From: Candidatus Gastranaerophilales bacterium | Lineage (GTDB): Bacteria; Cyanobacteriota; Vampirovibrionia; Gastranaerophilales; Gastranaerophilaceae | DNA length: 64,000 bases | Direction: 5' to 3' | Assembly (NCBI GenBank): GCA_017415185.1 | Contig: JAFQHZ010000009.1 | Span: 9,979 to 73,978, forward strand | Shown here: positions 1-64,000 of the stretch, piece after piece | Numbering within the stretch: position 1 is the first letter of the stretch | Layout: every line of letters begins with the position of its first letter | The notes under the pieces: generated by a model | Databases searched by the model: none | What the model was told of the DNA's origin: nothing | The model's input: only the letters and a program-made list of their open reading frames with translations | Position numbers and translations under genes: made by a program

Positions 1-343
1 TAGACATTTTAAATTCTTGCGCTTTTTTTCGCATTTCTTTAGCAATTTGTTTTTGTTTGTCTAAATATGGCTCCAATAAATCTTTTTGGCGTTTTTCATA
101 CTGACAAAAATCAAAGAATTTTTTCAATTCTTTAAAAAACAAATCATCCTCAAGATAATCTTTAACAAATTCAAAATGCGGATTTTCAATATCCAAATAA
201 TATTTTTCATCCTCTAAAAATTTATATGCCAAATCTTCGCTATTTAGCTCAAACTTTTTAAAATAGGACTTCAATGTCCCTAAAAGTTGGGATTTTTGGC
301 GAGGAGTCAAATATAAAAAAAGAGAATTTTTAATATTTTGCAT
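1..343 (-). CDS. hypothetical protein (partial; C-terminal part runs off the window start)
   Basis: My own translation of the minus strand from ATG (343-341) is open to position 1: MQNIKNSLFLYLTPRQKSQLLGTLKSYFKKFELNSEDLAYKF... The start overlaps the stop of the upstream small ORF (TAAATG context), which suggests a two-gene operon. I recognise no family. Confidence 0.4.
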   Translation of the reverse strand, partial: MQNIKNSLFLYLTPRQKSQLLGTLKSYFKKFELNSEDLAYKFLEDEKYYLDIENPHFEFVKDYLEDDLFFKELKKFFDFCQYEKRQKDLLEPYLDKQKQIAKEMRKKAQEFKMS

Positions 344-508
344 TTAAAATAAATCTTTTAGCGATATTTCACGTTTTAATTTTTGAAAAGACAAAAGCTT
401 TGCCTGTATTGGATTTTGGGCAAATTTATTTTCCAAAAACTCTGCGTCTTTTTTCGCACGTTTTTTGAGTTCTTGTTCTTTTAAAAATGTGATTTTGTCT
501 TTTTTCAT
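344..508 (-). CDS. small hypothetical protein (54 aa), Lys/Glu-rich
   Basis: Manual translation gives MKKDKITFLKEQELKKRAKKDAEFLENKFAQNPIQAKLLSFQKLKREISLKDLF. It is below the ORF-track length cut-off. Its stop is directly adjacent to the start of the downstream ORF. I recognise no family. Confidence 0.3.
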   Translation of the reverse strand: MKKDKITFLKEQELKKRAKKDAEFLENKFAQNPIQAKLLSFQKLKREISLKDLF

Positions 509-653
509 AATTGAATTATATCACTAAAGTATATCTCTCGTATCTATATAAAGTATTATTTTTGTGAAAAATTGCCCCGATTAGTTACATTAATTTAACA
601 ATTATATTTACACAGTGCTTTTTTTGCTATAATCCAATAAGAAAGATGGATTT

Positions 654-1418
654 ATGATTGCAATTAAAAGAAAAATAATTGATTTTATTAAAAAAACAAA
701 TATTATCAAAAAAATCAATTATAATAAATTTGTTTTTTATTTTCTTTTCGGCTTAAAAAGCCAATTTGGGCAATTCAAAATTAACATCAGCACAAAATGC
801 CTCGTTTTGTCGCAATATCCTGGCGCAGAAACAAAAGGGCTTGGAGGCTTAATTGCGCAATATCCAAAAAACTTTGAAATCCTTTGTTTGACCAACGGTT
901 CAAGCTTATTGCCGCAATTTGACTCAATCGAATCTGCAAGCATTAAAAAACAACAATTCACAGACGTGATGAAATCTTCAAGGGTTAAAGGATATAAAAT
1001 TTTTGATATAGACGACAAAACGCTAAAAAATCATTATTCAACTTTTAAAAAAATTGACATTTCAGAAGCCGACTACATTTTCGTTCCAAACGTTTACGAT
1101 AATAATATCGACACAATCGCTCTTTTAAAGCATTTCAAACAAATTTTAAAAGACAAAGAACACAAAGAAAATTTGAAAGTTATTATGTATGAATCAGATT
1201 TTCCGCTTTGTGCGCTTGATTATTTTGTTGATATTAGCTCGATTATCGGCACAAAAAAAAGAATGCTAGAAACATATTATCCATCTGACAAATACCCAAA
1301 TTTAGTCAACAAAACACTTGGAATCAATGCTTTTCGCTCAATTCAACACGGATGTGATTATTGCGAAACATTCATGGCATTTTCTGTTGATGAATTCCTA
1401 AAAATTCCTTTGATTTAA
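654..1418 (+). CDS. PIG-L/LmbE-fold protein with degenerate metal-binding motifs (probable pseudoenzyme)
   Basis: The layout follows the PIG-L family: LVLSQYPGAETKGLGGLIAQ...LCLTNGS, then D..L, then KVIMYESDFP...VDIS...K..L..Y, then C-terminal ...ETF. The canonical HPDD(E) is YPGAE, and the D-x-H-x-DH region reads DNNIDT. Confidence 0.4.
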   Translation: MIAIKRKIIDFIKKTNIIKKINYNKFVFYFLFGLKSQFGQFKINISTKCLVLSQYPGAETKGLGGLIAQYPKNFEILCLTNGSSLLPQFDSIESASIKKQQFTDVMKSSRVKGYKIFDIDDKTLKNHYSTFKKIDISEADYIFVPNVYDNNIDTIALLKHFKQILKDKEHKENLKVIMYESDFPLCALDYFVDISSIIGTKKRMLETYYPSDKYPNLVNKTLGINAFRSIQHGCDYCETFMAFSVDEFLKIPLI

Positions 1419-1493
1419 TTCGTTCATTTAATTGAATTCACTAAGCCCATTATCTCAATTTATGCTAAAATTTAATGGGACAAGGAGTTTTAA

Positions 1494-3059
1494 ATGAATA
1501 ATAAAAAAGAGGAAGAACGCAACGAATTGCATCGTGCTATTTGGAATATTGCAAATGACCTTAGAGGCAGCGTTGATGGTTGGGATTTCAAACAATATGT
1601 TTTAGGCATAATGTTTTATCGATATATTTCAGAAAATATCACCAACTATATCAACAAAGTACAGCACGAAGCTGGTATGGAAAATTTTGATTATACAAAA
1701 TTATCAGACGAAGAATCCTTGTCTGCTAAAGACTATCTTATCCAAACAAAGGGCTTCTTTATTAAACCAAGCGAATTATTTTCGAATATCAAACTTAAAG
1801 CCGCTAGTGATGATAATTTAAATGTTACATTAGATAAAATATTCAACAATATTGAAAGTTCAGCCATTGGAACAGCTAGCGAAGCTGATTTTAAAGGTTT
1901 ATTTGATGATTTAGATGTTAATAGCAATAAACTTGGTTCAACGGTTGCCGAGCGCAACAAAAAGCTTGTTAAACTTATTAATGGCATTGCTGATATGAAA
2001 CTAGGCAATTATCAAGACAACACAATTGACGCTTTTGGAGATGCATACGAGTTTTTGATGAGCATGTATGCAAGCAACGCCGGCAAATCTGGCGGAGAAT
2101 ATTTCACACCTCAAGAAGTTTCAGAACTATTGACAAAAATTGCCCTAGGAGATAAAAAAACAGTTAATAAGGTGTATGACCCAGCTTGTGGTTCTGGTTC
2201 TTTGCTTTTAAAATCAGCAAAAATACTTGGCAAAGAAAATGTTAGAAATGGTTTCTTTGGTCAAGAAATAAATATCACAACTTATAACCTTTGCAGAATC
2301 AATATGTTTTTGCATGATATTGAATTTGATAAATTTGATATTGCGCATGGAAACACCTTAACATCTCCAAAACACTGGAATGATGAGCCTTTCGAAGTTA
2401 TCATTTCCAATCCACCGTATTCAATACAATGGGAAGGAGATAGTAACCCATTGTTGATTAATGACCCTCGTTTCTCTCCTGCTGGAGTACTTGCACCAAA
2501 ATCTAAAGCAGATTTAGCGTTTATTATGCACTCATTAAGCTGGTTAGCTTCTAATGGTACTGCTGCGATAGTTTGTTTCCCAGGAATAATGTATCGTGGC
2601 GGCGCAGAACAAAAAATAAGAAAATACCTTGTAGATAACAACTTTGTAGATTGTATTATCCAATTACCAGATAACCTATTCTTTGGCACTTCTATTGCTA
2701 CTTGTATTATGGTGTTGAAGAAAAATAAAACTGATAACTCAACTTTATTCATTGATGCAAGCAAAGAATGTGCTAAGGTTACAAACAATAATAAACTAAA
2801 AGAAGAACACATCTCCAACATCTTGAAATACTATACCGATAGACAAGATGTAGAATATATTGCTAAACTTGTTCCAAACTCTAAAGTTGCAGAAGAAAAA
2901 TATAACTTATCTGTATCAACTTATGTGAAGCAAAAAGATACCAGAGAGGTTATTGATATAACGGAATTAAATAAAGAAATAGCTGAAATTGTTGAGCATG
3001 AAGCCCAATTAAGAGCCGAAATAGATAAGATTATAGCAGAAATTGAAGCAGGTGCTTAA
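1494..3059 (+). CDS. hsdM: Type I restriction-modification system, DNA methyltransferase subunit M
   Basis: It has the HsdM N-terminal domain, AdoMet motif [12 protein letters not shown] and catalytic NPPYS. It is 521 aa. The stop overlaps the hsdS start (TAATG). Confidence 0.93.
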
Positions 3060-4156
3060 TGAGCAAACTTGATGAGCTAATTCAAGAATTATGTCCTAAT
3101 GGAGTTGAATACAAGACACTTGCGGAATTACTTAAGATTACCACAGGGAAACTAAACGCAAACGCAATGGTTGAAAATGGACAATATGCTTTTTTCACAT
3201 GCGCAGAAACTCCTTATTACATTGATACATTTGCTTTTGATTGCGAAGCAATTTTAATATCTGGCAATGGTAGCAAAGTTGGGCATATTAACCATTACAT
3301 TGGAAAATTTAATGCATATCAAAGAACTTATGTATTATTTGATTTTAACCAAAAACTAAACGTTAAATTTCTATATTATTATTTAAAAACAACTCTCAAA
3401 CCATACATATTAGACAAACAAAAAGACGGTTCTGTGCCTTATATTACCTTACCAATGCTAGAGCAATTCGTTATTCCCTTTCCTGCAAAAGAAATACAAA
3501 ATGAAATTGTTCAAATTCTTGATAATTTTACAAAACTTGAAACGCAACTTAAAAAAGAACTTAATGCCCGAAAAAAACAATACGAATATTACAGAGACAA
3601 GCTTTTAAATTTTGATAAAAATATTAATCATAAAACGATAAAAGAAATTTGCAATAGCTTAACCAAAAAAACATTGAAAAAGAGCCAATTAATGCAAGGA
3701 GAAAAATATCCAGTTATAAATTCTGGAAGAGAATTTTATGGTTATTACAACAAATATAATAATGAGACACCAGCTTTCTGCTTAGCTTCACGAGGCGAAT
3801 ACGCAGGCTTTATAACATACATCGATGTTCCTTTTTGGGCTGGAGGTTTGTGTTATCCATACGCAAGCAAAACTCAAGAAATTTCAACAAAATTCATATA
3901 TTATTACCTTAAATCAAAAGAACAACATATAATGGATGTAGTGGTTGACAGAGGAAGCATTCCAGCTCTAAACAAAACCAATATTGAAAAATATAAAATT
4001 CCAACACCGCCAATTGAAACACAAAACAAAATTGTTCAAATTTTAGATAATTTTAAAAATCTCATAACAAAATTAGAAAATGAGATTGAAGCTCGCCAAA
4101 AACAATATGAATATTATCGAGATAAATTATTGACCTTTAAGGAGAAAACAGCCTAA
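3059..4156 (+). CDS. hsdS: Type I restriction-modification system, specificity subunit S
   Basis: There are two target-recognition domains. Each is followed by the conserved coiled-coil repeat IVQILDNF..L...L..E..AR.KQYEYYRDKLL.F, present twice. The gene lies between hsdM and hsdR with overlapping stop/start codons. Confidence 0.9.
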   Translation: MSKLDELIQELCPNGVEYKTLAELLKITTGKLNANAMVENGQYAFFTCAETPYYIDTFAFDCEAILISGNGSKVGHINHYIGKFNAYQRTYVLFDFNQKLNVKFLYYYLKTTLKPYILDKQKDGSVPYITLPMLEQFVIPFPAKEIQNEIVQILDNFTKLETQLKKELNARKKQYEYYRDKLLNFDKNINHKTIKEICNSLTKKTLKKSQLMQGEKYPVINSGREFYGYYNKYNNETPAFCLASRGEYAGFITYIDVPFWAGGLCYPYASKTQEISTKFIYYYLKSKEQHIMDVVVDRGSIPALNKTNIEKYKIPTPPIETQNKIVQILDNFKNLITKLENEIEARQKQYEYYRDKLLTFKEKTA

Positions 4157-7100
4157 TGACAAGCAGTTATAATATCGTTGCCAGCACAAACCAAAGCACA
4201 GTCGTTGCAAAATATATACCAGACGAAAGAAAAGCCACGGCTTTTCAAAGCGAAGCTGAACTTGAAAATGAATTTATAAAAATATTAACTACTCTTGGTT
4301 ACGAATACATCAAAATTAAAAACGAAAAAGAATTAGTTGCCAATTTAAGAAAACAGCTAGAACTTCTTAACAATTTTAAATTTGAAGACGATGAATGGGA
4401 ACGATTTTACACTGAGTGCATCGCAAGCGCAAGCGAAGGCATTGTTGAAAAAACTAAAAAAATTCAAACTGGACATGTATTATCTTTTAAATGTAACAAT
4501 GGCAGAAGCGAAAATATACGCCTATTAGACAAAAAAGATATTCACAACAACAAATTGCAAGTAATCAACCAATACGAAGAACACGAAGGAAAGCATGAAA
4601 CCAGATATGATGTTACTATTTTAGTGAATGGCTTACCTTTAGTTCATATAGAATTAAAGCGTAGAGGTGTAGCCATTAAAGAAGCATTCAATCAAATCAA
4701 TCGTTATCAAAGAGATAGCTTCTGGGCTTCCAGCGGATTGTATGAGTACGTTCAAATATTTGTTATATCAAATGGGACAAATACTAAATATTACTCAAAC
4801 ACAACAAGAGAATCAGCCAAAAAAGAACAAAATAATATTAAAAACAGCAAAAGTAAACAAACAAGTAATAGTTTCGAATTTACTTCCTATTGGGCTGATG
4901 CTAGTAACAAAATTATTCCTGATTTAATTGATTTTACAAAAACTTTCTTTGCTAAACATACATTATTAAATATTCTCACTAAGTTCTGTGTATTCACATC
5001 AGAAGATTTGTTGCTTGTAATGAGACCTTATCAGATTTCTGCATGTGAAAAAATATTATCAAGAATTGAAGTAGCAAATAACTATAAATGGTATGGAAAA
5101 GTTGAAGGTGGTGGATATATTTGGCATACAACTGGTTCTGGAAAAACTTTAACCTCATTTAAGACAGCCCAACTGGCATGTGAACTTCCATATATTGACA
5201 AAGTATTGTTTGTTGTTGATAGAAAAGATTTAGATTTTCAAACAATGAAAGAATACGACAAATTTGAAGAAGGAGCAGCAAACGGCAACACTTCAACATC
5301 TATATTAAAAAAACAACTAGAAGATAATAACGCCAAAATTATCATTACAACAATTCAAAAATTAAATATTTTTATCAATAAAAACAAAGGACACGATGTA
5401 TTTAATAAACATGTAGTTATTATATTTGACGAATGTCATAGGTCTCAATTCGGCGAAATGCACTCTCAAATTATTAATTCATTTAAAAAATATCATTTAT
5501 TTGGCTTCACTGGTACGCCAATTTTTGCACTAAACACAGAAAAAGGAAACAAAAAAGACAAAAACGGGAAAATAATGCAAAAAACTACGCCTCAAATTTT
5601 CGGAGGCGAGCCAGACGAGAAAGGCAACAAAATATTGGCGCTTCATACCTATACTATTGTTAATGCAATTAACGACAACAATGTTTTGCCTTTTCGAATC
5701 GATTATATCAGTACCATGAAAGCCAAAGAAAATATCAAAGACGAAGAAATCACGGCAATCGACAAAGAAAAAGCAATGCTTGCCCCTAAAAGAATTTCAG
5801 AAATAACAAAATACATCCTAGAACATTTCGACCAAAAAACAATGCGAAATACAAGGACTTATGAATTCAACAAACTGATGAATATTCAAGAAGTTTCTTG
5901 CGATAAATCAAGAAATAAAATCAAAGAAATTAAAGAAAAAGTAAGATTAACGGGCTTTAATTCTATGTTTGCAGTTGCATCCATTGAAATGGCAAAAACA
6001 TATTATGCGGAATTCAAAAAGCAAATGGGAGAATTTCCAAAACTTAAAGTTGCTTTAATATATAGTTTTGGCACAAACGAAGATACAGAAGAAGGAATAT
6101 TAACAGAAGAAAATTCAGAAGACACAAGCAATCTTGATGAATCTTCAACAGATTTTCTAGACTCAGCCATTAACGATTATAATAAAATGTTTGCAACAAA
6201 TTACGATACATCAGCTGACAAATTCCAAAACTACTACAAAGATGTTTCTCAAAGAATGAAAAATCGAGAAATTGATTTGCTTATTGTTGCAAATATGTTC
6301 CTTACGGGCTTTGATGCTACAACATTAAATACATTATGGGTTGATAAAAATTTAAAATACCATGGCTTAATTCAAGCATTTTCAAGAACAAATAGAATCC
6401 TTAACTCTATTAAGACCTATGGCAACATTGTATGCTTCAGAGATTTAGAAGAAAGAACAAAAGACGCCATAGCACTATTTGGTGATGAAAATGCGGGAAG
6501 TATTGTATTATTAAGAACTTTCAAGGAATATTACTATGGCTATCAAGATAATAATGGCAAAAATCACAAAGGTTATATTGATTTAATTAATGAATTAAAT
6601 GAAAAGTTCCCACTAAGCAACCAGATTATTGGGGAAAAGAACGAAAAGGACTTTATTGCATTATTTGGCGCAATATTAAAAATGAAAAATATATTAACTT
6701 CATTTGATGATTTTAAAGGAATGTCAATTTTATCAGAAAGAGACTTTCAAGATCACCAAAGCAATTATTTGGATTTATATTACAAATGGAGAAAAAAAGA
6801 GGATGCGGAAAAAACCAATATCAATGATGATATTATTTTCGAAATAGAACTAATAAAACAAGTGGAAGTTAATATCGATTATATTTTAATGCTGGTCGCA
6901 AAATATCATGCCAGCAATTGCAAAAACAAGGAAATTCTTGTTGATATTAACAAAGCAATTGGTTCAAGTAGCCAACTAAGAAGTAAAAAAGAATTAATTG
7001 AAGCATTTATTGCAACTATAAACACAAATACTAAAATAGAAGAAGATTGGAAAAAATTTGTAGAAGAACAAAAAGAGGCAGATTTAACTGCAATTATAAA

Positions 7101-7305
7101 AGAAGAAAACCTCAAACAAGATGAAACTAAAAAGTTTATTGAAAACTCTTTTAGAGATGGAGAATTGAAAACAACAGGCACAGCAATAAGCAATATCCTA
7201 CCGCCTACGCCTCTTTTCGGCGCAAAAATAAATAGGCAAACAAAGCAACAAACAATAGTTGAAAAATTATCAAAATTCTTTGAAAAATACTTGGGAATTG
7301 TATAA
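4156..7305 (+). CDS. hsdR: Type I restriction enzyme, endonuclease/helicase subunit R
   Basis: It is 1049 aa. SF2 helicase motif I is HTTGSGKTLT and the DEAD/H box is FDECHRSQ. A C-terminal HsdR domain is present. It is the third gene of the hsdMSR operon. Confidence 0.93.
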   Translation: MTSSYNIVASTNQSTVVAKYIPDERKATAFQSEAELENEFIKILTTLGYEYIKIKNEKELVANLRKQLELLNNFKFEDDEWERFYTECIASASEGIVEKTKKIQTGHVLSFKCNNGRSENIRLLDKKDIHNNKLQVINQYEEHEGKHETRYDVTILVNGLPLVHIELKRRGVAIKEAFNQINRYQRDSFWASSGLYEYVQIFVISNGTNTKYYSNTTRESAKKEQNNIKNSKSKQTSNSFEFTSYWADASNKIIPDLIDFTKTFFAKHTLLNILTKFCVFTSEDLLLVMRPYQISACEKILSRIEVANNYKWYGKVEGGGYIWHTTGSGKTLTSFKTAQLACELPYIDKVLFVVDRKDLDFQTMKEYDKFEEGAANGNTSTSILKKQLEDNNAKIIITTIQKLNIFINKNKGHDVFNKHVVIIFDECHRSQFGEMHSQIINSFKKYHLFGFTGTPIFALNTEKGNKKDKNGKIMQKTTPQIFGGEPDEKGNKILALHTYTIVNAINDNNVLPFRIDYISTMKAKENIKDEEITAIDKEKAMLAPKRISEITKYILEHFDQKTMRNTRTYEFNKLMNIQEVSCDKSRNKIKEIKEKVRLTGFNSMFAVASIEMAKTYYAEFKKQMGEFPKLKVALIYSFGTNEDTEEGILTEENSEDTSNLDESSTDFLDSAINDYNKMFATNYDTSADKFQNYYKDVSQRMKNREIDLLIVANMFLTGFDATTLNTLWVDKNLKYHGLIQAFSRTNRILNSIKTYGNIVCFRDLEERTKDAIALFGDENAGSIVLLRTFKEYYYGYQDNNGKNHKGYIDLINELNEKFPLSNQIIGEKNEKDFIALFGAILKMKNILTSFDDFKGMSILSERDFQDHQSNYLDLYYKWRKKEDAEKTNINDDIIFEIELIKQVEVNIDYILMLVAKYHASNCKNKEILVDINKAIGSSSQLRSKKELIEAFIATINTNTKIEEDWKKFVEEQKEADLTAIIKEENLKQDETKKFIENSFRDGELKTTGTAISNILPPTPLFGAKINRQTKQQTIVEKLSKFFEKYLGIV

Positions 7306-7322
7306 CTGTCGTTTATATATAA

Positions 7323-7403
7323 TGCTGACGGGGAGACTCGAACTCCCACAGCTCTCGCCACATGCACCTCAAGCATGCGTGTCTACCATTCCACCACGTC
7401 AGC
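7323..7403 (-). tRNA. tRNA-Leu (anticodon GAG), class II with long variable arm
   Basis: The minus strand reads GCTGACGTGGTGGAATGGTAGACACGCATGCTTGAGGTGCATGTGGCGAGAGCTGTGGGAGTTCGAGTCTCCCCGTCAGCA. The 7-bp acceptor stem is GCTGACG/CGTCAGC. The anticodon stem is CATGC/GCATG with loop TTGAGGT, giving anticodon GAG. A long variable arm and a GTTCGAGTC T-loop are present. CCA is not encoded. Confidence 0.85.
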
Positions 7404-7407
7404 ATAA

Positions 7408-7666
7408 TACCGCACTATACCTATCGTCAAAATAACAATAGCCCTACGATTAAAAAACCTCCTAAATAAATCTCTATACCCACAAACTCGACCTTAGAGC
7501 TGCTATGTTTCCATCCTGACTCGGTTGGGGTGAATTTATGCCATAAAGACCTAAATCATCAACGATTTTCGAATTTTCAAACTACGATTAAATTTGCCTC
7601 ATAGTATACTCTGCACCCGACATAAGCTTTCGGTCAAGAGGATGCAACCCCCCGTGAAGTGCGGCA
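7408..7666 (-). ncRNA. ffs: signal recognition particle RNA, long (Alu-domain-containing) form; ends approximate
   Basis: The minus strand at 7520-7499 reads GUCAGGAUGGAAACAUAGCAGC. This is the SRP domain IV signature: GUCAGG, then helix AUG-GAAA(GNRA)-CAU, then AGCAGC. A terminal helix closes the molecule at about 255 nt by pairing CCGCACU (7664-7658) with AGUGCGG (7416-7410). The region is locally GC-enriched and has no ORF. Confidence 0.7.
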
Positions 7667-7694
7667 AAAATATTTTATCATAAAATTAAATTAT

Positions 7695-7723
7695 TTACAT
7701 AACTAATATAATTAAGCTATAAT
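7695..7723 (+). promoter_or_regulatory. putative sigma70-type promoter for the 7750 gene
   Basis: TTACAT (7695-7700), a 17-nt spacer, then TATAAT (7718-7723). A GGAG ribosome-binding site lies before ATG 7750. Confidence 0.35.
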
Positions 7724-7749
7724 GTTTTTAGAATATAGGAGTAAAGTTA

Positions 7750-8100
7750 ATGACAAAACAACCATCTGATACAACCCCAGTTGAAGTATGTATTATCACA
7801 AAAGACCACGAAATCAAAGGCACAGTATATGTTTCAAAATATACTAAATCCAATCGTGAATTAACTGAACTTCTAAACGATCAAGAAAGAAGATTCCTAG
7901 CAGTAACAAATGCTGAAATCATGCCTGTTGGCGGAACTGCCGCTCCTAGAAGATATGATTTCTTAGAAATCCACGTTGATTCAATTATGATTATGCATCC
8001 TGCTTCTCAAACTTTATTCAAAGAATCTTCAAAAGCTTCAGAAGATATTGTTAAATTTAGAGAATTAAGAAATAGATTATCTCAAACAAAACCATTCTAA
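7750..8100 (+). CDS. hypothetical protein (116 aa)
   Basis: This is a clean ORF with an AGGAG RBS 8 nt upstream and non-repetitive composition. I recognise no family. Confidence 0.5.
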   Translation: MTKQPSDTTPVEVCIITKDHEIKGTVYVSKYTKSNRELTELLNDQERRFLAVTNAEIMPVGGTAAPRRYDFLEIHVDSIMIMHPASQTLFKESSKASEDIVKFRELRNRLSQTKPF

Positions 8101-8165
8101 TATAACTATTGCTCCTTGGCTTTATCTGTGATAGCATTATATTCCTAACAAAACAGAGGAAAATT

Positions 8166-8903
8166 ATGCGTATTAGTCCAGTTACAACTAAAAACAATCA
8201 AAATTTTACAAGAACAATAAAAAACCAAGGAAAAGTTGAAATAGATAAAGGCAAAGCCACCGCAATTAGCACAAATCAGCCATATAGCGGAACAATCAAC
8301 GCTAAAAATGCTAATGGCGACGCTTATCTTTATTACAACAATGGACTATTATATGAATCAATCTATTACAAGCCTGCTGGTTTTGTTTATGGCGAAAAAA
8401 TAAGCGAAAAAGTTGTCAAAAAATATAAAAGAAATGCCGACAATACGCAAATCAATATCACAACAAATCACTACAACCCTTGGGCAACAAAAAAGCCTGA
8501 AGTTCACACGCTTCAAGAATTATACCCCAATGGCAAATTAAAAAGAAAAGAAACAAAATTTGATGGGCAAACCGATATCAAAACATTCTTCCCAAATGGA
8601 AAAATAGAATCTTCTATTCATTCTCATCAAAACGGCGAAAGCTATGGTTTAACTTTTGCATATTTTTACGACAAAAAAGGAAATTTAATCAAAAAAATTC
8701 TCCCATACAGAGACGAAACAGGGCGCAAAGTTGTTCAAAACGAATATAGGAACGGAAAAATCACAAAATCAACAAAAGCATATTTCACAACTGCGAAAAA
8801 CCCTATTACAAAAATGCCCGTTGATACAATAGGTCAACTAATCCCTATTGAAGTAGTTGAATTTAATAAAAAAGGCGAAATAACCAAAAAATATTCTGTT
8901 TAA
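8166..8903 (+). CDS. hypothetical protein with MORN-variant/YwqK-like repeats
   Basis: Repeated motifs YYNNGLLYESIYY, LYPNGKLKRKE and FFPNGKIESS resemble MORN repeat variant (YwqK-type) units. The start is moved to ATG 8166 (RBS AGAGGA upstream) rather than the track start of 8109. Confidence 0.45.
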   Translation: MRISPVTTKNNQNFTRTIKNQGKVEIDKGKATAISTNQPYSGTINAKNANGDAYLYYNNGLLYESIYYKPAGFVYGEKISEKVVKKYKRNADNTQINITTNHYNPWATKKPEVHTLQELYPNGKLKRKETKFDGQTDIKTFFPNGKIESSIHSHQNGESYGLTFAYFYDKKGNLIKKILPYRDETGRKVVQNEYRNGKITKSTKAYFTTAKNPITKMPVDTIGQLIPIEVVEFNKKGEITKKYSV

Positions 8904-8904
8904 T

Positions 8905-9468
8905 TTATTTTTCCCAAGCAATGTTGGTTTTAATAATTCTTGCAGGATTTCCCGCAATTGCAATATTTGTTTCGCTAAATTTTTTAGCAACAACGCTTGA
9001 AGTTCCAACTATTGAATCACTTGCTATTCCTGCATTTTTCAACAATGTTGCACCAAGACCTATCCAAACCCTGTCGCCTATAATAATATTTCCGCAATCA
9101 GGTATTTGTTCATTTTTATTTAAATCATAAATTTTATGACCATCGCCCGTTCTTATGGATAATTCTGAAGAAAATAAACAATCATCGCCTATTGTTAAAC
9201 TTGAATTGTCGAGCAAAGTAACATATCCGCTTCCAAAAAATAAATTATCCCCAATAATTATTTTAGAATTTTTGCCGCACATATCAAAAACAACATTATT
9301 AATTCTAACCAATTTATCTTTTGTTTTCGCGCCAAGTTCAAAATAGCAATTGTTACTCATGATTAATTTGCAATTTTTCATTTTCATAATTGGCTCATGA
9401 ACTATAACTTTCGAATTTGAACGCTTGAAAACAACTTTCAGTCCTTTAATTTTTCGAACTTTTTTCAA
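8905..9468 (-). CDS. hexapeptide-repeat (left-handed beta-helix) acyl/acetyltransferase
   Basis: The C-terminal half shows an [LIV]-G-x4 hexapeptide periodicity: IIIGDRVWIGLGATLLKNAGIASDSIVGTSSVV...IAIAGNPARIIK. Confidence 0.75.
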   Translation of the reverse strand: MKKVRKIKGLKVVFKRSNSKVIVHEPIMKMKNCKLIMSNNCYFELGAKTKDKLVRINNVVFDMCGKNSKIIIGDNLFFGSGYVTLLDNSSLTIGDDCLFSSELSIRTGDGHKIYDLNKNEQIPDCGNIIIGDRVWIGLGATLLKNAGIASDSIVGTSSVVAKKFSETNIAIAGNPARIIKTNIAWEK

Positions 9469-9656
9469 TTTGCCTGTTGGAGTTTTTAAATATATGGCGT
9501 TATTTCCAACTGAAAGATTAAAAGAAAGTTTAATTCCAAAAAATTGTATTTTTAAACATTTTTTTTCTTCAACTATATATATATATTAACGTTACGCTTA
9601 ATGAAATCTATAAATTTGTTTTTCATATTGAAATTATACTATAACTCAAGCAAATT

Positions 9657-9678
9657 AAAAGCAGGTATAAACCTGCTT
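9657..9678 (-). terminator. rho-independent terminator downstream of the 9711-9980 gene
   Basis: The minus strand has the hairpin AAGCAGG-UUUAUA-CCUGCUU followed by a U-run. Confidence 0.5.
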
Positions 9679-9710
9679 AATGATAAAACAAATATGCGAA
9701 TAGGGGAGAG

Positions 9711-9980
9711 TTAAATATTCATATCAAATTGTCGTTTTACTTCTCCAGCTCTGAGATTCATTCCGACAATCATTGCTTGACGGGAATACATATTTATTTC
9801 TCGTTCAACACTTCCATCAAACACATTTTCATATTCAGCCACATAGCTTGTCATAGAATCAATGAAGTCGCCAACGTTTTTTGTTATATCAACGTTAGAT
9901 TTAGGAGCTTGCTTAGTTTGCGCACCTTGAGAAGAAACGTTTAAACCAAATCTTGAATTTAAGCTGTAATTTTCAGCCAT
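9711..9980 (-). CDS. hypothetical protein (89 aa)
   Basis: An ORF with an AGGAG-like RBS (aaaggagcaaaaaATG on the minus strand) and a downstream terminator. I recognise no family. Confidence 0.4.
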   Translation of the reverse strand: MAENYSLNSRFGLNVSSQGAQTKQAPKSNVDITKNVGDFIDSMTSYVAEYENVFDGSVEREINMYSRQAMIVGMNLRAGEVKRQFDMNI

Positions 9981-10139
9981 TTTTTGCTCCTTTATTGTTC
10001 GACCTTATATTTTTTATTACGACAAAAGGATATTTTTTCTTTAATGATTTAAACGATTTTGTAAACAAACTTTACAAAAATATTAATCAAATTAAAAGAG
10101 GATTCCTTTTGAAGATAAAAAAGATAAGATAAAAGGGAT

Positions 10140-10724
10140 ATGAAACTGTTTTTCAAAAAAAATAAAGCTTTCACAATGGCAGAAACAATTGCTGCTTTGT
10201 GTATTGTTGCCGTAATTGCAACTTTTACCGTATGCAGCACGATTAATTCTGGCAAAATGGAAGAGCAAAACATAAGAGCAACAAGCCGAATCGTTTCAGC
10301 AGAAATCGAAACCGCATATCAAGACATTTTGCTCTATCAAACAAATGGTTTCAATATAACAAGAATGAAAAACGTAGACGATTTTGAAGAAGAAGCAAGC
10401 CAAAGTTTAAAAGATAATTTCATTCAATATATGAGCTTAAGCAATGAATCTTGCAATTCTTTCCCATCAACAACTGATACAAGAAGATATCTTACAGGTA
10501 TGTCGCAGTGTGCATATTCAGACAAAAAATATGTCCTAGGATTTATGCTTGAAGATGAAGAATGTAACAGCGCATACGACGTTAAAGACTATTTGCAAGA
10601 CGACACAAATACAAGAATCGCCCAAGACGCCTGCGGCTATGTAATTTTCGCTCCTAAACGCTCAAAAGGCATTATCGGAAGGGATTTCTTCATTATGGCA
10701 CTTGGCAGAAAAGGAATTCGCTAG
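10140..10724 (+). CDS. prepilin-type N-terminal cleavage/methylation domain protein (pseudopilin-like)
   Basis: The N-terminus KKNKAFTMAETIAALCIVAVIATF matches the type IV prepilin leader pattern: a basic leader, then F-T-[LM]-x-E, then a hydrophobic helix. Confidence 0.6.
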   Translation: MKLFFKKNKAFTMAETIAALCIVAVIATFTVCSTINSGKMEEQNIRATSRIVSAEIETAYQDILLYQTNGFNITRMKNVDDFEEEASQSLKDNFIQYMSLSNESCNSFPSTTDTRRYLTGMSQCAYSDKKYVLGFMLEDEECNSAYDVKDYLQDDTNTRIAQDACGYVIFAPKRSKGIIGRDFFIMALGRKGIR

Positions 10725-11632
10725 ATTTTCTTCAAATAATATAAATCAACATCGACATCTCTAAAATTATCCATTTCAATTCTTGATAATCCAAGAGAAA
10801 TAAACTCAAATTGCGTTCCTCTCATTGATTTATATTTGTCAATAAGCTTATCAAGCGCAATGACTTTATTAACATAGTTCAAGCCATTAACTTTATGCAA
10901 TACTTTTTCAATATATTCAAAGTTATTGTTGTCATTTCCGCAACCAAAAGAAACTAAAAGCTCTGTTTTAATTGATTTTTGATTATCTAATTCAACAAAA
11001 ATTTTATACATTTTTGAAATATCCAAAATGAATGGGTCAAAAATTAAAAAATCAGTCGAAATAAAGAAAACTTTATCTGTCAATTTAAACTTAACATTTG
11101 GATATTTAGCGCCCAATTTTTTAACGAGCATTTTCATATATCCAGCTTTAAGCTTCTTCAAATCTTCATCAGGGGCTTTGCAAGCATCCATGTATTTCAA
11201 TCTTAGTTCAAATAAACCAAAAAAATGTGTCAATTTGCTTGTAGTATCAACGGGCTTTGTAGCTTTAATTTGAGCAATATCTTTCTTTTTAACTTCAACT
11301 ATGCCTTGAGTATTTTCTTTCATCATTCTATAATCGGCAGCTTTTGTCTGTATTTTCATGACAAAATACATTGAAAGAATAACCAAAGCAGCAGAATAAA
11401 TATAACCCATAGGCACTTCCATACCCATCAAATCAGTTTGTCGAGCAAACAAACCATCAATTATTTTTGGCAAAAAGCCAATCATCCCATCAAGAACATA
11501 AAAAATTGGGTCTTCAAAAACCCTCATCAACCAACCAACGAGGTATGCAAAGCCTAAAAATGGACATATTGTCTTCCAAATTAAGCAAAGATATATTATG
11601 AAGTTTAATGTCTTAATGCTGCACTTTTTCAT
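10721..11632 (-). CDS. hypothetical membrane protein
   Basis: It has about 3 predicted N-terminal TM helices and then a soluble domain. Its start overlaps the panC stop (ATGA), so it is probably co-transcribed with panBC. Confidence 0.5.
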   Translation of the reverse strand: MKKCSIKTLNFIIYLCLIWKTICPFLGFAYLVGWLMRVFEDPIFYVLDGMIGFLPKIIDGLFARQTDLMGMEVPMGYIYSAALVILSMYFVMKIQTKAADYRMMKENTQGIVEVKKKDIAQIKATKPVDTTSKLTHFFGLFELRLKYMDACKAPDEDLKKLKAGYMKMLVKKLGAKYPNVKFKLTDKVFFISTDFLIFDPFILDISKMYKIFVELDNQKSIKTELLVSFGCGNDNNNFEYIEKVLHKVNGLNYVNKVIALDKLIDKYKSMRGTQFEFISLGLSRIEMDNFRDVDVDLYYLKKI

Positions 11633-12495
11633 AGATTTATGTTATCGATTAGTCTTGTATTGCTTTCTTTAACCCTTGCTGCTATGAGCATAATAGTATT
11701 CTCGTCAATTTCTTCTTGAAATTCGAAAGTGTTTTTATCAACAAATTCAATATATTCCACATCCAACTCTTCCATTATTTTCAAAGAATTGTCTATGATT
11801 ACTCTCGTTTGTTTAATTCCACGTTCAACCATTTCTTTAGCATTAAATAATGCTTTTGAAATTGATAATCCATCTTTTCTATCGCTTGGAGTTAGATATT
11901 GATTTCTGCTTGATAAAGCAAGGTTATCGGCCTCTCGAACAATTGGACAAGGAACAATTTCAATATCAAAATTCAAATCACGAACCATTTTTTGAATAAT
12001 AAACAATTGTTGTGCGTCTTTTTGTCCAAAATATGCCTTATTTGCTTTGGTTAAATTAAACAATTTGGCAACAACCGAGCAAACTCCATCAAAATGCCCA
12101 GGGCGAGATTTCCCACATAATTTATCCACAACACCATAAGGAGGACAAATCAAAGTCAAATTATTTTTGTTTTCCCCATACATTTCAGAAACTTTAGGCG
12201 CAAAAACAATTTTAACTCCTGCATTTTCGCATAATTTTGAATCGAGCTCCAATTGGCGAGGATACTTGTCTAAATCTTCGTTTGCGCCAAACTGAATTGG
12301 ATTAACAAAAATTGAAACAACAACATTTTCATTTTCGCTAACCGCTTTATCAATTAAAGATTTATGACCATCATGTAAAGCGCCCATCGTTGGAACAAGC
12401 CCAATCGAACCTTGCAATTGAGCGATTTCTTTTTTTAATTCAGAAATGTTATCTATAATTTTCAAGTTTTTCAATCTCCTCGTTTTCAAGAACAA
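11629..12495 (-). CDS. panC: pantoate--beta-alanine ligase
   Basis: It has the PTMGALHDGH (HIGH-like) signature and family-wide similarity. The exact start is uncertain because the track start overlaps panB by 47 nt. Confidence 0.9.
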   Translation of the reverse strand: MFLKTRRLKNLKIIDNISELKKEIAQLQGSIGLVPTMGALHDGHKSLIDKAVSENENVVVSIFVNPIQFGANEDLDKYPRQLELDSKLCENAGVKIVFAPKVSEMYGENKNNLTLICPPYGVVDKLCGKSRPGHFDGVCSVVAKLFNLTKANKAYFGQKDAQQLFIIQKMVRDLNFDIEIVPCPIVREADNLALSSRNQYLTPSDRKDGLSISKALFNAKEMVERGIKQTRVIIDNSLKIMEELDVEYIEFVDKNTFEFQEEIDENTIMLIAARVKESNTRLIDNINL

Positions 12496-13285
12496 ATGAT
12501 TCTTTTATGCTTGGGAAAACCCCATTTTCAACGTCAGAAACATAAGCTTTTGCAACATTGAAAATAATATCTTTTAAGCTTGAATATTGACGTGCAAATT
12601 TTGGTTTAAATCTATCATATTTTCCTAATAAATCATCAGAAACCAAAACTTGTCCATCGCAAAATTTTCCGCCTCCAATTCCAATTGTTGGAATTCTTAG
12701 TCTTTGAGTAATAAATTGGCTAGATTGCAAAGGCAAAAGCTCCAATACAACAGCAAAACACCCAGCGCTTTGCAATCTTAAGGCTTCTTTTAAAATGTCG
12801 ATTGTTCTATCGGCGTCTTTTCCTTGAACTTTATGACCGCCAATTGAATTAATGCTCATCGGAGTAAAGCCCAAATGTCCCATTACAGGAATTCCATTTT
12901 GAACAAGATGTTTAATATTGTCAATTACAAAATCAGAACAACCTTCCATTTTCACTGCATTTGCGCCTGCTTTAATAAATTCGCAAGCATTTTTCATTGT
13001 CTGAGCTTTATCAACCTGAAAACTCATAAAAGGCATATCCGCAATGACAAGAGCCGATTCAACCGCGCGAGAAACAGCACGCACAAACACAAGCATTTCA
13101 TCCATTCCAACATCAGTTGTGTTTTCGTATCCAAGGGCAACTTGCGCCAAAGAATCGCCAACAAGAATCATATCAACGCCTGCTTGGTCTAGATATTTAG
13201 CGGTAGAAAAATCATAGGCAGTCAAGACCGTAATTTTCTTGCCCTCTTTTTTGAAATTTTGTATTTTTTGAATACTTTTTCTCAT
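12449..13285 (-). CDS. panB: 3-methyl-2-oxobutanoate hydroxymethyltransferase
   Basis: The sequence LTAYD...GVDMILVGDSLAQVALGYENT is typical of PanB. It lies immediately upstream of panC. Confidence 0.9.
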   Translation of the reverse strand: MRKSIQKIQNFKKEGKKITVLTAYDFSTAKYLDQAGVDMILVGDSLAQVALGYENTTDVGMDEMLVFVRAVSRAVESALVIADMPFMSFQVDKAQTMKNACEFIKAGANAVKMEGCSDFVIDNIKHLVQNGIPVMGHLGFTPMSINSIGGHKVQGKDADRTIDILKEALRLQSAGCFAVVLELLPLQSSQFITQRLRIPTIGIGGGKFCDGQVLVSDDLLGKYDRFKPKFARQYSSLKDIIFNVAKAYVSDVENGVFPSIKESFVLENEEIEKLENYR

Positions 13286-13325
13286 CTACCCTAAAATTTA
13301 TCCAAAATTAATATAATACTTTTAA

Positions 13326-14666
13326 TTATTTAGCCTTGCTAACTCTTTTATACCAATAATATATTGCCTTTGCAACTTTGTCACAGTTGTGTCGAACATA
13401 TCCTTGCTTATTGTCTTCAAGAAGTCCACGCTCAACAACTTCAACTCCTAATCTTCTAAGTTCAGTTATATCAATATCAACAGGCAAAGAGCCAGCTTGC
13501 TCATATTTTTCAGCCAAATTAGCAGGCAAAGAATTATTAACCAAAACCGCATCAAAGAAATTCTTTTCGCTATCGTCAATGTCTTCAAGTCTTACATGGT
13601 CAAAAATTGTTTTAACATGGTCAGAAACAGAATAATTATCAGTTTCGCCAACTTGAGTCATTGCGTTGCAAACATAAATTTTCTTTGCTTTAGCTTGCCA
13701 AAGCGCACGAGTGATATCTTTTACTAAAAAGTTTGAAATTATTGATGTATAAAGACTTCCTGGACCCATAATAATTAAATCAGCATCCAATATCGCTTCA
13801 ACAACATCTGGAGTTGGTTTACAATCCGAAGGTTCGCAACATAATTGCATGATTTTTTTGCCAGCTTCAGGAATGTTGCTTTCCCCTCTAACAATTGAAT
13901 TGTCTTCCATTCGAGCATAAAGCTTCATATCATCACAAGTCGCAGGTAATACTCTTCCTCTAATTAAAAGAACTTTTGATGATTCTTGAATTGCTTTAAC
14001 CATATTTCCGCAAATTGCAGTCATCGCCGTAATGAACAAATTTCCAAAGCTATGACCTTCCAAGCCTTCGCCTGTTTTAAAGCGATATTGAAATAATTTT
14101 GTAACGATATCGTCGTCATCGGCCAAAGCTGCAATGCAGTTTCTGATATCTCCAGGAGGCAAAACGCCCATTTGTTCTCTTAAACGACCAGACGAACCGC
14201 CATCGTCGCCAACAGTAACAATTGCCGTAATATTATTTGTTAATTTTTTAATTCCTCTTAAAAGCGTTGAAAGACCAGTTCCGCCGCCAATTGCAACAAT
14301 TTTTGGACCATGGTCTAATTTTCTTCTGCGGTATAAAACTTCTCCAATTGATTGTTTTAATCTTTGAGAATTTTCATCATCAGCGCCCATTATGGAAAAA
14401 TTTGTTTTCTTCCATGCCTGAACAAAAGCAATTCCACCCAAAATCACGCAAACAACGCCAACAGGCTCAGGCGGAACGATATGAATCAATTCTTTTGCAA
14501 ATTTAACAATATAATCCAAAGGTTCAAGTTTAAAAATAAAAGTTAAGCCCAAAAAAGCTAAAACAGAACCCATAATGCTAAGCGCAAACCAACGCTTTAC
14601 CCTTAAACCAGGAACAAGCCAAATTGCATCTTTTGGCATTTTTACTTTTTTATCAAAAATCTTCAT
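13326..14666 (-). CDS. YvcK/CofD-like (UPF0052, gluconeogenesis factor family) protein with N-terminal membrane anchor
   Basis: The core sequence IVAIGGGTGLSTLLRGIKK...ITAIVTVGDDGGSSGRLR is the YvcK/CofD signature. About 110 N-terminal residues contain two hydrophobic helices. Confidence 0.8.
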   Translation of the reverse strand: MKIFDKKVKMPKDAIWLVPGLRVKRWFALSIMGSVLAFLGLTFIFKLEPLDYIVKFAKELIHIVPPEPVGVVCVILGGIAFVQAWKKTNFSIMGADDENSQRLKQSIGEVLYRRRKLDHGPKIVAIGGGTGLSTLLRGIKKLTNNITAIVTVGDDGGSSGRLREQMGVLPPGDIRNCIAALADDDDIVTKLFQYRFKTGEGLEGHSFGNLFITAMTAICGNMVKAIQESSKVLLIRGRVLPATCDDMKLYARMEDNSIVRGESNIPEAGKKIMQLCCEPSDCKPTPDVVEAILDADLIIMGPGSLYTSIISNFLVKDITRALWQAKAKKIYVCNAMTQVGETDNYSVSDHVKTIFDHVRLEDIDDSEKNFFDAVLVNNSLPANLAEKYEQAGSLPVDIDITELRRLGVEVVERGLLEDNKQGYVRHNCDKVAKAIYYWYKRVSKAK

Positions 14667-14676
14667 TATATTGCCT

Positions 14677-15342
14677 TTATATTTGATTTTGCACTCTATT
14701 GTAATTAATTGGGGTAGGTTTCAAGATATCGTAAGCTCTTTTGATGTCTTCTAAAGATTTAAAATGAATTGTATCAGGCTTAACTTCAAGCTCTCTTATT
14801 TCTCGAAGCGAGCTTGTTTCGCTAAATTCTACTTCATAAGCAGCTTTTAAGCCATTTTTTTCAACAAATTCTTTAGCTTGCGGAGTTTGAACGATTAAAT
14901 TTAACCAAGGACAAACTTTTTTAATTGATTCAACAGCAACCAACAAGCCCTCTTGCGATTGCATTAAATATTCTTTAAAAGCGCCATGACATCTAACATG
15001 TTCAACTTCTAAATCAAAAGTTTTTGCATAAGCAACGATTGCGCTAATTTGATAAATTATTAAAGCTTCCAATTCTTCATTATCAAGGTTCATTTGCCTT
15101 TTGCCGAAACCTTGAATATCGGGATAGCCAATATGAACCCCAAGAGCAATATTATTTTCACTTGCAAATTTTAATGCCTTTGAAATTGTCATAGGATCTC
15201 CTGCATGAAAACCTGCTGAAATATTGATTGAACTTGCAAATTTTGCAATTTCCAATTCGCTCTCGTTTTTATATACTCCATAGCTTTGCGCTACATCACA
15301 ATTAAAATCAAACAATTTATACTCTCCGATATCTGAGGACAT
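14677..15342 (-). CDS. LamB/YcsF family protein (5-oxoprolinase subunit A-like)
   Basis: It has DFNCD... at the N-terminus, then ISAGFHAGDP and GVHIGYPDIQGFGKRQM, which match the LamB/YcsF signatures. No pxpB or pxpC neighbours are present. Confidence 0.75.
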   Translation of the reverse strand: MSSDIGEYKLFDFNCDVAQSYGVYKNESELEIAKFASSINISAGFHAGDPMTISKALKFASENNIALGVHIGYPDIQGFGKRQMNLDNEELEALIIYQISAIVAYAKTFDLEVEHVRCHGAFKEYLMQSQEGLLVAVESIKKVCPWLNLIVQTPQAKEFVEKNGLKAAYEVEFSETSSLREIRELEVKPDTIHFKSLEDIKRAYDILKPTPINYNRVQNQI

Positions 15343-15388
15343 ACCAATTTATAGCAAAATTATACAATGAAACATTGAAAATTAATAG

Positions 15389-16519
15389 CTAATTTTTAAA
15401 AGTTATCGCATCTGGATTAAGTGCTAACCATCTATAAGAATCTCCTTCAACTTCCGGCATTTCCATAATAAATATTCCACCCAATTTTCCCCTTTGGGAA
15501 ACCAAATGTCCACTTTGGAATAAATCGAATAATGCTCTTCGAATTGTATTTGGACTAACATTTAAAATTGTAGCAAGCTCTCTTATTGGGGCGATTTTGT
15601 CCCCTGCTTCATAATTTTCAACAATATATTTCTTTAAATGCGTTAGTGCTTTTTGCCAAGCATAGGTAAAATTTTGATTTGGAGTAATTTTTCTTCTTTC
15701 AGAACTTACAAAATCAAGCTTGGAGCTTTGGTTTCCGCCAATATATATTGTTCCGTATCTTCCTCTTCTTGAAAGCACAATCTTTTTAGCATTCAAAACT
15801 TTCATTGCGTCGTTGACTGTTTTAATGCTAACATCAAACATTCTTGAAAAAGAAGAATTCGGGAGTATTTTTTCTCCATTTTTATATGTTTTTTCAATAT
15901 ATTTTTGAATTTTTTCAACTAATTGATGAGTTAGAGTGAAATTTTCATCCACTAAGCCGTTTTGAATTTCAACATTTGACAAACTAAATTCTTTTTTATA
16001 AATCCAAGAATATTTATTTCCTTTTAAATGGACTTTTTCCAAATATCCTTTTTGCGCAAGGTTTACAAGCGCAAATCTAATTGTATTTTGTGAAATATTT
16101 GTTCTAAAGGCTAATTGAGCAATCGCAGGAATTGGTTTGCCAAGTTCAATTTTGTCATCCAAAACAATCTTTTTAATTTTGCATTCTGTAATTGTTGAAT
16201 GGCATAATTCATCCTGTGCTTTTATATCATTCGAATAAAAATCAGCAATACAAGTTCCCAAAGATTGCTTAGAAACAAAATATCCTAAATCTTTCGCTTG
16301 ACGAATTGAATTTTGAACCGTCGCAGGAGAAACATCTAGATATTTTGCTAATTCTTCTTTTGTTGGAATAAAATCGCCAATATCGGCAATGCCAATTTCA
16401 AGAGAATATTTTATCCAATTAATTAACCAATTGGTCACCAATTGACCTTTTGGCACTTTTTTTGAAGCATCAAAATCAGGTTTAGATATTTTTATATCAT
16501 CCAGAGTCAAATGTTTCAT
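15389..16519 (-). CDS. transcriptional regulator composed of four tandem GntR-type winged-HTH domains
   Basis: There are four repeats of the GntR-like pattern (P)s..eLA..l.VS..Tv..Al..L...G.l....g.G.f. They read ELAKYLDVSPATVQNSIRQAKDLGYFVSKQSLGT, QLAFRTNISQNTIRFALVNLAQKGYLEKVHLKG, FSRMFDVSIKTVNDAMKVLNAKKIVLSRRGRYGT and ELATILNVSPNTIRRALFDLFQSGHLVSQRGKLGG. Confidence 0.65.
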   Translation of the reverse strand: MKHLTLDDIKISKPDFDASKKVPKGQLVTNWLINWIKYSLEIGIADIGDFIPTKEELAKYLDVSPATVQNSIRQAKDLGYFVSKQSLGTCIADFYSNDIKAQDELCHSTITECKIKKIVLDDKIELGKPIPAIAQLAFRTNISQNTIRFALVNLAQKGYLEKVHLKGNKYSWIYKKEFSLSNVEIQNGLVDENFTLTHQLVEKIQKYIEKTYKNGEKILPNSSFSRMFDVSIKTVNDAMKVLNAKKIVLSRRGRYGTIYIGGNQSSKLDFVSSERRKITPNQNFTYAWQKALTHLKKYIVENYEAGDKIAPIRELATILNVSPNTIRRALFDLFQSGHLVSQRGKLGGIFIMEMPEVEGDSYRWLALNPDAITFKN

Positions 16520-16641
16520 AAAGACATTAAACCATATTTTTTGCTTATTGTGTGCTATATTTTATTTTTTGTTAAGTTTTGTTTTGTTAAAAAATTTTCT
16601 CTTAGTGCTAACTTTGCTATAATTTTAATTAAGGAGGAGTA

Positions 16642-17262
16642 ATGGACACAGGGAAAAAAGGCTTATTTATAACGTTTGAAGGCGCTGATGGTTGCGGAAA
16701 AACAACTCAAATTAATTTATTGAATGAATATTTAAAAAATAAAAATTTTGAAACAATAATAACTCTTGAACCAGGAGGTTCAGATATCGGAAAACAACTT
16801 CGTCAAATTTTATTACACCACGATGGCTTTGTTTCCAAAAGAGCAGAAGTTTTTATGTATTTAGCCGATAGAGCGCAACATGTTGATGCTGTTATTAAAA
16901 AAGGCGTTGAAGAAAATAAAGTTGTTTTATGCGACAGACACATTGACTCTTCTGTTGCCTACCAAGGCTATGCTCGAGGAGGGGATATTGAACAAATTAA
17001 CCTTTTAAACGAACTAGCAACAGGAGGCTATAAGCCCGATTTAACTTTTGTTTTCGATGTTGATTCAACTATCGCCCAACAAAGAGTAGGCGAAACAAAA
17101 GACAGACTAGAAAAAGAAGGTCTTGAATTTCATAAAAAAGTAAGATTTGGGTATTTAGAATTAGCAAAAAAATATCCACAAAGGATAAAAGTAATCGACG
17201 CAAACAAAACAATAGAAAAAGTTTTTGAACAAGTTAAAAAAATAATTGACGAAATTTTATGA
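16642..17262 (+). CDS. tmk: thymidylate kinase
   Basis: It has the P-loop FITFEGADGCGKTTQ and a DR(H/Y) motif. It is 206 aa and has an AGGAGGAG RBS. Confidence 0.9.
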   Translation: MDTGKKGLFITFEGADGCGKTTQINLLNEYLKNKNFETIITLEPGGSDIGKQLRQILLHHDGFVSKRAEVFMYLADRAQHVDAVIKKGVEENKVVLCDRHIDSSVAYQGYARGGDIEQINLLNELATGGYKPDLTFVFDVDSTIAQQRVGETKDRLEKEGLEFHKKVRFGYLELAKKYPQRIKVIDANKTIEKVFEQVKKIIDEIL

Positions 17263-18962
17263 ATCAAAAAACGAAAAAACTTTTAATATCATTTTTCTTC
17301 GTTGGCTTTTTGCAAAATTCGCTCAGCGCAAGCTTATTGTGGGATATTAATTTTGGAATAAACCAATATCGCAAAAATAATCTTGAAATTGCAAAAAACT
17401 ATTTTATTGATTACATAAAAAGTAATCCGAACGATGAAGATGGCTATTATTGGCTTGCAAAAACGTATTTTGATTTAAAAGATAATGAAAATGCCAACGT
17501 AAATTTCAAAAAAGCGCACGAACTTTCTTTAAAAGAAAAAAATATTGAAAAAATAGACTTCAATGTCAATACATCATCAAATATTGAAGATTATTTTGAT
17601 ATAGCGGCAATGTATTTTGAATCGGGAGATTTAAAAGAAGCAAACACTTATGCCGATTTAATGCTTAAAATCAATCCAAAATCTCCAAGCGCATATTTCA
17701 TAAAAGCTAAAATTGCGCAAATCGAAGGCAAAACCCAAGAAGCAACAGAATTCATCAATCAAGCAATCATTTTTAATAACAAACTTATTAAAACAAACTT
17801 GGCAAAAAGCCTGAATATCAAACAATTGCCCGAAATGACTCTTGAAATGTATGAAATTTTTGCGCTTGAAGCATATTTTTCAAACGATATTGCATCGGCG
17901 ATTAGATATTGTCGAAAATATTTAAACATTAATTCCTCAAACATTGATATTTCAAATATGCTCATTGATTTATACATTAAAAACAACGAGCTAACTCTTG
18001 CGCAAAACTTAATCGAAGACGTTTTAGCTTATTCAAGCAACATTCAAACTCTTTTATATAGAGCAAAAATCTATGAAATAAAAAATGACGAAAGACTTGA
18101 AAGCACGCTATTAAGCGCATATAGAATCAATCCAAATAATTCAAATGTTTTATTAGAACTGGGAAATTATTATTTAAGAAACAAAGACTATTTCAAAGCA
18201 AAAAAATATTTTGAAATTTTAACAACAGTCAACGACAGCCTAGCAGAAGGCTTTTTTGGATACATTTATTCACTTTTAGAAACCAATGAAATCCAAAACG
18301 CTATGAATTTAGTTAGAAAATTCATTTTCTTAAATCCGCAAACAAGCGAAGGCGAATTTCTTTTAAGCAAAATTTGCAACAAAAAAGGAGAAAAAAAGGA
18401 AGCATTAAGCTATATCACTTCTGCAATCGAAAAAGCCGACAACCCACAATATTACTTAGAAAGAGCTAAAATAAATTACGATTTAAAAAATTACGAAGAA
18501 TCAATTGAAGATTTGAAAATTATTTTAAAATTAACAAATTTAAATTCAACAACAGAAGAAACACAAAATTTATTAATTAAAAATTATCTTAAAATCGGAG
18601 ATTTTATGAATGCTCAAATGCTTTTAAACAAAAAAACAGCACTTGACAAAAACAGAATTATATATAAATATAATTTATATATCTTATACAAATTACAAGG
18701 CAATGATACTATGGCATTGACCTTCTTAGAAGAAATTAAAAAAACCAAGCCTGAAACCATTCAAGATTATCTTGATTTGTCAGAACTTTATTATGAGCAA
18801 AGCGAAATTAATAAAGCACTTAAATATCTCAACAAAGGTATTAAAAAATATCCAAACAGCAATCAGTTATATTTGCAAAAAATTAATCTTTTAACCAGCT
18901 TAAAACGATTAAACGAAGCTCAGGAAACTTTGGATAAAATAAACAAAATCAACAATAATTAG
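17259..18962 (+). CDS. tetratricopeptide-repeat protein with signal peptide
   Basis: It has an N-terminal hydrophobic signal-like segment and many 34-aa TPR-like units (A..Y...L..NP.......LA..Y). Its start overlaps the tmk stop (ATGA). Confidence 0.7.
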   Translation: MNQKTKKLLISFFFVGFLQNSLSASLLWDINFGINQYRKNNLEIAKNYFIDYIKSNPNDEDGYYWLAKTYFDLKDNENANVNFKKAHELSLKEKNIEKIDFNVNTSSNIEDYFDIAAMYFESGDLKEANTYADLMLKINPKSPSAYFIKAKIAQIEGKTQEATEFINQAIIFNNKLIKTNLAKSLNIKQLPEMTLEMYEIFALEAYFSNDIASAIRYCRKYLNINSSNIDISNMLIDLYIKNNELTLAQNLIEDVLAYSSNIQTLLYRAKIYEIKNDERLESTLLSAYRINPNNSNVLLELGNYYLRNKDYFKAKKYFEILTTVNDSLAEGFFGYIYSLLETNEIQNAMNLVRKFIFLNPQTSEGEFLLSKICNKKGEKKEALSYITSAIEKADNPQYYLERAKINYDLKNYEESIEDLKIILKLTNLNSTTEETQNLLIKNYLKIGDFMNAQMLLNKKTALDKNRIIYKYNLYILYKLQGNDTMALTFLEEIKKTKPETIQDYLDLSELYYEQSEINKALKYLNKGIKKYPNSNQLYLQKINLLTSLKRLNEAQETLDKINKINNN

Positions 18963-19038
18963 CCACTCAGGTAATATACAAAAAGGCGTGCCATACTTTA
19001 TCATAAACCTATGGATAAGTAGAAACGAGCTATTAAGT

Positions 19039-19701
19039 ATGAAACCTATTAAATTGTATGTTGTTGATGATTATTTATTAACAAGAATTGCTCATCGCAG
19101 AGATTTTGCGCAAGACAAAGAAATTAAAATTCTGGAGGATTTTGGAAACGCACAAGATTGCATTAAAAGAATGGAAAAAGCCCCAGCAGACGTTGTTTTA
19201 ATGGAAATAGAACTTCCCAAAATGAATGGTTTAGAAGCAACAAAAATAATTAAAGAAAAATATCCTCAAACAAAAGTAATAATCTATACTTCATACAAAA
19301 ATGGCGATAAAATATTAGCTTCCCTTGCATGCGGCGCTTGCGGTTATGTTTTAAAAAATAATTTAAGCACAAATTTGAAAAATATTATCAAAATGGTTAC
19401 AAGAGGGGAATTTTGTATGGATTTAGATATTGCAAAATTAGCTTTTTCTTCAATGCCGCTTCCCAACATTAACGATTTAGAAAATTTATATGAAACCAAA
19501 AAAATACAAAACAATTTAACAGCAAGGGAACTTGAAGTTTTAAAGCTTTTAATTGATGGAAAAACAAATTCGCAAATCGCACAAGAAATAATCGTTTCGA
19601 TAAATACCGCAAAAGCGCACGTTGGAAATATTTTAACCAAATTATCCGTAACAGACAGAGTCCAAGCAGCAGTAAAAGCAGTAAGAGCAAATATGTTTTA
19701 G
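19039..19701 (+). CDS. NarL/LuxR-family response regulator, atypical (Glu at phospho-acceptor position)
   Basis: The receiver domain (KLYVVDD..., conserved T/S and K present) is followed by a LuxR-type HTH (LTARELEVLKLLIDGKTNSQIAQEIIVSINTAKAHVGNILTKL). The motif DVVLMEIELPKMNGLE aligns with the canonical D..L.D..MP.M.G.E, so Asp is replaced by Glu. The start is moved to ATG 19039. Confidence 0.85.
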   Translation: MKPIKLYVVDDYLLTRIAHRRDFAQDKEIKILEDFGNAQDCIKRMEKAPADVVLMEIELPKMNGLEATKIIKEKYPQTKVIIYTSYKNGDKILASLACGACGYVLKNNLSTNLKNIIKMVTRGEFCMDLDIAKLAFSSMPLPNINDLENLYETKKIQNNLTARELEVLKLLIDGKTNSQIAQEIIVSINTAKAHVGNILTKLSVTDRVQAAVKAVRANMF

Positions 19702-19707
19702 GTTGTT

Positions 19708-20460
19708 ATGTTTTTTAAAAAAAGAATAATAAAAAAATTTAGACAAAAATTAAAAAATATCAAAATAAAAGAAATTGAAAGCTCAAAAAAAGAAAAAGAA
19801 CAAATAATTTCAATTTTAAATCACGATATTAAAACGCCAATTTTGGCACAAAATCAAAGCTTAAGATTACTCTTAGAAGGCGGCTTTGGCTTGTTAAATT
19901 TTGAACAAAAGGAAATCATTAAAGAAATTTATTCCTCAAACAATTTTCTTTTAAATGTTGTTTTGAATTCGATTTATTTAACAAAACACCAAAACGAAAA
20001 TCCAAAATTGAAAATTGAAAAAATAAATCTAACAAAAGAAATTCTCGATTGTTGCGAATCTATTAAAAATCTTGCAAACGAAAAACAACAAAGAATCATT
20101 ATCAAAACAAATAAAAAAGAAGACATTAATCTTAAAGCGGATAGAAATATGATTCAAAAAATATTTATGAATATATTATCAAGCAGCATTTCTTCAGGAT
20201 TCGAAAAAAGTAATATTGAAATTTCAATTGAAGAAAATAATGATTGCGTTTCTTTTTATACAAAAAATCAATCAATTTATATGACAAAAGAAAAATTAAA
20301 AACATTATTTGAAGAAAAAAACACAAAAGACTTTAATCAACTCGGTTTGAATTTAAATTTAAATATTGCAAAACAATTAATCAATGCACACAATTGGGAT
20401 ATTATTGCGGAATCGAAGAAAAACAATTCTGCTTCTTTTGGTTTTATTGCAAAGAAATAG
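19708..20460 (+). CDS. histidine-kinase-like protein, soluble, with degenerate ATP-binding boxes
   Basis: The H-box is LNHDIKTPI and an N-box Asn is present (FMNILSSS). The G1 DxGxG box is not recognisable, and G2 is reduced to QLGLNLNLNIAKQL. There is no TM or sensor domain. Confidence 0.6.
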   Translation: MFFKKRIIKKFRQKLKNIKIKEIESSKKEKEQIISILNHDIKTPILAQNQSLRLLLEGGFGLLNFEQKEIIKEIYSSNNFLLNVVLNSIYLTKHQNENPKLKIEKINLTKEILDCCESIKNLANEKQQRIIIKTNKKEDINLKADRNMIQKIFMNILSSSISSGFEKSNIEISIEENNDCVSFYTKNQSIYMTKEKLKTLFEEKNTKDFNQLGLNLNLNIAKQLINAHNWDIIAESKKNNSASFGFIAKK

Positions 20461-20502
20461 TTAGCAAAAAATATTTTTGATTTGTTTTAAAATATAAGAA
20501 AT

Positions 20503-21927
20503 ATGCGCATTAATAACCAAAACAATCAAAATTTTAAAGGTTTAAGCCCTCTAAGCCCTGCTTTAGGGCAATTTTATAATGCAAACGCAACCATCCCAAC
20601 GCTCATTATTGAAACAGGAGTAACTTTAGGAAGGGCGAGGGAAGCAAACAAAAGGGGAGGAAAACCCGAAGCAATAGACAGGCTTGTTGAACAAGGAATA
20701 AGCGCTGTTGTTTGGATTTACGGGGTTAAAGCGCTAAAAAAAATTGGAGATATTATTGGTCAAAAAGTTTTAAACATTAAAGATTTAAATTTTGATATAG
20801 GTTTTGACGAATTAAGAAACCCAACAAAATATATCGACAAAAAAGCACTTGGTTTTAAAGCGGGAAATATCCTTGCCTGCACTGCGATTGCAACATATTT
20901 CATCGGGGCAATTTTGCCTAAAATTAACAATGCAATTTTAGATAAGACACTAAAAAAACAAAAAGAAGCCGAAAAAAGCAAAAACAAAACTCTAAACCAA
21001 AAAAGAACTTCTTTTGAAGAATTCAAAAACAACACAAAGAAAAACAAAGAAATCTCTTTCACTTCGCTATCAGGAGCTTTGATTAATAGTGCGCATATTT
21101 TAGAAAACAACTCAACCGCAAGACTCCTAATAACAGACACAGGAGTTGTAGCAGGAAGATTTCACAACGCTCCAAATAAATATAGAAAAATTGAAGGATT
21201 ATTCAGAGATATCGCTTCAATATATTTCTATTTAAAAGCAACGAAACATATTTCAGATGGTTTAAATTCGTTATCCAAAAACACAGCAATTGACCCAAGA
21301 ACACTAGAAAAAACTATCGAAATGCTTAGCAAAAAAATAAAAGAAAATCCTGAATTATCAGCGGACGACCTTCTTGAATTTGCAACAAGCAAAATCGACA
21401 AAGAAAAATTTGAACAATTAAAAGAACTTTTCAAAAAAGAAAAAACAATTTCTTGCGAAGATTTTATTAAAGCTTTTCCAGATTTAAGCGCCAAAGCAGA
21501 AGAAATGGCGAAATTACAATATATTGAAGAAGGGAAAGGAATTTTATCATTCCAACAAGCAAGCGATGTTTTATCAAATTCTTGGACAAGTAATCCAAAA
21601 TTTTTAAAAGAAACTTTTGATTACACAACAAAAAAAGATATTGCAGACAAATTCACTTTCGTATCAAGCAAAAAGCTCGACGAAACAAGAGCCTCTATTG
21701 ATGGCTTTATTGAGCAAATTGCAAGAAGCGCAAAAAAAGAAAACTGCAAAATTTCTCAAGAATTTATAACAAAAATTGCAAAGAAAAATATTGGCAAAAA
21801 TCTTCTTTTTAATACTATTGGCACAGCCATTTCCATATTTGCCCTTGGAACGTTAATTCCAAAAGTGCAATATGCTATAACCAAAAAATTGACCAACGAA
21901 AACAAATTTCATACTGAAAAAGAATAA
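20503..21927 (+). CDS. hypothetical membrane-associated protein (474 aa)
   Basis: A long ORF with several hydrophobic helices and a Lys-rich linker. The N-terminus is MRINNQNNQNFKG. I recognise no family. Confidence 0.5.
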   Translation: MRINNQNNQNFKGLSPLSPALGQFYNANATIPTLIIETGVTLGRAREANKRGGKPEAIDRLVEQGISAVVWIYGVKALKKIGDIIGQKVLNIKDLNFDIGFDELRNPTKYIDKKALGFKAGNILACTAIATYFIGAILPKINNAILDKTLKKQKEAEKSKNKTLNQKRTSFEEFKNNTKKNKEISFTSLSGALINSAHILENNSTARLLITDTGVVAGRFHNAPNKYRKIEGLFRDIASIYFYLKATKHISDGLNSLSKNTAIDPRTLEKTIEMLSKKIKENPELSADDLLEFATSKIDKEKFEQLKELFKKEKTISCEDFIKAFPDLSAKAEEMAKLQYIEEGKGILSFQQASDVLSNSWTSNPKFLKETFDYTTKKDIADKFTFVSSKKLDETRASIDGFIEQIARSAKKENCKISQEFITKIAKKNIGKNLLFNTIGTAISIFALGTLIPKVQYAITKKLTNENKFHTEKE

Positions 21928-22008
21928 AAAGGCATGCCCCAAAATGCAAGATTAAAGGTATAATTTACAATTGTTTACACCTTTATGTTTTTTAACAATG
22001 GCTTGATT

Positions 22009-22117
22009 CATGCATTTAGCATGCATTTCACATGTCGAACATGTCGCAAATCATGTCATATCATGCATCCTAGACACCATGACTCCTTGAAATACAAGCA
22101 TGATAGGCTTTATCATG
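22009..22117. promoter_or_regulatory. CATG-rich iterated motif array (9 CATG sites in 109 bp) upstream of a promoter
   Basis: CATG occurs at 22009, 22020, 22031, 22040, 22052, 22062, 22078, 22099 and 22114. The first six are spaced 9-12 bp apart. Sub-repeats are CATGCATTT x2, ACATGTCG x2 and ATCATG x3. Confidence 0.45.
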
Positions 22118-22152
22118 ATTGTAAATTCCCGTAATAATTGGCGAAAAATTGC

Positions 22153-22180
22153 TTGATAATTGGAACTGAAAAGATATAAT
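22153..22180 (+). promoter_or_regulatory. putative sigma70-type promoter for the 22253 ORF
   Basis: TTGATA (22153-22158), a 16-nt spacer, then TATAAT (22175-22180). This is followed by a leader of about 65 nt containing a GC-rich segment and a GGGAGAG RBS before GTG 22253. Confidence 0.4.
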
Positions 22181-22252
22181 TAAATTAAAGCCAAGGGGGG
22201 CAAGGCAAAAGCCCACCTCGAGCTAACTAGAATTTTTGGGAGAGTTTATAAA

Positions 22253-22474
22253 GTGTTAAAGAGTAGAGATTTTGGCAGAGCTACTGCGGTAAGAAGATGG
22301 ACTCAAACTGCAATTGAATGCTACAAAAGGGGTTGCAACTGTGAAGGTTGCTTTTACACCGATTTCTTTAACAATTCAAGTCAAAAATGCCAAATGAAAG
22401 CTTCTGTTCTTGAATTAGTGAGAGTTTTAGGCAAACCAGACATTGAATTGAAACAAGTTTTGACAGACGATTAA
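22253..22474 (+). CDS. small Cys-rich hypothetical protein (73 aa, GTG start)
   Basis: The ORF has an RBS and a promoter-like element upstream and a strong terminator at its stop. It has five Cys, including the C-x-C-x2-C cluster GCNCEGC. I recognise no family. Confidence 0.4.
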   Translation: MLKSRDFGRATAVRRWTQTAIECYKRGCNCEGCFYTDFFNNSSQKCQMKASVLELVRVLGKPDIELKQVLTDD

Positions 22475-22495
22475 TTAATTTTAATCGTCTTTTTT
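22465..22495. terminator. bidirectional rho-independent terminator between the 22253 ORF and cdd
   Basis: A perfect hairpin AGACGATTAA-ttaatt-TTAATCGTCT is followed by a T-run and overlaps both convergent stop codons. Confidence 0.7.
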
Positions 22496-22898
22496 ATTTC
22501 TCAAATTTAAAACCTGAAGGAAAAATTTCTTCCAAACTTAAAACTAAAAGTTTATTTTCGTCATCTTCCAATATTATTTTTGTTTCGCCATCTTCAAGCG
22601 CAAACTCAGAAAGCCATTGCCTACAAGCACCGCAAGGCATACATTTTGCTTGTTTTGGAGAATAAATTGCTATTGCTTTAATTTTTGTTTTTTCATTTTG
22701 GGCAATTGCTGTTGAAATTGCGTTTCTTTCAGCACACAAAGTTAAACCATAGCTAACATTTTCAACATTACAACCCAAATATCTTTTTCCACTTTCGTAC
22801 AAAACGCAAGCGCCAACAGGAAATTTTGAATATGGAGAATATGTGTTTTCGCTAATTTTTTTAGCTTCTTGCATTAATTCTTGATAAATTTTTTCCAT
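22494..22898 (-). CDS. cdd: cytidine deaminase
   Basis: It has the zinc motifs CAERNAI and PCGACRQ. At 134 aa it is the homotetrameric type. Confidence 0.9.
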   Translation of the reverse strand: MEKIYQELMQEAKKISENTYSPYSKFPVGACVLYESGKRYLGCNVENVSYGLTLCAERNAISTAIAQNEKTKIKAIAIYSPKQAKCMPCGACRQWLSEFALEDGETKIILEDDENKLLVLSLEEIFPSGFKFEK

Positions 22899-23027
22899 TT
22901 TTACCTCAAAATTTCAACTGTATATTTTATTATACCCTTAATTTTTAAAAATCTCACTATTTGTGGTTATTTTTCAATCATTTCGGGGAATATATCTCAT
23001 GACTAACACGAAGGGTTCAAGATTGGT

Positions 23028-23519
23028 ATGTCTATAAACGCAATCAATAGCGTATCTTTATACGAATATTACTATCGAATAAATAAAAAAGAGCAAGAGA
23101 AAAAAGAATCCCCTCTTGCCGATGAAATGCGCAAATATGGACTAGTGCCAACCGATAATGAAAATTTGAATATTCAACTTTTGAAAAACGCCAAAGATAT
23201 TAAAAGACAACAAGAAACACAAGAAAAACAAGAAATCCCATATTCTCAAAGACCATGGGCTGATTTAATGTATCAATTGAATATTCAATTTAACGAAGAT
23301 CCAAAAGACGACATCGAAGATATCAAAGACGAACTTGCCCTTTTAACAAGAGGAATGGACGACGAAGAGCTAAACAGAGAAATTCGTGACCTAGAAAGTT
23401 ATGTTGAAAATTTATATATTAATTTTCAACAAATCTACACAACCAACAAATTCACAGGCACAAGCATCAATGCTCAGTTGAATAATTTGGCTATGATAAA
23501 CCAAGCTAACCTTCTCTAA
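23028..23519 (+). CDS. hypothetical acidic protein (163 aa)
   Basis: An ORF followed by a terminator. It is Glu/Asp/Gln-rich. I recognise no family. Confidence 0.45.
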   Translation: MSINAINSVSLYEYYYRINKKEQEKKESPLADEMRKYGLVPTDNENLNIQLLKNAKDIKRQQETQEKQEIPYSQRPWADLMYQLNIQFNEDPKDDIEDIKDELALLTRGMDDEELNREIRDLESYVENLYINFQQIYTTNKFTGTSINAQLNNLAMINQANLL

Positions 23520-23547
23520 TCCCACATATCAGAACTTCGATGTTAGA

Positions 23548-23575
23548 AAGAGCCCTAGTGGGCTCTTTTATTTTA
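23548..23575 (+). terminator. rho-independent terminator
   Basis: The hairpin AAGAGCCC-tagt-GGGCTCTT is followed by a T-rich tract. Confidence 0.6.
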
Positions 23576-25070
23576 CTTTTATAAACTTCCATTTAGGATT
23601 TTTTGTATCAAAAGGCAAGCTTGAAGCCTCTTCAAAAGGCATAATCAAACCTTTTTTATGATATTCTTTCCAAGTTTGTTTGAAAGCTCCTAAATTTCCG
23701 CCTCGTTCTACAACATCAATCAACAAATCAGCCAAACTTTCGTCATATCTTGATAAAATGCTTTGAATAATATCCCAATCAACGCTCGATGGTCTGAATG
23801 TTACGCCCATTTTATGAAATTCTTTTTTAAGATAATTTAAACGCTTTTCTAATATTTTTTTATCAGCTCTTTCAACAAGTTCAAAAGGAGTTTGCGCTTT
23901 TGGAATAAAAGTTGAAGTTGAAATTGTTATATCAAACGCACCGCCAATTTTTTTGACTTGCGCTTTCATTTCTTTGATTAAATCAACCAATGCTTCAATA
24001 TCTTCATCGACTTCAGTTGGAAGCCCAATCATTGTATAAATTTTCATTCCCTTTAAACCGTTTTTTTGAGCAACCGCCAAGGTTTTTAAAATTTGCTCTT
24101 GCGATAAATTTTTGTTTATATAATCTCTTAATCTTTGGCTGCCTGCCTCAAGCGCTATTGTTGCGGTTTTTTGGTTGCATTGGACTAAAAGCTTAATTAA
24201 ATTTTCATCCGCCAAATCAGCCCTTAAAGAAGAGATTGAAAGCTCTATCGGGCGAGTTTGACAATATGATGAAATATGTTCAATGATTTTATCAAAATCA
24301 GGATGTCCAGCAACATAGGCCCCCATTAAAGCCAATTTATCAGTGTATTGAAGTCCAAAATCTATTGCTTCAATAATTTTATTCAAAGGCACAAAACGAG
24401 TTGGAATATTTAAATGACTCGCTAAACAAAATTTGCACATTTTTGGACAACCACGCTCAATTTCAATAACAAAAGAATCCTTAAAATAACTTTTTTCAGA
24501 CAAAATCGGCGTGTAGACTATTTCATCATTCAAATTATCCCTAGTAATTTTAATTTCGTTTTTAGGATATTTTGGAACATAAATTCCATCAAGATTTGAT
24601 AATCTTTTCAACTTTTCATCACGAGACAAATCTCTGCATTTTTTTAATTCATCAAGCGCAAGTTTTAAAGAACATTTTTCTCCAATCGAAATAAAATCAA
24701 AAAATTCTTCAAAAGGCTTAGGATTCGCCATTAAAACAGGTCCACCTGCAAAAATTATTGGAGTGTCTTCATTTCTTTGCGAAAATTTTAATGGAATTTG
24801 ATATTTATTTAACATTTTAATAATGGTCAAAATATCGATTTCAAAACTCATCGAAAAACCAGCCAAATCAAGACAATCAAGCGGAATTTCAAATATCTTT
24901 GTATCAGAATAAATTCTCTCAACATAAAGTTCAGGGTCTAAATCTAGCATTTTAAATATTGAAAGATACCCCAATGACGCCATTGCAAAAGATTCAATTG
25001 CGCCATACATAAACCAAACATTTAATTTTGGGTCTTTTTCGCTTAATCTGCTATAAAGAAATTTTTCCAT
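23568..25070 (-). CDS. radical SAM protein with N-terminal B12-binding-like domain (uncharacterised subfamily)
   Basis: The CxxxCxxC cluster is ERGCPKMCKFCLAS. It is 500 aa with the usual downstream radical SAM core. Confidence 0.8.
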   Translation of the reverse strand: MEKFLYSRLSEKDPKLNVWFMYGAIESFAMASLGYLSIFKMLDLDPELYVERIYSDTKIFEIPLDCLDLAGFSMSFEIDILTIIKMLNKYQIPLKFSQRNEDTPIIFAGGPVLMANPKPFEEFFDFISIGEKCSLKLALDELKKCRDLSRDEKLKRLSNLDGIYVPKYPKNEIKITRDNLNDEIVYTPILSEKSYFKDSFVIEIERGCPKMCKFCLASHLNIPTRFVPLNKIIEAIDFGLQYTDKLALMGAYVAGHPDFDKIIEHISSYCQTRPIELSISSLRADLADENLIKLLVQCNQKTATIALEAGSQRLRDYINKNLSQEQILKTLAVAQKNGLKGMKIYTMIGLPTEVDEDIEALVDLIKEMKAQVKKIGGAFDITISTSTFIPKAQTPFELVERADKKILEKRLNYLKKEFHKMGVTFRPSSVDWDIIQSILSRYDESLADLLIDVVERGGNLGAFKQTWKEYHKKGLIMPFEEASSLPFDTKNPKWKFIKVK

Positions 25071-25072
25071 AT

Positions 25073-26095
25073 TTATTGCTTATTGTTTATTTTATTCAAA
25101 TATAATTCATCAACTAATACGCAAATAGCGCAAGCTATTGCAGGAGACAAAATCACACCCCAAAAACCCAAAAATCTTGCTGAAATTAACAAAGCGATGA
25201 TTATCATTAAAGGATGCATATTCAAAAGTTTCCCAAAAACGATTGGTCTTAAGAATTGATTTTGTGACCATTGCGCAACCATATATACAACAAAAGTCAA
25301 TAATACTGCAACAAAACCCATATCAATACTTGTCAAAAGACCAATTATAATAGCTAGCGCAGGACCAACAACAGGTATGATATCAAAAACGCAAGCAATA
25401 AAGCCCAATAATACTGCATGAGGATTTTGAAGCAACAACAAACCAATTGATGTCATTAAACCAACAAAAACCATTGCAATACCTTGCGCAAAAACATAAT
25501 TACCAACTTTTGAAGCAATATTTTCAAATATTTTTAACGCACGTTCTTTATGTTCAGCTGGGAAAAATTCAATAAATTTGTCTTTCAATCTTTTTTCGTC
25601 ATAAGCAAAATAAAAGACTATAATTGCAATTGCAAAAATTGTCGTAAAGAAATTTGCAACCCATTTCCCAGCCACAATTGAATTTTCAACCAATTGCTTA
25701 GCCCCTTGAGTTAAAGGGTCTTTTACGGCTTCAAAAGTTACAAAGCTTGAAATAGATTTTCCAAAAAGCTGAAAATTCAAAACTTTTTCAATTTCGTCTA
25801 TAACATTTGGAAAATTGCCAATCAATTGGATTGCTTCTTTGATACAAACGGTTATCAAAGGAACAAAAATTAAAAATGAAGCCAAAATCATTAAAAACAA
25901 AAGCAAAGTAACCGCCCAAACCCTAGGCATCCTTTTTTCCATTTTATTAATAATTGGGCTAATTGCGCAAGTAATAACAAACGCACCAAATAACATCATC
26001 AAAATATCAAGCGAATAAATCGACAATATTATTACACCAACGATTAATATAAACGCAATTATATTTTTGTAACTTAAAATTTTAACGTTTTCCAT
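25073..26095 (-). CDS. AI-2E family transporter (PerM/UPF0118)
   Basis: It has about 8 TM helices and a conserved C-terminal region (DIIPVVGP..., FLRP...G) typical of the family. Confidence 0.8.
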   Translation of the reverse strand: MENVKILSYKNIIAFILIVGVIILSIYSLDILMMLFGAFVITCAISPIINKMEKRMPRVWAVTLLLFLMILASFLIFVPLITVCIKEAIQLIGNFPNVIDEIEKVLNFQLFGKSISSFVTFEAVKDPLTQGAKQLVENSIVAGKWVANFFTTIFAIAIIVFYFAYDEKRLKDKFIEFFPAEHKERALKIFENIASKVGNYVFAQGIAMVFVGLMTSIGLLLLQNPHAVLLGFIACVFDIIPVVGPALAIIIGLLTSIDMGFVAVLLTFVVYMVAQWSQNQFLRPIVFGKLLNMHPLMIIIALLISARFLGFWGVILSPAIACAICVLVDELYLNKINNKQ

Positions 26096-26173
26096 TCAAA
26101 AACCTCTATTTAATAACATAATTTATGGTATAATCTTTTTTGAATTTTATCAAGAGGAAAGTAGCATACACGA

Positions 26174-27493
26174 ATGAATAATAACGAATTTGTAAACCAA
26201 AACATTAAACCCCTAAACACCAAAATTAATAGCAAAGGAAACCTTGAAATTTCAGGATGTGATTTAGTAGAATTAGCGCAAGAATTCAAAACTCCATTAT
26301 ATGTTATGGATAAAAATACGCTTTTAAAAATGGCGCAAGATTACAAAAAAGCTTTTTCGCCATATCCTAAAACAAAAATGCTTTTTGCTTCAAAAGCTTT
26401 GATGACAGGAGCTATCGCTAAAATATTGAACGAAGTTGGCTTTGGATTTGATGTTGTTTCAATTGGAGAAATTTACACATTATTAAACGCAGGAATTTCC
26501 CTGAATAATACTTCTTTCAATGGAAATAATAAATCCATTGAAGAACTAGAATTTGCTCTTGATAATAATATTGATCATATTAGCGTTGATAATTTTTATG
26601 AGCTTAAAATTTTAAATAAAATTGCAAAAGACAAAAACAAAATTCAAAGAATTCATTTAAGAATTACTCCTGGAATTGAATGTCATACCCACGAATATAT
26701 TCAAACAGGACAGCTTGATTCAAAATTTGGTTTTGATTTGTCAATGATGGATGAAGCAATTACTCTCATTTTAAATGAATATAAAAACCTTAATTTAGTT
26801 GGACTTCATGCGCATATTGGTTCTCAAATTTTTGAAACAAAAGTGTATGACGATGAGGCAAAAATTGTTTTAGAAGAAATCAAAAGAATTAAAGACAAAT
26901 TTAATATTGAATTAAGCGAAATCAACCTTGGTGGCGGTTTAGGAATAACCTATACAAAAGAGGACAATCCACCAAGCGTTTATGAAATTGCGCAAGTTTT
27001 AATTAATTCAATTAATTCTAATTGCGAACGATTAAACCTTGAAAAACCTGTTTTATATATCGAACCAGGGCGCTCTTTGGTTTGTTCCGCTGGCGTTAGC
27101 TTATACACAATCGGCAGTGAAAAAAATATCGAAGGAATAAGAAAATATATCGCAGTTGACGGCGGAATGGCCGACAATCCAAGACCATCAATGTATCAAG
27201 CTCAATATTGCGCTGAAATTGCCAATGCAAAAAAAGAAAACAAGCCCGAAATCGTGACTGTTGCAGGAAAATTTTGCGAATCGGGAGATATTTTAATTAA
27301 AGATATTGAACTTAATTCCCCAAAAAGCGGAGATATTCTTTGTGTTTACGACACAGGAGCATATTGTTATTCAATGAGCTCAAATTATAATCGAGTGCTC
27401 AAAAGCGCAATGGTGCTAATCGAGAACGGAAAAGGAAAATTAATTGTCAAAAGACAAACCCTTGAACAACTCGTGCAAAATGATGTAATATAA
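26174..27493 (+). CDS. lysA: diaminopimelate decarboxylase
   Basis: It has the fold-III PLP decarboxylase motifs HAHIGSQIF, GGGLGI, EPGRSLV and CESGD. Confidence 0.9.
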   Translation: MNNNEFVNQNIKPLNTKINSKGNLEISGCDLVELAQEFKTPLYVMDKNTLLKMAQDYKKAFSPYPKTKMLFASKALMTGAIAKILNEVGFGFDVVSIGEIYTLLNAGISLNNTSFNGNNKSIEELEFALDNNIDHISVDNFYELKILNKIAKDKNKIQRIHLRITPGIECHTHEYIQTGQLDSKFGFDLSMMDEAITLILNEYKNLNLVGLHAHIGSQIFETKVYDDEAKIVLEEIKRIKDKFNIELSEINLGGGLGITYTKEDNPPSVYEIAQVLINSINSNCERLNLEKPVLYIEPGRSLVCSAGVSLYTIGSEKNIEGIRKYIAVDGGMADNPRPSMYQAQYCAEIANAKKENKPEIVTVAGKFCESGDILIKDIELNSPKSGDILCVYDTGAYCYSMSSNYNRVLKSAMVLIENGKGKLIVKRQTLEQLVQNDVI

Positions 27494-27524
27494 AGAAAAC
27501 TTTAATATAAAATAGAGGGTTGAT

Positions 27525-28433
27525 ATGAATTTTACAAATTTTGATGTTTTTTTAATGACACAATTTGAACATTTCTTCAAGGAAATGAACAAAGTTGCAA
27601 TAACCATCAATATCTTTGAAATTTTGGTTCTTGGCTTTGCTCTATATTACCTATATCAACGCTTTATTAAAGGAACACACAGCGAAAACCTTGTTCGTGG
27701 CTCTTTGCTTTTGGTTGTAATGTGGGGTTTATCTGAACTTTTAATTAAAATTAATTTGAATATTTTTGGCGTATTTTTAAAAACATTAGTCTCAATTGTT
27801 TCAATCGGTTTAATAGTTATTTTCCAACCTGAATTAAGAAGATTTTTGGGCTATATTGGTCAAGGAAATCTTTTTGAAAAATTATTCATGAATGGTTCTG
27901 AAACAATTGGAACAAAACAACTAGACACAGCAAAAGAATTAATCGAAACAATTAAATATCTTTCAAAATCAAAAACAGGCGGTTTAATTGTTCTGCAAAA
28001 AGACGTTACTTCCCTTGCGCAGTCTGATGTTGGAGTTAAAATTAACGCAGATATTTCTCAAGAATTGCTTTTAACAATATTTTTCCCTAATACTCCACTT
28101 CACGATGGCGCAGTTGTAATTAGAGATAATAAAATCATTTCAGCAGGTGTTTTATTACCTTTAACAGAAGATCCTAAGCTTTCTTGGAGATATGGAACTC
28201 GCCACAGAGCTGCGATTGGCGTTTCTGAGATTTATCCTGATTGCGCTTGCATTGTAGTATCCGAAGAAACAGGAGATGTTTCTGTTGCAATTGATGGAAT
28301 TTTGAAAAAATATGATGACCTAGGCAAGCTAAAAGCAGACCTAACAAGAATATTAGGCTATAAACAAGAAGAAACAACAACTCACGAAAAAAGCTTTATC
28401 AAATTCGACAATATTTTTGGCAAAAATTCTTAA
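27525..28433 (+). CDS. cdaA: membrane-anchored diadenylate cyclase (c-di-AMP synthase, CdaA type)
   Basis: N-terminal TM helices are followed by a DAC domain with the motifs PLHDGAVVI, GTRHRAA and VVSEETG. Confidence 0.85.
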   Translation: MNFTNFDVFLMTQFEHFFKEMNKVAITINIFEILVLGFALYYLYQRFIKGTHSENLVRGSLLLVVMWGLSELLIKINLNIFGVFLKTLVSIVSIGLIVIFQPELRRFLGYIGQGNLFEKLFMNGSETIGTKQLDTAKELIETIKYLSKSKTGGLIVLQKDVTSLAQSDVGVKINADISQELLLTIFFPNTPLHDGAVVIRDNKIISAGVLLPLTEDPKLSWRYGTRHRAAIGVSEIYPDCACIVVSEETGDVSVAIDGILKKYDDLGKLKADLTRILGYKQEETTTHEKSFIKFDNIFGKNS

Positions 28434-29683
28434 ATTGAATGTCTTTCTAAAAGCTTTTCAACCACTCCTTTAAGAGCAATTTTAATGTGATAATAGCTTA
28501 ATCCACCTTGCATATAAATAGCATAAGGAGGACGAGTTGGTCCATCTGCCGAAAGTTCAATTGTTGAACCTTCAATAAAGCTTCCGCCTGCCATTAAAAG
28601 ATTGCAATCATATCCAGGAACAACATCGGGTATTGGAGTTAAATAACTCTCAACAGGAGAAAATCTTTGAATCATAGAACAAAAATCTTGTTGTTCATCA
28701 ACACAATTAAATTGAATTGTTTGGATTAAATCTGTTCTTGTTGTAGAGGATGAAGGAAAAGTCACAAAACCCATATCTTCAAACACTTTCGCAGCCAAAA
28801 TTGCCCCTTTGTGCGCACCAGCAACAATTGAAGGCGCCATAAAGAAACCTTGGAGCATAACTCTTGTTTGGTTATGCATAGCACCACCTTCTGAACCAAT
28901 TCCAGGTGCAGTTAAACGACGTGCCGCCATATCGACATATTTCTTTTTGCCTGCGATATATCCGCCAGCTTCCACAATTCCACCGCCAGCATTTTTAATT
29001 AAGCTTCCGGCGATTAAATCAGCGCCAATTTCGCTTGGTTCTAGTTTTTCAACAAATTCGCCATAACAATTATCCACAAAACAACAAATTTCAGGATTTT
29101 TTGCTTTAACGATTTGAACTATTTTTTTAATATCTTCAACATTTAATGGTTTTCTTAAAGAATATCCTCGAGAACGTTGAATTAAAACCATCTTGGTATC
29201 ATCAAGCAAATATTTTTCAATATTTTCATAATCTACTTCAAGCCCGTTTTTTAACGGAACTTCACTATATTTAACCCCATGACCCATCAAACTACAATCA
29301 AAATCATCACAATTAGGACGAGAGCCGATAATTTGTTGCATAGTGTCATAAGGTTCTCCTGCAATCGAAACAAGCCTATCGCCATGACGCAAAACGCCAA
29401 ATAATGCACATGCCAGCGTATGCGTTCCTGAGACAAAATGAGGTCTAACAATAGCGCTTTCGCATCTAAAAGCATTAGCAAAAACCTTGTCTAGCGCTTC
29501 TCTTCCCATATCGTCATGACCATAACCAGTCACTGTATAAAAATGTTCTTCTCCAATTTTATTATCATAAAAAGCTTCAAGAACTTTTTTTTGATTATAT
29601 TCAGCTATTTCATCAATATTATTAAAAATTTCAAAAAGCGATTTGTGGGCTTTTTCTACTATTTCATTTGCTTTGTTTTTCAT
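28430..29683 (-). CDS. YnbB/aluminium-resistance family PLP-dependent enzyme (Cys/Met metabolism fold)
   Basis: The N-terminal sequence ...VLEAF...EHF..VTGYGHDDMGREALDKVFA..F..E.A.VRP..VSGTH matches the YnbB-type family. Confidence 0.75.
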   Translation of the reverse strand: MKNKANEIVEKAHKSLFEIFNNIDEIAEYNQKKVLEAFYDNKIGEEHFYTVTGYGHDDMGREALDKVFANAFRCESAIVRPHFVSGTHTLACALFGVLRHGDRLVSIAGEPYDTMQQIIGSRPNCDDFDCSLMGHGVKYSEVPLKNGLEVDYENIEKYLLDDTKMVLIQRSRGYSLRKPLNVEDIKKIVQIVKAKNPEICCFVDNCYGEFVEKLEPSEIGADLIAGSLIKNAGGGIVEAGGYIAGKKKYVDMAARRLTAPGIGSEGGAMHNQTRVMLQGFFMAPSIVAGAHKGAILAAKVFEDMGFVTFPSSSTTRTDLIQTIQFNCVDEQQDFCSMIQRFSPVESYLTPIPDVVPGYDCNLLMAGGSFIEGSTIELSADGPTRPPYAIYMQGGLSYYHIKIALKGVVEKLLERHSI

Positions 29684-29716
29684 ATTTCCATTATTCCTTT
29701 TAAAAAAATTTTATCA

Positions 29717-29741
29717 TAAAAAATGGCTCACTAAGAGCCAT
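29717..29741 (-). terminator. rho-independent terminator after hsp20
   Basis: The minus strand has the hairpin AUGGCUC-uuag-GAGCCAU followed by U6. Confidence 0.6.
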
Positions 29742-30205
29742 TAATCTATTTTTAATTTTTTGATTTCTTCATTGTGTTCTTTATGAATTTTTGGAAGTTC
29801 AATATGCAAAACGCCATTTTTAAATTCGCTTTTTGCCTCGTCTGGGTTAATTTCATGCTCAAGCGGAATTACACGAGTAAATTTGCCATATCTAAATTCT
29901 GAAGTTCTTAAATTTTCTTCTTCTTTGCATTCTTCAAATTTTGATTCTGCTTTAATAGAAATGCCATTTTTTGCTAATTCAACGTCGATGTTTTCTTTTT
30001 CAACGTTTGGCAATTCAACTTTAATTTTGTATTGATCATTTTTTTCTTTAATTTCAACCGCAGGGCGAAACGCTTTAAATACAGGCAAATTTGTCTTATC
30101 CATAAATTCCATATCGCCAAAAGTATCTTTCAAAAAACGATTTAAATCTTCGTGAATATTTTCAAAAAAATATGATGGCTCTCTTTTAATAATACTGAAT
30201 CTCAT
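29741..30205 (-). CDS. Hsp20/alpha-crystallin family small heat-shock protein
   Basis: The alpha-crystallin domain runs PAVEIKEKNDQYKIKVELPNVEKENIDVEL...GVLHIELPK. Confidence 0.85.
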   Translation of the reverse strand: MRFSIIKREPSYFFENIHEDLNRFLKDTFGDMEFMDKTNLPVFKAFRPAVEIKEKNDQYKIKVELPNVEKENIDVELAKNGISIKAESKFEECKEEENLRTSEFRYGKFTRVIPLEHEINPDEAKSEFKNGVLHIELPKIHKEHNEEIKKLKID

Positions 30206-30308
30206 AAAAACTCCTTAAATAAACTAAGACGATTCATTTTAAAATAGAAAATTAAAAATTTTATTAGACACCAGAGCAAAATTTTAAATTTATAGTTTTT
30301 AAAAAAAT

Positions 30309-30902
30309 ATGCAAAACATTTCTTTCAAGGGTTGCATTCCTGTCGAATTTTATGCAAAACACCCAAAAACACAAAAATATGTCCCCATTGTTCAACCGCA
30401 AAATGTCAAAAAATGCCAACATTTTGTTGTTCGTAATTTAAATAAAACAATAACAGGACAAAATAAATCTGATGTTTTTACAAAAATTTATGAGCAAGTT
30501 GATTCTGATTATGCAAAAAATCCAATAGTTCGCTCAATTTATGACAAAAGTGCTCCAATTCCAAAAACCGCACAAGAAGCAAGACCTTATGTATTTTTGT
30601 TTACTGGGGATGACACAGACAAAGTTAAAGAACTTGGAAAGCAATTAGGCAAAGACAAAATCGCCATAGCTGAATCAACCGAAGACAAAGAAAAAGAAGC
30701 ACTTTCTCGAGCAAGAAAAAAATATAAAACAGGAATAAAAGATTTGATTAATAGAATTTGTCCAAGAGTTAAAGACGAACAAAAAAGAGATTTAGTAATG
30801 AGAGTCTTTTTCAAACCTGAATACAATAAAAAAGGCGACTTAAGCAGATTTGTTTTTCAAGACGTAATGTTTTATCCGCAAGAAGATAAATATATTCTTT
30901 AA
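30309..30902 (+). CDS. hypothetical protein (197 aa)
   Basis: An ORF with the N-terminus MQNISFKG. I recognise no family. Confidence 0.45.
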   Translation: MQNISFKGCIPVEFYAKHPKTQKYVPIVQPQNVKKCQHFVVRNLNKTITGQNKSDVFTKIYEQVDSDYAKNPIVRSIYDKSAPIPKTAQEARPYVFLFTGDDTDKVKELGKQLGKDKIAIAESTEDKEKEALSRARKKYKTGIKDLINRICPRVKDEQKRDLVMRVFFKPEYNKKGDLSRFVFQDVMFYPQEDKYIL

Positions 30903-30960
30903 AACTCCTCAAAAAAATGCTACAATACTCTTGTGTTTAGCTTAAAAAGGAGTTGATTTT

Positions 30961-32157
30961 ATGTGGGAAAAAAATATTGATATTAATGAAATCAAAGAAA
31001 TTCGCACTCGTACGACTGTTTTCTTTGGAATCGGTGCGATTAAAAAAATCGAAGATATTTGTAAAGATTTAAAATCAAAAGGCATTAATAAATTAATCGT
31101 AATGTCTGGGAAAAATGCATATAAAGCAACTGGCGCTTGGGATTGGGTTGAAAAAGCGCTAAAAAATAATAATATTGAATATGTTAATTACGATAAAGTA
31201 ACTCCAAACCCAACAAATCAAGCAATTGATGAAGCAGCATCATTAGCTCACGAATTTGGCGCTCAAGCAGTAATTGCAATTGGCGGAGGCTCACCAACAG
31301 ACGCAGGTAAATCTGTTGCAATTTTATTAAAATATCCTGATAAATGCGCTAATGATGTTTATGAATTCACTTTTGCACCAAGCGAAGCTGCCCCAATTGT
31401 TGCAATCAATTTAACCCATGGAACAGGAACGGAAACAAACAGATTTGCTGTTGCAACCATTGTTGAAAAAGATTATAAACCTGCTATTGCTTATGATTGC
31501 ATATATCCAATGTATGCAATTGATGATCCAGCTTTAATGGTTAAATTAAGCGAAAAACAAACAAAATATGTTTCAATTGACGCACTAAACCATGTTGTTG
31601 AAGCTGCAACAACTAAAGCCGCTTCTCCATACACAATTTGTTTAGCTCATGAAGTAATTTCAATGGTAGCAAAATATTTACCAAAAGCTTTAGCAAATGC
31701 AGAAGACTTAGAAGCAAGATATTACCTTGCTTATGCTGCTATGATGGGCGGAGTTTGCTTTGATAATGGTTTATTGCATTATACTCACGCTCTTGAACAT
31801 CCATTGTCAGCTGTTAAGCACGAATTATCCCATGGTCTTGGCTTAGCTATTTTATTGCCAGCAGTTGTTGAAAATATGTGGGAAACTAAAAAAGAAACAC
31901 TTGCTCATATTTTAAAACCAATTGCTCCTGAAATTAGCCCACAAACTTCTGCAACTGAAGCAAACGCTTTGGTTTATGATTGGTTAAAATCAGTGGGTGT
32001 ACCAAACAAATTAAAAGACGAAGGATTCAGTGAAGCTGATATTGATAGATTAGTTAATTTAGCATTCACAACCCCTTCCCTAGGCGGTTTATTATCAATT
32101 GCTCCAACGCAAGCGACTCAAGAAGCAGTCAAAGAAATTTATACTAAATCATTATAA
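30961..32157 (+). CDS. iron-containing (group III) alcohol dehydrogenase
   Basis: It has the GGGSPTDAGK motif and His-rich metal-site region (HALEHPLS...H). It is 398 aa. Confidence 0.85.
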   Translation: MWEKNIDINEIKEIRTRTTVFFGIGAIKKIEDICKDLKSKGINKLIVMSGKNAYKATGAWDWVEKALKNNNIEYVNYDKVTPNPTNQAIDEAASLAHEFGAQAVIAIGGGSPTDAGKSVAILLKYPDKCANDVYEFTFAPSEAAPIVAINLTHGTGTETNRFAVATIVEKDYKPAIAYDCIYPMYAIDDPALMVKLSEKQTKYVSIDALNHVVEAATTKAASPYTICLAHEVISMVAKYLPKALANAEDLEARYYLAYAAMMGGVCFDNGLLHYTHALEHPLSAVKHELSHGLGLAILLPAVVENMWETKKETLAHILKPIAPEISPQTSATEANALVYDWLKSVGVPNKLKDEGFSEADIDRLVNLAFTTPSLGGLLSIAPTQATQEAVKEIYTKSL

Positions 32158-32162
32158 AACCA

Positions 32163-32191
32163 AAAGACCGGCAATTAAGCCGGTCTTTTTT
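32163..32191. terminator. bidirectional rho-independent terminator
   Basis: The hairpin AAAGACCGGC-aattaa-GCCGGTCTTT is flanked by A- and T-runs and lies between convergent genes. Confidence 0.7.
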
Positions 32192-32825
32192 AATAATTTG
32201 AACCAAAATATGGATTATATTTTTTCTCATAGCCAATTGTTGTTTTGTCACCATGTCCAGGATAAACAACAATTTCATCATCAAGCGCAAACAATTTGTT
32301 TTTAATGCTTTCCCCAATTTCTTCCATAGAACCACCCCAAAGGTCACATCTTCCAATTGAACCTTGAAACAGTGTATCTCCCGAAAACAAAACGTTATCA
32401 ATCAAAAAGCAAAGTCCACCTTTTGAATGCCCTTTTGTATGTATGATTTTAATTTCTTTTTCGCCCAATTTTAAATCATGGCTATTTTCATCAACCAAAC
32501 CATCAACGCAAGGCAATTCCATATATTCAATTCCTGCCATTTGACATTGTATTGGCATATTTTCCATCAATTCCAAGTCATTTTTGTTCATCAAAATTTG
32601 TGTTTGAACAAATTTGTCCTTCATATCTGAAAGGCAATAAACATGGTCAAAATGCCCATGGGTAATTAAGGCATATTTTAAATTAATATTTTCTTTTTGA
32701 ACAAAAGCTTCAATTTCTTCTATATCACAAGTGCAATCGACAATTGCGCCTTCTTTTGATTCCTCATCATAAACCAAATATGTTATTGCTCCATAAATTC
32801 CATTAGGAAAAACTTCAATCTTCAT
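32190..32825 (-). CDS. MBL-fold metallo-hydrolase (glyoxalase II-like)
   Basis: It has the HGHFDH motif, further downstream His/Asp ligands and a C-terminal GHG. Confidence 0.8.
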   Translation of the reverse strand: MKIEVFPNGIYGAITYLVYDEESKEGAIVDCTCDIEEIEAFVQKENINLKYALITHGHFDHVYCLSDMKDKFVQTQILMNKNDLELMENMPIQCQMAGIEYMELPCVDGLVDENSHDLKLGEKEIKIIHTKGHSKGGLCFLIDNVLFSGDTLFQGSIGRCDLWGGSMEEIGESIKNKLFALDDEIVVYPGHGDKTTIGYEKKYNPYFGSNY

Positions 32826-33066
32826 TTATTCTTTCCTTTAATTTTGCTCTTTCAATATATTTGGATTTTAACATATAAATCCAACTTTTGATTAAATTAA
32901 AAGGACTTAAATCTTGATAAACTTTATAAATTATTGAACGCATTTTCCTATCTGAAACATCAAAATGTCTTTGAAGTTCTTTAATGTATTTGTTTATATA
33001 TTCTTTAACTCTTAGTTCTTTATATGTTTCTTCAAGAGTTTTCTCTTTATTAAAAAAATTTTGCAT
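32815..33066 (-). CDS. hypothetical protein (83 aa)
   Basis: The ORF overlaps the downstream MBL gene start by 11 nt, consistent with an operon. I recognise no family. Confidence 0.4.
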   Translation of the reverse strand: MQNFFNKEKTLEETYKELRVKEYINKYIKELQRHFDVSDRKMRSIIYKVYQDLSPFNLIKSWIYMLKSKYIERAKLKERINED

Positions 33067-33160
33067 AACACACCACTTTTAAATAAATTTTAAAAAATTT
33101 TTTCCTCTTTTTCATTGGAATATCGCACAATGGCGTTTAATATACACAAGTTTAAAAGTT

Positions 33161-34078
33161 GTGTTAAAATTATTGATAATGGGAGAAATAAAGTTTAAAT
33201 TTAATATAGTATTTTTATTCTTTTTGCTGCTTTTCGGATTTTTTACAACTCAAAAAGCGCAAGCTATTAGAATCGGGCTTACAGAAGGAGTTAAAAAAAC
33301 ATACGTTGGCAGTTCTCAAAATGCTTCTTTTAGAGACGCAACAACAGGAAAACTCCTTTTTGTTTCACGCTCTTTTTTCCCATATCAAATCAAAGTTTAT
33401 GATGAAAATTCTATCGCAATCAAAATCAAAGGAAGATATTACGATTGCGCTACAAATGCAATATTCATTGAAAACCCTGATAAAAAAGGGTTCTTAGCTA
33501 CAAAAAGAAAATGGTATCGAGGAGACATCATAATTTACAATCTTGGAGGCACGCTCACTGTTGTAAATTCTCTTCCATTGGAAGAATATTTGCTTGGCGT
33601 TGTTCCTTCTGAAATGCCTTCAAAATGGAACATTGAAGCACACAAAGCTCAAGCAATTGCAGCAAGAAGTTATGCGCTTGCAAATTTAAACAAAAGAAAT
33701 TCGAAAGGATACGATTTAAAAGACACGCCGCTTGACCAAGCTTATGGCGGAGCAAGCAGCGAAACCCCTCAAACAACAAGAGCCGTTCTTTCAACAAAAG
33801 GCGAAGTTTTAACTTATGATAGCAAAATAATTCCTGCATATTACCATGCTTCATCCGGAGGAAAAACATTATCTGCGGGCGAAGTTTGGAACCACGACCT
33901 TCCTTATATTCAATCTGTTAATGGTTATGATTGGGGAACAAGAAAAAGTGGACACGGCGTTGGAATGAGCCAGCATGGGGCTAATAACCTTGCAAACAAA
34001 GGGTTTAGCGCTCGTCAAATTTTAAGCTATTTTTATAAAGACATTAGATTTTCACGACTCAAAACTAAAGAAGATTAG
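33161..34078 (+). CDS. SpoIID/LytB-domain protein (peptidoglycan-remodelling amidase enhancer family)
   Basis: It has a signal/TM segment, then the SpoIID motifs EEYL.GVVPSEMP, EA.KAQAIAARSYA and YHASSGGKT. The start is uncertain (GTG 33161 or ATG 33179). Confidence 0.8.
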   Translation: MLKLLIMGEIKFKFNIVFLFFLLLFGFFTTQKAQAIRIGLTEGVKKTYVGSSQNASFRDATTGKLLFVSRSFFPYQIKVYDENSIAIKIKGRYYDCATNAIFIENPDKKGFLATKRKWYRGDIIIYNLGGTLTVVNSLPLEEYLLGVVPSEMPSKWNIEAHKAQAIAARSYALANLNKRNSKGYDLKDTPLDQAYGGASSETPQTTRAVLSTKGEVLTYDSKIIPAYYHASSGGKTLSAGEVWNHDLPYIQSVNGYDWGTRKSGHGVGMSQHGANNLANKGFSARQILSYFYKDIRFSRLKTKED

Positions 34079-34155
34079 TTTTTATTTTGTAAAACACTTG
34101 CAAAAGCCTATTAAATATGTATAATGAAGGGGTGTTATAAAAAAGGAGTTGTAAA

Positions 34156-34428
34156 ATGAACAAAGAAGAATTAGTAAAAGCAGTTGCAGCAGTTGCTAAA
34201 TTATCTCAAAAAGAAACAGCTGAAATCATCGGCGCTACTATCGAAACAATCCAAAAAACAGTTGCTAAAAAACAAAAAGTAACTTTAGTTGGTTTCGGTA
34301 CTTTCGAAGCTAGAAAAAGAGCTGCTCGTGTAGGTCGCAACCCACAAACTGGCAAAGAAATCAAAATTGCTGCAAAAACAGTTCCAGCATTCTCAGCTGG
34401 TAAAAAATTCAAAGAATTAGTAAAATAG
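34156..34428 (+). CDS. hup: DNA-binding protein HU
   Basis: It is 90 aa and has the HU signature GFGTFE...R.AR.GRNP.TG..I.I. It has an AGGAG RBS and a strong terminator. Confidence 0.92.
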   Translation: MNKEELVKAVAAVAKLSQKETAEIIGATIETIQKTVAKKQKVTLVGFGTFEARKRAARVGRNPQTGKEIKIAAKTVPAFSAGKKFKELVK

Positions 34429-34446
34429 TTCTTTAAATTAAGATTT

Positions 34447-34477
34447 AAAACCCTTGCAAAATTTGCAAGGGTTTTTT
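34447..34477 (+). terminator. rho-independent terminator after hup
   Basis: A 14-bp hairpin AAAACCCTTGCAAA-a-TTTGCAAGGGTTTT is followed by a T-run. Confidence 0.8.
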
Positions 34478-34648
34478 ATTAAAAAAATGAGCGCTAATGC
34501 GCTCAAAGTCATGTTTTTGGTTTATTAAATTATATAAATTTAATTTATTTCATTCCTATAAATTTTATTGTTATATATTAACTTTAAATTAATATTATGT
34601 CAAATCTTTGATTTTATGCTATTATTAATAACATTAAAGGAGGAAGTT

Positions 34649-35149
34649 ATGGCAAAAGATGCTAGTTTTGATATTGTGTCTGAGTTTGATAAACAAGAGC
34701 TTGTCAATGCAATTGATCAAGTAAAAAGAGAGCTAACTACAAGATTTGATTTAAAAGATTCAAATTCAAATATTGAACTTGTTGAAGACAAGGCAATCAA
34801 TATAACAACAAATGACGAAATGAAATTAAAAAATATTTATGACATTTTGCAATCTAAATTAGTAAAAAGAAACTTAAGTCTTAAAATTTTAGACCCACAA
34901 AAAGTTGAAAACGCTCTTGGGGGCAATGTTAAACAAGAAATTAAACTTAAAAAAGGTCTAACTACTGAATTAGCAAAAAAAATTGTTGCTATGATTAAAG
35001 ATACAAAACTAAAAGTTCAAGCTTCAATTCAAGGCGATAGCGTTAGGGTTGTTGGCAAATCTCGTGACGATTTGCAAGACGTAATCAAAGCAGTTAGAGC
35101 AAAAGAAAACGAAATCGATGCGCCATTACAATTTACAAACTATCGTTAA
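34649..35149 (+). CDS. yajQ: YajQ family nucleotide-binding protein
   Basis: The sequence MAKDASFDIVSEFDKQELVNAIDQ...RFDLKD matches the YajQ N-terminus. The start is moved to ATG 34649, behind an AAAGGAGGA RBS. Confidence 0.88.
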   Translation: MAKDASFDIVSEFDKQELVNAIDQVKRELTTRFDLKDSNSNIELVEDKAINITTNDEMKLKNIYDILQSKLVKRNLSLKILDPQKVENALGGNVKQEIKLKKGLTTELAKKIVAMIKDTKLKVQASIQGDSVRVVGKSRDDLQDVIKAVRAKENEIDAPLQFTNYR

Positions 35150-35168
35150 TTAAGGTTAATTTCAAAAC

Positions 35169-36479
35169 ATGAAAGAAAGAATATTACTTTTAATCATAAT
35201 CACATCATTAGTTGCCTTTTTAATAGTTTTTCAAAACTATTTCAATACAATGTGGGCAATAATTTTCCTAGTTGGATTTATGACTCTTTATTCGTTTTAC
35301 ATGTGGGGGGTTAATAAATTCCGCAAAAGAAAATTAAAGAAAAATCCTCCTATTGTGAATTATGATTTTCGCCCTTTTGTTTCAATTTTAATTCCTTGCC
35401 ATAATGAACACGAGGTTATTGAAAAAACAGCAGAAAATATCCTAGCAATTGATTATCCTGATTTTGAAATCATTTTAATCGACGACAGAAGTGAAGATAA
35501 CACTGCGCAAATCATTAAAGAATTAGAACAAAAACACAAAAAAATCACTGCTCTAATTAGACCAAAAGACGCAATAGCTGGCAAATCTGCGGTTTTAAAT
35601 GATGCTATGAAAATTGCAAAAGGGGAAGCAATTCTTGTTTTTGACGCAGACGCTCGTGTTGAGGCTGATTTCCTTAATTTGATGATTCCAAAGCTTGAAC
35701 CAGCGGATGTTGGCGCAGTGCAAGCGCAAAAAGTAATCATCAACGCAAAACAAAATTTCTTAACTCAATGCCAATTTAATGAATATATCCTAGATTCACA
35801 CCTTCAAATTGGAAGAGACGCAGTTAGAGGAGCTGTTGAATTAAGAGGAAATGGCGAATTAATCAAACGTCAAGCAATTATTAGCATAAACGGTTGGAAC
35901 GAAGAAACAATCACAGACGACCTTGATATGTCAACAAGACTCCATATCAAAGGGTGGGATATTCGTTTTTGTCCCGAAGCTCGTGTTTATGAAGAAGGAG
36001 TTATCGCTTTTGGCGCATTAATTCGTCAAAGAAGAAGATGGGTTGAAGGCTCTATAAGAAGATATTTAGAATATGCAGGACAAGTTTTCACATCTGAAGA
36101 TATGTCTCTTCGTGTCGGTTTTGATTTAATTGCATATATTTCCGAATTTTTACTTCCGTTTTGGTTAATAGCCGAAATTTTCATTCAAGCTTTTCACTAT
36201 ATCAAAGGTGATTCAAATGGAATTTTAACTTCTGCAATTTTAGTTACCACAACAGCATTTTTCTTCATAGGAAGCTTTATTTATGCGCTTAGAAAATATG
36301 CAAATTTAAACTTTAAAAATGCAATATGGCAAGCAATAGTTACATCAATTTATTTCTTAACAATTTGGTTTCCTATTGCGATGTTTATCATATTCAAAAT
36401 TGTTTTCACTAAAAAAACAATGGATTGGGGCAAAACTCAACACGGCGTTGCGACAATAGAATCTGAGGTGGTTTTATAA
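35169..36479 (+). CDS. membrane-embedded family 2 glycosyltransferase, processive type
   Basis: It has the GT2 motifs DDRSEDNT, FDADARV and TDDLD and a QxxRW-like motif RQRRRWVEG. TM helices flank the catalytic domain. Confidence 0.8.
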   Translation: MKERILLLIIITSLVAFLIVFQNYFNTMWAIIFLVGFMTLYSFYMWGVNKFRKRKLKKNPPIVNYDFRPFVSILIPCHNEHEVIEKTAENILAIDYPDFEIILIDDRSEDNTAQIIKELEQKHKKITALIRPKDAIAGKSAVLNDAMKIAKGEAILVFDADARVEADFLNLMIPKLEPADVGAVQAQKVIINAKQNFLTQCQFNEYILDSHLQIGRDAVRGAVELRGNGELIKRQAIISINGWNEETITDDLDMSTRLHIKGWDIRFCPEARVYEEGVIAFGALIRQRRRWVEGSIRRYLEYAGQVFTSEDMSLRVGFDLIAYISEFLLPFWLIAEIFIQAFHYIKGDSNGILTSAILVTTTAFFFIGSFIYALRKYANLNFKNAIWQAIVTSIYFLTIWFPIAMFIIFKIVFTKKTMDWGKTQHGVATIESEVVL

Positions 36480-37846
36480 TGTCAGATTTTCATTTTATTG
36501 CAATTGGTGGTGTTGGACAAAGTGCACTGGCAAAAATTCTTTTGTGCTTAGGATATAGCGTTTCGGGCTCTGATATTCAAGAGAGCAAATATACAAAATT
36601 AACCCAAAACCTTGGTGCAAAAATTTATATTGGACACAACGAAGACAATATTCAAGGCACACCAAAAGTTGTTGTGTCTTCTGCAATTAAAGAAGATAAC
36701 CCTGAAATGATAAAAGCTCGCAAATTAGGCTTAGAAATAATGCATCGAAGCGATTGTTTGAAATTTATCTCTGAACAATTTAGCGATTTTATTGGTCTTG
36801 CAGGAACACACGGAAAAACCACAACATCTGGACTTTTAAGCTTTGTTTTAGAACAAATTAAAGCAAATCCAAGTTATGCAATTGGTGGAATAATTCCAAA
36901 ATTAAACATTAACGCAAATGCTTCTAAAGATTCAAGATTTTTCGTTGCAGAATTAGACGAATCAGACGGAACAATTCAAAAATATTCTCCAAAATATTTA
37001 ACGATTAACAACCTTGAAGCAGACCATCTTGATTATTATAAAAATGGTTTAGAAGATATTATTTCAACCTTTGAAAAATTGATTGATAAAATGTCAAGCG
37101 TTTCAAAAATATTTATCAATATCGATGATGAAGGTTGCAATAAATTTTTAGCTCAAACAAAATTTAAAAATTTTATTACATACGCAATTAATTCATCGGC
37201 GGATTATCAAGCAAAAAACATTGTTTTTGATGAATTAAATTCAAGCTTTGATGTTTACAAAAAGGATGAATTTTTAGGCAAAATTAATCTCATAATTCCA
37301 GGATTACACAATGTTTATAACGCATTAACAATTGTTAGCATATTAGACGAACTTGGTTTTAATTTTGATGAATTTGCCCCATATTTTGCTGAATTTTCAG
37401 GAATGGGAAGAAGATTTCAATTGGTTGCAAATACAAACGATATCAAAATAATTGACGATTATGCGCATCATCCAAACGAAATTAAATCAACTTTAAATGC
37501 TATTAAAAATTTAAAAAGAAGAAAAATAGGAATTTTTCAACCTCATAGATACACAAGACTAAAAGGCTTATGGAGCGAATTTTTAGAAAGTTTTGATGTT
37601 TTAGACGAGCTTTATATTGTCGAAACCTTTAGCGCAGGCGACAAATTTGATGAAGAATATAATTCCAAAAATTTTGCAAATGAAATTACAAAAAAAGGAA
37701 TTAAAGCGCAATATATCGAAGGGACAATACCTGAAGCAGGAGAAAAAATTGCGCCAAAACTCAAACAAGGAGATATTGTTTTAACGCTTGGCGCAGGAGA
37801 TATCACAAAAATTGGCGAGGTAATAAATGGTTTGCTCGCAAATTGA
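36479..37846 (+). CDS. murC: UDP-N-acetylmuramate--L-alanine ligase
   Basis: It has FIAIGGVGQSALA and the Mur ligase P-loop GTHGKTTT, plus a C-terminal Mur ligase domain. Confidence 0.92.
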   Translation: MSDFHFIAIGGVGQSALAKILLCLGYSVSGSDIQESKYTKLTQNLGAKIYIGHNEDNIQGTPKVVVSSAIKEDNPEMIKARKLGLEIMHRSDCLKFISEQFSDFIGLAGTHGKTTTSGLLSFVLEQIKANPSYAIGGIIPKLNINANASKDSRFFVAELDESDGTIQKYSPKYLTINNLEADHLDYYKNGLEDIISTFEKLIDKMSSVSKIFINIDDEGCNKFLAQTKFKNFITYAINSSADYQAKNIVFDELNSSFDVYKKDEFLGKINLIIPGLHNVYNALTIVSILDELGFNFDEFAPYFAEFSGMGRRFQLVANTNDIKIIDDYAHHPNEIKSTLNAIKNLKRRKIGIFQPHRYTRLKGLWSEFLESFDVLDELYIVETFSAGDKFDEEYNSKNFANEITKKGIKAQYIEGTIPEAGEKIAPKLKQGDIVLTLGAGDITKIGEVINGLLAN

Positions 37847-38756
37847 AATAAAACATTATGATAATTTTCAACTAACCAATTTCAACACTTTGCGAATTAA
37901 ATCCATAGCAAAGCAATTTTGGATTCCTGACAATTATGGCGAAATGATTTCTTTATTTAAAAAATTCAAAAAAGAAACGCCTATTGTTATTGGAAATGGA
38001 TCAAATATTTTATTTTCTTCCAAAGGAATAGAAGCTCCAATTATCTATACTGGAAATATTAAAGAAGTTTTCATTATTGGAAACACAATCGAAGTTGAAG
38101 CAGGATTAAAAGCTCAAACGCTTTCAAAAATGGCTTACGATAAAGGATTATCAGGCTTTGAATTTTTAATTGGAATTCCTGCGTCTTTAGGCGGCGCAAT
38201 TTATATGAACGCAGGAGCACACAAACAAACAATCAGCGATTATTTAATTAACGCCAAAGTTTATGATTACAAAAAGAACAAAATTTTAACTTTAACAAAA
38301 GAAGAGCTAAATTTTTCATATCGTCATTCAATTTTAAAAGAAAAACCATATATTCTTTTAAGCGCAAAATTTGAGCTTGAAAAGAAAGACAAAGCGCAAA
38401 TCAAAGCACGCATGGATGAAAATTTAATCTTTAGAAAAAATCGTCAACCAAATTTAGCACTACCAAACGCAGGTTCTGTTTTTAAAAATCCAAGCGATTG
38501 CGAATTATCGGCAGGCGCATTAATCGACAAATGCGGCTTAAGAGGTTTTAGAATTGGCGATTGCGAAGTATATGAAAATCATTGCAATTTCATAATCAAC
38601 AAAGGCGCAGCGACAAGCGTTGATTATACAAACATCGTTTTTGAAATATACACAAAAGTAAAAGAAAAATTTAATGTAGAATTAACTCCTGAAATAATAT
38701 ACATTGGCAAAATGACAAAGGATGAAGAAAAAAAATGGAAAATATTAAAAAAATAA
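37827..38756 (+). CDS. murB: UDP-N-acetylenolpyruvoylglucosamine reductase
   Basis: It has an FAD-binding domain (GNGSNILF) and the PNAGSVFKNP motif. It overlaps murC and ddl. Confidence 0.9.
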   Translation: MVCSQIEIKHYDNFQLTNFNTLRIKSIAKQFWIPDNYGEMISLFKKFKKETPIVIGNGSNILFSSKGIEAPIIYTGNIKEVFIIGNTIEVEAGLKAQTLSKMAYDKGLSGFEFLIGIPASLGGAIYMNAGAHKQTISDYLINAKVYDYKKNKILTLTKEELNFSYRHSILKEKPYILLSAKFELEKKDKAQIKARMDENLIFRKNRQPNLALPNAGSVFKNPSDCELSAGALIDKCGLRGFRIGDCEVYENHCNFIINKGAATSVDYTNIVFEIYTKVKEKFNVELTPEIIYIGKMTKDEEKKWKILKK

Positions 38757-39685
38757 ATAAAAATTCGCGAATTGCAGTACTCTGCGGAGGCTTATCAAAC
38801 GAAAGAGAAGTTTCGCTTCGTTCAGGCAAAAACGTTTTTAAAGCATTAATCGAGCTTGGCTATAAAGACGTTACTTTAATTGATGTTGATAGAAACATTG
38901 CCTCCATTTTAAAAGAAGCAAAAATTGAATATGTAATTAATGTTTTACATGGAAGATATGGCGAAGATGGCTGTATTCAAGGCGTATTAGAATTTTTAAA
39001 CATTCCATATTCAGGCTGTAAAGTTAAAGCAAGCTCAATTTGTATGGATAAAATTATGACAAAAAAAGTTTTATCCACTGCCGGAATTCCTTTAATCAAT
39101 TCTGTTAATGTAACTTCAAAAAATTATAAAGAAGAAGTTAAAAAACTCAATTATCCAATTATTATTAAACCCGCAAACGAAGGTTCTTCAATTGGGATGA
39201 CGAAAGTTAATAGCGAGTCTGAGCTTGATAAAGCAATGGAAGAAGCTCTAAAATGCGACAGCGAAATTTTAATTGAAGAATATTTAGTTGGCGAATCTGC
39301 AACAGTTGGCGTTTTAGAACGTGAAATTGAAGGAAAAATTGAAACATTTGCAACTCCAATTCTTGGCTTTAAAACAAAAACAGAATGGTATGACTACGAA
39401 GCAAAATATACAAAAGGCTTAACAGAATTCATTTTGCCTGCTAATTTTGATGAAAATTTAACCAAAAAAATTCAAGATTTAGCAATTCTTGCACACAAAT
39501 CTTGCTCTTGCAGAGGAGTTTCTCGTGTTGACTTTTTGGTGCATAATAACATACCATATATATTAGAAATCAATACAAATCCCGGTATGACAGATACATC
39601 TGATTTACCTGCTCAAGCTTTAGAAATGGGCATAAATTACAACGAATTAGTCGAAATTATTTTAAAAACAGCGGAAATTAAATAA
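38735..39685 (+). CDS. ddl: D-alanine--D-alanine ligase
   Basis: It has GGLSNEREVSLRSG and ATP-grasp motifs (IIKPANEGSSIGM, EINTNPGMT). Confidence 0.92.
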   Translation: MENIKKINKNSRIAVLCGGLSNEREVSLRSGKNVFKALIELGYKDVTLIDVDRNIASILKEAKIEYVINVLHGRYGEDGCIQGVLEFLNIPYSGCKVKASSICMDKIMTKKVLSTAGIPLINSVNVTSKNYKEEVKKLNYPIIIKPANEGSSIGMTKVNSESELDKAMEEALKCDSEILIEEYLVGESATVGVLEREIEGKIETFATPILGFKTKTEWYDYEAKYTKGLTEFILPANFDENLTKKIQDLAILAHKSCSCRGVSRVDFLVHNNIPYILEINTNPGMTDTSDLPAQALEMGINYNELVEIILKTAEIK

Positions 39686-40678
39686 ATGGGATTACTTTAT
39701 CAAAAAAGAAGGCTCAAAGTTAATAAAATAAAAAGGCAAATTGCAGCAAACCGTACGCTTTTGATTCGTTTTAGAATGCTTTTGTCTTTGCTTTTGATAT
39801 TAGGAATTTCATATTTTTGTTATTGGGTTATAAAACTTCCGCATTGGTATATTGATTCAAACAAACTTGCCAAAGCAAGTTCTAATGTTTTGAAAATTCA
39901 GGGCAATTCAATCACTCCTGATTATAAAATTATCAATATGGTTCGCCAAACTCAATTGCCACAAACTCAAATTTTCAGACTAGACACAACAGAATTAGAA
40001 AACAATATTTCGCAACTTAACCCAATCAAAAAAGTGTATGTCAGAAGATATTGGTTTCCTGCAAGATTGGTTATTAACGTCGATGAAAGAACTCCTGCGT
40101 TTTTATTGGCTCCAAATCTCGAATCAGAGCCAAATTCTGCCCTTACAACAGACGGGGTTTTAATTGATCATGATTATTTGCCATTAAATTCCACTGTTAA
40201 AACCAAAAAACTTTTAACTTATGGGGTAAAAGACGGGCTTGACGAAGTTTGGGACAAAAAACGAGTTGAAGAAATTTTAAAACTTATTAAAGCAATCGAA
40301 GCATATTCTAATCAAGAGGTGCAATATATTGATTTAAGAAATCAAAAAGATGTTTATATAATGCTTGAAGAATATTTAATTCGTTTAGGAGAAATCAACG
40401 ACACAACTCTTAATCGAGCTCGTTGGATTGCTTCTATTTTGCCTGAGGCAAGAAAATATAATCAAAAAGTTAAATATATTGATTTAAGATGGGATGATTC
40501 ATATTATCTTCGCTTAAAAGAATCAAAAGAAGAAGTTAAAAAAGAATTAACCAAAAAACCTCAAGAAGAAACAAAAGAAGAAGAAATTCAAGCTCAACAA
40601 GCGGCAAAAATACAAAATGTTGAAACAATAAAACCAGAAACAGAAAAAGAAGAAGAAAAGCAAAACGAACAAAATTAA
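39686..40678 (+). CDS. ftsQ: cell division protein FtsQ/DivIB-like
   Basis: A single TM helix is followed by a POTRA-like region. It sits immediately after ddl. It has a Lys/Glu-rich C-terminal tail. Confidence 0.7.
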   Translation: MGLLYQKRRLKVNKIKRQIAANRTLLIRFRMLLSLLLILGISYFCYWVIKLPHWYIDSNKLAKASSNVLKIQGNSITPDYKIINMVRQTQLPQTQIFRLDTTELENNISQLNPIKKVYVRRYWFPARLVINVDERTPAFLLAPNLESEPNSALTTDGVLIDHDYLPLNSTVKTKKLLTYGVKDGLDEVWDKKRVEEILKLIKAIEAYSNQEVQYIDLRNQKDVYIMLEEYLIRLGEINDTTLNRARWIASILPEARKYNQKVKYIDLRWDDSYYLRLKESKEEVKKELTKKPQEETKEEEIQAQQAAKIQNVETIKPETEKEEEKQNEQN

Positions 40679-40703
40679 ATATAAAACGTTATAATATACA
40701 TCT

Positions 40704-42281
40704 ATGAAAGAAAATATGAAAAACAAAAAATATATTATTGCACTCACCTTTTTAATATTGTTTTTAAGTTGTCAAAATGTTTTTGCCATTGAAGAAGAGC
40801 AAGGTCAAATAAATAAAAAACCAAAATTTTCTTTTTTCAAAAAAAAGACAACAAACACCACAACCAAAAAGAAAAAAAGCAAAGTTGAAGAGATAAAATT
40901 GCCAGAAGTTTTAGAAGGAAAACCTAAAATTCCTTTTAACCAGCTTTCAACAATGACAATCGACGATTGCGTTGAATATGCAATTAATCACAATCCAAAT
41001 TTGTCAGTTTCTTCTGAAAGAATTAAAGCCGCAAAATCGGGCATTGGACAAGCTCGCTCAAGCTATGCTCCAAGATTAACAGCAAGAGTTAGCTATAATC
41101 ACAACGACACCAAAGCAACAAATTTACATACAAACCAAGATAGCGGCGGTTTCAGCGTTGGAATTTCTGAAATGATTTGGGATTTTGGACGCACAACAGC
41201 CAAAATTAATATGGCAAAATATGATACTGAATCTGCTACTTATGATTATGATTATGATGTTTTAAATGTTGTTTATAATGTTAGAATCAATTATTTTAAA
41301 GTACTTCAAGCGCTAGCCCATCTTGATATTTACGAACAAAACGTTAGAATCCAAACACTGAATCAAGAGCGCACGCAAGCAATGTTTGACGAGGGTTTAA
41401 AATCTAAAATTGATGTTGTAAATGCGCAAGTTAATTTAACAGATGCCAAGATTCAACTTGTCGAAGGGCAAAACACGCTTCAAACCGCTTTAATCAACCT
41501 TAAAAACTCAATGTTTTATCAAGAGGACAAGCCTTTCATAGTTAAAAACACTGAAAATTTCAACTTTTTAAAATCTGACTATAAGAAAAAAGTCGAAAGT
41601 TTGACAACAATTAAGCCTAGCGTTGATGTTGTGAAAAAAAATGAAGATGGCTTAATTATGCTCACATCAGGAATTGAGCACAAAGATATTATTCAAAACT
41701 TTGAATTTCAGCCAATGCTAATCACGAAAAAAGAAGCAGTTGAACAAGCGCTTGAACTTCGTCCTGATTTAAAATCAAACGAAATGCTCGCAAATCTTCA
41801 AGAAGAAAGCTTGAAAGCTATTAAAAAACAATATGCTCCAGAACTAAGCGCAGACTTGTCTTGGGGATATACAAAATACGATAGCCGTTATTCAAGCCCA
41901 TTGCAGCTTGGTGCAAGCTTAGGGTTAGGCTCAATTAATCCTATGAACATTCATTATCAAGTTAAAGAAGGCGAAAGTATGCTTGATATAGCACATCATA
42001 ATGTTAATATCGCAAAAACTGATATTTTTTGGGAAGTTCAAACTAATTATGTTAATATGCGCCAGCTAGAGCGAAAAATTCCTTTAATGAATATGAAAGT
42101 TAAAGCAACGCTTGAAAACTTCGAACTCGCAGATGGAAGATATAGCGTTGGTTTAAATAATTATGTTGAATTACAAGATGCACTAACTAACTACAACAAT
42201 TCACAGTTGAATTTTGTAGAAGCTGTGTTTAATTATAATGTAGCAAGAGAAACCTTATTAAAATCAATGGGGGTTAAATGA
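40704..42281 (+). CDS. TolC-family outer-membrane efflux protein
   Basis: It has a signal peptide and a two-fold repeat of OEP-type helices (NP.L......I..A......A.....P). It is the first gene of the efflux operon. Confidence 0.8.
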   Translation: MKENMKNKKYIIALTFLILFLSCQNVFAIEEEQGQINKKPKFSFFKKKTTNTTTKKKKSKVEEIKLPEVLEGKPKIPFNQLSTMTIDDCVEYAINHNPNLSVSSERIKAAKSGIGQARSSYAPRLTARVSYNHNDTKATNLHTNQDSGGFSVGISEMIWDFGRTTAKINMAKYDTESATYDYDYDVLNVVYNVRINYFKVLQALAHLDIYEQNVRIQTLNQERTQAMFDEGLKSKIDVVNAQVNLTDAKIQLVEGQNTLQTALINLKNSMFYQEDKPFIVKNTENFNFLKSDYKKKVESLTTIKPSVDVVKKNEDGLIMLTSGIEHKDIIQNFEFQPMLITKKEAVEQALELRPDLKSNEMLANLQEESLKAIKKQYAPELSADLSWGYTKYDSRYSSPLQLGASLGLGSINPMNIHYQVKEGESMLDIAHHNVNIAKTDIFWEVQTNYVNMRQLERKIPLMNMKVKATLENFELADGRYSVGLNNYVELQDALTNYNNSQLNFVEAVFNYNVARETLLKSMGVK

Positions 42282-43420
42282 AAAAACGATATATAATTGG
42301 AGTTATTATTTCAAGTTTCATATTATTGTTATTAATGACTTTTGTAAAAAATGGCTCAATAAATTACACAACAAAACCAGTCGCAAAAGCAACAATAACA
42401 CAACAAGTTGAAGCTTCTGGTTCTATAAAACCAATAAACACCGTTGCCGTTGGTACGCAAGTTTCAGGAACAGTTCAAAAAATTTATGTCGATTATAATT
42501 CAACTGTAAAAAAAGGCGATTTATTAGCAGAACTTGACCCAAGTTTATTTCAAGCAAATGTTGATCAATCTCAGGCTAAGTTAAACAATGCAAAAGCAAC
42601 TCTGGCTCGCACGCAAGCAATGCTTAATTATAAAAAAAATAACTATCAAAGATATAAACACCTTTATGAAAAACATTACGTTTCAAGAGACGATGTCGAA
42701 CTAGCTCAAGCAAACTATTTACAAGCTCGCGCAGAGCTTGAATCTGCTAATGCAGATGTTAATGCAACAAAAGCTGCACTAGAAAACAATTTAACCAATT
42801 TAAGATATTCGAAAATCACATCTCCTGTTGATGGAACAGTTATATCAAGAGCGGTTGACGAAGGTCAAACTGTTGCCGCAAGCTTCAATACTCCAACATT
42901 GTTTGAAATTGCAAAAGACTTAACAAAAATGCAAATCGAAACAAGCGTATCAGAAGCAGATATTGGAAAAATCAAAGTAGGTCAAGAAGCCTCATATACC
43001 CTTGATGGATATCAAGACAAAAAATTCTACGGTAAAGTGACACAAGTTCGTCTTGCTTCAACTACAACAAACAATGTTGTAACTTATACGGTTATAATTT
43101 CTGTTGATAATTCAGAAGGCTTTATAATTCCTGGAATGACTGCAAACGTTTCAATTAAAGTTGGCGAAGCCAAAGACGTTTTGTGCGTTGAAAATAGAGC
43201 ATTTAAATTTTCAATGGATGACACTAAAAAATATGAAAAACAAGGCGTTTGGGTTTTAACTTCGTCAGGTCCAAAAAGATTCAATGTTGAAATAGGTTTG
43301 TCGGATGATAATAAATCTCAGATTATTTCAAACGAAATAAAAGAAGGAGATAAAATCATCATTTCATCAGGCTCAAACAAAAAGAAACAACAAACAAAAC
43401 CAATGGGCAGACCATTTTAA
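42278..43420 (+). CDS. HlyD/MacA-type periplasmic adaptor (membrane fusion) protein
   Basis: It has an N-terminal anchor, a lipoyl/barrel-sandwich motif (V.GTV..I.VD.NS.VKKGD.LAELDP), a coiled-coil hairpin and a beta-barrel domain. Confidence 0.85.
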   Translation: MKKRYIIGVIISSFILLLLMTFVKNGSINYTTKPVAKATITQQVEASGSIKPINTVAVGTQVSGTVQKIYVDYNSTVKKGDLLAELDPSLFQANVDQSQAKLNNAKATLARTQAMLNYKKNNYQRYKHLYEKHYVSRDDVELAQANYLQARAELESANADVNATKAALENNLTNLRYSKITSPVDGTVISRAVDEGQTVAASFNTPTLFEIAKDLTKMQIETSVSEADIGKIKVGQEASYTLDGYQDKKFYGKVTQVRLASTTTNNVVTYTVIISVDNSEGFIIPGMTANVSIKVGEAKDVLCVENRAFKFSMDDTKKYEKQGVWVLTSSGPKRFNVEIGLSDDNKSQIISNEIKEGDKIIISSGSNKKKQQTKPMGRPF

Positions 43421-43443
43421 TAAACTCAATCAAAAGAGGAAAT

Positions 43444-44160
43444 ATGGCATTAATCAAGGTTAAAAACGCAATAAGAACATATCAAATGGGCGATGAAACA
43501 TTTTACGCCTTAAACGATGTCTCTTTTGAAATTGAAGAAGGCGAATTTGTTGCAATAATGGGAACTTCAGGCTCTGGAAAATCAACCTGTATGAATATGC
43601 TAGGAACGCTTGATAAACCAACTAGCGGAGAATATTATCTTGATGGAGCAGATGTTTTTTCTCTTTCAAGCGATGAATTATCCGAAATAAGAAACAATAA
43701 AATTGGCTTTGTTTTTCAAGGATTCAACTTAATTTCAAGAACTTCAGCAATTGATAATGTTTGTTTGCCAATGATATATAAAGGTTTAAGCGAAGAAGAA
43801 AGATATAAGAAAGCAAGAGAAGCACTGAAAATTGTGGGTTTAGAAAATAAAGAAAACAACATGCCTTCTCAAATGTCTGGCGGTCAACAGCAAAGGGTTG
43901 CAATCGCAAGGGCAATTGTTAATGATGCACCTTTAATTTTAGCAGACGAACCAACAGGAAATTTAGACACCAAAACAAGCATTGACGTTATGGAATTTTT
44001 TGTTAATTTGAATAAAAAATTTGGAAAAACTGTCGTTTTGGTAACTCACGAGCCCGATATTGCACAATATACAAAAAGAATAATCCGCTTTAAAGACGGC
44101 AAAATTGTTTCCGATTTATCCAAAGAAGAATGGGAAAAACAAAGAAACAGGCAAACATAA
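43444..44160 (+). CDS. ABC transporter ATP-binding protein (MacB/LolD-like)
   Basis: Walker A is GTSGSGKST, the signature is MSGGQQQRVAIARA and Walker B is ILADEPTGNLD. Confidence 0.9.
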   Translation: MALIKVKNAIRTYQMGDETFYALNDVSFEIEEGEFVAIMGTSGSGKSTCMNMLGTLDKPTSGEYYLDGADVFSLSSDELSEIRNNKIGFVFQGFNLISRTSAIDNVCLPMIYKGLSEEERYKKAREALKIVGLENKENNMPSQMSGGQQQRVAIARAIVNDAPLILADEPTGNLDTKTSIDVMEFFVNLNKKFGKTVVLVTHEPDIAQYTKRIIRFKDGKIVSDLSKEEWEKQRNRQT

Positions 44161-44173
44161 TAAAAAGGACAAA

Positions 44174-44584
44174 ATGGAAAAAATTTTAGAAATTTATTTA
44201 ATTGCAACAAACACCATTGCGCTTGTTTCGCTCATTGGCTTTATAATATTAATTTCAACTAAAATTTCACAAAAAAATCCTTTTAGGGTTGCAAGCTGGC
44301 TTATTTTAATTGTCACATTAATTGGAATGTATTTATATATTCCTTCTAGGCTTTTTATTTCAGGCATAATTAATCAGAATATTAATCATTTAAAGACCGC
44401 AATTAAATTTTCAATTAATCCAGTCGAAAAAAGACTTTGCGAAGAATATATAAAAAACATTCAAAATAAATATATAAGTCCTGAAATATATAAAAAGATT
44501 GATAAACTTAAAAAAATGGATTTATTATTTTTCGAAATTCAAAACACTTATAATTTAAAAATGGAAAAATTAAGGAAAAATTAA
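44174..44584 (+). CDS. small hypothetical membrane protein inserted between the ABC ATPase and permease genes
   Basis: Starting from ATG 44174 it is 136 aa, with two hydrophobic helices and then a Lys-rich tail. Its stop overlaps the permease start (TAATG). Confidence 0.45.
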   Translation: MEKILEIYLIATNTIALVSLIGFIILISTKISQKNPFRVASWLILIVTLIGMYLYIPSRLFISGIINQNINHLKTAIKFSINPVEKRLCEEYIKNIQNKYISPEIYKKIDKLKKMDLLFFEIQNTYNLKMEKLRKN

Positions 44585-45810
44585 TGATAGATTATAAATC
44601 AACATTGCAAATTGCGCTTAATTCTCTAAAAGTTAATAAAATGCGCTCTGCACTAACTTCATTAGGCATTATTATTGGCGTTGCAGCAGTTATTATCATG
44701 CTTGCAATTGGTTCTGGCGCAAACAAACAAGTCCAAGAAAATATGGAATCAATGGGTTCTAATCTTTTAACAATTCGTTCCGCTACTGCTAAAACTGGCG
44801 GGGTTTCAATGGGAATGGGAACAAAGCCAACTCTTAGCGTTAAAGACGCAATTGCAATCAAAAGACAAGCACGAGGAGTTGAAGCAGTTGCTCCTGTTTT
44901 GAATTCTTCAAAACAAGTTATGTATGGGAATCAAAACTGGTCTACAACAGTTTATGGCGTTGACACAGCATACTTATACGCAAAAAATTATGAAATTAAT
45001 TTAGGCAAAAGTTTCAATAGAGACGATGACAATAATGCAGCAAAAGTTGCACTAATCGGAAAAACTATTGAAACTGAGCTTTTTGGAGACGTTAATCCTA
45101 TCGGAAAAACTATCCGCATTGGAAATGTTCCTTTTAAAGTTCTTGGAACATTAAAATCTAAAGGACAAATGGGAGCAATGGACCAAGACGATTTAATTTT
45201 TATACCCATTACAACGGCGCAAAGAAAAGTTTTTGGAACAGATTTCCCAGGGGCAGTCAGCCAAATTATAGTTAAAGCAAAATCAATTGAAGATTCCGCA
45301 ATTGCACAAAAAGATATCGAAGAAATTTTGAGACGTCGTCATAATCTTGGCAAAGCGCAACCTAACGATTTTCAAATTAGAAACAGCGCAGAATTTCAAG
45401 AAAAAATGAAATCAACAGTTCAAACTTTTGCAATTTTATTGGCTTCAATTGCTTCTGTTTCTTTGATTGTTGGAGGAATTGGCATTATGAATATCATGCT
45501 TGTTTCTGTAACCGAGAGAACAAAAGAAATTGGAATTAGGATGGCAATTGGTGCAAGAGCGGTTGATATAAGAACTCAATTTTTAATCGAAGCTCTTGTT
45601 CTTTCACTGTTAGGAGGCTTAATTGGAGTAATAGTTGGAATTATAATTGCCATTTTGATAGGCAAAATTTTTGCAACTTCAATCGTTATTTCCGCTTTTC
45701 CAATATTTTTGTCTTTTGGTTTTTCGGGACTTGTTGGAATCGGATTTGGCTATTATCCAGCTTATAAAGCAAGCTTATTAAACCCAATTGATGCTTTAAG
45801 ATATGAATAA
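44584..45810 (+). CDS. ABC transporter permease, MacB periplasmic-core + FtsX domain
   Basis: It has an N-terminal TM helix, a large periplasmic domain and a C-terminal FtsX-type 3-TM bundle (ERTKEIGIRMAIGA). Confidence 0.88.
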   Translation: MIDYKSTLQIALNSLKVNKMRSALTSLGIIIGVAAVIIMLAIGSGANKQVQENMESMGSNLLTIRSATAKTGGVSMGMGTKPTLSVKDAIAIKRQARGVEAVAPVLNSSKQVMYGNQNWSTTVYGVDTAYLYAKNYEINLGKSFNRDDDNNAAKVALIGKTIETELFGDVNPIGKTIRIGNVPFKVLGTLKSKGQMGAMDQDDLIFIPITTAQRKVFGTDFPGAVSQIIVKAKSIEDSAIAQKDIEEILRRRHNLGKAQPNDFQIRNSAEFQEKMKSTVQTFAILLASIASVSLIVGGIGIMNIMLVSVTERTKEIGIRMAIGARAVDIRTQFLIEALVLSLLGGLIGVIVGIIIAILIGKIFATSIVISAFPIFLSFGFSGLVGIGFGYYPAYKASLLNPIDALRYE

Positions 45811-47631
45811 ATTTTTTATTCTATCTTTGATTGTTGGTTTGTAGCCTTCGATTATTTTTAGGATTTCATTTTGGTTTGGAATATTTTTGGCATAGATGTT
45901 GTGGAGTTTGTTGCCTAGTTGTTTTATTCTTTCGTCATTGAAGATATTGGGTTGTTTTTGAGTGTTGTTTATTTCATCTGATATCATTTGTTTTATTTTA
46001 TCTTCATTGAGAGATTCTAGGGTTTTTATTATTTCAAGATATATTATTTTAGAATATTTCTTTTCTATGATTTCTTGTATTTTTTCTTTTGGTGTATTTG
46101 TGTAATATAGTTTGAAGTATTTTAGGTAGGCTTGGTAAAGGTGGAGTCTAGTATCTGTATTTTTAGAACTAGATTGAACACAACAAGCTCCTATGATAAC
46201 ATTGAGGAATTTTTTAATGTATTTTTTGTTGTTGAGGAGGATGGCGCAAAGAAAGCCTAAATAATTTTCTTTCAAATTAGTTTGAAAAAAATCACTCGAA
46301 GGCAATTCAAAAACAATATACTTATATAAATCCAATATTTCTTCAATTGTTTCATTTTCAATTTTTTGATTTTTTGAACAAAAAATATTTTGAATTTTCC
46401 TTTCATAATAAAATTTCTTCTCACTTAACATTATTGGATTTGAAAATTCATTTGCATAAATTGAAACTGTTGGAAATCCAAGAAAAGAACAATTTCTGAT
46501 ATAAATGTCATCAGTGTGCCTTAAGACAAGTTTAGCTAGGTTATTAAACATTGTTTTATTGTCTATTTCTTCATTGAATAGCCAAGTACCTTTGCTAAAT
46601 TCATAATCTGGTTTATTTGTTAGGATTTTTTTAATATGTTGGTTTGTTTTTTTGAGGAATCTTTCATTACGAAACTGATTTGTTATTATTTTCCTTAACG
46701 TAATTTGCTCAGCACTTGCAATATACCTTGCACATTTTCTATATTTTTCAAATTCACTATTACCTTGCAAAAATTCAGTTAAGCTTCGTTCTAGTGCAAT
46801 TGGGAAATATGGATGAGCACCAAATTTGAATACTACTCCATTTTTAGGGCAAATCTTATCTTCAAATATTGCACATATTGCTGGAAAATTATTGTCTAAT
46901 GAAGCGTCTTTAAGTGTTACGCCATATCCTAGGTTTTCTATTTCTTTAATTAATCCCATGATATTTTCATATTGTTCATAGTATTCTTTTGGAATATTTG
47001 GCATTGATATTTTTTTAACAAAGATTTGCTTAGCGCAATATCTTTCAATAACTTCACTTAATCCTTGAACGGAAGCTTCTTCAAATGTATTACCTGCAGC
47101 GAAGCCATTTGAGCCTTGAATACACATTTTTAAAAAAGAAGGAAAATATCTTATGCTTCTAGTTTTATAGGACAAAAAAGGAACAAAAATTATTCTTATT
47201 TGATTAGCCTCATTTATATTTTTTAAAGAAAAAATTTCTTCCGCAAGTTTTGATACCTCAAATCCTTCTTTAACTATTAAATTATTTTCTTGAATAATTT
47301 TTTTAAACCTATTGTCTCGCAAGCTGAATTTTTCGATTTTTTCGTCAGCGGCATAACAAAATTTTTCACCATTAAACTGAATTAACAACCCTGTCTGCAT
47401 TCTTTCTATAAATTCTGCATGAGCACTAGCAACAGCATTAACAAAACAAGAGCCTTTACCATTTGCTCTAATATTTTTATCGAAGTTTTTAATTTTCAAA
47501 ACAACACAAAAATGACTTTGCCCAGATTCAACATCTATAATTTCTATTTCAATACCAAGTTTATCAAGGATTTTCTTGATTCTTTTTACTGTGTTTTCAG
47601 GTGTTTCATCTTTTCTTATGCTATATTCCAT
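45796..47631 (-). CDS. YcaO-superfamily protein, stand-alone E. coli-like type, paralog A (611 aa)
   Basis: The motif ANGKGSCFVNAVASAHAEFIERMQT and the motif SNGFAAGNTFEEASVQGLSEVIERY match the YcaO ATP/Mg-binding signatures. It has a long helical C-terminal half. Confidence 0.8.
   Translation of the reverse strand: MEYSIRKDETPENTVKRIKKILDKLGIEIEIIDVESGQSHFCVVLKIKNFDKNIRANGKGSCFVNAVASAHAEFIERMQTGLLIQFNGEKFCYAADEKIEKFSLRDNRFKKIIQENNLIVKEGFEVSKLAEEIFSLKNINEANQIRIIFVPFLSYKTRSIRYFPSFLKMCIQGSNGFAAGNTFEEASVQGLSEVIERYCAKQIFVKKISMPNIPKEYYEQYENIMGLIKEIENLGYGVTLKDASLDNNFPAICAIFEDKICPKNGVVFKFGAHPYFPIALERSLTEFLQGNSEFEKYRKCARYIASAEQITLRKIITNQFRNERFLKKTNQHIKKILTNKPDYEFSKGTWLFNEEIDNKTMFNNLAKLVLRHTDDIYIRNCSFLGFPTVSIYANEFSNPIMLSEKKFYYERKIQNIFCSKNQKIENETIEEILDLYKYIVFELPSSDFFQTNLKENYLGFLCAILLNNKKYIKKFLNVIIGACCVQSSSKNTDTRLHLYQAYLKYFKLYYTNTPKEKIQEIIEKKYSKIIYLEIIKTLESLNEDKIKQMISDEINNTQKQPNIFNDERIKQLGNKLHNIYAKNIPNQNEILKIIEGYKPTIKDRIKNLFIS
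45812..46242. repeat. ~431-bp near-identical direct repeat (copy 1; partner at 52254-52684)
   Basis: By eye the two copies align without gaps at a constant offset of 6442 bp, with only scattered mismatches. The repeat covers the C-terminal ~145 codons of YcaO paralogs A and D. Confidence 0.85.
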
Positions 47632-47634
47632 TTG

Positions 47635-49506
47635 TTACCTATTTGTGGTGAATATGTTTTTTATTCTATCTTTGATTGTCGGTTTGTAGCCTTCGATTAT
47701 TTTTAGGATTTCATTTTGGTTTGGGATATTTTTGGCGTAGATGTTGTGGAGTTTGTTGCCTAGTTGTTTTATTCTTTCGTCGTATTCAAAACCTTGGCTT
47801 TTAAAATCTTTTCTTGTATCGCCGCCTTCTTTTTTATTTATTAAATTCGTTTGAAAAATTTTTTCAATTTTTTCAAAAGATAACGTTTCTAAAAAATTTT
47901 CTATTTCAAAATATATTATTTTAGAATATTTCTTTTCTATGATTTCTTGTATTTTTTCTTTTGGTGTATTTGTGTAATATAGTTTGAAGTATTTTAGGTA
48001 GGCTTGGTAGAGGTGGAGCATAGCGTCCATTTTTTTATTTTGAGAACGCATACAATAAATCGCAATAAGACCTTTTAAAAATTTTTTAACATATTTTTTC
48101 TTATCTAACAAAACCGAACATAAAAATCCAAAATGATAATCTAATACATCCAAACCAGAAACGGCTAACGGCTCAGAAAAAACAATATATTTAAAATATT
48201 CAAATAATTCTTCAAGTTCCAAATTAAAATCAATTTTATTCTTAAAACAAGTTTTGCATTTATAATAATTTGTTAATGTTTCAATATAATTTTGTTTAAC
48301 TACAAGCGGATTTGAAAATTCTCCAGCATAAATTGCAACTGTTGGAAATCCAAGAAAAGAATAATTTCTAATGTAAATATCATCAGTATATTCTAAAATC
48401 TTTTTAGATAATTTATTAAATAATTTTTTATTAGTTAAATTTTCATTACGCAGCCAAGTATTTTCATCAAATTCATAATCAGGAACACTATTTATATTTT
48501 TTTTGATTATTTTATTTTCTTTTTTTATATAATTTTTTTGGCAAAACTGTTCAGCTACCATTTTTCCTGCAGACGTACTATATATACTATGCAAATATTT
48601 TGCTTTTTCTCGAAATTCACTAAAACGCTCTACTCCTTGTAAAAATTCAGTCAAAGTTCGCTCAATTGCAATTTGCAAATATGGATGTGCGCCAAAACGC
48701 ACCAAGTAACCATTTTTTTTATATAGCTTATCTTCCATAAACGCACAAGCTGCACATAGACCTTCTCCTAATGATGCATCCTTTAAAATTACCTTATAGC
48801 CTAATTTTTCTATTTCTTTAATTAATCCTATGATATTTTCATATTGTTCATAGTATTCTTTTGGAATATTTGGCATTGATATTTTATTAATAAATACTTG
48901 TTTGCAGCAATACCTTTCTATTATTTCACTCAGCGCTTGCGTGCAAGCTTCTTCGAATGTGTTTCCTGCGGCATGTCCATTTGAATTTTGCAAAAAATGT
49001 ATTAAAAGCATAGGCAAATATTCAATTTTTTTATTTTTATACGAAACTAATGGAACAACGGGGGTCTGATTTTGTTTAATTTTAGACAACGAATCCAAAT
49101 AAAATTTTAAATCAACGCTTTGAACAATTTTATTAAAATCATACAAAGCAATATTTAAGGACTCTAAATGATTTGAAAATAAAGTATTTTTGAGAAAATC
49201 AACATCTAAAATCTTTTCATCAGGATCAAATTTGAATTTATCTCCAAAAAAAGGAAGTAGAAAATGGGTTTGCAAATATTCAATAAATTCCGCATATCCA
49301 CTTGCCAAAGAATTTTCATAACTTGTTCCTTTGCCTGTTGTTTCAATATTTTCTTTGCAATTTTTTATTTTTACAGCAACCGAAAAATACTTTTCGCCAC
49401 TTCCAATGTTTGAAACTTCTGTCTCAATCCCGCATTTTTCCAATTTTTCTTTTATCTTTTTAACAGTTTTTTTAGGTTTTTCGTCTTTTTTAATACTGTA
49501 TTTCAT
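47635..49506 (-). CDS. YcaO-superfamily protein, paralog B (623 aa)
   Basis: It has TGKGTSYENSLASGYAEFIEYLQT and SNGHAAGNTFEEACTQALSEIIERY. A 3-nt gap separates it from paralog A. Confidence 0.8.
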   Translation of the reverse strand: MKYSIKKDEKPKKTVKKIKEKLEKCGIETEVSNIGSGEKYFSVAVKIKNCKENIETTGKGTSYENSLASGYAEFIEYLQTHFLLPFFGDKFKFDPDEKILDVDFLKNTLFSNHLESLNIALYDFNKIVQSVDLKFYLDSLSKIKQNQTPVVPLVSYKNKKIEYLPMLLIHFLQNSNGHAAGNTFEEACTQALSEIIERYCCKQVFINKISMPNIPKEYYEQYENIIGLIKEIEKLGYKVILKDASLGEGLCAACAFMEDKLYKKNGYLVRFGAHPYLQIAIERTLTEFLQGVERFSEFREKAKYLHSIYSTSAGKMVAEQFCQKNYIKKENKIIKKNINSVPDYEFDENTWLRNENLTNKKLFNKLSKKILEYTDDIYIRNYSFLGFPTVAIYAGEFSNPLVVKQNYIETLTNYYKCKTCFKNKIDFNLELEELFEYFKYIVFSEPLAVSGLDVLDYHFGFLCSVLLDKKKYVKKFLKGLIAIYCMRSQNKKMDAMLHLYQAYLKYFKLYYTNTPKEKIQEIIEKKYSKIIYFEIENFLETLSFEKIEKIFQTNLINKKEGGDTRKDFKSQGFEYDERIKQLGNKLHNIYAKNIPNQNEILKIIEGYKPTIKDRIKNIFTTNR

Positions 49507-49514
49507 AAAATAAC

Positions 49515-51353
49515 CTATCTGGCAAATTTCTTTATTATTTTGTCTTTCAAACTAATTTTATAGTCATCAAACATTTCGAGTAATACTTTTTGTTTTGGAA
49601 TATTTTTTTCATACATTAAAGTAAGTTTTTTGCCTATTTTTTCAAGCTCAACATCTTTGGATGCTTCCAGAACAGGCGCAATTTTTTTTATTTCTTCTTC
49701 TATTTTCTCTTTTATTTTATCTTCATTGAGGGATTCTAGGGTTTTTATTATTTCAAGATATATTATTTTAGAATATTTCTTTTCTATGATTTCTTGTATT
49801 TTTTCTTTTGGTGTATTTGTGTAATATAGTTTGAAGTATTTTAGGTAGGCTTGATAAAGATGTAAAGTGGTGTCAGTTATTTTAGATTGAGAATAAATAC
49901 AAAGCGTTCCAATTATTGCATTTGCAAACTTTTTAATATACTTTTTATTTTGCAAAAAAACCGCACAAAGAAAACCGAAATAATGAAACTCTGTTTTTTC
50001 AAAATAACTTGTAATCAATGGTCTTTCAAAAATAACGAATTTAAAAATTTCAAATAACTCTTCTATTCCATTATTTTTTATTTCCTCTTTTGTAAATCTC
50101 ATAAACTGATGATATTTTTTTAATTTTTTAAAATAATTTTTGTCTATTATCAAAGGGTTAGAAAATTCTCCAGCATAAATAGCAACTGTTGGAAATCCAA
50201 GAAAAGAATAATTTCTGATATAAATATCATCAGTGTGTTTTAAAACAAGTTTAGCTAAATTATTAAACATTACTTTGTTGCTAACATCTTCATCAAACAA
50301 CCAATTATTTTTATCAAACTTATATTTGCAATTATCAGATAAAATTTTTTCTATTGTTTTGTTTGTTCTTTTAAAAAATCTTTTTTTATAAACTTGCTCT
50401 GCTAAAATTTTTTTCGTTGTTGAACTATAAATACTATGAATATACTTTGCATGTTTTCTAAACTCTTCAAATTGATTATTCCCTTGCAAAAATTCAGTTA
50501 ATGTTCTCTCAAGAGCAATTGGAAAATATGGATGAGTACCAAATCTAAAAGTTACTCCATTTTTTAAATTTTTTAAATCTTCAACTATAACGCAAACTGT
50601 TGGAAAATTTTTACCCAAAGAAGCATCTTTCAGAATTACCTTATAACCTAATTTTTCTATTTCTTTAATTAATCCTATGATATTTTCATATTGTTCATAG
50701 TATTCTTTTGGAATATTTGGCATTGATATTTTATTTAAAAAAACTTGTTTATAACAATATCTTTCAACAATCTCGCTTAGCCCCTGAAGTGAGGCTTCTT
50801 CAAACGTATTACCTGCCGCAAGGCCAGTACTGCCTTGTAAAAATTGCGCCAAAAATAATGAAATATCGATGATTTTTTTTTGTTTATATGAAGCAAAAGG
50901 AATAATAGGCAGATTATCAGTTCCTAATTTTTCAAAAATTAATGGATTATATTTAATTTTTGAAAACATAATTGCTTTATAAGCGTTCTCGATCGATATA
51001 CCTTTTTTTTTAAATTCTTTTATAACAATTTCTTCATTATTTGAATGAATATTAATAATTTTTTCATCAGGAGCAGAACAAAATTTTTCTTCATGAAATG
51101 GAATCAAAAAATTAGTCTGCAATCTTTCCATAAATTCAGCATAACCACTTGCAAGCGCATTAATTGGACAAGAGCCTTTGCCATTTGTGCCTATTTTTTC
51201 ATTAACATTTTTCAAATGAACATATGCGGACAAAGAATATTTTTCACAACCAGTCTCCACAACAGCAGTTTCAATACCATTCTTTTTCAGAATTTTCTGT
51301 ATTCTTTTAACAGTATTTTCAGGCTTATCGTCTTTTTTGATACTATACTGCAT
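49515..51353 (-). CDS. YcaO-superfamily protein, paralog C (612 aa)
   Basis: It has TNGKGSCPINALASGYAEFMERLQT and STGLAAGNTFEEASLQGLSEIVERY. An 8-nt gap separates it from paralog B. Confidence 0.8.
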   Translation of the reverse strand: MQYSIKKDDKPENTVKRIQKILKKNGIETAVVETGCEKYSLSAYVHLKNVNEKIGTNGKGSCPINALASGYAEFMERLQTNFLIPFHEEKFCSAPDEKIINIHSNNEEIVIKEFKKKGISIENAYKAIMFSKIKYNPLIFEKLGTDNLPIIPFASYKQKKIIDISLFLAQFLQGSTGLAAGNTFEEASLQGLSEIVERYCYKQVFLNKISMPNIPKEYYEQYENIIGLIKEIEKLGYKVILKDASLGKNFPTVCVIVEDLKNLKNGVTFRFGTHPYFPIALERTLTEFLQGNNQFEEFRKHAKYIHSIYSSTTKKILAEQVYKKRFFKRTNKTIEKILSDNCKYKFDKNNWLFDEDVSNKVMFNNLAKLVLKHTDDIYIRNYSFLGFPTVAIYAGEFSNPLIIDKNYFKKLKKYHQFMRFTKEEIKNNGIEELFEIFKFVIFERPLITSYFEKTEFHYFGFLCAVFLQNKKYIKKFANAIIGTLCIYSQSKITDTTLHLYQAYLKYFKLYYTNTPKEKIQEIIEKKYSKIIYLEIIKTLESLNEDKIKEKIEEEIKKIAPVLEASKDVELEKIGKKLTLMYEKNIPKQKVLLEMFDDYKISLKDKIIKKFAR

Positions 51354-51375
51354 GGCATTCCTCAGTATATAGTCA

Positions 51376-52206
51376 TTAATTTACTAATTTGAATATTTGA
51401 TTACAGATATTGAATGTTTTTTCACAACTATCTAATGGTAACATGTTATCGCCATCGCAAAGAGCATGTTCTGGGTCTGGGTGAATTTCAAAAAATAAAA
51501 CTTTCGCACCAGCCGCAACAGCAGATTTCGCCAAAAGTTCAACAAATCTTCTCTCACCCGAGGAAGAACCACCATGTCCACCCGGAATTTGCACACTATG
51601 CGTCGCATCAAAACACATTGGATATCCCAAATCTTCTTGAGTTATTGCAACAGAGCGCATATCAACAACAAGGTTATTATAGCCAAAGCTTGTTCCTCTA
51701 TCGGTGATTATAATTTTATCATTTCCAGAATCAGAAACTTTTTTTGCTATTGATTTCATTTGATATGGCGACAAAAATTGTCCTTTTTTAATATTAACAA
51801 TTTTTCCAGTTTTAGCTGCTGCAACCAATAAATCTGTTTGTCTGCATAAAAAAGCCGGAATTTGAATTATATCAGCAACTTTTGCAGTGGGTTCTGCTTG
51901 CCAAGATTCGTGGATATCAGTAACTATTGGAACATTTAATTCTTTTTTAACTCGTGCTAAAATTTCAAGCCCTTCTTCCATGCCCAAACCACGATATGAA
52001 TCCAAAGAAGAACGATTGGCCTTATCGAAAGAAGTTTTAAAAACAAAATTAATATCTAAACGTTCACAAATTTCTTTTAATTTTTTAGCGGTTTTTAATG
52101 ATATTTCCTCTGATTCCATAGCGCAAGGACCCGCTAAAATTGTTAATTTATCCCCTGCAATTTCAAAATTGTTTAATTCTATTGTTTTCATAAGAATATT
52201 ATACAA
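51376..52206 (-). CDS. kdsA: 3-deoxy-8-phosphooctulonate (KDO-8-P) synthase
   Basis: It has the KdsA signatures LAGPCAMESEE and FKTSFDKANRSS and is 276 aa. It is embedded in the YcaO array on the same strand. Confidence 0.92.
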   Translation of the reverse strand: MYNILMKTIELNNFEIAGDKLTILAGPCAMESEEISLKTAKKLKEICERLDINFVFKTSFDKANRSSLDSYRGLGMEEGLEILARVKKELNVPIVTDIHESWQAEPTAKVADIIQIPAFLCRQTDLLVAAAKTGKIVNIKKGQFLSPYQMKSIAKKVSDSGNDKIIITDRGTSFGYNNLVVDMRSVAITQEDLGYPMCFDATHSVQIPGGHGGSSSGERRFVELLAKSAVAAGAKVLFFEIHPDPEHALCDGDNMLPLDSCEKTFNICNQIFKLVN

Positions 52207-52240
52207 TAATTAATCAAAATAAAAAAGAAAAACGCTTAAA

Positions 52241-54064
52241 TTATTGGAATATGTTTTTTATTCTATCTTTGATTGTTGGTTTGTAGCCTTCGATTATTTT
52301 TAGAATTTCATTTTGGTTTGGAATGTTTTTGGCGTAGATGTTATGGAGTTTATTGCCTAGTTGTTTTATTCTTTCGTCGTTGAAGATGTTGGGTTGTTTT
52401 TGGGTGTTGTTTATTTCGTCTGATATCATTTGTTTTATTTTATCTTCATTGAGGGATTCTAGGGTTTTTATTATTTCAAGATATATTATTTTAGAATATT
52501 TCTTTTCTATGATTTCTTGTATTTTTTCTTTTGGTGTATTTGTGTAGTATAGTTTGAAGTATTTTAGGTAGGCTTGGTAGAGGTGGAGTCTAGTATCTGT
52601 ATTTTTAGAACTAGATTGAACACAACAAGCTCCTATGATAACATTAAGGAATTTTTTGATGTATTTTTTGTTGTTGAGGAGGATAGAAGCGTAAAAGCCC
52701 AAAGAATAGTCTTTTATTTCAGAAAAATATGCATTTCCTGACAATCTTTCAAAACCTGCAAATTTACAAGCCTCAAACACGTCAAAAATTAAAAAATCTT
52801 GGATAGTTTTTCTATATCTATACATTTTTTTCATTTTTTTAAAAATATCATTAGAATACACCATAGGATCAGAAAATTCATATGCATAAATTGAAACTGT
52901 TGGAAATCCAAGAAAAGAACAATTTCTGATATAAATGTCGTCAGTGTGCTTTAAGACAAGTTTAGCTAGGTTATTAAACATTGTTTTGTTGTCTATTTCT
53001 TCATTGAATAGCCAAGTATCTTTGTTAAATTCATAATCTGGTTTATTTGTTAGGATTTTTTTAATATGTTGATTTGTTTTTTTGAGGAATTTTCTCTTTT
53101 TTAATTGTTCAATAATAATTTTTGGAACAGAAACGCAATTAATATTGTGTAAATATTTTGCTTTTTTTCTATATTCATCAAAACCACTATTACCTTGCAA
53201 AAATTCAGTCAAGCTACGCTCTAGCGCAATTGGGAAATATGGATGAGCACCAAATTTGAATACTACTCCATTTTTAGGGTAAATTTTGTCTTCAAATATT
53301 GCACATATTACTGGGAAATTGTTGCCTAATGATGCATCTTTAAGTGTTACGCTATATCCTAAGTTTTCTATTTCCTTAATTAATCCTATGATATTTTCAT
53401 ATTGTTCATAGTATTCTTTTGGAATATTTGGCATTGATATTTTTTTAACAAAGATTTGCTTGGCACAATATCTTTCAATAACTTCACTCAACCCTTGAAC
53501 AGAAGCTTCTTCAAATGTATTACCAGCAGCGAAGCCATTTGAGCATTGAAGAAATCTTTGCAATAATAAGGGAATATATTCGATTTTTTTATTTTTATAC
53601 GAAACAAAAGGCGCAGTAAAAGTTTTATTTTCATCTACTTTATCAAACGCTCCTTCGCAAGATTTTGAGCGAGCCAATTTGGAAATTTCAAATATTTCTT
53701 CAATATTTGTATTAAATTTTTTTAAATGAATATTTAAAGAATTATCACAAAGATTTTTTATATTTTCAATTTTTTCATCAGATTCAAAATTAAATTTCTC
53801 CCCACAAAAAGGAATAAGAAAATTCGTCTGCAATCTTTCCATAAATTCAGCATAGCCACTGGCAAGACAATTAATTTCATTCGCACCCTTGCCATTTGCA
53901 TTAATATCATTATCAAAATCACGAAACTTAATAACAGAAGAAGAATGAAATTCGCCAGTTTCAAGTCTAGCGACTTCAGTATAAACTCCATATTTATCAA
54001 GAATCTTTTTTATTCTTTTAACAGTGTTTTCTGGTGTTTCGTCTTTTTTTATACTGTATTTCAT
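52241..54064 (-). CDS. YcaO-superfamily protein, paralog D (607 aa)
   Basis: It has ANGKGANEINCLASGYAEFMERLQT and SNGFAAGNTFEEASVQGLSEVIERY. It is the first gene of the co-directional array. Confidence 0.8.
   Translation of the reverse strand: MKYSIKKDETPENTVKRIKKILDKYGVYTEVARLETGEFHSSSVIKFRDFDNDINANGKGANEINCLASGYAEFMERLQTNFLIPFCGEKFNFESDEKIENIKNLCDNSLNIHLKKFNTNIEEIFEISKLARSKSCEGAFDKVDENKTFTAPFVSYKNKKIEYIPLLLQRFLQCSNGFAAGNTFEEASVQGLSEVIERYCAKQIFVKKISMPNIPKEYYEQYENIIGLIKEIENLGYSVTLKDASLGNNFPVICAIFEDKIYPKNGVVFKFGAHPYFPIALERSLTEFLQGNSGFDEYRKKAKYLHNINCVSVPKIIIEQLKKRKFLKKTNQHIKKILTNKPDYEFNKDTWLFNEEIDNKTMFNNLAKLVLKHTDDIYIRNCSFLGFPTVSIYAYEFSDPMVYSNDIFKKMKKMYRYRKTIQDFLIFDVFEACKFAGFERLSGNAYFSEIKDYSLGFYASILLNNKKYIKKFLNVIIGACCVQSSSKNTDTRLHLYQAYLKYFKLYYTNTPKEKIQEIIEKKYSKIIYLEIIKTLESLNEDKIKQMISDEINNTQKQPNIFNDERIKQLGNKLHNIYAKNIPNQNEILKIIEGYKPTIKDRIKNIFQ
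52254..52684. repeat. ~431-bp near-identical direct repeat (copy 2; partner at 45812-46242)
   Basis: See copy 1. Further A/D near-identical blocks lie at about 46441-46660 / 52871-53090 and about 46760-47140 / 53190-53570. Confidence 0.85.
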
Positions 54065-54138
54065 AATTGTTAAGTTATATAGTTTTACACAATTTTATTA
54101 TATAATATTTATTGGAGCAAGAAAAGCGAGGAAAAATT

Positions 54139-55197
54139 ATGTGTGCAGCACCAATTGATGAAAAAGAATTGCAAGCCATTCAAGAAGGCAAAAATAAAGC
54201 GTTAAAATTAGCTTTAGATAAAATTGAAAAAGATTTCGGCAAAGGCTCAATTATGCGTCTTGGCGATAAAACAAGTGTTGATTGCGAATGCATTCCAACA
54301 GGAGCATTGGCGCTCGATATCGCTCTTGGCATAGGCGGTGTTCCTAGAGGAAGAATTATTGAAATTTATGGACCTGAAGCTTCTGGTAAAACCACTCTTG
54401 CTCAACATATTGTTGCAAATGCACAAAAAAAGGGTGGAATTGCAGCATATATTGACGCAGAACACGCACTAGACCCAGAATATGCAAGAAATCTTGGTGT
54501 AGATATTGACCAATTGTTAATTTCACAACCCGACACAGGAGAACAAGCTCTTGAAATCGCAGAAGAATTAGTTCGCTCAGGCGCAATTGACGTTGTTGTT
54601 GTGGATTCTGTTGCGGCATTAGTTCCAAAAGCAGAAATCGAAAAAGCAATGGACGAACAACAAATGGGGCTTCAAGCTCGTTTAATGTCTAAAGGCTTAA
54701 GAAAACTAACCGCAATCGTTGCAAAAACCAATACAACAGTGATTTTCATTAACCAATTAAGACAAAAAATCGGCATTATGTTTGGAAATCCTGAAACAAC
54801 AACAGGCGGACAAGCATTAAAATATTATTCTTCCGTGCGTTTAGACATAAGAAGATGTGACAGCGTTAAAAACAAAGATAACGAAGATATTGGAAACAGA
54901 GTTCGTGTAAAAGTTGCAAAAAACAAAGTAGCTCCTCCATTCAAAGTTTGCGAATTTGATATTATTTATGGAAAAGGCATTTGCGCATTAGGCAATATTA
55001 TTGATGTTGCAGTTAATTACAACATTATCAAAAAAGCAGGTGCTTGGTTTAGCTATAACGATGAAAAACTTGGACAAGGAAGAGAAAAAGCAAAAGAATT
55101 TTTAGAACAAAATACTGAAATTCTTGCTGAAATCGAAACAAAAGTTAGAGAAAAAATAGCAAAGAAAAATCAACCAATTCAAGAGGAAGAAAAATAA
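54139..55197 (+). CDS. recA: recombinase RecA
   Basis: It has Walker [12 protein letters not shown] and family-wide conservation. The start is set to ATG 54139, behind a GCGAGGA RBS, rather than the TTG at 54112. Confidence 0.95.
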
Positions 55198-55205
55198 ATT
55201 TAAAA

Positions 55206-55230
55206 GGACTGCTAAATGCAGTCCTTTTTT
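55206..55230 (+). terminator. rho-independent terminator after recA
   Basis: The hairpin GGACTGC-taaat-GCAGTCC is followed by T6. Confidence 0.75.
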
Positions 55231-55240
55231 ATATTTTAGT

Positions 55241-55427
55241 CTAAGTTCGCTCGACTAACGTCGGCTCCTTGTCTTTCGGGTTATCCGCCTGAGCAAATTA
55301 AAATTTGCACGTCGGCTATCTAAGGTCTTCGTGCTTTGCGCTTGCTCTACGCAACCGCATTCGCACTTCGCACAGCAGGTCCCTCAAGGCGTTCGCTCGA
55401 CTAGCGTCGGCTCCTTGCCTTTCGGGT

Positions 55428-55430
<3 letters not shown>
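55241..55430. repeat. GC-rich intergenic element bounded by a 39-bp imperfect direct repeat
   Basis: GTTCGCTCGACTAACGTCGGCTCCTTGTCTTTCGGGTTA (55245-55283) matches GTTCGCTCGACTAGCGTCGGCTCCTTGCCTTTCGGGTTT (55391-55429). The 107-bp core between them contains the hairpin GCAAATTaaAATTTGC and a third CGTCGGCT. Composition is far more GC-rich than the flanks. No ORF is present. Confidence 0.6.
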
Positions 55431-57272
<1,842 letters not shown>

Positions 57273-57365
57273 TTATATCTCTCCTTTAAAATATATTTTT
57301 CCTTATGACATTAAAATAACATTGTTTTTTTGAATTCTTTAAAAAATAAACAATTTCTTAATTAT

Positions 57366-57995
57366 TTAACCCAATTTTCCATGTTCATCAGAGCCGCCTG
57401 TTTTAATGAGGTTATATTTTTCTGCTAATTTAAACGGCAATTTTCGAGAAGAAAATTTAACAATCCCTCTAAATCTATCATAAGGGTAATAAACCTCAAT
57501 CCCATCCAACCCAAAATCAACCAAATGCGAAACAAAATTATCCAAATTAAAAACATTACAACAACAAGGATGAGCCAAAACAGCAATTCCTCCTGCATCA
57601 TGAATTGCTTCAATAACTTTTTTAGGGTGTCTTGATTTGAACAATCTTATTAAATCATTTTTTTGTTCTTTTTCATTTTTTGCACAAAGATTATTTATTT
57701 TTTCATTTTCAATATCTATTCCATACCCTAAAATATGCAATAAAGACATTTTATAAATGCAATCAAATTCAACTCCTTTAATCAAAATTGAATCATTTTT
57801 ATATTTTGTTTGTTTATGTCCCAAAATGCAATTGTGGTCGGTAATTGCAATATATTTCATATTTAATTTTTTAGCTTGCTCAACTAAAGAATCAAATTCT
57901 TGTTCGCCATCAGAAAAATTTGAATGTATATGCAAATTTATTTTTGTAAAAAAATCTTCTTTATTAAAATTTAAAAATAGCTCTTTTATATCCAT
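57366..57995 (-). CDS. PHP-domain (polymerase/histidinol phosphatase-like) metal-dependent phosphoesterase
   Basis: It has INLHIHSNFSDGE at the N-terminus, then AITDHN, then LAHP, and C-terminal GGSDEHG. The start is moved to ATG 57995 because the track's 71-aa N-terminal extension overlaps the divergent gene. Confidence 0.75.
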   Translation of the reverse strand: MDIKELFLNFNKEDFFTKINLHIHSNFSDGEQEFDSLVEQAKKLNMKYIAITDHNCILGHKQTKYKNDSILIKGVEFDCIYKMSLLHILGYGIDIENEKINNLCAKNEKEQKNDLIRLFKSRHPKKVIEAIHDAGGIAVLAHPCCCNVFNLDNFVSHLVDFGLDGIEVYYPYDRFRGIVKFSSRKLPFKLAEKYNLIKTGGSDEHGKLG

Positions 57996-58035
57996 AACAA
58001 TAATAGTATAATTCAAGAAAAACGGAAAAGAAAAA

Positions 58036-58758
58036 ATGAAAAAAATCGACACATATTTAAAAACTGGTTTTGAATTTGCAAAAAAATATTCTAAAGAATA
58101 TTTCAGAGCTCTCCTACACCCAATAACCCTTGGATTAATCGCAGGAGCTTTTGTTCTTTGCGTGCAATTAAATCCTCTTTTTGCCTTTTTAGCGTTATTT
58201 GTGAGCATTCCTTGTATGTGTTGCGCCTTTTGGAAGGGATATGTTACAACGTTTTGTTTGAATAATTTAGCTTTAGATTTTTATAACAAAAACCAAACAA
58301 AAAGCCTCGCTGAATATATTGAACTTTTAAACAAAAAAGAATTAGCTTCATATCTTGGTTTTTGCGCAATTTTGACATTATTTTTATATCTGCCAAGCTT
58401 TATCTGCGCTTTTACAACAATTGATTTTTCAGCGCTTTTAACAAATCCTTTTGAAATTTTAACAAACTATCTTTTATTTACAGTGATATTTTTAAACACA
58501 ATTTTTCTTCTTCCATTTTTAAACTTTTTCAATCAAGCGTTTTTCTTTAAAAAAGAAAATGAAAATTATTTCAATCTAATTAAAAATTGCTATAAACTTC
58601 AAAACAAAGATGGTCTTTTGTTGTCATTAATTTTTTGTTTATTAGGCTGTTTAATTGGCTTATTTCATCCATTTTTATATGGCTTTTTAGCATTAGCTCT
58701 TAATCTATTAACGTTCAGCACTAACACTTTTTGGTATGGTGACAAATGTCAAAAATAG
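58036..58758 (+). CDS. hypothetical polytopic membrane protein
   Basis: It has about 6 hydrophobic helices. Its 3' end overlaps the queF start. I recognise no family. Confidence 0.45.
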   Translation: MKKIDTYLKTGFEFAKKYSKEYFRALLHPITLGLIAGAFVLCVQLNPLFAFLALFVSIPCMCCAFWKGYVTTFCLNNLALDFYNKNQTKSLAEYIELLNKKELASYLGFCAILTLFLYLPSFICAFTTIDFSALLTNPFEILTNYLLFTVIFLNTIFLLPFLNFFNQAFFFKKENENYFNLIKNCYKLQNKDGLLLSLIFCLLGCLIGLFHPFLYGFLALALNLLTFSTNTFWYGDKCQK

Positions 58759-59642
58759 ATATAACAAACGAAATTGCTTCTAAACATTTAGGGCAAAAAT
58801 CAACAGGAAGCGAATTATATAATCCTGATTTATTAGTTGCAATTCCAAGAGAATTAAACCGAGAACAATACCAAATTGAAAACGATAATTTACCTTTTTT
58901 AGGAGAAGACGTTTGGCATTGTTATGAATTTTCAACAATGACAAAAAACAATCTTCCTATTTCAAAAGTTTTAAAAATAAGTTATAGTTGCAAAAGCGAA
59001 TTTTTAGTGGAGTCAAAATCTCTTAAGCTATATTTGAATTCTTTTAATATGTCTTGTTTTGGAAAAGATTCAAAAGAATGTCTAAAAATTTGCCTTGAAA
59101 AAATCAAAAATGATTTATCAAGCCTTTTAAAAATAAAAGTCAAAGCAAGTTTTGTTGAAAAAAACCCTATTTTTATTTATAAACAATTTAAAAATGTTTT
59201 AAATTATATCGATGAAAAATCTTTAAAAATAGAAAAATTTGAAGAAGCTCCTGAATTATTAAAAACCGAAAATTCAAAAACTAAAAAATATTTTTTAAAG
59301 TTTGACTCTCTTCGTTCTAATTGCAGAGTAACTCATCAGCCCGATTTTGGAGATATTTTTATTTATTACAAATCCAAAAAACATATTCTAGAAGATTCTT
59401 TAATAAAATATCTTTGTTCGTTTAGAAAAGAATACCATTTCCACGAAGAATGCGTTGAAATGATTTACAAAAGACTATTAAGCGTTTTAAACGAAAAAGA
59501 CGAGCTTTTTGTTTGTGCTCTTTATACAAGACGAGGCGGAATCGATATTAATCCTATAAGATACAGCAAAAACTGCTCGTTTGATGAATTTTTAGAACTT
59601 AAAAACACAAAAATTTTAACAAAACATGGAAATAAACAATAA
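58746..59642 (+). CDS. queF: NADPH-dependent 7-cyano-7-deazaguanine (preQ0) reductase, two-domain (type II) form
   Basis: It has the QueF motif ESKSLKLYLNSF, the catalytic Cys context SNCRVTHQPDFG and HFHEECVE. It is 298 aa. Confidence 0.85.
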   Translation: MSKIDITNEIASKHLGQKSTGSELYNPDLLVAIPRELNREQYQIENDNLPFLGEDVWHCYEFSTMTKNNLPISKVLKISYSCKSEFLVESKSLKLYLNSFNMSCFGKDSKECLKICLEKIKNDLSSLLKIKVKASFVEKNPIFIYKQFKNVLNYIDEKSLKIEKFEEAPELLKTENSKTKKYFLKFDSLRSNCRVTHQPDFGDIFIYYKSKKHILEDSLIKYLCSFRKEYHFHEECVEMIYKRLLSVLNEKDELFVCALYTRRGGIDINPIRYSKNCSFDEFLELKNTKILTKHGNKQ

Positions 59643-59924
59643 TTAAAGCTTTTCGAGCATTTTTGATGTTCTTTTGCTGAATTTTTGAATTAATTCAAGC
59701 TTTTGTTCACGAGTTAAAGTTTTTTTAATTCGATATTCTTCTTTAGACGCAGCCGATTTATCGTCAAAAATATCAACATAAACAATTGATTCAGGTTTGT
59801 GTGAGCGAGTATATTTTGCCCCGGTTCCTTTTTTGTGTTCCTCAAATCTTGCTATAACATCTCGGGCAATTCCGCAATATAGCGTATTATCCACAGTCTT
59901 TAAGATATAAAGATAATATTTCAT
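59643..59924 (-). CDS. GIY-YIG nuclease-family small protein (UPF0213-like)
   Basis: It has YYLYILKTVDNTLYCGIA.D...R..EH..G.GAKYTR. It is 93 aa. Confidence 0.8.
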   Translation of the reverse strand: MKYYLYILKTVDNTLYCGIARDVIARFEEHKKGTGAKYTRSHKPESIVYVDIFDDKSAASKEEYRIKKTLTREQKLELIQKFSKRTSKMLEKL

Positions 59925-60861
59925 TTAAAACTTTAATTATTTCTTCTTCTTTATCTAAAGTAACCAATGCGCTTCTGTATTTTGAAGCATTACGAGTTGA
60001 TGAAATATAATAGTTATAAAATTTTCTCATAAATTTTATCCCATTAATTTCGCCCATATTTTGAATTTCTAAATGAAGATGTTCTTTTAACATTTCAATT
60101 CGTGAAGCTAAATCTGGTTCTGGAATAATTGTTCCATCTTCAATATATTTTTCAATTCGATAAGGCAAAGTAAAATCGCCCATTATTCCTCGACCAATTG
60201 AAACGCCTTTGGCACCCGTTAATTCAAGACATTTTTTAGCATCTGCTATTGTTTTAATATCTCCATTAGCATAAACGGGAATCTTTAATTCATCCACCAA
60301 CAATTTAATTTTTGACCAATCGGCATTACCAGAATACATTTGAGAACGAGTTCGAGCATGTAAGGTTACAAAAGATGCTCCCGCTTGCTCCATTTTTTTT
60401 CCAAATTCAATAAAATTTTCTTCGTTACTTGTCCAACCAAGACGAAATTTTGCACTAACGGGTAAACCCGTTTCTTCTTTAATTCTTGATAAAATTTCAT
60501 AAGCCAAATCAGGAGTTTTCATCATCGCAGAACCATCTCCTGAAACAATTACTTTTTTAACTGGACATCCGCAATTAATATCAATCATACTAGCATAAGG
60601 GGCAAGAATTTTTGCAGCTTTAACCATTTTGTCAACTTTATGTCCAACAAGTTGAAAAGCAAGCGGATATTCAAAATCTTCAAATTGAATTATTCTTGGA
60701 TTTGGATTATTGCAAAGCATTTCAGAAGAAATCATTTCTGTTGTCATAAGACATTTCGATTTGTGTTTTCTAATTTGCCCCCTAAAAACAACATCGGAAA
60801 TTCCCGCCAATGGCGCTTGAATAACCTTTATATCTTCAATATTTATCTTTTTATTTTCCAT
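59887..60861 (-). CDS. dus: tRNA-dihydrouridine synthase
   Basis: The Dus family TIM barrel has APLAGISDVVFR, DINCGCP and HARTR. Confidence 0.88.
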   Translation of the reverse strand: MENKKINIEDIKVIQAPLAGISDVVFRGQIRKHKSKCLMTTEMISSEMLCNNPNPRIIQFEDFEYPLAFQLVGHKVDKMVKAAKILAPYASMIDINCGCPVKKVIVSGDGSAMMKTPDLAYEILSRIKEETGLPVSAKFRLGWTSNEENFIEFGKKMEQAGASFVTLHARTRSQMYSGNADWSKIKLLVDELKIPVYANGDIKTIADAKKCLELTGAKGVSIGRGIMGDFTLPYRIEKYIEDGTIIPEPDLASRIEMLKEHLHLEIQNMGEINGIKFMRKFYNYYISSTRNASKYRSALVTLDKEEEIIKVLNEILSLYLKDCG

Positions 60862-63037
60862 TTACCTGATTTAAATATTCTTTTAATTCCTTAATTCGGG
60901 CAGACGAAAAATTAACCATTTCGTCTTTTTCATTTCCTTTTAAAGAAACAAATTTTTCATAATTTAAAACTGCTTCAGAATATTTTTCGCTATTATCAAG
61001 CGCAACAGCTAATGAATAATATGCAGGAGCAAAATTTGAATCTTTTGAAATGATAGTTTTATATTGTTTTATAGCGTCATTTGGTTTTTTCATTTCTTCT
61101 AAATTAAGCGCTTTATAATACATCGCATAATTATCGTTTGATTTTTTAGTTAAATAAGAATCTAAAATAGCGTATGATTTTCCAAATTGACCTTGTTCAT
61201 ATAAAGAAATAGCTTCTTGCAATTGGGTTGAATATTCGTTTTCATAAATATTATTCAATAAATCTTGAGCGTTTTTATTTGTTTTATCATAAGCCAAAAT
61301 TTTATTTGCCATTAATTTTGAATTATTATAATCTCCAGAATTATAATAAGCCCAAGCGCTATTTGATAAAGCTTCTAGGTTGTTTGGTTCAATACGCAAA
61401 ACTTCTTGATAATATTTATTTGCAAAATTATAATCTCCCATTTGCCAATAACAGCTTGCTATTGCCATATTTACTTCAGGAGTTTTATTTTGAATTTCTG
61501 AATATTTATTTATTGCTTCTTTATATTTTTTTTGTTCATATAATTTTGTCGCTAAAAGATATTGAGAACTAGCATTGTAATTTTTAATATCTTCTAAATA
61601 TGAATTTAATTTTTGGCTATTTGGCAAAACCAACAAACCTTTTTGACAAATTTCACTTGCAAGGGCATAGTTTTTTTCTTCCAAATAAATTTGCGCCAAA
61701 TTTAAATACACTTCTTCTTTAGTAGAATCAAGCGCAAGCGCTTTTTTATAATATTCAAGCGCTGAAGTTAAATTTTTATTTTTGTGCAATTCTAGCGCAT
61801 AATTAAATTGCGCTTCATAGCTTTTTGGCTTTTTAACAGCATTTTGCGCCATATAATTTTGCAATTTTGCGCCAGTAAAATGATTCATTATTATATTTTC
61901 AATGTTTATTTTTGCATTTGAATCATTAGGATTTAGCGAAGAAATTTTTTCATAAACCTCGAGTGCTTCATCATATCTCATTAATTCTTTTAGCGCAGTT
62001 GCTTTATATTCCAAAACTTCAATTTTAGAAGGATTATTTGCTAAAATTTTATCGTAAACATTGAGCGCTCCTTGATAATTTTTTTGAGCAACATATAACG
62101 AAGCTAAATTATACATTATTACTTCATCATCAGGATTTAATTGATATGCTTTTTGATATTGCGCTTTAGCAGCTTCCAAATTACCTTGTTTTTGATAAAT
62201 TGCACCAAGATTAATATATCCTTGAGCATCAGATGGCGCATTTACAACATTTTGAGTCCATTTATTTTCCAAAATTTCCATTAATTCAGGGCTTTTGTCG
62301 CCATATTGCAAAGCAAGATTATATTGTTCCATGCTTGCTTCGTTATTTTGTGCAACATCAAGCATTACGCCATACATAAAGTGCAATTTTGCATTTTTTG
62401 GATTCAAATTTATCGCTTCTTTTATATAATCCATTCCTAAAGAAAGATTATTTAAATTTTTATAAATATTGCTTAAATTTTCATACGCCAATTCTTTATA
62501 TTGACTATTTTTTAACTGTTGAAAATCATATCCTGAAGCGGCAAGTTCCCCTTGCGCTTTTAAGGCTTTTGCGCTTTGCAAGCGAGCTTGGGGATTTGAA
62601 TTAAGAGATAATCTTTTTTCAAGATTGTTAATATCGCTCAAAACAGAATTTGCTAAACTTGATAATTCAGAATTATTGTTCCAATATTTTGCATAAAAAT
62701 ATGAACTTTTATAATCTACAAGAGCTTTTTTAACTTCTTTTGTAGTTTGTCTATAATAATTTGCACGAGCATAATATGCATTTGCTAAAGCATTTTGGAT
62801 TGTTTCATCATAAGGGGAAAATCTTAAAACTTTTCTAAATTCAACAATAGCTGATGAAAATTGTTGATTTTTCAAATATTGCATGCCGTTTGAATAATAT
62901 GCACTATATCTTTGAACATCTTGTTGAGAAATTTCAGCAAATACTAAATTATTAACCAATAATGTCAAACTAAGCGCCAATACAATTCTTTTTTTCATTA
63001 ATTTTCCCCAATTAAATGCCCTCTTATTATACAACAA
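60851..63037 (-). CDS. large tetratricopeptide-repeat protein with signal peptide
   Basis: It has a signal-like N-terminus and more than 12 TPR-like units (A...Y..AL.L.P.N......LA..Y). Confidence 0.7.
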   Translation of the reverse strand: MLYNKRAFNWGKLMKKRIVLALSLTLLVNNLVFAEISQQDVQRYSAYYSNGMQYLKNQQFSSAIVEFRKVLRFSPYDETIQNALANAYYARANYYRQTTKEVKKALVDYKSSYFYAKYWNNNSELSSLANSVLSDINNLEKRLSLNSNPQARLQSAKALKAQGELAASGYDFQQLKNSQYKELAYENLSNIYKNLNNLSLGMDYIKEAINLNPKNAKLHFMYGVMLDVAQNNEASMEQYNLALQYGDKSPELMEILENKWTQNVVNAPSDAQGYINLGAIYQKQGNLEAAKAQYQKAYQLNPDDEVIMYNLASLYVAQKNYQGALNVYDKILANNPSKIEVLEYKATALKELMRYDEALEVYEKISSLNPNDSNAKINIENIIMNHFTGAKLQNYMAQNAVKKPKSYEAQFNYALELHKNKNLTSALEYYKKALALDSTKEEVYLNLAQIYLEEKNYALASEICQKGLLVLPNSQKLNSYLEDIKNYNASSQYLLATKLYEQKKYKEAINKYSEIQNKTPEVNMAIASCYWQMGDYNFANKYYQEVLRIEPNNLEALSNSAWAYYNSGDYNNSKLMANKILAYDKTNKNAQDLLNNIYENEYSTQLQEAISLYEQGQFGKSYAILDSYLTKKSNDNYAMYYKALNLEEMKKPNDAIKQYKTIISKDSNFAPAYYSLAVALDNSEKYSEAVLNYEKFVSLKGNEKDEMVNFSSARIKELKEYLNQVNGK

Positions 63038-63122
63038 TTAAAGTTTTTGTAATAGCGCAACAAGATTAAATTTGCCCAACAGTAGGTTTTCTTTTATAAT
63101 AAAAACAATTAAGGAGATGTGT

Positions 63123-63992
63123 ATGAAGGGCATTATTTTAGCAGCAGGAGCAGGTTCAAGATTATATCCCGCAAGCTTACCAATTTCAAAAATTTTATTA
63201 CCTGTTTACGATAAGCCAATGATTTATTATCCAATTACAACATTGTTATTGGCAGGAATAAAAGATATTTTAATTATTACAAGCCCATCTGATATTGATA
63301 ATTTTAAAAAAGTTTTAGGCGATGGTTCAAATATCGGCGTTAAATTTTCTTATGCTGTTCAAGAAGTTCCTCGTGGAATTGCAGAAAGCTTTTTAATTGC
63401 GCAAGATTTCATTAATAATGAACCAGTTGCATTAATTTTAGGGGACAATATTTTCCATGGTTTTGGTTTCTCTTCAATGCTTAAAGAAGTAGGAACAAGA
63501 ACAACTGGCGCAACTATTTTTGGATATTCTGTTCAAGACCCTGAAAGATTTGGTGTTGTAGAATTCGATAAAAACGGAAAAGCAATCTCTATTGAAGAAA
63601 AACCGCTTCAACCAAAATCAAATTATGCTGTTACAGGTTTATATTTCTATGATAGTAATGTTGTTGAATATGCAAAAACTTTAACTCCTTCTGCTAGAGG
63701 CGAATTGGAAATCACTGATTTAAATAAAATATATTTAAAAAATAATAATTTAAAAGTTGAAATATTAGGCAGAGGCTTTGCTTGGCTTGACACAGGAACT
63801 TTTGAAAGCTTATTACAAGCAGCAAATTTTGTTCAATCAATGGAAATCAACACAGGAATGAAAATTGCTTCTATTGAAGAAGTGGCTTGCAGAATGGGCT
63901 ATATCACTCCAGCTCAATTAAAAGAATTGTCTAAAAAATATAAGCAAAACGGATATGGAAAATATCTTGAAAAAATGGCTAATTCAATTTAA
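63123..63992 (+). CDS. rfbA: glucose-1-phosphate thymidylyltransferase
   Basis: It has MKGIILAAGAGSRLYP, LGDNIF, and the C-terminal RmlA motifs RGFAWLDTGT and EE.A.R.GYI. The start is set to ATG 63123, behind an AAGGAG RBS. Confidence 0.92.
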   Translation: MKGIILAAGAGSRLYPASLPISKILLPVYDKPMIYYPITTLLLAGIKDILIITSPSDIDNFKKVLGDGSNIGVKFSYAVQEVPRGIAESFLIAQDFINNEPVALILGDNIFHGFGFSSMLKEVGTRTTGATIFGYSVQDPERFGVVEFDKNGKAISIEEKPLQPKSNYAVTGLYFYDSNVVEYAKTLTPSARGELEITDLNKIYLKNNNLKVEILGRGFAWLDTGTFESLLQAANFVQSMEINTGMKIASIEEVACRMGYITPAQLKELSKKYKQNGYGKYLEKMANSI

Positions 63993-64000
63993 TTCCATTT

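Follow-up and report, generated by a model that had tools for sequence, protein, structure and literature searches.

A string of YcaO genes and kdsA between recA and an efflux operon

The window, the whole 64 kb stretch of DNA that we analysed, comes from a gut Candidatus Gastranaerophilales (Melainabacteria), a non-photosynthetic cyanobacterial relative, and carries four intact YcaO paralogs, Y1 to Y4, in one string with kdsA. The gene order is Y4-kdsA-Y3-Y2-Y1, all on the minus strand, between recA and a MacB-type efflux operon:

40704..45810, plus strand: efflux operon convergent on Y1 (Pfam scan), with genes for a TolC-like outer-membrane protein, HlyD-type adaptor, ABC ATPase, 159-aa unknown ORF and MacB-type permease; synteny conserved in L001, L002, L003 and L011
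45796..47631, minus strand: Y1, YcaO paralog, 611-aa ORF (PF02624 E 4e-42; TIGR00702 127 bits against a cut-off of 75.65)
47635..49506, minus strand: Y2, YcaO paralog, 623-aa ORF (Pfam and TIGR00702 matches; identical to P0004)
49515..51353, minus strand: Y3, YcaO paralog, 612-aa ORF (Pfam and TIGR00702 matches; identical to P0003)
51376..52206, minus strand: kdsA (3-deoxy-8-phosphooctulonate synthase; KDO-8-P synthase), 276-aa ORF (NF003543, Pfam DAHP_synth_1)
52241..54064, minus strand: Y4, YcaO paralog, 607-aa ORF (Pfam and TIGR00702 matches, AF2 model, Foldseek)
54065..54138, no strand: AT-rich intergenic region of 74 nt separating Y4 from the probable recA ATG at 54139 (direct sequence reading)
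54112..55197, plus strand: recA, divergent from Y4 (Pfam RecA E 2e-136; flank conserved in relatives)

The initial annotation had described the four minus-strand reading frames correctly, and its four-gene tandem array stands in so far as the copies share one string, but kdsA is interposed between copies 3 and 4, so that the array is not cleanly tandem; the gaps of 3-35 nt that it gave (in fact 3, 8, 22 and 34 nt) likewise hold only if kdsA is counted among the genes. Y4 opens the string and Y1, identical to P0002 ('MAG: YcaO-like family protein [Candidatus Gastranaerophilales bacterium]'), closes it, with 15 nt at its 3' end overlapping the macB permease gene that converges on it. Y3, directly downstream of kdsA, corresponds in position to the lone YcaO gene of locus L011, with which it also groups in a tree built on residues 1-400. 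The kdsA product scores 398.5 bits with NF003543 (cut-off 242); its true start is probably the ATG at 52191, giving the 271 aa called in L001, L003, L091 and L092, while recA is called 352 aa in L001. The intergenic region at 54065..54138 is the presumed promoter region of the string, within which a sequence check found no convincing terminator, and we infer a single operon, with Y4, kdsA, Y3, Y2 and Y1 probably co-transcribed from this recA-proximal region.

The initial annotation had raised the possibility of an assembly artefact, which, together with the idea that the members of the array are decaying copies of one gene, is effectively refuted. The source is a metagenome-assembled genome, exact repeats are common to the paralogs, and the L002 assembly breaks within Y3 at a shared block. 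Against this, two other assemblies from different sample accessions, ERZ28655125 and ERZ27256787, reproduce the locus at 99.98% and 100% identity (4 mismatches in 20,977 nt for L001, none in 14,940 nt for L002), so the locus is not an artefact; the proteins, moreover, are only 53-71% identical and thus too different to have arisen from a single gene by collapse or expansion of reads, the longest exact repeats do not exceed 122 nt, and comparable arrays occur in other species.

The paralogs belong to a lineage-specific, fast-evolving family whose copy number varies between closely related species, from 1 to at least 4: the recA-macB interval holds four copies in the window, one in L011, at least three in L003/L004 and in L092, and at least four in L091. 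The initial annotation had called the stand-alone class normally single-copy, which neither these counts nor a Prolixibacteraceae RiPP cluster with three related YcaOs bears out. Judged by protein identity, the YcaOs evolve much faster than their neighbours. Relatives' loci encode RecA and MacB proteins 93-98% and 89-94% identical to those of the window, and kdsA is 85-91% identical across five lineages, whereas full-length YcaO identity between lineages never exceeds 57%. The amino-acid identity among the four window paralogs is far beyond chance.

Catalytic conservation and mosaic divergence

YcaO-superfamily enzymes carry out ATP-dependent activation of a peptide backbone amide. Profile searches place all four paralogs in this superfamily (PF02624 E 1e-38 to 1e-42; TIGR00702 above cut-off), as had been proposed from two motif blocks; both blocks are present in every copy, although the N-terminal one had been slightly mis-transcribed (Y2 reads TTGKG, and SLAS and CLAS occur in Y2 and Y4). 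The claim that the catalytic acidic residues are retained is borne out for every ATP/Mg ligand of E. coli YcaO, in 4/4 copies: Y4 residues K7, T14, S69, E73, E76, N182, E194, E197, R198, R283 and E287 align with E. coli K9, S16, S71, E75, E78, N187, E199, E202, R203, R286 and E290, and these ligands are invariant in an alignment of 65 family members. The four ~610-aa proteins are thus predicted to be catalytically competent YcaO-superfamily enzymes. Nor is any copy decaying, in line with the earlier reading: all four frames are intact, and a dN/dS of 0.2-0.3 in the cores, with values of 0.19-0.37 across conserved regions (0.48 in one comparison), indicates that the conserved cores are under purifying selection and that all four copies are functional.

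Each paralog has the general build of E. coli YcaO, in which an N-terminal lead-in is followed by a YcaO domain and then by an all-helical C-terminal domain. The AF2 model of Y4 (pLDDT 90.7, pTM 0.91) finds its best Foldseek matches in the E. coli structures 4Q86, 4Q85 and 4Q84 (E ~1e-23), along the full length of E. coli YcaO and over ~580 columns. The E. coli-type architecture that had been assigned therefore holds for the overall build but not for the helical C-domain, for which we detected neither sequence homology nor a specific structural match to the E. coli TPR domain. The reported absence of a Pro-rich C-terminus is correct for all four sequences.

Compared by window, the paralogs are mosaics in which near-identical blocks alternate with hypervariable ones, so that the variable patches anticipated earlier are found as discrete blocks of concentrated divergence, at least three in number and with the greatest variation at residues ~100-150, 291-330 and 401-450:

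52421..52546, minus strand: C-terminal constant block, Y4 codons ~507-548 (exact shared tracts, windowed nucleotide identity)
46013-46137 (Y1), 47911-48009 (Y2) and 49710-49853 (Y3), minus strand: homologues of that block (exact shared tracts)
46958..47013, minus strand: second constant block, Y1 gene positions 619-674, codons ~207-225 (exact shared tracts)
53624..53767, minus strand: hypervariable block 1, Y4 residues 100-147; paralogs 4-26% identical in amino acids
53069..53179, minus strand: hypervariable block 2, Y4 residues 296-332; Y1 and Y4 43% identical
52685..52864, minus strand: hypervariable block 3, Y4 residues ~401-460, at the start of the C-terminal helical domain; paralogs 20-38% identical

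Every pair of paralogs has exact tracts of 66-122 nt in common in the C-terminal constant block, where windowed nucleotide identity reaches 96-100% against 65-68% gene-wide for most pairs, and exact tracts of 56-89 nt in the second, whose encoded peptide includes KISMPNIPKEYYEQYENI. Because such exact tracts of 56-122 nt lie in genes otherwise ~66% identical, we read them as gene conversion, which the sequences indicate keeps certain blocks nearly identical. Three of the four SNPs between two strains fall within Y4, and each alternative allele is the base at the homologous Y1 position. The hypervariable blocks include the lowest-confidence part of the Y4 YcaO-domain model (pLDDT 65, residues 131-140, in block 1) and residues 444-448, with pLDDT <50, in block 3; the flanks of block 2 are 84-93% identical between Y1 and Y4. 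Their dN/dS is ~0.15-1.2, which, since dS is saturated, is compatible with either positive selection or relaxed constraint. Two of these blocks align with segments that an AlphaFold3 model places at the E. coli YcaO interface with uL16, block 2 corresponding to T317-L329 (PMC13063428), a mapping that combines this published model with a sequence alignment to E. coli YcaO that is weak beyond residue 300.

Candidate substrates and chemistry

We favour, at a probability of roughly 0.45, a reading in which the paralogs are specialised backbone-modifying enzymes acting on distinct, unlinked gene-encoded substrates. The hypervariable blocks would form the substrate-recognition surface, and each paralog would therefore act on a different gene-encoded substrate; several distinct substrates, as the initial annotation had proposed, are plausible. 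By analogy with the two known stand-alone YcaOs that modify proteins, E. coli YcaO with uL16 and methanogen YcaO with McrA, these would most likely be folded proteins (or peptides) whose genes lie in other parts of the genome. There is precedent in stand-alone YcaOs that lack a partner, use sulfide and recognise a folded protein with an unlinked gene (PMC13063428). A nucleophile would attack the backbone carbonyl, with ATP-dependent O-phosphorylation and then phosphate elimination; the most likely product would be a backbone thioamide made from free sulfide, because a cyclodehydratase partner, dehydrogenase and TfuA are absent and the host lives in an anoxic, sulfide-containing gut, although an amidine or another product is possible.

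Might the paralogs instead be redundant or condition-specific housekeeping enzymes of the E. coli type, all thioamidating uL16 at the Met82 equivalent or assisting RimO on S12? E. coli YcaO (b0905; PDB 4Q84/4Q85/4Q86), earlier annotated as a RimO accessory factor for S12, catalyses backbone thioamidation of uL16 at Met82 (Rice et al. 2026, PMC13063428), which supersedes the RimO/S12 link, the only one that the initial annotation had named. It is the best sequence and structure match to the paralogs, which sit within a string of housekeeping genes and, as in E. coli, have no linked substrate gene. The paralogs, however, score only 179-197 bits with NF040716 against an equivalog cut-off of 700, over residues ~7-400 alone, and their C-domain lacks detectable homology to the E. 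coli TPR domain. Acidity is a stated hallmark of uL16 binding (PMC13063428), yet the paralogs have a pI of 8.95-9.23 against 4.38 for E. coli YcaO; this basic pI is partly compositional, since the median pI of the window proteins is 7.7 and 31% of them lie above 8.9. Of 12 uL16-interface positions, 10 align and 2 fall in gaps; 8 of the 10 are replaced (D88 by F and D325 by K, for example), while R79 is kept and L329 maps differently in two alignment tables. Finally, uL16-type YcaOs diverge slowly (PMC13063428), whereas identity between the paralogs of different species stays at or below 57%, with kdsA of those species 85-91% identical. By NF040716 score, pI and interface residues, they are not orthologues of the uL16-modifying enzyme, and the earlier placement in the E. 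coli-type stand-alone class survives as nearest structural likeness but not as orthology; a shared housekeeping role on uL16 or S12 is accordingly improbable.

The same features bear on a different proposal, which we consider possible but doubtful: that the paralogs are RiPP maturases, each tailoring a rapidly evolving precursor by thioamide, amidine or azoline formation, with precursors and other pathway genes elsewhere in the genome and MacB/HlyD/TolC perhaps exporting the product. Among YcaOs grouping with that of E. coli, rapid divergence and non-acidic pI have been linked to RiPP-associated members rather than to protein-modifying ones (Rice et al., PMC13063428), and the paralogs are both fast-diverging and non-acidic (pI ~9). 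A tripartite exporter adjoins the array, and distant relatives (31-38% identity) lie in RiPP-like neighbourhoods. A Prolixibacteraceae RiPP cluster (L020) combines three related YcaOs with LanB, LanC and a radical SAM gene; in Gastranaerophilales loci L008 and L012 a YcaO lies beside six tandem radical SAM paralogs and a 62-aa acidic ORF, with an M50 peptidase, an ATP-grasp gene and SPASM proteins; and radical SAM genes occur within a few kb of the YcaO in L013, L014, L015 and L017, where a TupA-like ATP-grasp gene adjoins it (L013, L014, L015) or lies within ~3 kb (L017). The array itself looks otherwise. In the 64 kb window, Pfam scans covering practically every ORF of 120 aa or more turned up no gene for TfuA, an E1/ThiF-like protein, a dehydrogenase or an RRE, confirming the earlier observation that no recognisable partner or substrate gene lies nearby, and the window is likewise without a precursor-like ORF, leader peptidase or other tailoring gene. 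Gaps within the string, only 3-49 nt, leave no room for a small gene. In at least five lineages the genes occupy a syntenic chromosomal position in one string with kdsA, a gene of LPS synthesis, unlike self-contained sporadic clusters, and the exporter is conserved even beside one YcaO (L011).

More speculatively, the paralogs could be subunits of hetero-oligomers, the C-terminal constant block preserving a common dimer interface and heterodimers giving combinatorial specificity. The E. coli TPR C-domain mediates dimerisation (PMC13063428), the most homogenised tract (codons ~500-540, where every pair is 96-100% identical in nucleotides) belongs to the C-domain, and the genes are probably co-transcribed. 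Yet the C-domain has no demonstrable homology to its E. coli counterpart, and sister-species paralogs share no identical blocks, so that homogenisation is not a general requirement; we think such assembly quite unlikely.

Comparison with known YcaO systems

Among solved structures, E. coli YcaO is the best sequence match (E 1.4e-32, residues 11-293), with the same ATP/Mg ligands, a similar length and domain order, and neither a partner protein nor a nearby substrate gene. The paralogs are nevertheless only ~21% identical to it in Foldseek alignments, fall below the NF040716 cut-off, are basic rather than acidic and do not conserve the uL16-interface residues; they are also multi-copy, fast-evolving and gene-converted, whereas E. 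coli carries one stand-alone ycaO at its site.

YcaOs that form thioamides in organisms of high-sulfide habitats mostly do not depend on TfuA and a ThiS-type carrier (PMC13063428). The methanogen YcaO that thioamidates a glycine of McrA (TIGR03266; PDB 6PEU, 6CI7) resembles the paralogs in its YcaO domain and in being a stand-alone enzyme whose target protein is encoded elsewhere. We take that tendency to cover it. Its gene is single-copy. The enzyme differs in its length of ~380-400 aa, without a C-terminal helical domain, and the paralogs reach only 56-66 bits against the 365-bit TIGR03266 cut-off.

YcaOs of RiPP clusters without an E1 partner, including those of Bacteroidales radical SAM clusters such as the amidine-forming ItfB (PMC10352776) and the multi-YcaO L020, are similarly non-acidic and divergent, and a single locus may carry several of them; those of L020 share 26-33% identity with Y4 across roughly the first 400 residues. 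They have precursor peptides and radical SAM, LanB/LanC or transporter genes in cis, however, and none of these is present at the kdsA array. Other Gastranaerophilales/Melainabacteria YcaOs (P0015-P0025; loci L005, L008 and L012-L017) are of the same phylum-level lineage, ~603 aa long and 35-38% identical near full length, C-domain included. These differ in being single-copy per locus and without kdsA linkage; most (L008, L012-L015, L017) adjoin TupA-like ATP-grasp and radical SAM/SPASM genes, and that of L005 adjoins uvrB and a TPR-protein gene.

A five-gene string between recA and macB

The genome is metagenome-assembled and belongs to Candidatus Gastranaerophilales, non-photosynthetic Cyanobacteria also known as Melainabacteria; on its minus strand at 45796-54064 it carries five ORFs, not four. 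The initial annotation had described four co-directional minus-strand YcaO genes, and these stand (Y1-Y4, below); absent from that description was kdsA, which lies among them, and the intergenic gaps of 3-35 nt that it reported fit only if the 276-aa kdsA ORF is counted as a gene of the array.

Features of the YcaO locus and its immediate flanks (window coordinates, strand, feature)
40704-45810, plus: operon of TolC, HlyD-type adaptor, ABC ATPase and MacB-permease genes, convergent on Y1 with a 15-nt overlap
45796-47631, minus: Y1, 611 aa
47635-49506, minus: Y2, 623 aa
49515-51353, minus: Y3, 612 aa
51376-52206, minus: kdsA, KDO-8-phosphate synthase, 276-aa ORF (NF003543, 398 bits; TIGR01362, 384 bits)
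52241-54064, minus: Y4, 607 aa
54112-55197, plus: recA, divergent from Y4 across an AT-rich spacer

Successive spacings in Y4-kdsA-Y3-Y2-Y1 are 34, 22, 8 and 3 nt, a consensus scan found no convincing terminator within the string, and it is plausible that all five genes are transcribed as one unit. As mechanically called, the recA ORF opens at TTG 54112; ATG 54139, with GAGGAAAAA just before it, is the more likely start, giving the 352-aa product called in another assembly (L001), and with that start the divergent promoter region common to recA and Y4 widens to a spacer of 74 nt. The next gene beyond recA is dnaK, and Rfam and tRNA scans returned nothing relevant near the YcaO locus. Between the ABC ATPase and MacB-type permease genes, an ORF of 136-159 aa (44105-44584, plus strand) with hydrophobic stretches and no Pfam match is kept in both L001 and a further assembly, L002; at this position L003, from a sister Gastranaerophilales genome, has other small genes, namely an HTH gene and ORFs of 73 and 87 aa. 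Elsewhere the window holds a complete type I restriction-modification system (1494-7305, plus strand; hsdM 521 aa, hsdS 365 aa, hsdR 1049 aa), with tRNA-Leu(GAG) (7322-7404, minus) adjoining a small bacterial SRP RNA (7462-7555, minus) in the gap after hsdR, and an unusual multi-HTH regulator of 376 aa (15389-16519, minus) whose three separate winged-helix/HTH regions (~50-85, ~213-257 and ~294-345) give GntR, HTH_41 and HTH_11 matches.

The locus recurs in two other public assemblies with different sample accessions: L001 (ERZ28655125) spans the entire string from recA to macB with 4 mismatches to the window in 20,977 nt, and L002 (ERZ27256787) is identical to it over 14,940 nt, ending inside Y3 at a block common to the paralogs. 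Because these assemblies agree, and because Y1-Y4 are just 53-71% identical as proteins and their longest exact repeats are ≤122 nt, an assembly artefact is excluded for practical purposes.

All four products score far above the cut-offs of the YcaO profiles PF02624 (133-145 bits against 25.7; E 1e-38 to 4e-42) and TIGR00702 (125-140 bits against 75.65), and a phmmer search of PDB sequences placed E. coli YcaO first (E 1.4e-32), followed by MJ1094, TruD, LynD and MusD. An AlphaFold2 model of Y4, built on a 65-member family alignment (pLDDT 90.7, pTM 0.91), returned E. coli YcaO chains (4Q84, 4Q85, 4Q86) as its best 16 Foldseek matches in the PDB, the best at E ~1e-23 and the 16 over 555-649 aligned columns; all 40 matches at E ≤0.001 were YcaO-domain proteins (E. 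coli YcaO, LynD, TruD, MJ1094, M. kandleri YcaO, MusD and McbD). Superfamily membership, which had been proposed from two motifs, is thus confirmed by profile, sequence and fold searches alike. With the E. coli reference (L095, 586 aa) aligned inside the 65-member alignment, E. coli K9, S16, S71, E75, E78 and N187 correspond to Y4 K7, T14, S69, E73, E76 and N182, and E199, E202, R203, R286 and E290 to E194, E197, R198, R283 and E287; the ATP/Mg2+ ligands of Y4 are therefore identical to those of E. coli but for the conservative change of S16 to T, and the positions are invariant in the four paralogs and in all 65 members. Apart from E202, we take this ligand list to be that of Dunbar et al. 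2014. E202A serves as the inactive control for the E. coli enzyme (PMC13063428). The two motifs are indeed the nucleotide-binding signature, their ligands aligning with those of E. coli YcaO, and Y1-Y4 are, as judged by alignment and predicted fold, intact and catalytically equipped YcaO paralogs.

The N-terminal lead-in of Y4 (residues 1-79; window 53828-54064) has an alpha-beta-beta-beta-alpha topology with weak Foldseek likeness to double-stranded-RNA-binding domains (Loquacious, Staufen, TRBP; E 0.1-0.9, target TM up to 0.69). Since its last helix carries the S69/E73/E76 ATP-binding motif, the likeness to double-stranded-RNA-binding and CARF domains is probably one of topology only. We rejected a role in anti-phage defence, for which PADLOC gave just two marginal CARF matches (E 8.5e-4 and 5.6e-3) over the N-terminal 75-108 residues.

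Copy number, divergence and gene conversion

At this one fixed syntenic site, YcaO copy number varies from 1 to at least 4. The recA-macB interval of BRZ_AG__bin62 (L011), a GTDB representative MAG, consists of kdsA and one YcaO gene, whereas in the window kdsA is preceded by one copy and followed by three. Other sister Gastranaerophilales read [YcaO]-kdsA-YcaO-YcaO (L003/L004), YcaO-kdsA-YcaO-YcaO following recA (L092/L093) and YcaO-YcaO-kdsA-YcaO-YcaO (L091, with at least four copies, two of them upstream of kdsA). Sequence change in the YcaOs far outpaces that in the neighbouring genes: kdsA retains 85-91% identity among the five lineages, and RecA and MacB are 93-98% and 89-94% identical to the window's proteins, while full-length YcaOs of different lineages never exceed 57% identity. 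In L003 the second YcaO downstream of kdsA (L003:2991-4847) is called as a 566-aa product opening at the GKG motif, and tblastn extends the alignment in frame over the 52 codons before it. Either a stop codon or a mutation may have cost this copy its start, or there may be a sequencing error in the record.

Phylogenetically, Y1-Y4 group together with the single copy of L011, and Y3, directly downstream of kdsA, joins that copy when the tree is computed from residues 1-400. In a second species group, P0008 and P0010, which are positional orthologues, form a cross-species pair in either tree. P0009 and P0011 likewise pair in both, and so do P0012 and P0013, though one is the second and the other the first downstream copy. 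This cross-species pairing indicates that some paralogs of the second group are old and retained; in the window's lineage, either an independent expansion took place or orthology has been erased by conversion.

Within one and the same gene pair, the nucleotide identity of 20-codon windows swings from troughs of 35-50% (codons ~100-160, 300-320 and 400-460) to a peak of 96-100% (codons ~500-540). Exact tracts are common to every pair, of 66-122 nt near codons 500-540 and of 56-89 nt near codons 207-235. Since an identical run of 100 bases has a chance of ~1e-18 by our calculation in genes of ~66% overall identity, these tracts are best explained by gene conversion, not by protein-level selection. 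Conversion appears to be ongoing: over the 21 kb compared between the window and L001, three of the four single-nucleotide differences (52547, 52580 and 53545) fall in Y4, which makes up 8.7% of that length (P ~0.0025, binomial estimate), and each of the three alternative alleles matches the base that Y1 has at the homologous position, a pattern suggesting that micro gene-conversion events segregate in the population. One of the three turns Cys174 into Gly, the Y1 residue.

In conserved regions dN/dS is 0.19-0.37, with one comparison at 0.48, and we conclude that purifying selection maintains all four genes; in the converted C-terminal third of Y1 and Y4 it is 0.05 (dN 0.010, dS 0.211). The earlier impression that no copy is decaying therefore holds, and with the locus repeated in L001 and L002 from other sample accessions, the chance that the array consists of decaying duplicates or arose in assembly is negligible. 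Positive selection in the hypervariable blocks is not claimable, NG86 dN/dS being ~0.15-1.2 at a saturated dS (≥~0.75, often >1). The variable regions recur across the clade, an entropy profile of 13 members placing them at residues 101-150, 291-330, 401-450, 481-490 and 541-570, and these coincide with the lowest-confidence parts of the Y4 model.

Partner genes and the neighbourhoods of relatives

No partner or substrate gene is recognisable beside the four genes. The paralogs end in ...KDRIKNIF(Q), which is not Pro-rich, and Pfam scans of nearly all ORFs of ≥120 aa in the 64-kb window detected no E1-like/Ocin-ThiF protein, FMN dehydrogenase or TfuA, in agreement with the initial annotation on each of these points. 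We accordingly set aside an azoline-forming (TOMM) cyclodehydratase, for which TIGR03604 scores of 46-53 bits lie well below the cut-off of 219 and partner genes are absent from the window, and a TfuA-dependent thioamide YcaO of the thioamitide/McrA type, as the scanned window ORFs contain no TfuA domain. A RiPP cluster in cis was likewise rejected: gaps in the string are 3-49 nt, there is no precursor-like ORF, and the larger intergenic gaps are far off. The sole nearby transport genes are those of the conserved MacB-type pump. The locus, with kdsA embedded in it, is dynamic, syntenic and fast-evolving, subject to gene conversion and with neither a cis-encoded partner nor a substrate gene found in the window.

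The nearest homologues outside the kdsA-linked subclade (35-38% identity, ~603 aa) belong to other Gastranaerophilales/Melainabacteria, and most of them keep quite different company. In L008:1-9610 and L012:1-9611 (other Gastranaerophilales/'Cyanobacteria bacterium SIG29'), six tandem radical SAM paralogs of ~550-575 aa, those of L012 being 68-86% identical to the first complete copy of L008, lie directly upstream of a 62-aa acidic ORF (MQENNQPKNNGSDD...FIVASKGIYGITLVI) and a 603-aa YcaO; beyond these come genes for an M50 peptidase, an aminotransferase and a TupA-like ATP-grasp protein as well as three SPASM/radical SAM genes, and the whole looks like an uncharacterised RiPP-type cluster with a paralog array of its own. 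YcaO adjoins a TupA-like ATP-grasp gene in three further loci (L013, L014, L015) and lies within ~3 kb of one in L017, all four having radical SAM genes within a few kb; in L005 it adjoins uvrB and a TPR-protein gene. Further afield, L020:71-14996, from a Prolixibacteraceae MAG, carries three related YcaOs (613, 570 and 503 aa) interleaved with two LanC-like genes, a small radical SAM gene, a NusG-like gene and a split LanB dehydratase, clearly a multi-YcaO lanthipeptide-type RiPP cluster, with YcaOs akin to those of the E. coli-type branch. Multi-copy YcaO loci thus also exist outside the window's clade, and from these neighbourhoods we conclude that the wider family includes likely peptide-tailoring enzymes.

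These relatives lend weight to the main rival account of Y1-Y4, a RiPP role with precursors encoded elsewhere, which is also consistent with the paralogs' basic pI and fast divergence and would make the locus an unusual biosynthetic system embedded among housekeeping genes. Against it, the relatives' partner genes are missing: tblastn found no match in the window to the TupA-like ATP-grasp, radical SAM/SPASM or M50 genes, the 62-aa acidic ORF has no counterpart there, and the string is too tight for a small gene. We regard a RiPP role as unlikely, if deserving of serious attention.

Candidate substrates and comparison with E. coli YcaO

To our knowledge, YcaO enzymes have just two established protein substrates: McrA, in methanogens, and uL16, in Pseudomonadota, the latter since 2026. 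We tentatively favour folded proteins as the substrates of Y1-Y4, at somewhat less than even odds, because neither of the known stand-alone YcaOs that modify proteins is linked to the gene of its substrate, because the paralogs sit in a housekeeping string at a conserved chromosomal site, and because they have a large helical domain that could serve to recognise proteins. Each paralog would handle a different gene-encoded substrate located elsewhere, and the discrete hypervariable blocks, two of which correspond in the alignment to segments that E. coli YcaO is modelled to use at its uL16 interface, could be the specificity determinants. The chemistry might be thioamide formation with free sulfide, which we favour given the lack of a cyclodehydratase, dehydrogenase or TfuA partner in the window and the anaerobic gut life of the host. 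In its full form, to which we assign a probability of roughly 0.2, the paralogs would be a diversifying protein-backbone-modifying set, each placing a thioamide or other amide-derived modification on a different protein, with conversion between paralogs exchanging the cassettes that set specificity while the catalytic core and an oligomerisation block stay fixed. The four products could instead be obligate hetero-oligomers, which we consider improbable.

Were the diversifying set real, gut Melainabacteria would carry an unrecognised and expandable system for enzymatic protein-backbone modification beyond McrA and uL16. If each paralog has its own target, such modification would be broader than thought, the variable patches would reveal how stand-alone YcaOs recognise substrates, and the enzyme class would gain a first functional lead in uncultured gut Gastranaerophilales. 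With four intact paralogs, one catalytic core, discrete variable patches and sisters carrying 1 to at least 4 copies, the locus is a natural experiment and lends itself directly to comparative searches for new YcaO substrates, more of which the authors of the uL16 study expect among proteins (PMC13063428). The enzyme family, its fold and its chemistry are already known; the subfamily is undescribed in the searchable literature, in which we found no paper joining YcaO with Melainabacteria. It is marked by stand-alone proteins of ~610 aa with basic pI, by a distribution limited to a small Gastranaerophilales clade, by copy numbers of 1 to at least 4 on either side of kdsA taken together, and by constant blocks that evolve in concert beside hypervariable ones.

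The biochemistry of stand-alone YcaOs, described in the initial annotation as poorly defined and linked in E. coli only to RimO and S12, is now defined for the E. coli enzyme, and that link has been superseded: E. coli YcaO installs a backbone thioamide at Met82 of ribosomal protein uL16 (PMC13063428; Rice et al., Biochemistry 2026). It binds folded uL16 with nanomolar affinity over a broad, electrostatically complementary surface and does not process short peptides of the modified loop; a 150-residue TPR domain mediates its dimerisation, and no TfuA is involved (PMC13063428).

The label 'E. coli-type' suits the overall build of the paralogs and does not extend to orthology. At full length the Foldseek alignment spans ~580 of the 583 residues of 4Q86, and the C-domain is all-helical in the model. 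This domain is not demonstrably the same as the E. coli TPR domain: when the C-domain profile of the clade was compared with its E. coli counterpart by hhalign, the probability was 0.1, and a C-domain-only AlphaFold2 model (pLDDT 86, twelve helices) has no Foldseek match in the PDB below E 0.38, E. coli YcaO being absent among the 50 matches listed and the weak ones being generic TPR-like repeats (SMYD2/3, sNASP, HOP/Sti1). A phmmer search of 1.84 billion cluster representatives with the C-domain retrieved 12 proteins, of which 11 are YcaO-like members of the same clade, either complete or fragmentary; at the sequence level the domain is effectively confined to that clade.

The profile NF040716 scores the paralogs at 179-197 bits against a cut-off of 700, its match ending at profile position ~389-409 of 571. 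Strong acidity marks the uL16-modifying group, E. coli YcaO having a pI of 4.4 (PMC13063428); we compute 4.38 for that protein and 8.95-9.23 for the paralogs, a basicity that is partly compositional in an AT-rich host with a basic-leaning proteome (median pI of the window's proteins, 7.7). Ten of the 12 uL16-interface positions mutated by Rice et al. align, with R79 kept and eight replaced (L55 by D, F57 by N, D88 by F, R295 by N, T317 by V, D325 by K, R444 by G and F491 by A), the alignment being weak beyond residue ~300 and L329 appearing as Q in one alignment table and as a gap in the other. Divergence is slow in the uL16 group, which has a high convergence ratio, and quick in RiPP-linked YcaOs (PMC13063428). 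Because profile score, pI, interface residues and rate of divergence all depart from those of the uL16 group, Y1-Y4 are placed outside it by every one of these comparisons, and redundant modification of uL16 by four enzymes so unlike that group is improbable. Whereas the uL16 group diverges slowly, the window's paralogs diverge fast, with ≤57% identity between lineages in which kdsA retains 85-91%.

Follow-up and report, generated by a model that had tools for sequence, protein, structure and literature searches.

Four YcaO genes in a gut Melainabacterium genome (Candidatus Gastranaerophilales) share blocks of 96–100% nucleotide identity with sharp bounds, and the partners that share them switch from block to block. 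We read this mosaic, with a probability of about 0.8 on the sequence evidence, as repeated interlocus gene conversion with changing partners among four old paralogs, between whose converted tracts divergent islands persist. Interlocus conversion and concerted evolution of bacterial multigene families have been reviewed for prokaryotes (PMC6053082; PMC8223754), and ‘islands of divergence’ under conversion have been described (PMC3728101). The locus would be a clear case of this ordinary process and a new instance of a known phenomenon; a literature search combining gene conversion with YcaO genes found no report.

The genes were identified by ORF calls and Pfam matches in the window, that is, the whole 64,000-nucleotide stretch that was analysed. 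The YcaO array spans 8.3 kb:

45796..47631, minus strand: YcaO paralog A, 611 aa, adjoining macB; PF02624, E = 4e-42
47635..49506, minus strand: YcaO paralog B, 623 aa; PF02624, E = 2e-38
49515..51353, minus strand: YcaO paralog C, 612 aa, adjoining kdsA
51376..52206, minus strand: kdsA (KDO-8-phosphate synthase family), an ORF between C and D
52241..54064, minus strand: YcaO paralog D, 607 aa, upstream of kdsA

The four YcaO ORFs are intact, full-length, co-oriented and closely packed in the order D-kdsA-C-B-A. No terminator-like sites were seen between the genes in a scan of the locus, and the five genes are probably co-transcribed as one unit. The 3′ ends of A and macB overlap by 15 bp. The kdsA product matches Pfam DAHP_synth_1 (a match made on the identical locus L001), and kdsA occupies the same position in the related loci L003 and L007. 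Amino acid identity among the paralogs is 53–57%, with the exception of A/D at 71%, and dS is about 1; we place the age of the paralogs at approximately that of the split from the sister species.

The shared tracts are as follows, with codons numbered along the alignment:

A 46934–47013, B 48806–48885, C 50653–50732, D 53364–53443, minus strand: all-four block I, codons 208–234
A 46030–46146, B 47902–48018, C 49749–49853, D 52472–52588, minus strand: all-four block II, codons 498–536
A 45991–46134, C 49710–49853, D 52433–52576, minus strand: A/C/D tract, not in B, codons 502–549
A 45812–45936, B 47657–47781, D 52254–52378, minus strand: A/B/D 3′-terminal tract, not in C
A 45811–46242, D 52253–52684, minus strand: long A/D tract, codons 466–618
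A 46441–46659, D 52871–53089, minus strand: young A/D tract, codons 326–398, pS 0.09
A 46735–47115, D 53165–53545, minus strand: older A/D tract, codons 174–300, pS 0.24, pN 0.03, 91% nucleotide identity
B 48314–48387, C 50161–50234, minus strand: B/C tract, codons 374–398, 95.9% identity
Codons 207–240: B/C tract, 99% identity

Block I is 98.8–100% identical across all pairs (pS 0–0.08) and encodes KISMPNIPKEYYEQYENI(M/I)GLIKEIE, a segment that is merely ~50% identical in orthologs. Block II, encoding LHLYQAYLKYFKLYYTNTPKEKIQEIIEKKYSKIIY, is 98–100% identical. Both had been pointed out in the earlier note and are real, their bounds lying a few bases from those first proposed. The same note had also correctly described the two blocks peculiar to B and C and a 3′ end of ~126 bp common to A, B and D and absent from C (~126–134 bp; 95.5–97.6% identity, pN 0, pS 0.17–0.25). 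Its claim of three near-identical A/D blocks stands for two, 45812–46242 with 52254–52684 (417/431 nt, 96.8%) and 46441–46660 with 52871–53090 (212/220 nt, 96.4%); the third, 46760–47140 with 53190–53570, matches at 347/381 nt (91.1%) and is older. In the long A/D tract, all 14 mismatches in 458 aligned nt are synonymous. The A/D blocks are separated, as had been claimed, by three divergent segments with sharp edges (alignment codons 26–173, ~293–325 and 399–465). Depending on the pair, ~10–60% of the gene length is converted. The A/C/D tract is a block that had not been separated before: A/C and C/D are 99.3% identical, and B departs from codon 534.

Synonymous divergence followed along the genes in sliding windows (pS/pN), a check that had been proposed for the claim of repeated segmental conversion, is strongly non-uniform. 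It is saturated over most of each gene (pS 0.5–0.9) versus 0–0.13 inside the blocks. In the all-four blocks, none of 31 synonymous sites differs among A, B and C (binomial P ~5e-10 against a background pS of 0.5). Recombination tests gave the same picture. Five of the six pairs carry significant common fragments in a GENECONV-like permutation (p ≤ 1e-4 for A-B, A-D and C-D, 0.003 for B-D and 0.012 for A-C), and a PHI-like test gave p = 1e-4, both by shuffling variable sites with rate heterogeneity modelled only in part. Among the A/D tracts, two or more age classes can be told apart (pS 0.24–0.29 versus 0.09–0.13; Fisher p = 0.011), although both ages and event numbers are rough, given only four sequences and synonymous saturation outside the tracts. 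Together with the sharp edges and the tree conflict described below, these results uphold the claim.

Could selection on the nucleotide sequence itself, through a structured RNA, an internal regulatory site or an overlapping gene, keep the blocks identical? Synonymous sites are indeed identical too, in short discrete blocks of all four genes. However, a folding signal is absent on both strands (z-scores −1.0 to +0.3), with no RNA structure signal at block II; the region has no Rfam matches, and promoter-like and terminator-like sites are not enriched. Orthologs are not conserved to this level in the block segments, and such selection would leave the 430–460 bp tracts and the changing subsets of copies unexplained. 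We regard this explanation as barely credible. Constraint on the protein cannot account for the 100% identity either, because the all-four blocks are just 38–50% conserved among orthologs.

Block-wise neighbour-joining trees with orthologs from sister species support gene conversion. In the mid-conserved segments, C groups with S1, the single-copy ortholog of a sister species (79% bootstrap), and C is the copy closest to S1 in unconverted segments. In the all-four blocks, A, B, C and D are monophyletic to the exclusion of S1 (98%), and the C-terminus yields an A+B+D clade (93%). Syntenic loci of sister species carry either one copy (L003/L009) or three copies that share no near-identical block (L007/L008); homogenisation is therefore lineage-specific and postdates speciation.

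Unequal reciprocal crossing-over between tandem copies might instead have made chimeric genes, so that the mosaic would record the birth of the copies. The genes are direct tandem repeats, copy number among close relatives varies (1, at least 3, 4), and S1 is C-like in its body and A-like at its 3′ end, as expected if end copies keep ancestral ends. Nevertheless, a single unequal crossover leaves one junction per gene, not internal tracts of 80–144 bp with saturated flanks in all four. Further, A and D are the most alike yet the farthest apart, with the non-duplicated kdsA between them, and one gene pair carries tracts of different ages. We consider this explanation unlikely for the mosaic as a whole, while the S1-like 3′ end of A and the S1-like body of C could stem from tandem-duplication birth by unequal crossing-over. 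One unequal crossover would produce neither short internal tracts with divergent flanks nor exchange between A and D over the intervening kdsA, B and C; both require double-crossover or non-reciprocal events.

The sequences all come from short-read metagenome assembly, and identical blocks might arise there if repeats collapse, reads are joined chimerically or variants of different paralogs are smoothed. One MEGAHIT assembly broke in C exactly at block I (L002 starts at 50735, L027 ends at 50697). Within the locus, differences between assemblies are confined to D (SNPs at 52547, 52580 and 53545), and two of the three lie in or at the edge of block II, where the D variant is outnumbered by the other three copies. 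However, a mis-join swaps flanks at a repeat and cannot make the repeat. The four-gene structure recurs in assemblies made with different pipelines from three or more samples, with A, B and C identical among them. At 122 bp, the longest exact repeat between paralogs falls short of k = 141 and of the 150 nt typical of reads, and the scattered synonymous differences of older tracts with pN = 0 are a biological signature. The agreement of independent assemblies and the lack of longer exact repeats make an artefact extremely unlikely, and the blocks are most probably not the chimeric joins that the earlier note had allowed for. The three D polymorphisms fit ongoing conversion, but also new mutations in D or assembler smoothing in repeats.

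The data show the mosaic with its significance, the conflict among trees, the ages of the tracts and the recurrence of the locus across assemblies; how the copies recombine, which way sequence was transferred and what the islands mean for function are our inferences. Under gene conversion, tracts of 80–460 bp would have been exchanged many times via non-reciprocal homologous recombination, presumably RecA-dependent. Tracts would start in segments held most alike by purifying selection, a homogenised segment would become a still better substrate for the following exchange, and tracts would end where segments are too diverged for pairing. The outcome is patchy concerted evolution, and the three divergent islands lie in protein regions under weak constraint family-wide. 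These islands may persist because divergence blocks recombination there, and because selection probably retains paralog-specific substrate recognition.

The islands correspond to three variable patches:

A 47116–47556, B 48988–49431, C 50835–51278, D 53546–53989, minus strand: patch 1, aa 26–172 of A
A 46660–46734, B 48532–48606, C 50379–50453, D 53090–53164, minus strand: patch 2, aa 300–324 of A, with differences starting at ~aa 292
A 46243–46440, B 48115–48312, C 49962–50159, D 52685–52870, minus strand: patch 3, aa 398–463 of A

Patch 1 has pN/pS of 0.64–0.81 and an AF2 pLDDT of 42–60 at about residues 90–150; over residues 101–165 only, amino acid identity among paralogs is 11–32%, and orthologs are as low. 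Patch 3 (23–38% identity among paralogs; pN/pS 0.58–0.95) forms the first helices of the C-terminal helical domain in the AF2 model (H404–417, H429–441, H453–465). The earlier note saw in such patches a resemblance to a diversification system, and the paralogs might accordingly be recent duplicates whose divergent segments arose by targeted hypermutation or strong diversifying selection. Non-synonymous change in the family runs 5–10 times faster than in the housekeeping genes nearby (dN 0.37–0.49 versus 0.04–0.10), some pairs reach a pN/pS of ~1 in patches 2 and 3, and patch 2 matches proposed substrate-interface positions of E. coli YcaO. However, pS in the divergent segments is 0.5–0.7, saturated like inter-species comparisons, and these segments are thus old, not merely fast at the protein level. 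C pairs with the ortholog of another species there. More than half of each gene (~40% for A/D) lies in divergent segments, which match the low conservation family-wide, and the patches coincide with regions where orthologs of other species are also little conserved (smoothed Spearman rho 0.75). Overall, patch pN/pS is 0.4–1.0 with saturated pS, which indicates no excess amino acid change. Four assemblies, which represent three or more samples, agree exactly in the patches, and the A–D proteins look cytoplasmic, no signal peptide being apparent by eye at their N-termini. We therefore find the idea of a diversification system unsupported and regard hypermutation or diversifying selection as very unlikely; the pattern is better called islands of divergence persisting under concerted evolution.

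Comparison with known systems fits gene conversion. As in other interlocus conversion families, paralogs resemble one another more than they do orthologs in some segments, tracts are short and sharp with synonymous identity, partners and topology change along the gene, and divergent islands remain between converted tracts. Unlike the whole-gene homogenisation of tuf or rRNA genes, YcaO conversion is patchy, and unlike surface-antigen conversion it involves four enzyme genes of one probable operon. Cassette antigenic variation and diversity-generating retroelements likewise combine a conserved scaffold, localised variable regions and recombination between related copies. However, the window holds no extra YcaO fragments, silent or truncated cassettes or template repeats, and no reverse transcriptase among its annotated ORFs. 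In contrast to programmed diversification, the variable regions are invariant among assemblies and equal to family-wide unconstrained regions, and conversion homogenises the YcaO genes rather than diversifying them.

By homology, the four intact old paralogs A–D represent stand-alone YcaO enzymes of the E. coli type. E. coli YcaO (PDB 4Q84-4Q86), which stands alone and thioamidates ribosomal protein uL16 at Met82 (PMC13063428), is the best match in sequence (hmmsearch E = 2e-50, residues 7–403) and fold (Foldseek E ~1e-23, TM 0.55–0.58 over ~580–630 columns), and also the top fold match (4Q84-86) of the AF2 model of A (pLDDT 82). It differs in that the paralogs score 179–197 bits against the NCBIfam equivalog NF040716 (cut-off 700), have a C-terminal domain unalignable to it by sequence, number four instead of one and belong to a very fast-evolving family. 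Their pI is ~9 versus 4.4, so that they lack the acidic surface described as characteristic of YcaOs that modify uL16 (PMC13063428). In both, a helical C-terminal domain follows the YcaO domain (586 aa in E. coli, 607–623 aa in the paralogs) and no partner or precursor gene adjoins, and the ATP/Mg-site equivalents S71, E75, E78, N187, E191, E199, E202 and R286 (E. coli numbering) are kept in all four paralogs in the alignment. Patch 2 aligns with E. coli YcaO residues ~297–321, including T317 and E320, which were picked as plausible uL16-interface positions (PMC13063428). Because of this overlap with the proposed interface, the paralogs may act on different substrates.

Four full-length YcaO genes, referred to as paralogs A to D, lie on the minus strand in an array that also holds a kdsA-type gene. 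The layout is as follows.

45796-47631, minus strand: YcaO paralog A, full-length, 611 aa
47635-49506, minus strand: YcaO paralog B, full-length, 623 aa
49515-51353, minus strand: YcaO paralog C, full-length, 612 aa
51376-52206: kdsA-type gene, between C and D
52241-54064, minus strand: YcaO paralog D, full-length, 607 aa

The intergenic gaps within D-kdsA-C-B-A are 3-34 nt, and a search for terminators between the array genes gave nothing convincing; the array is therefore probably one operon. A macB gene converges with A with a 15-bp overlap, and recA and dnaK are found upstream of D.

An earlier note had described these paralogs as a mosaic of near-identical and divergent segments and had attributed the mosaic to segmental gene conversion. 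The mosaic itself is confirmed by a tract map derived from a codon alignment of A-D, sliding windows and maximal-segment analysis. The A/D blocks delimited in that note are 96.8%, 96.4% and 91.1% identical at the nucleotide level, and three long A/D tracts extend over alignment codons 174-300, 326-398 and 466-618. The intervening A/D segments are divergent as described, at alignment codons 26-173, ~293-325 and 399-465. Different subsets of copies share other segments. Alignment codons 208-234 and 498-536 are 98-100% identical in all four copies (all-four blocks I and II), the last 125-134 nt are common to A, B and D only (95.5-97.6%), and B and C have their own tracts at alignment codons 207-240 (99%) and 374-398 (96%), all in agreement with the note. 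A further tract, at alignment codons 502-549, is restricted to A, C and D (99.3%). The tract edges are sharp in codon-by-codon difference strings.

Synonymous divergence, calculated as Nei-Gojobori proportions (pS and pN), is not uniform along the genes: pS is 0.5-0.9 in most windows, and thus saturated, and 0-0.13 inside tracts. Within the all-four blocks, A, B and C agree at all 31 synonymous sites (binomial P ~5e-10 against pS = 0.5). The longest shared fragments were significant in a GENECONV-like permutation of variable sites for A-B, A-D and C-D (p <= 1e-4 each), B-D (p = 0.003) and A-C (p = 0.012), and a PHI-like neighbour-incompatibility statistic gave p = 1e-4. Tracts of near-zero synonymous divergence within saturated sequence, accompanied by significant fragment tests, are the pattern of concerted evolution. 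Constraint at the protein level cannot explain the all-four blocks, because nine orthologs from other species show no more than 38-50% identity in the same columns. A search for RNA structure in the shared blocks gave no signal, and an Rfam search of the region gave no match. The A/D tracts are not all of one age, with pS of 0.24-0.29 at codons 174-300 and 570-618 vs 0.09-0.13 at codons 326-398 and 466-560 (Fisher p = 0.011), which requires several events.

Block-wise neighbour-joining trees with bootstrap, orthologs included, conflict with one another in the manner that concerted evolution predicts. In moderately conserved segments outside the all-four blocks, C groups with S1, the single YcaO of a sister species (79% bootstrap), and A groups with D (100%). 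The all-four blocks place A, B, C and D in one clade without S1 (98%), and the C-terminus brings A, B and D together without C (93%). Non-uniform pS, the fragment and PHI-like tests, and the conflicting trees all support segmental gene conversion with changing partners, the interpretation proposed in the earlier note, to which we assign a probability of about 0.8.

The locus is syntenic in two close species. The gene order is recA-kdsA-one YcaO (S1)-macB in the sister species (L003/L009, BRZ_AG bin62) and YcaO (X1)-kdsA-X2-X3-macB in the other (L007/L008); with the window included, close relatives have one, at least three or four copies. Each more distant relative has a single YcaO copy within the 10-kb flanks fetched, located in another genomic context. 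Between close species, dS is 0.7-1.2 and dN 0.04-0.10 for KdsA, MacB, RecA and DnaK, vs a dN of 0.37-0.49 for the YcaO genes. This makes the paralogs roughly equal in age to the species, and the YcaO family evolves 5-10 times faster at non-synonymous positions than its neighbours kdsA, macB, recA and dnaK. Among the three copies of the L007/L008 species no near-identical mosaic blocks were found, the best reaching 77-80%, and homogenisation therefore took place in the lineage of the window. A scan of GTDB representative genomes returned nothing with protein A alone and only relatives of <=49% identity with the alignment, and a search of 5.8 billion proteins returned nothing between 71% (own paralog) and 49% identity. 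The third YcaO gene of L007 (X3, 2991-4847) is called from 3147 (566 aa), which is probably the wrong start; an intact frame from 2991 encodes a normal YcaO N-terminus, with a 67-nt overlap with the end of the YcaO gene before it.

Identical blocks in a metagenome-derived contig might also be assembly artefacts. A mis-join, however, swaps flanks at a repeat and cannot create one, and the locus was recovered from further assemblies, in every one of which A, B and C are identical to the window. One 158-kb scaffold (L025, SAMN15829896) has 3 differences in 21,760 nt, another pair of contigs (L001/L026, SAMN15829902) has 4 in 20,977 nt, and two MEGAHIT contigs of ERZ27256787 (L002 and L027) have 0 and 1, respectively. 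At 122 bp, the longest exact repeat between paralogs falls short both of common 150-nt reads and of the k = 141 to which the 'k141' contig names of ERZ27256787 point. The ERZ27256787 assembly was split within C at all-four block I, with L002 running from 50735 and L027 to 50697 (~39 nt overlap); this break is the mark of a genuine repeat that hampers assembly, not of an invented one.

The differences between assemblies inside the array are all located in D, at two synonymous sites in or next to block II (52547 and 52580) and at 53545 (Cys174Gly), and the rest of the ~21.7 kb compared holds 0-1 SNP. At each of these sites the alternative allele is that of paralog A, and three haplotypes are present among L001, L025, L026 and L027, with L027 intermediate. 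The polymorphisms could stem from micro-conversion that is still under way, from new mutations in D or from smoothing of repeats by the assembler. We rejected them as proof that conversion continues, since any fresh D mutation in a 96%-identical block also makes the other strains 'match A' and gives the same picture. The block II sites could have been smoothed by the assembler, since the other three copies outnumber the D variant. Paralog trees and short-read variant calls are unreliable at this YcaO locus, which should be considered in its annotation.

The earlier note went further and likened the divergent patches (patches 1-3, aa 26-172, 300-324 and 398-463 of A) to a diversification system, an idea that is not supported. 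The patches fall where the whole family is least conserved (Spearman 0.55 per column, 0.75 smoothed) and where the AF2 model has low confidence, and they are identical in four assemblies. Their pN/pS is 0.4-1.0, a ratio uninformative on positive selection given that pS is saturated. Within the 64-kb window, extra YcaO-like DNA or protein fragments or cassettes were represented only by chance matches of 18-46 nt, and no reverse transcriptase was found among the ORFs. Neither a diversity-generating retroelement (DGR) nor cassette recombination is supported by the 64-kb window and the four assemblies. Low family conservation, pN/pS, the lack of fragments, reverse transcriptase and RNA signal, and invariance therefore lead us to read the patches as islands of divergence surviving concerted evolution. 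Such islands under conversion have been described for other gene families (PMC3728101), and gene conversion and concerted evolution have been described in prokaryotes (PMC6053082, PMC8223754).

In the mechanism we propose, old tandem paralogs would exchange short tracts by homologous recombination. Tracts would start in the best conserved segments, the homogenised segments would then favour more exchange, and divergent segments would end the tracts. Selection for paralog-specific function would probably remove those conversions that overwrite the islands. The mosaic, its significance, the tract ages, the tree conflict and the recurrence across assemblies are demonstrated. We infer RecA dependence and the identities of donors and recipients, as well as any functional role of the islands and the two all-four blocks. 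Interlocus conversion is a well-known mechanism; the YcaO case is a new example, and no earlier report was found in the literature on YcaO genes. It offers a clean, statistically strong bacterial instance of patchy concerted evolution: within one operon, tracts differ in age, partners change and islands persist.

Domain, site residues and fold all place A-D in the YcaO superfamily as predicted enzymes. All four match PF02624 with 133-145 bits (cut-off 25.7; E between 1e-38 and 1e-42) and TIGR00702 with 125-140 bits (cut-off 75.65). For the AF2 model of A (pLDDT 82, pTM 0.85), the 41 best PDB matches are without exception YcaO enzymes, led by 4Q85, 4Q86 and 4Q84 (Foldseek E ~1e-23, TM 0.55-0.58), and the family profile aligns with residues 7-403 of E. 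coli YcaO (4Q84-86; E = 2e-50). The motifs ASxxAEFxE, GNTFEEAxxQxLSExxERY and ALERxLTEFLQG are present in all four proteins and align with the ATP/Mg-site positions of the E. coli enzyme, which we take from the 4Q85 work to be S71, E75, E78, E199, E202 and R286.

Like the E. coli-type YcaO, A-D are stand-alone; the neighbours of the array are macB, kdsA and recA, and no TfuA, E1-like or RRE partner family or adjacent precursor ORF was found among the window ORFs or neighbours. Two partner-dependent types were rejected. The SagD-type azoline-forming TOMM cyclodehydratase model (TIGR03604) scored 46-53 bits vs 219, with no E1-like/RRE partner, dehydrogenase or precursor peptide as neighbours; the TfuA-associated, McrA-type thioamidating model (TIGR03266) scored 56-66 bits vs 365, with no TfuA among the neighbours and window ORFs >=150 aa. 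The best NCBIfam model is the equivalog NF040716 'YcaO_for_S12', with 179-197 bits, far under its cut-off of 700, and the match is limited to the first ~390 of the 571 profile positions.

Stand-alone E. coli-type YcaOs were assigned a substrate only recently: the E. coli enzyme thioamidates ribosomal protein uL16 at Met82, and it is a homodimer that recognises folded uL16 via a broad acidic surface (PMC13063428). In contrast to the strongly acidic E. coli protein (pI ~4.4), A-D have pI values of 8.95-9.23, and eight of the nine relatives tested fall at 8.5-9.2 (the other, P0013, at 6.1). The basic pI weakens membership of the uL16 type but does not exclude it, because an AT-rich, lysine-rich proteome inflates pI. 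With a pI of ~9 and NF040716 scores below threshold, A-D were not filed as uL16 thioamidases. Twelve plausible uL16-interface positions were selected in the E. coli work, and single-alanine variants had small binding effects only (PMC13063428). By profile alignment, three of the twelve (R295, T317 and E320) lie within patch 2 or at its edge, D325 and L329 are just after it, and L55 and F57 belong to the divergent N-terminal part. Since the C-terminal domain cannot be aligned by sequence, comparison with E. coli YcaO is limited to patch 2 and the N-terminal positions. This placement hints that the islands may contribute to substrate recognition.

A broader functional reading, which we consider rather unlikely, is that A-D are functionally distinct protein- or peptide-modifying YcaOs with their own substrates, in which the islands would be recognition surfaces and selection-filtered conversion would keep the catalytic core and two other segments identical in all four copies. 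These two segments (A residues 207-233 and 496-534) might serve as a common partner site or, since E. coli YcaO is a homodimer, as a homo- or heterodimer interface. If this reading were true, several different proteins of a gut Melainabacterium cell would receive backbone modifications, and the residues that determine specificity in stand-alone YcaOs would stand out in the mosaic.

In gut Gastranaerophilales, A-D represent a basic, fast-evolving, lineage-specific four-copy expansion of the stand-alone architecture. From the conversion map, segments that are perhaps freely exchangeable can be told apart from paralog-specific ones; the map therefore suggests testable specificity determinants and gives grounds for seeking several modified substrates in this group. 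It is a modestly interesting lead on the substrate specificity of stand-alone YcaOs in gut Melainabacteria.

Several minor observations concern the surroundings of the array. The 15-bp convergent overlap between macB and the adjoining YcaO gene is present in all three species (window 45796-45810, L003 11831-11845, L007 4833-4847), where the macB-adjacent copies end in ...FIS, and it may constrain the 3' end common to A, B and D. An ORF without a Pfam match (44105-44584, plus strand, 136-159 aa) lies between the MacB-type ATPase and permease genes; L003 lacks it, and L007 has three other small genes there, one encoding an HTH protein. No functional link between the YcaO array and the MacAB-TolC genes is claimed, because the synteny is confined to the three closest species. 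On the other side, the listed TTG start of recA at 54112 is probably too far upstream; an ATG at 54139 is preceded by GGAG...GAGG and is separated from the D start by only ~74 nt (54065-54138). If recA starts there, a single very short promoter region would serve recA and the YcaO operon in opposite directions.

The sole radical SAM enzyme found in the window (23568-25070, minus strand; Radical_SAM_N2 and Radical_SAM domains) is encoded ~21 kb from the array, with no evident tie to the YcaO genes. Further away, a complete type I restriction-modification system occupies 1494-7305 on the plus strand (hsdM 1494-3059, hsdS 3059-4156, hsdR 4156-7305), and just downstream of hsdR, a tRNA-Leu(GAG) gene (7322-7404) and a bacterial small SRP RNA gene (7462-7555) adjoin on the minus strand.
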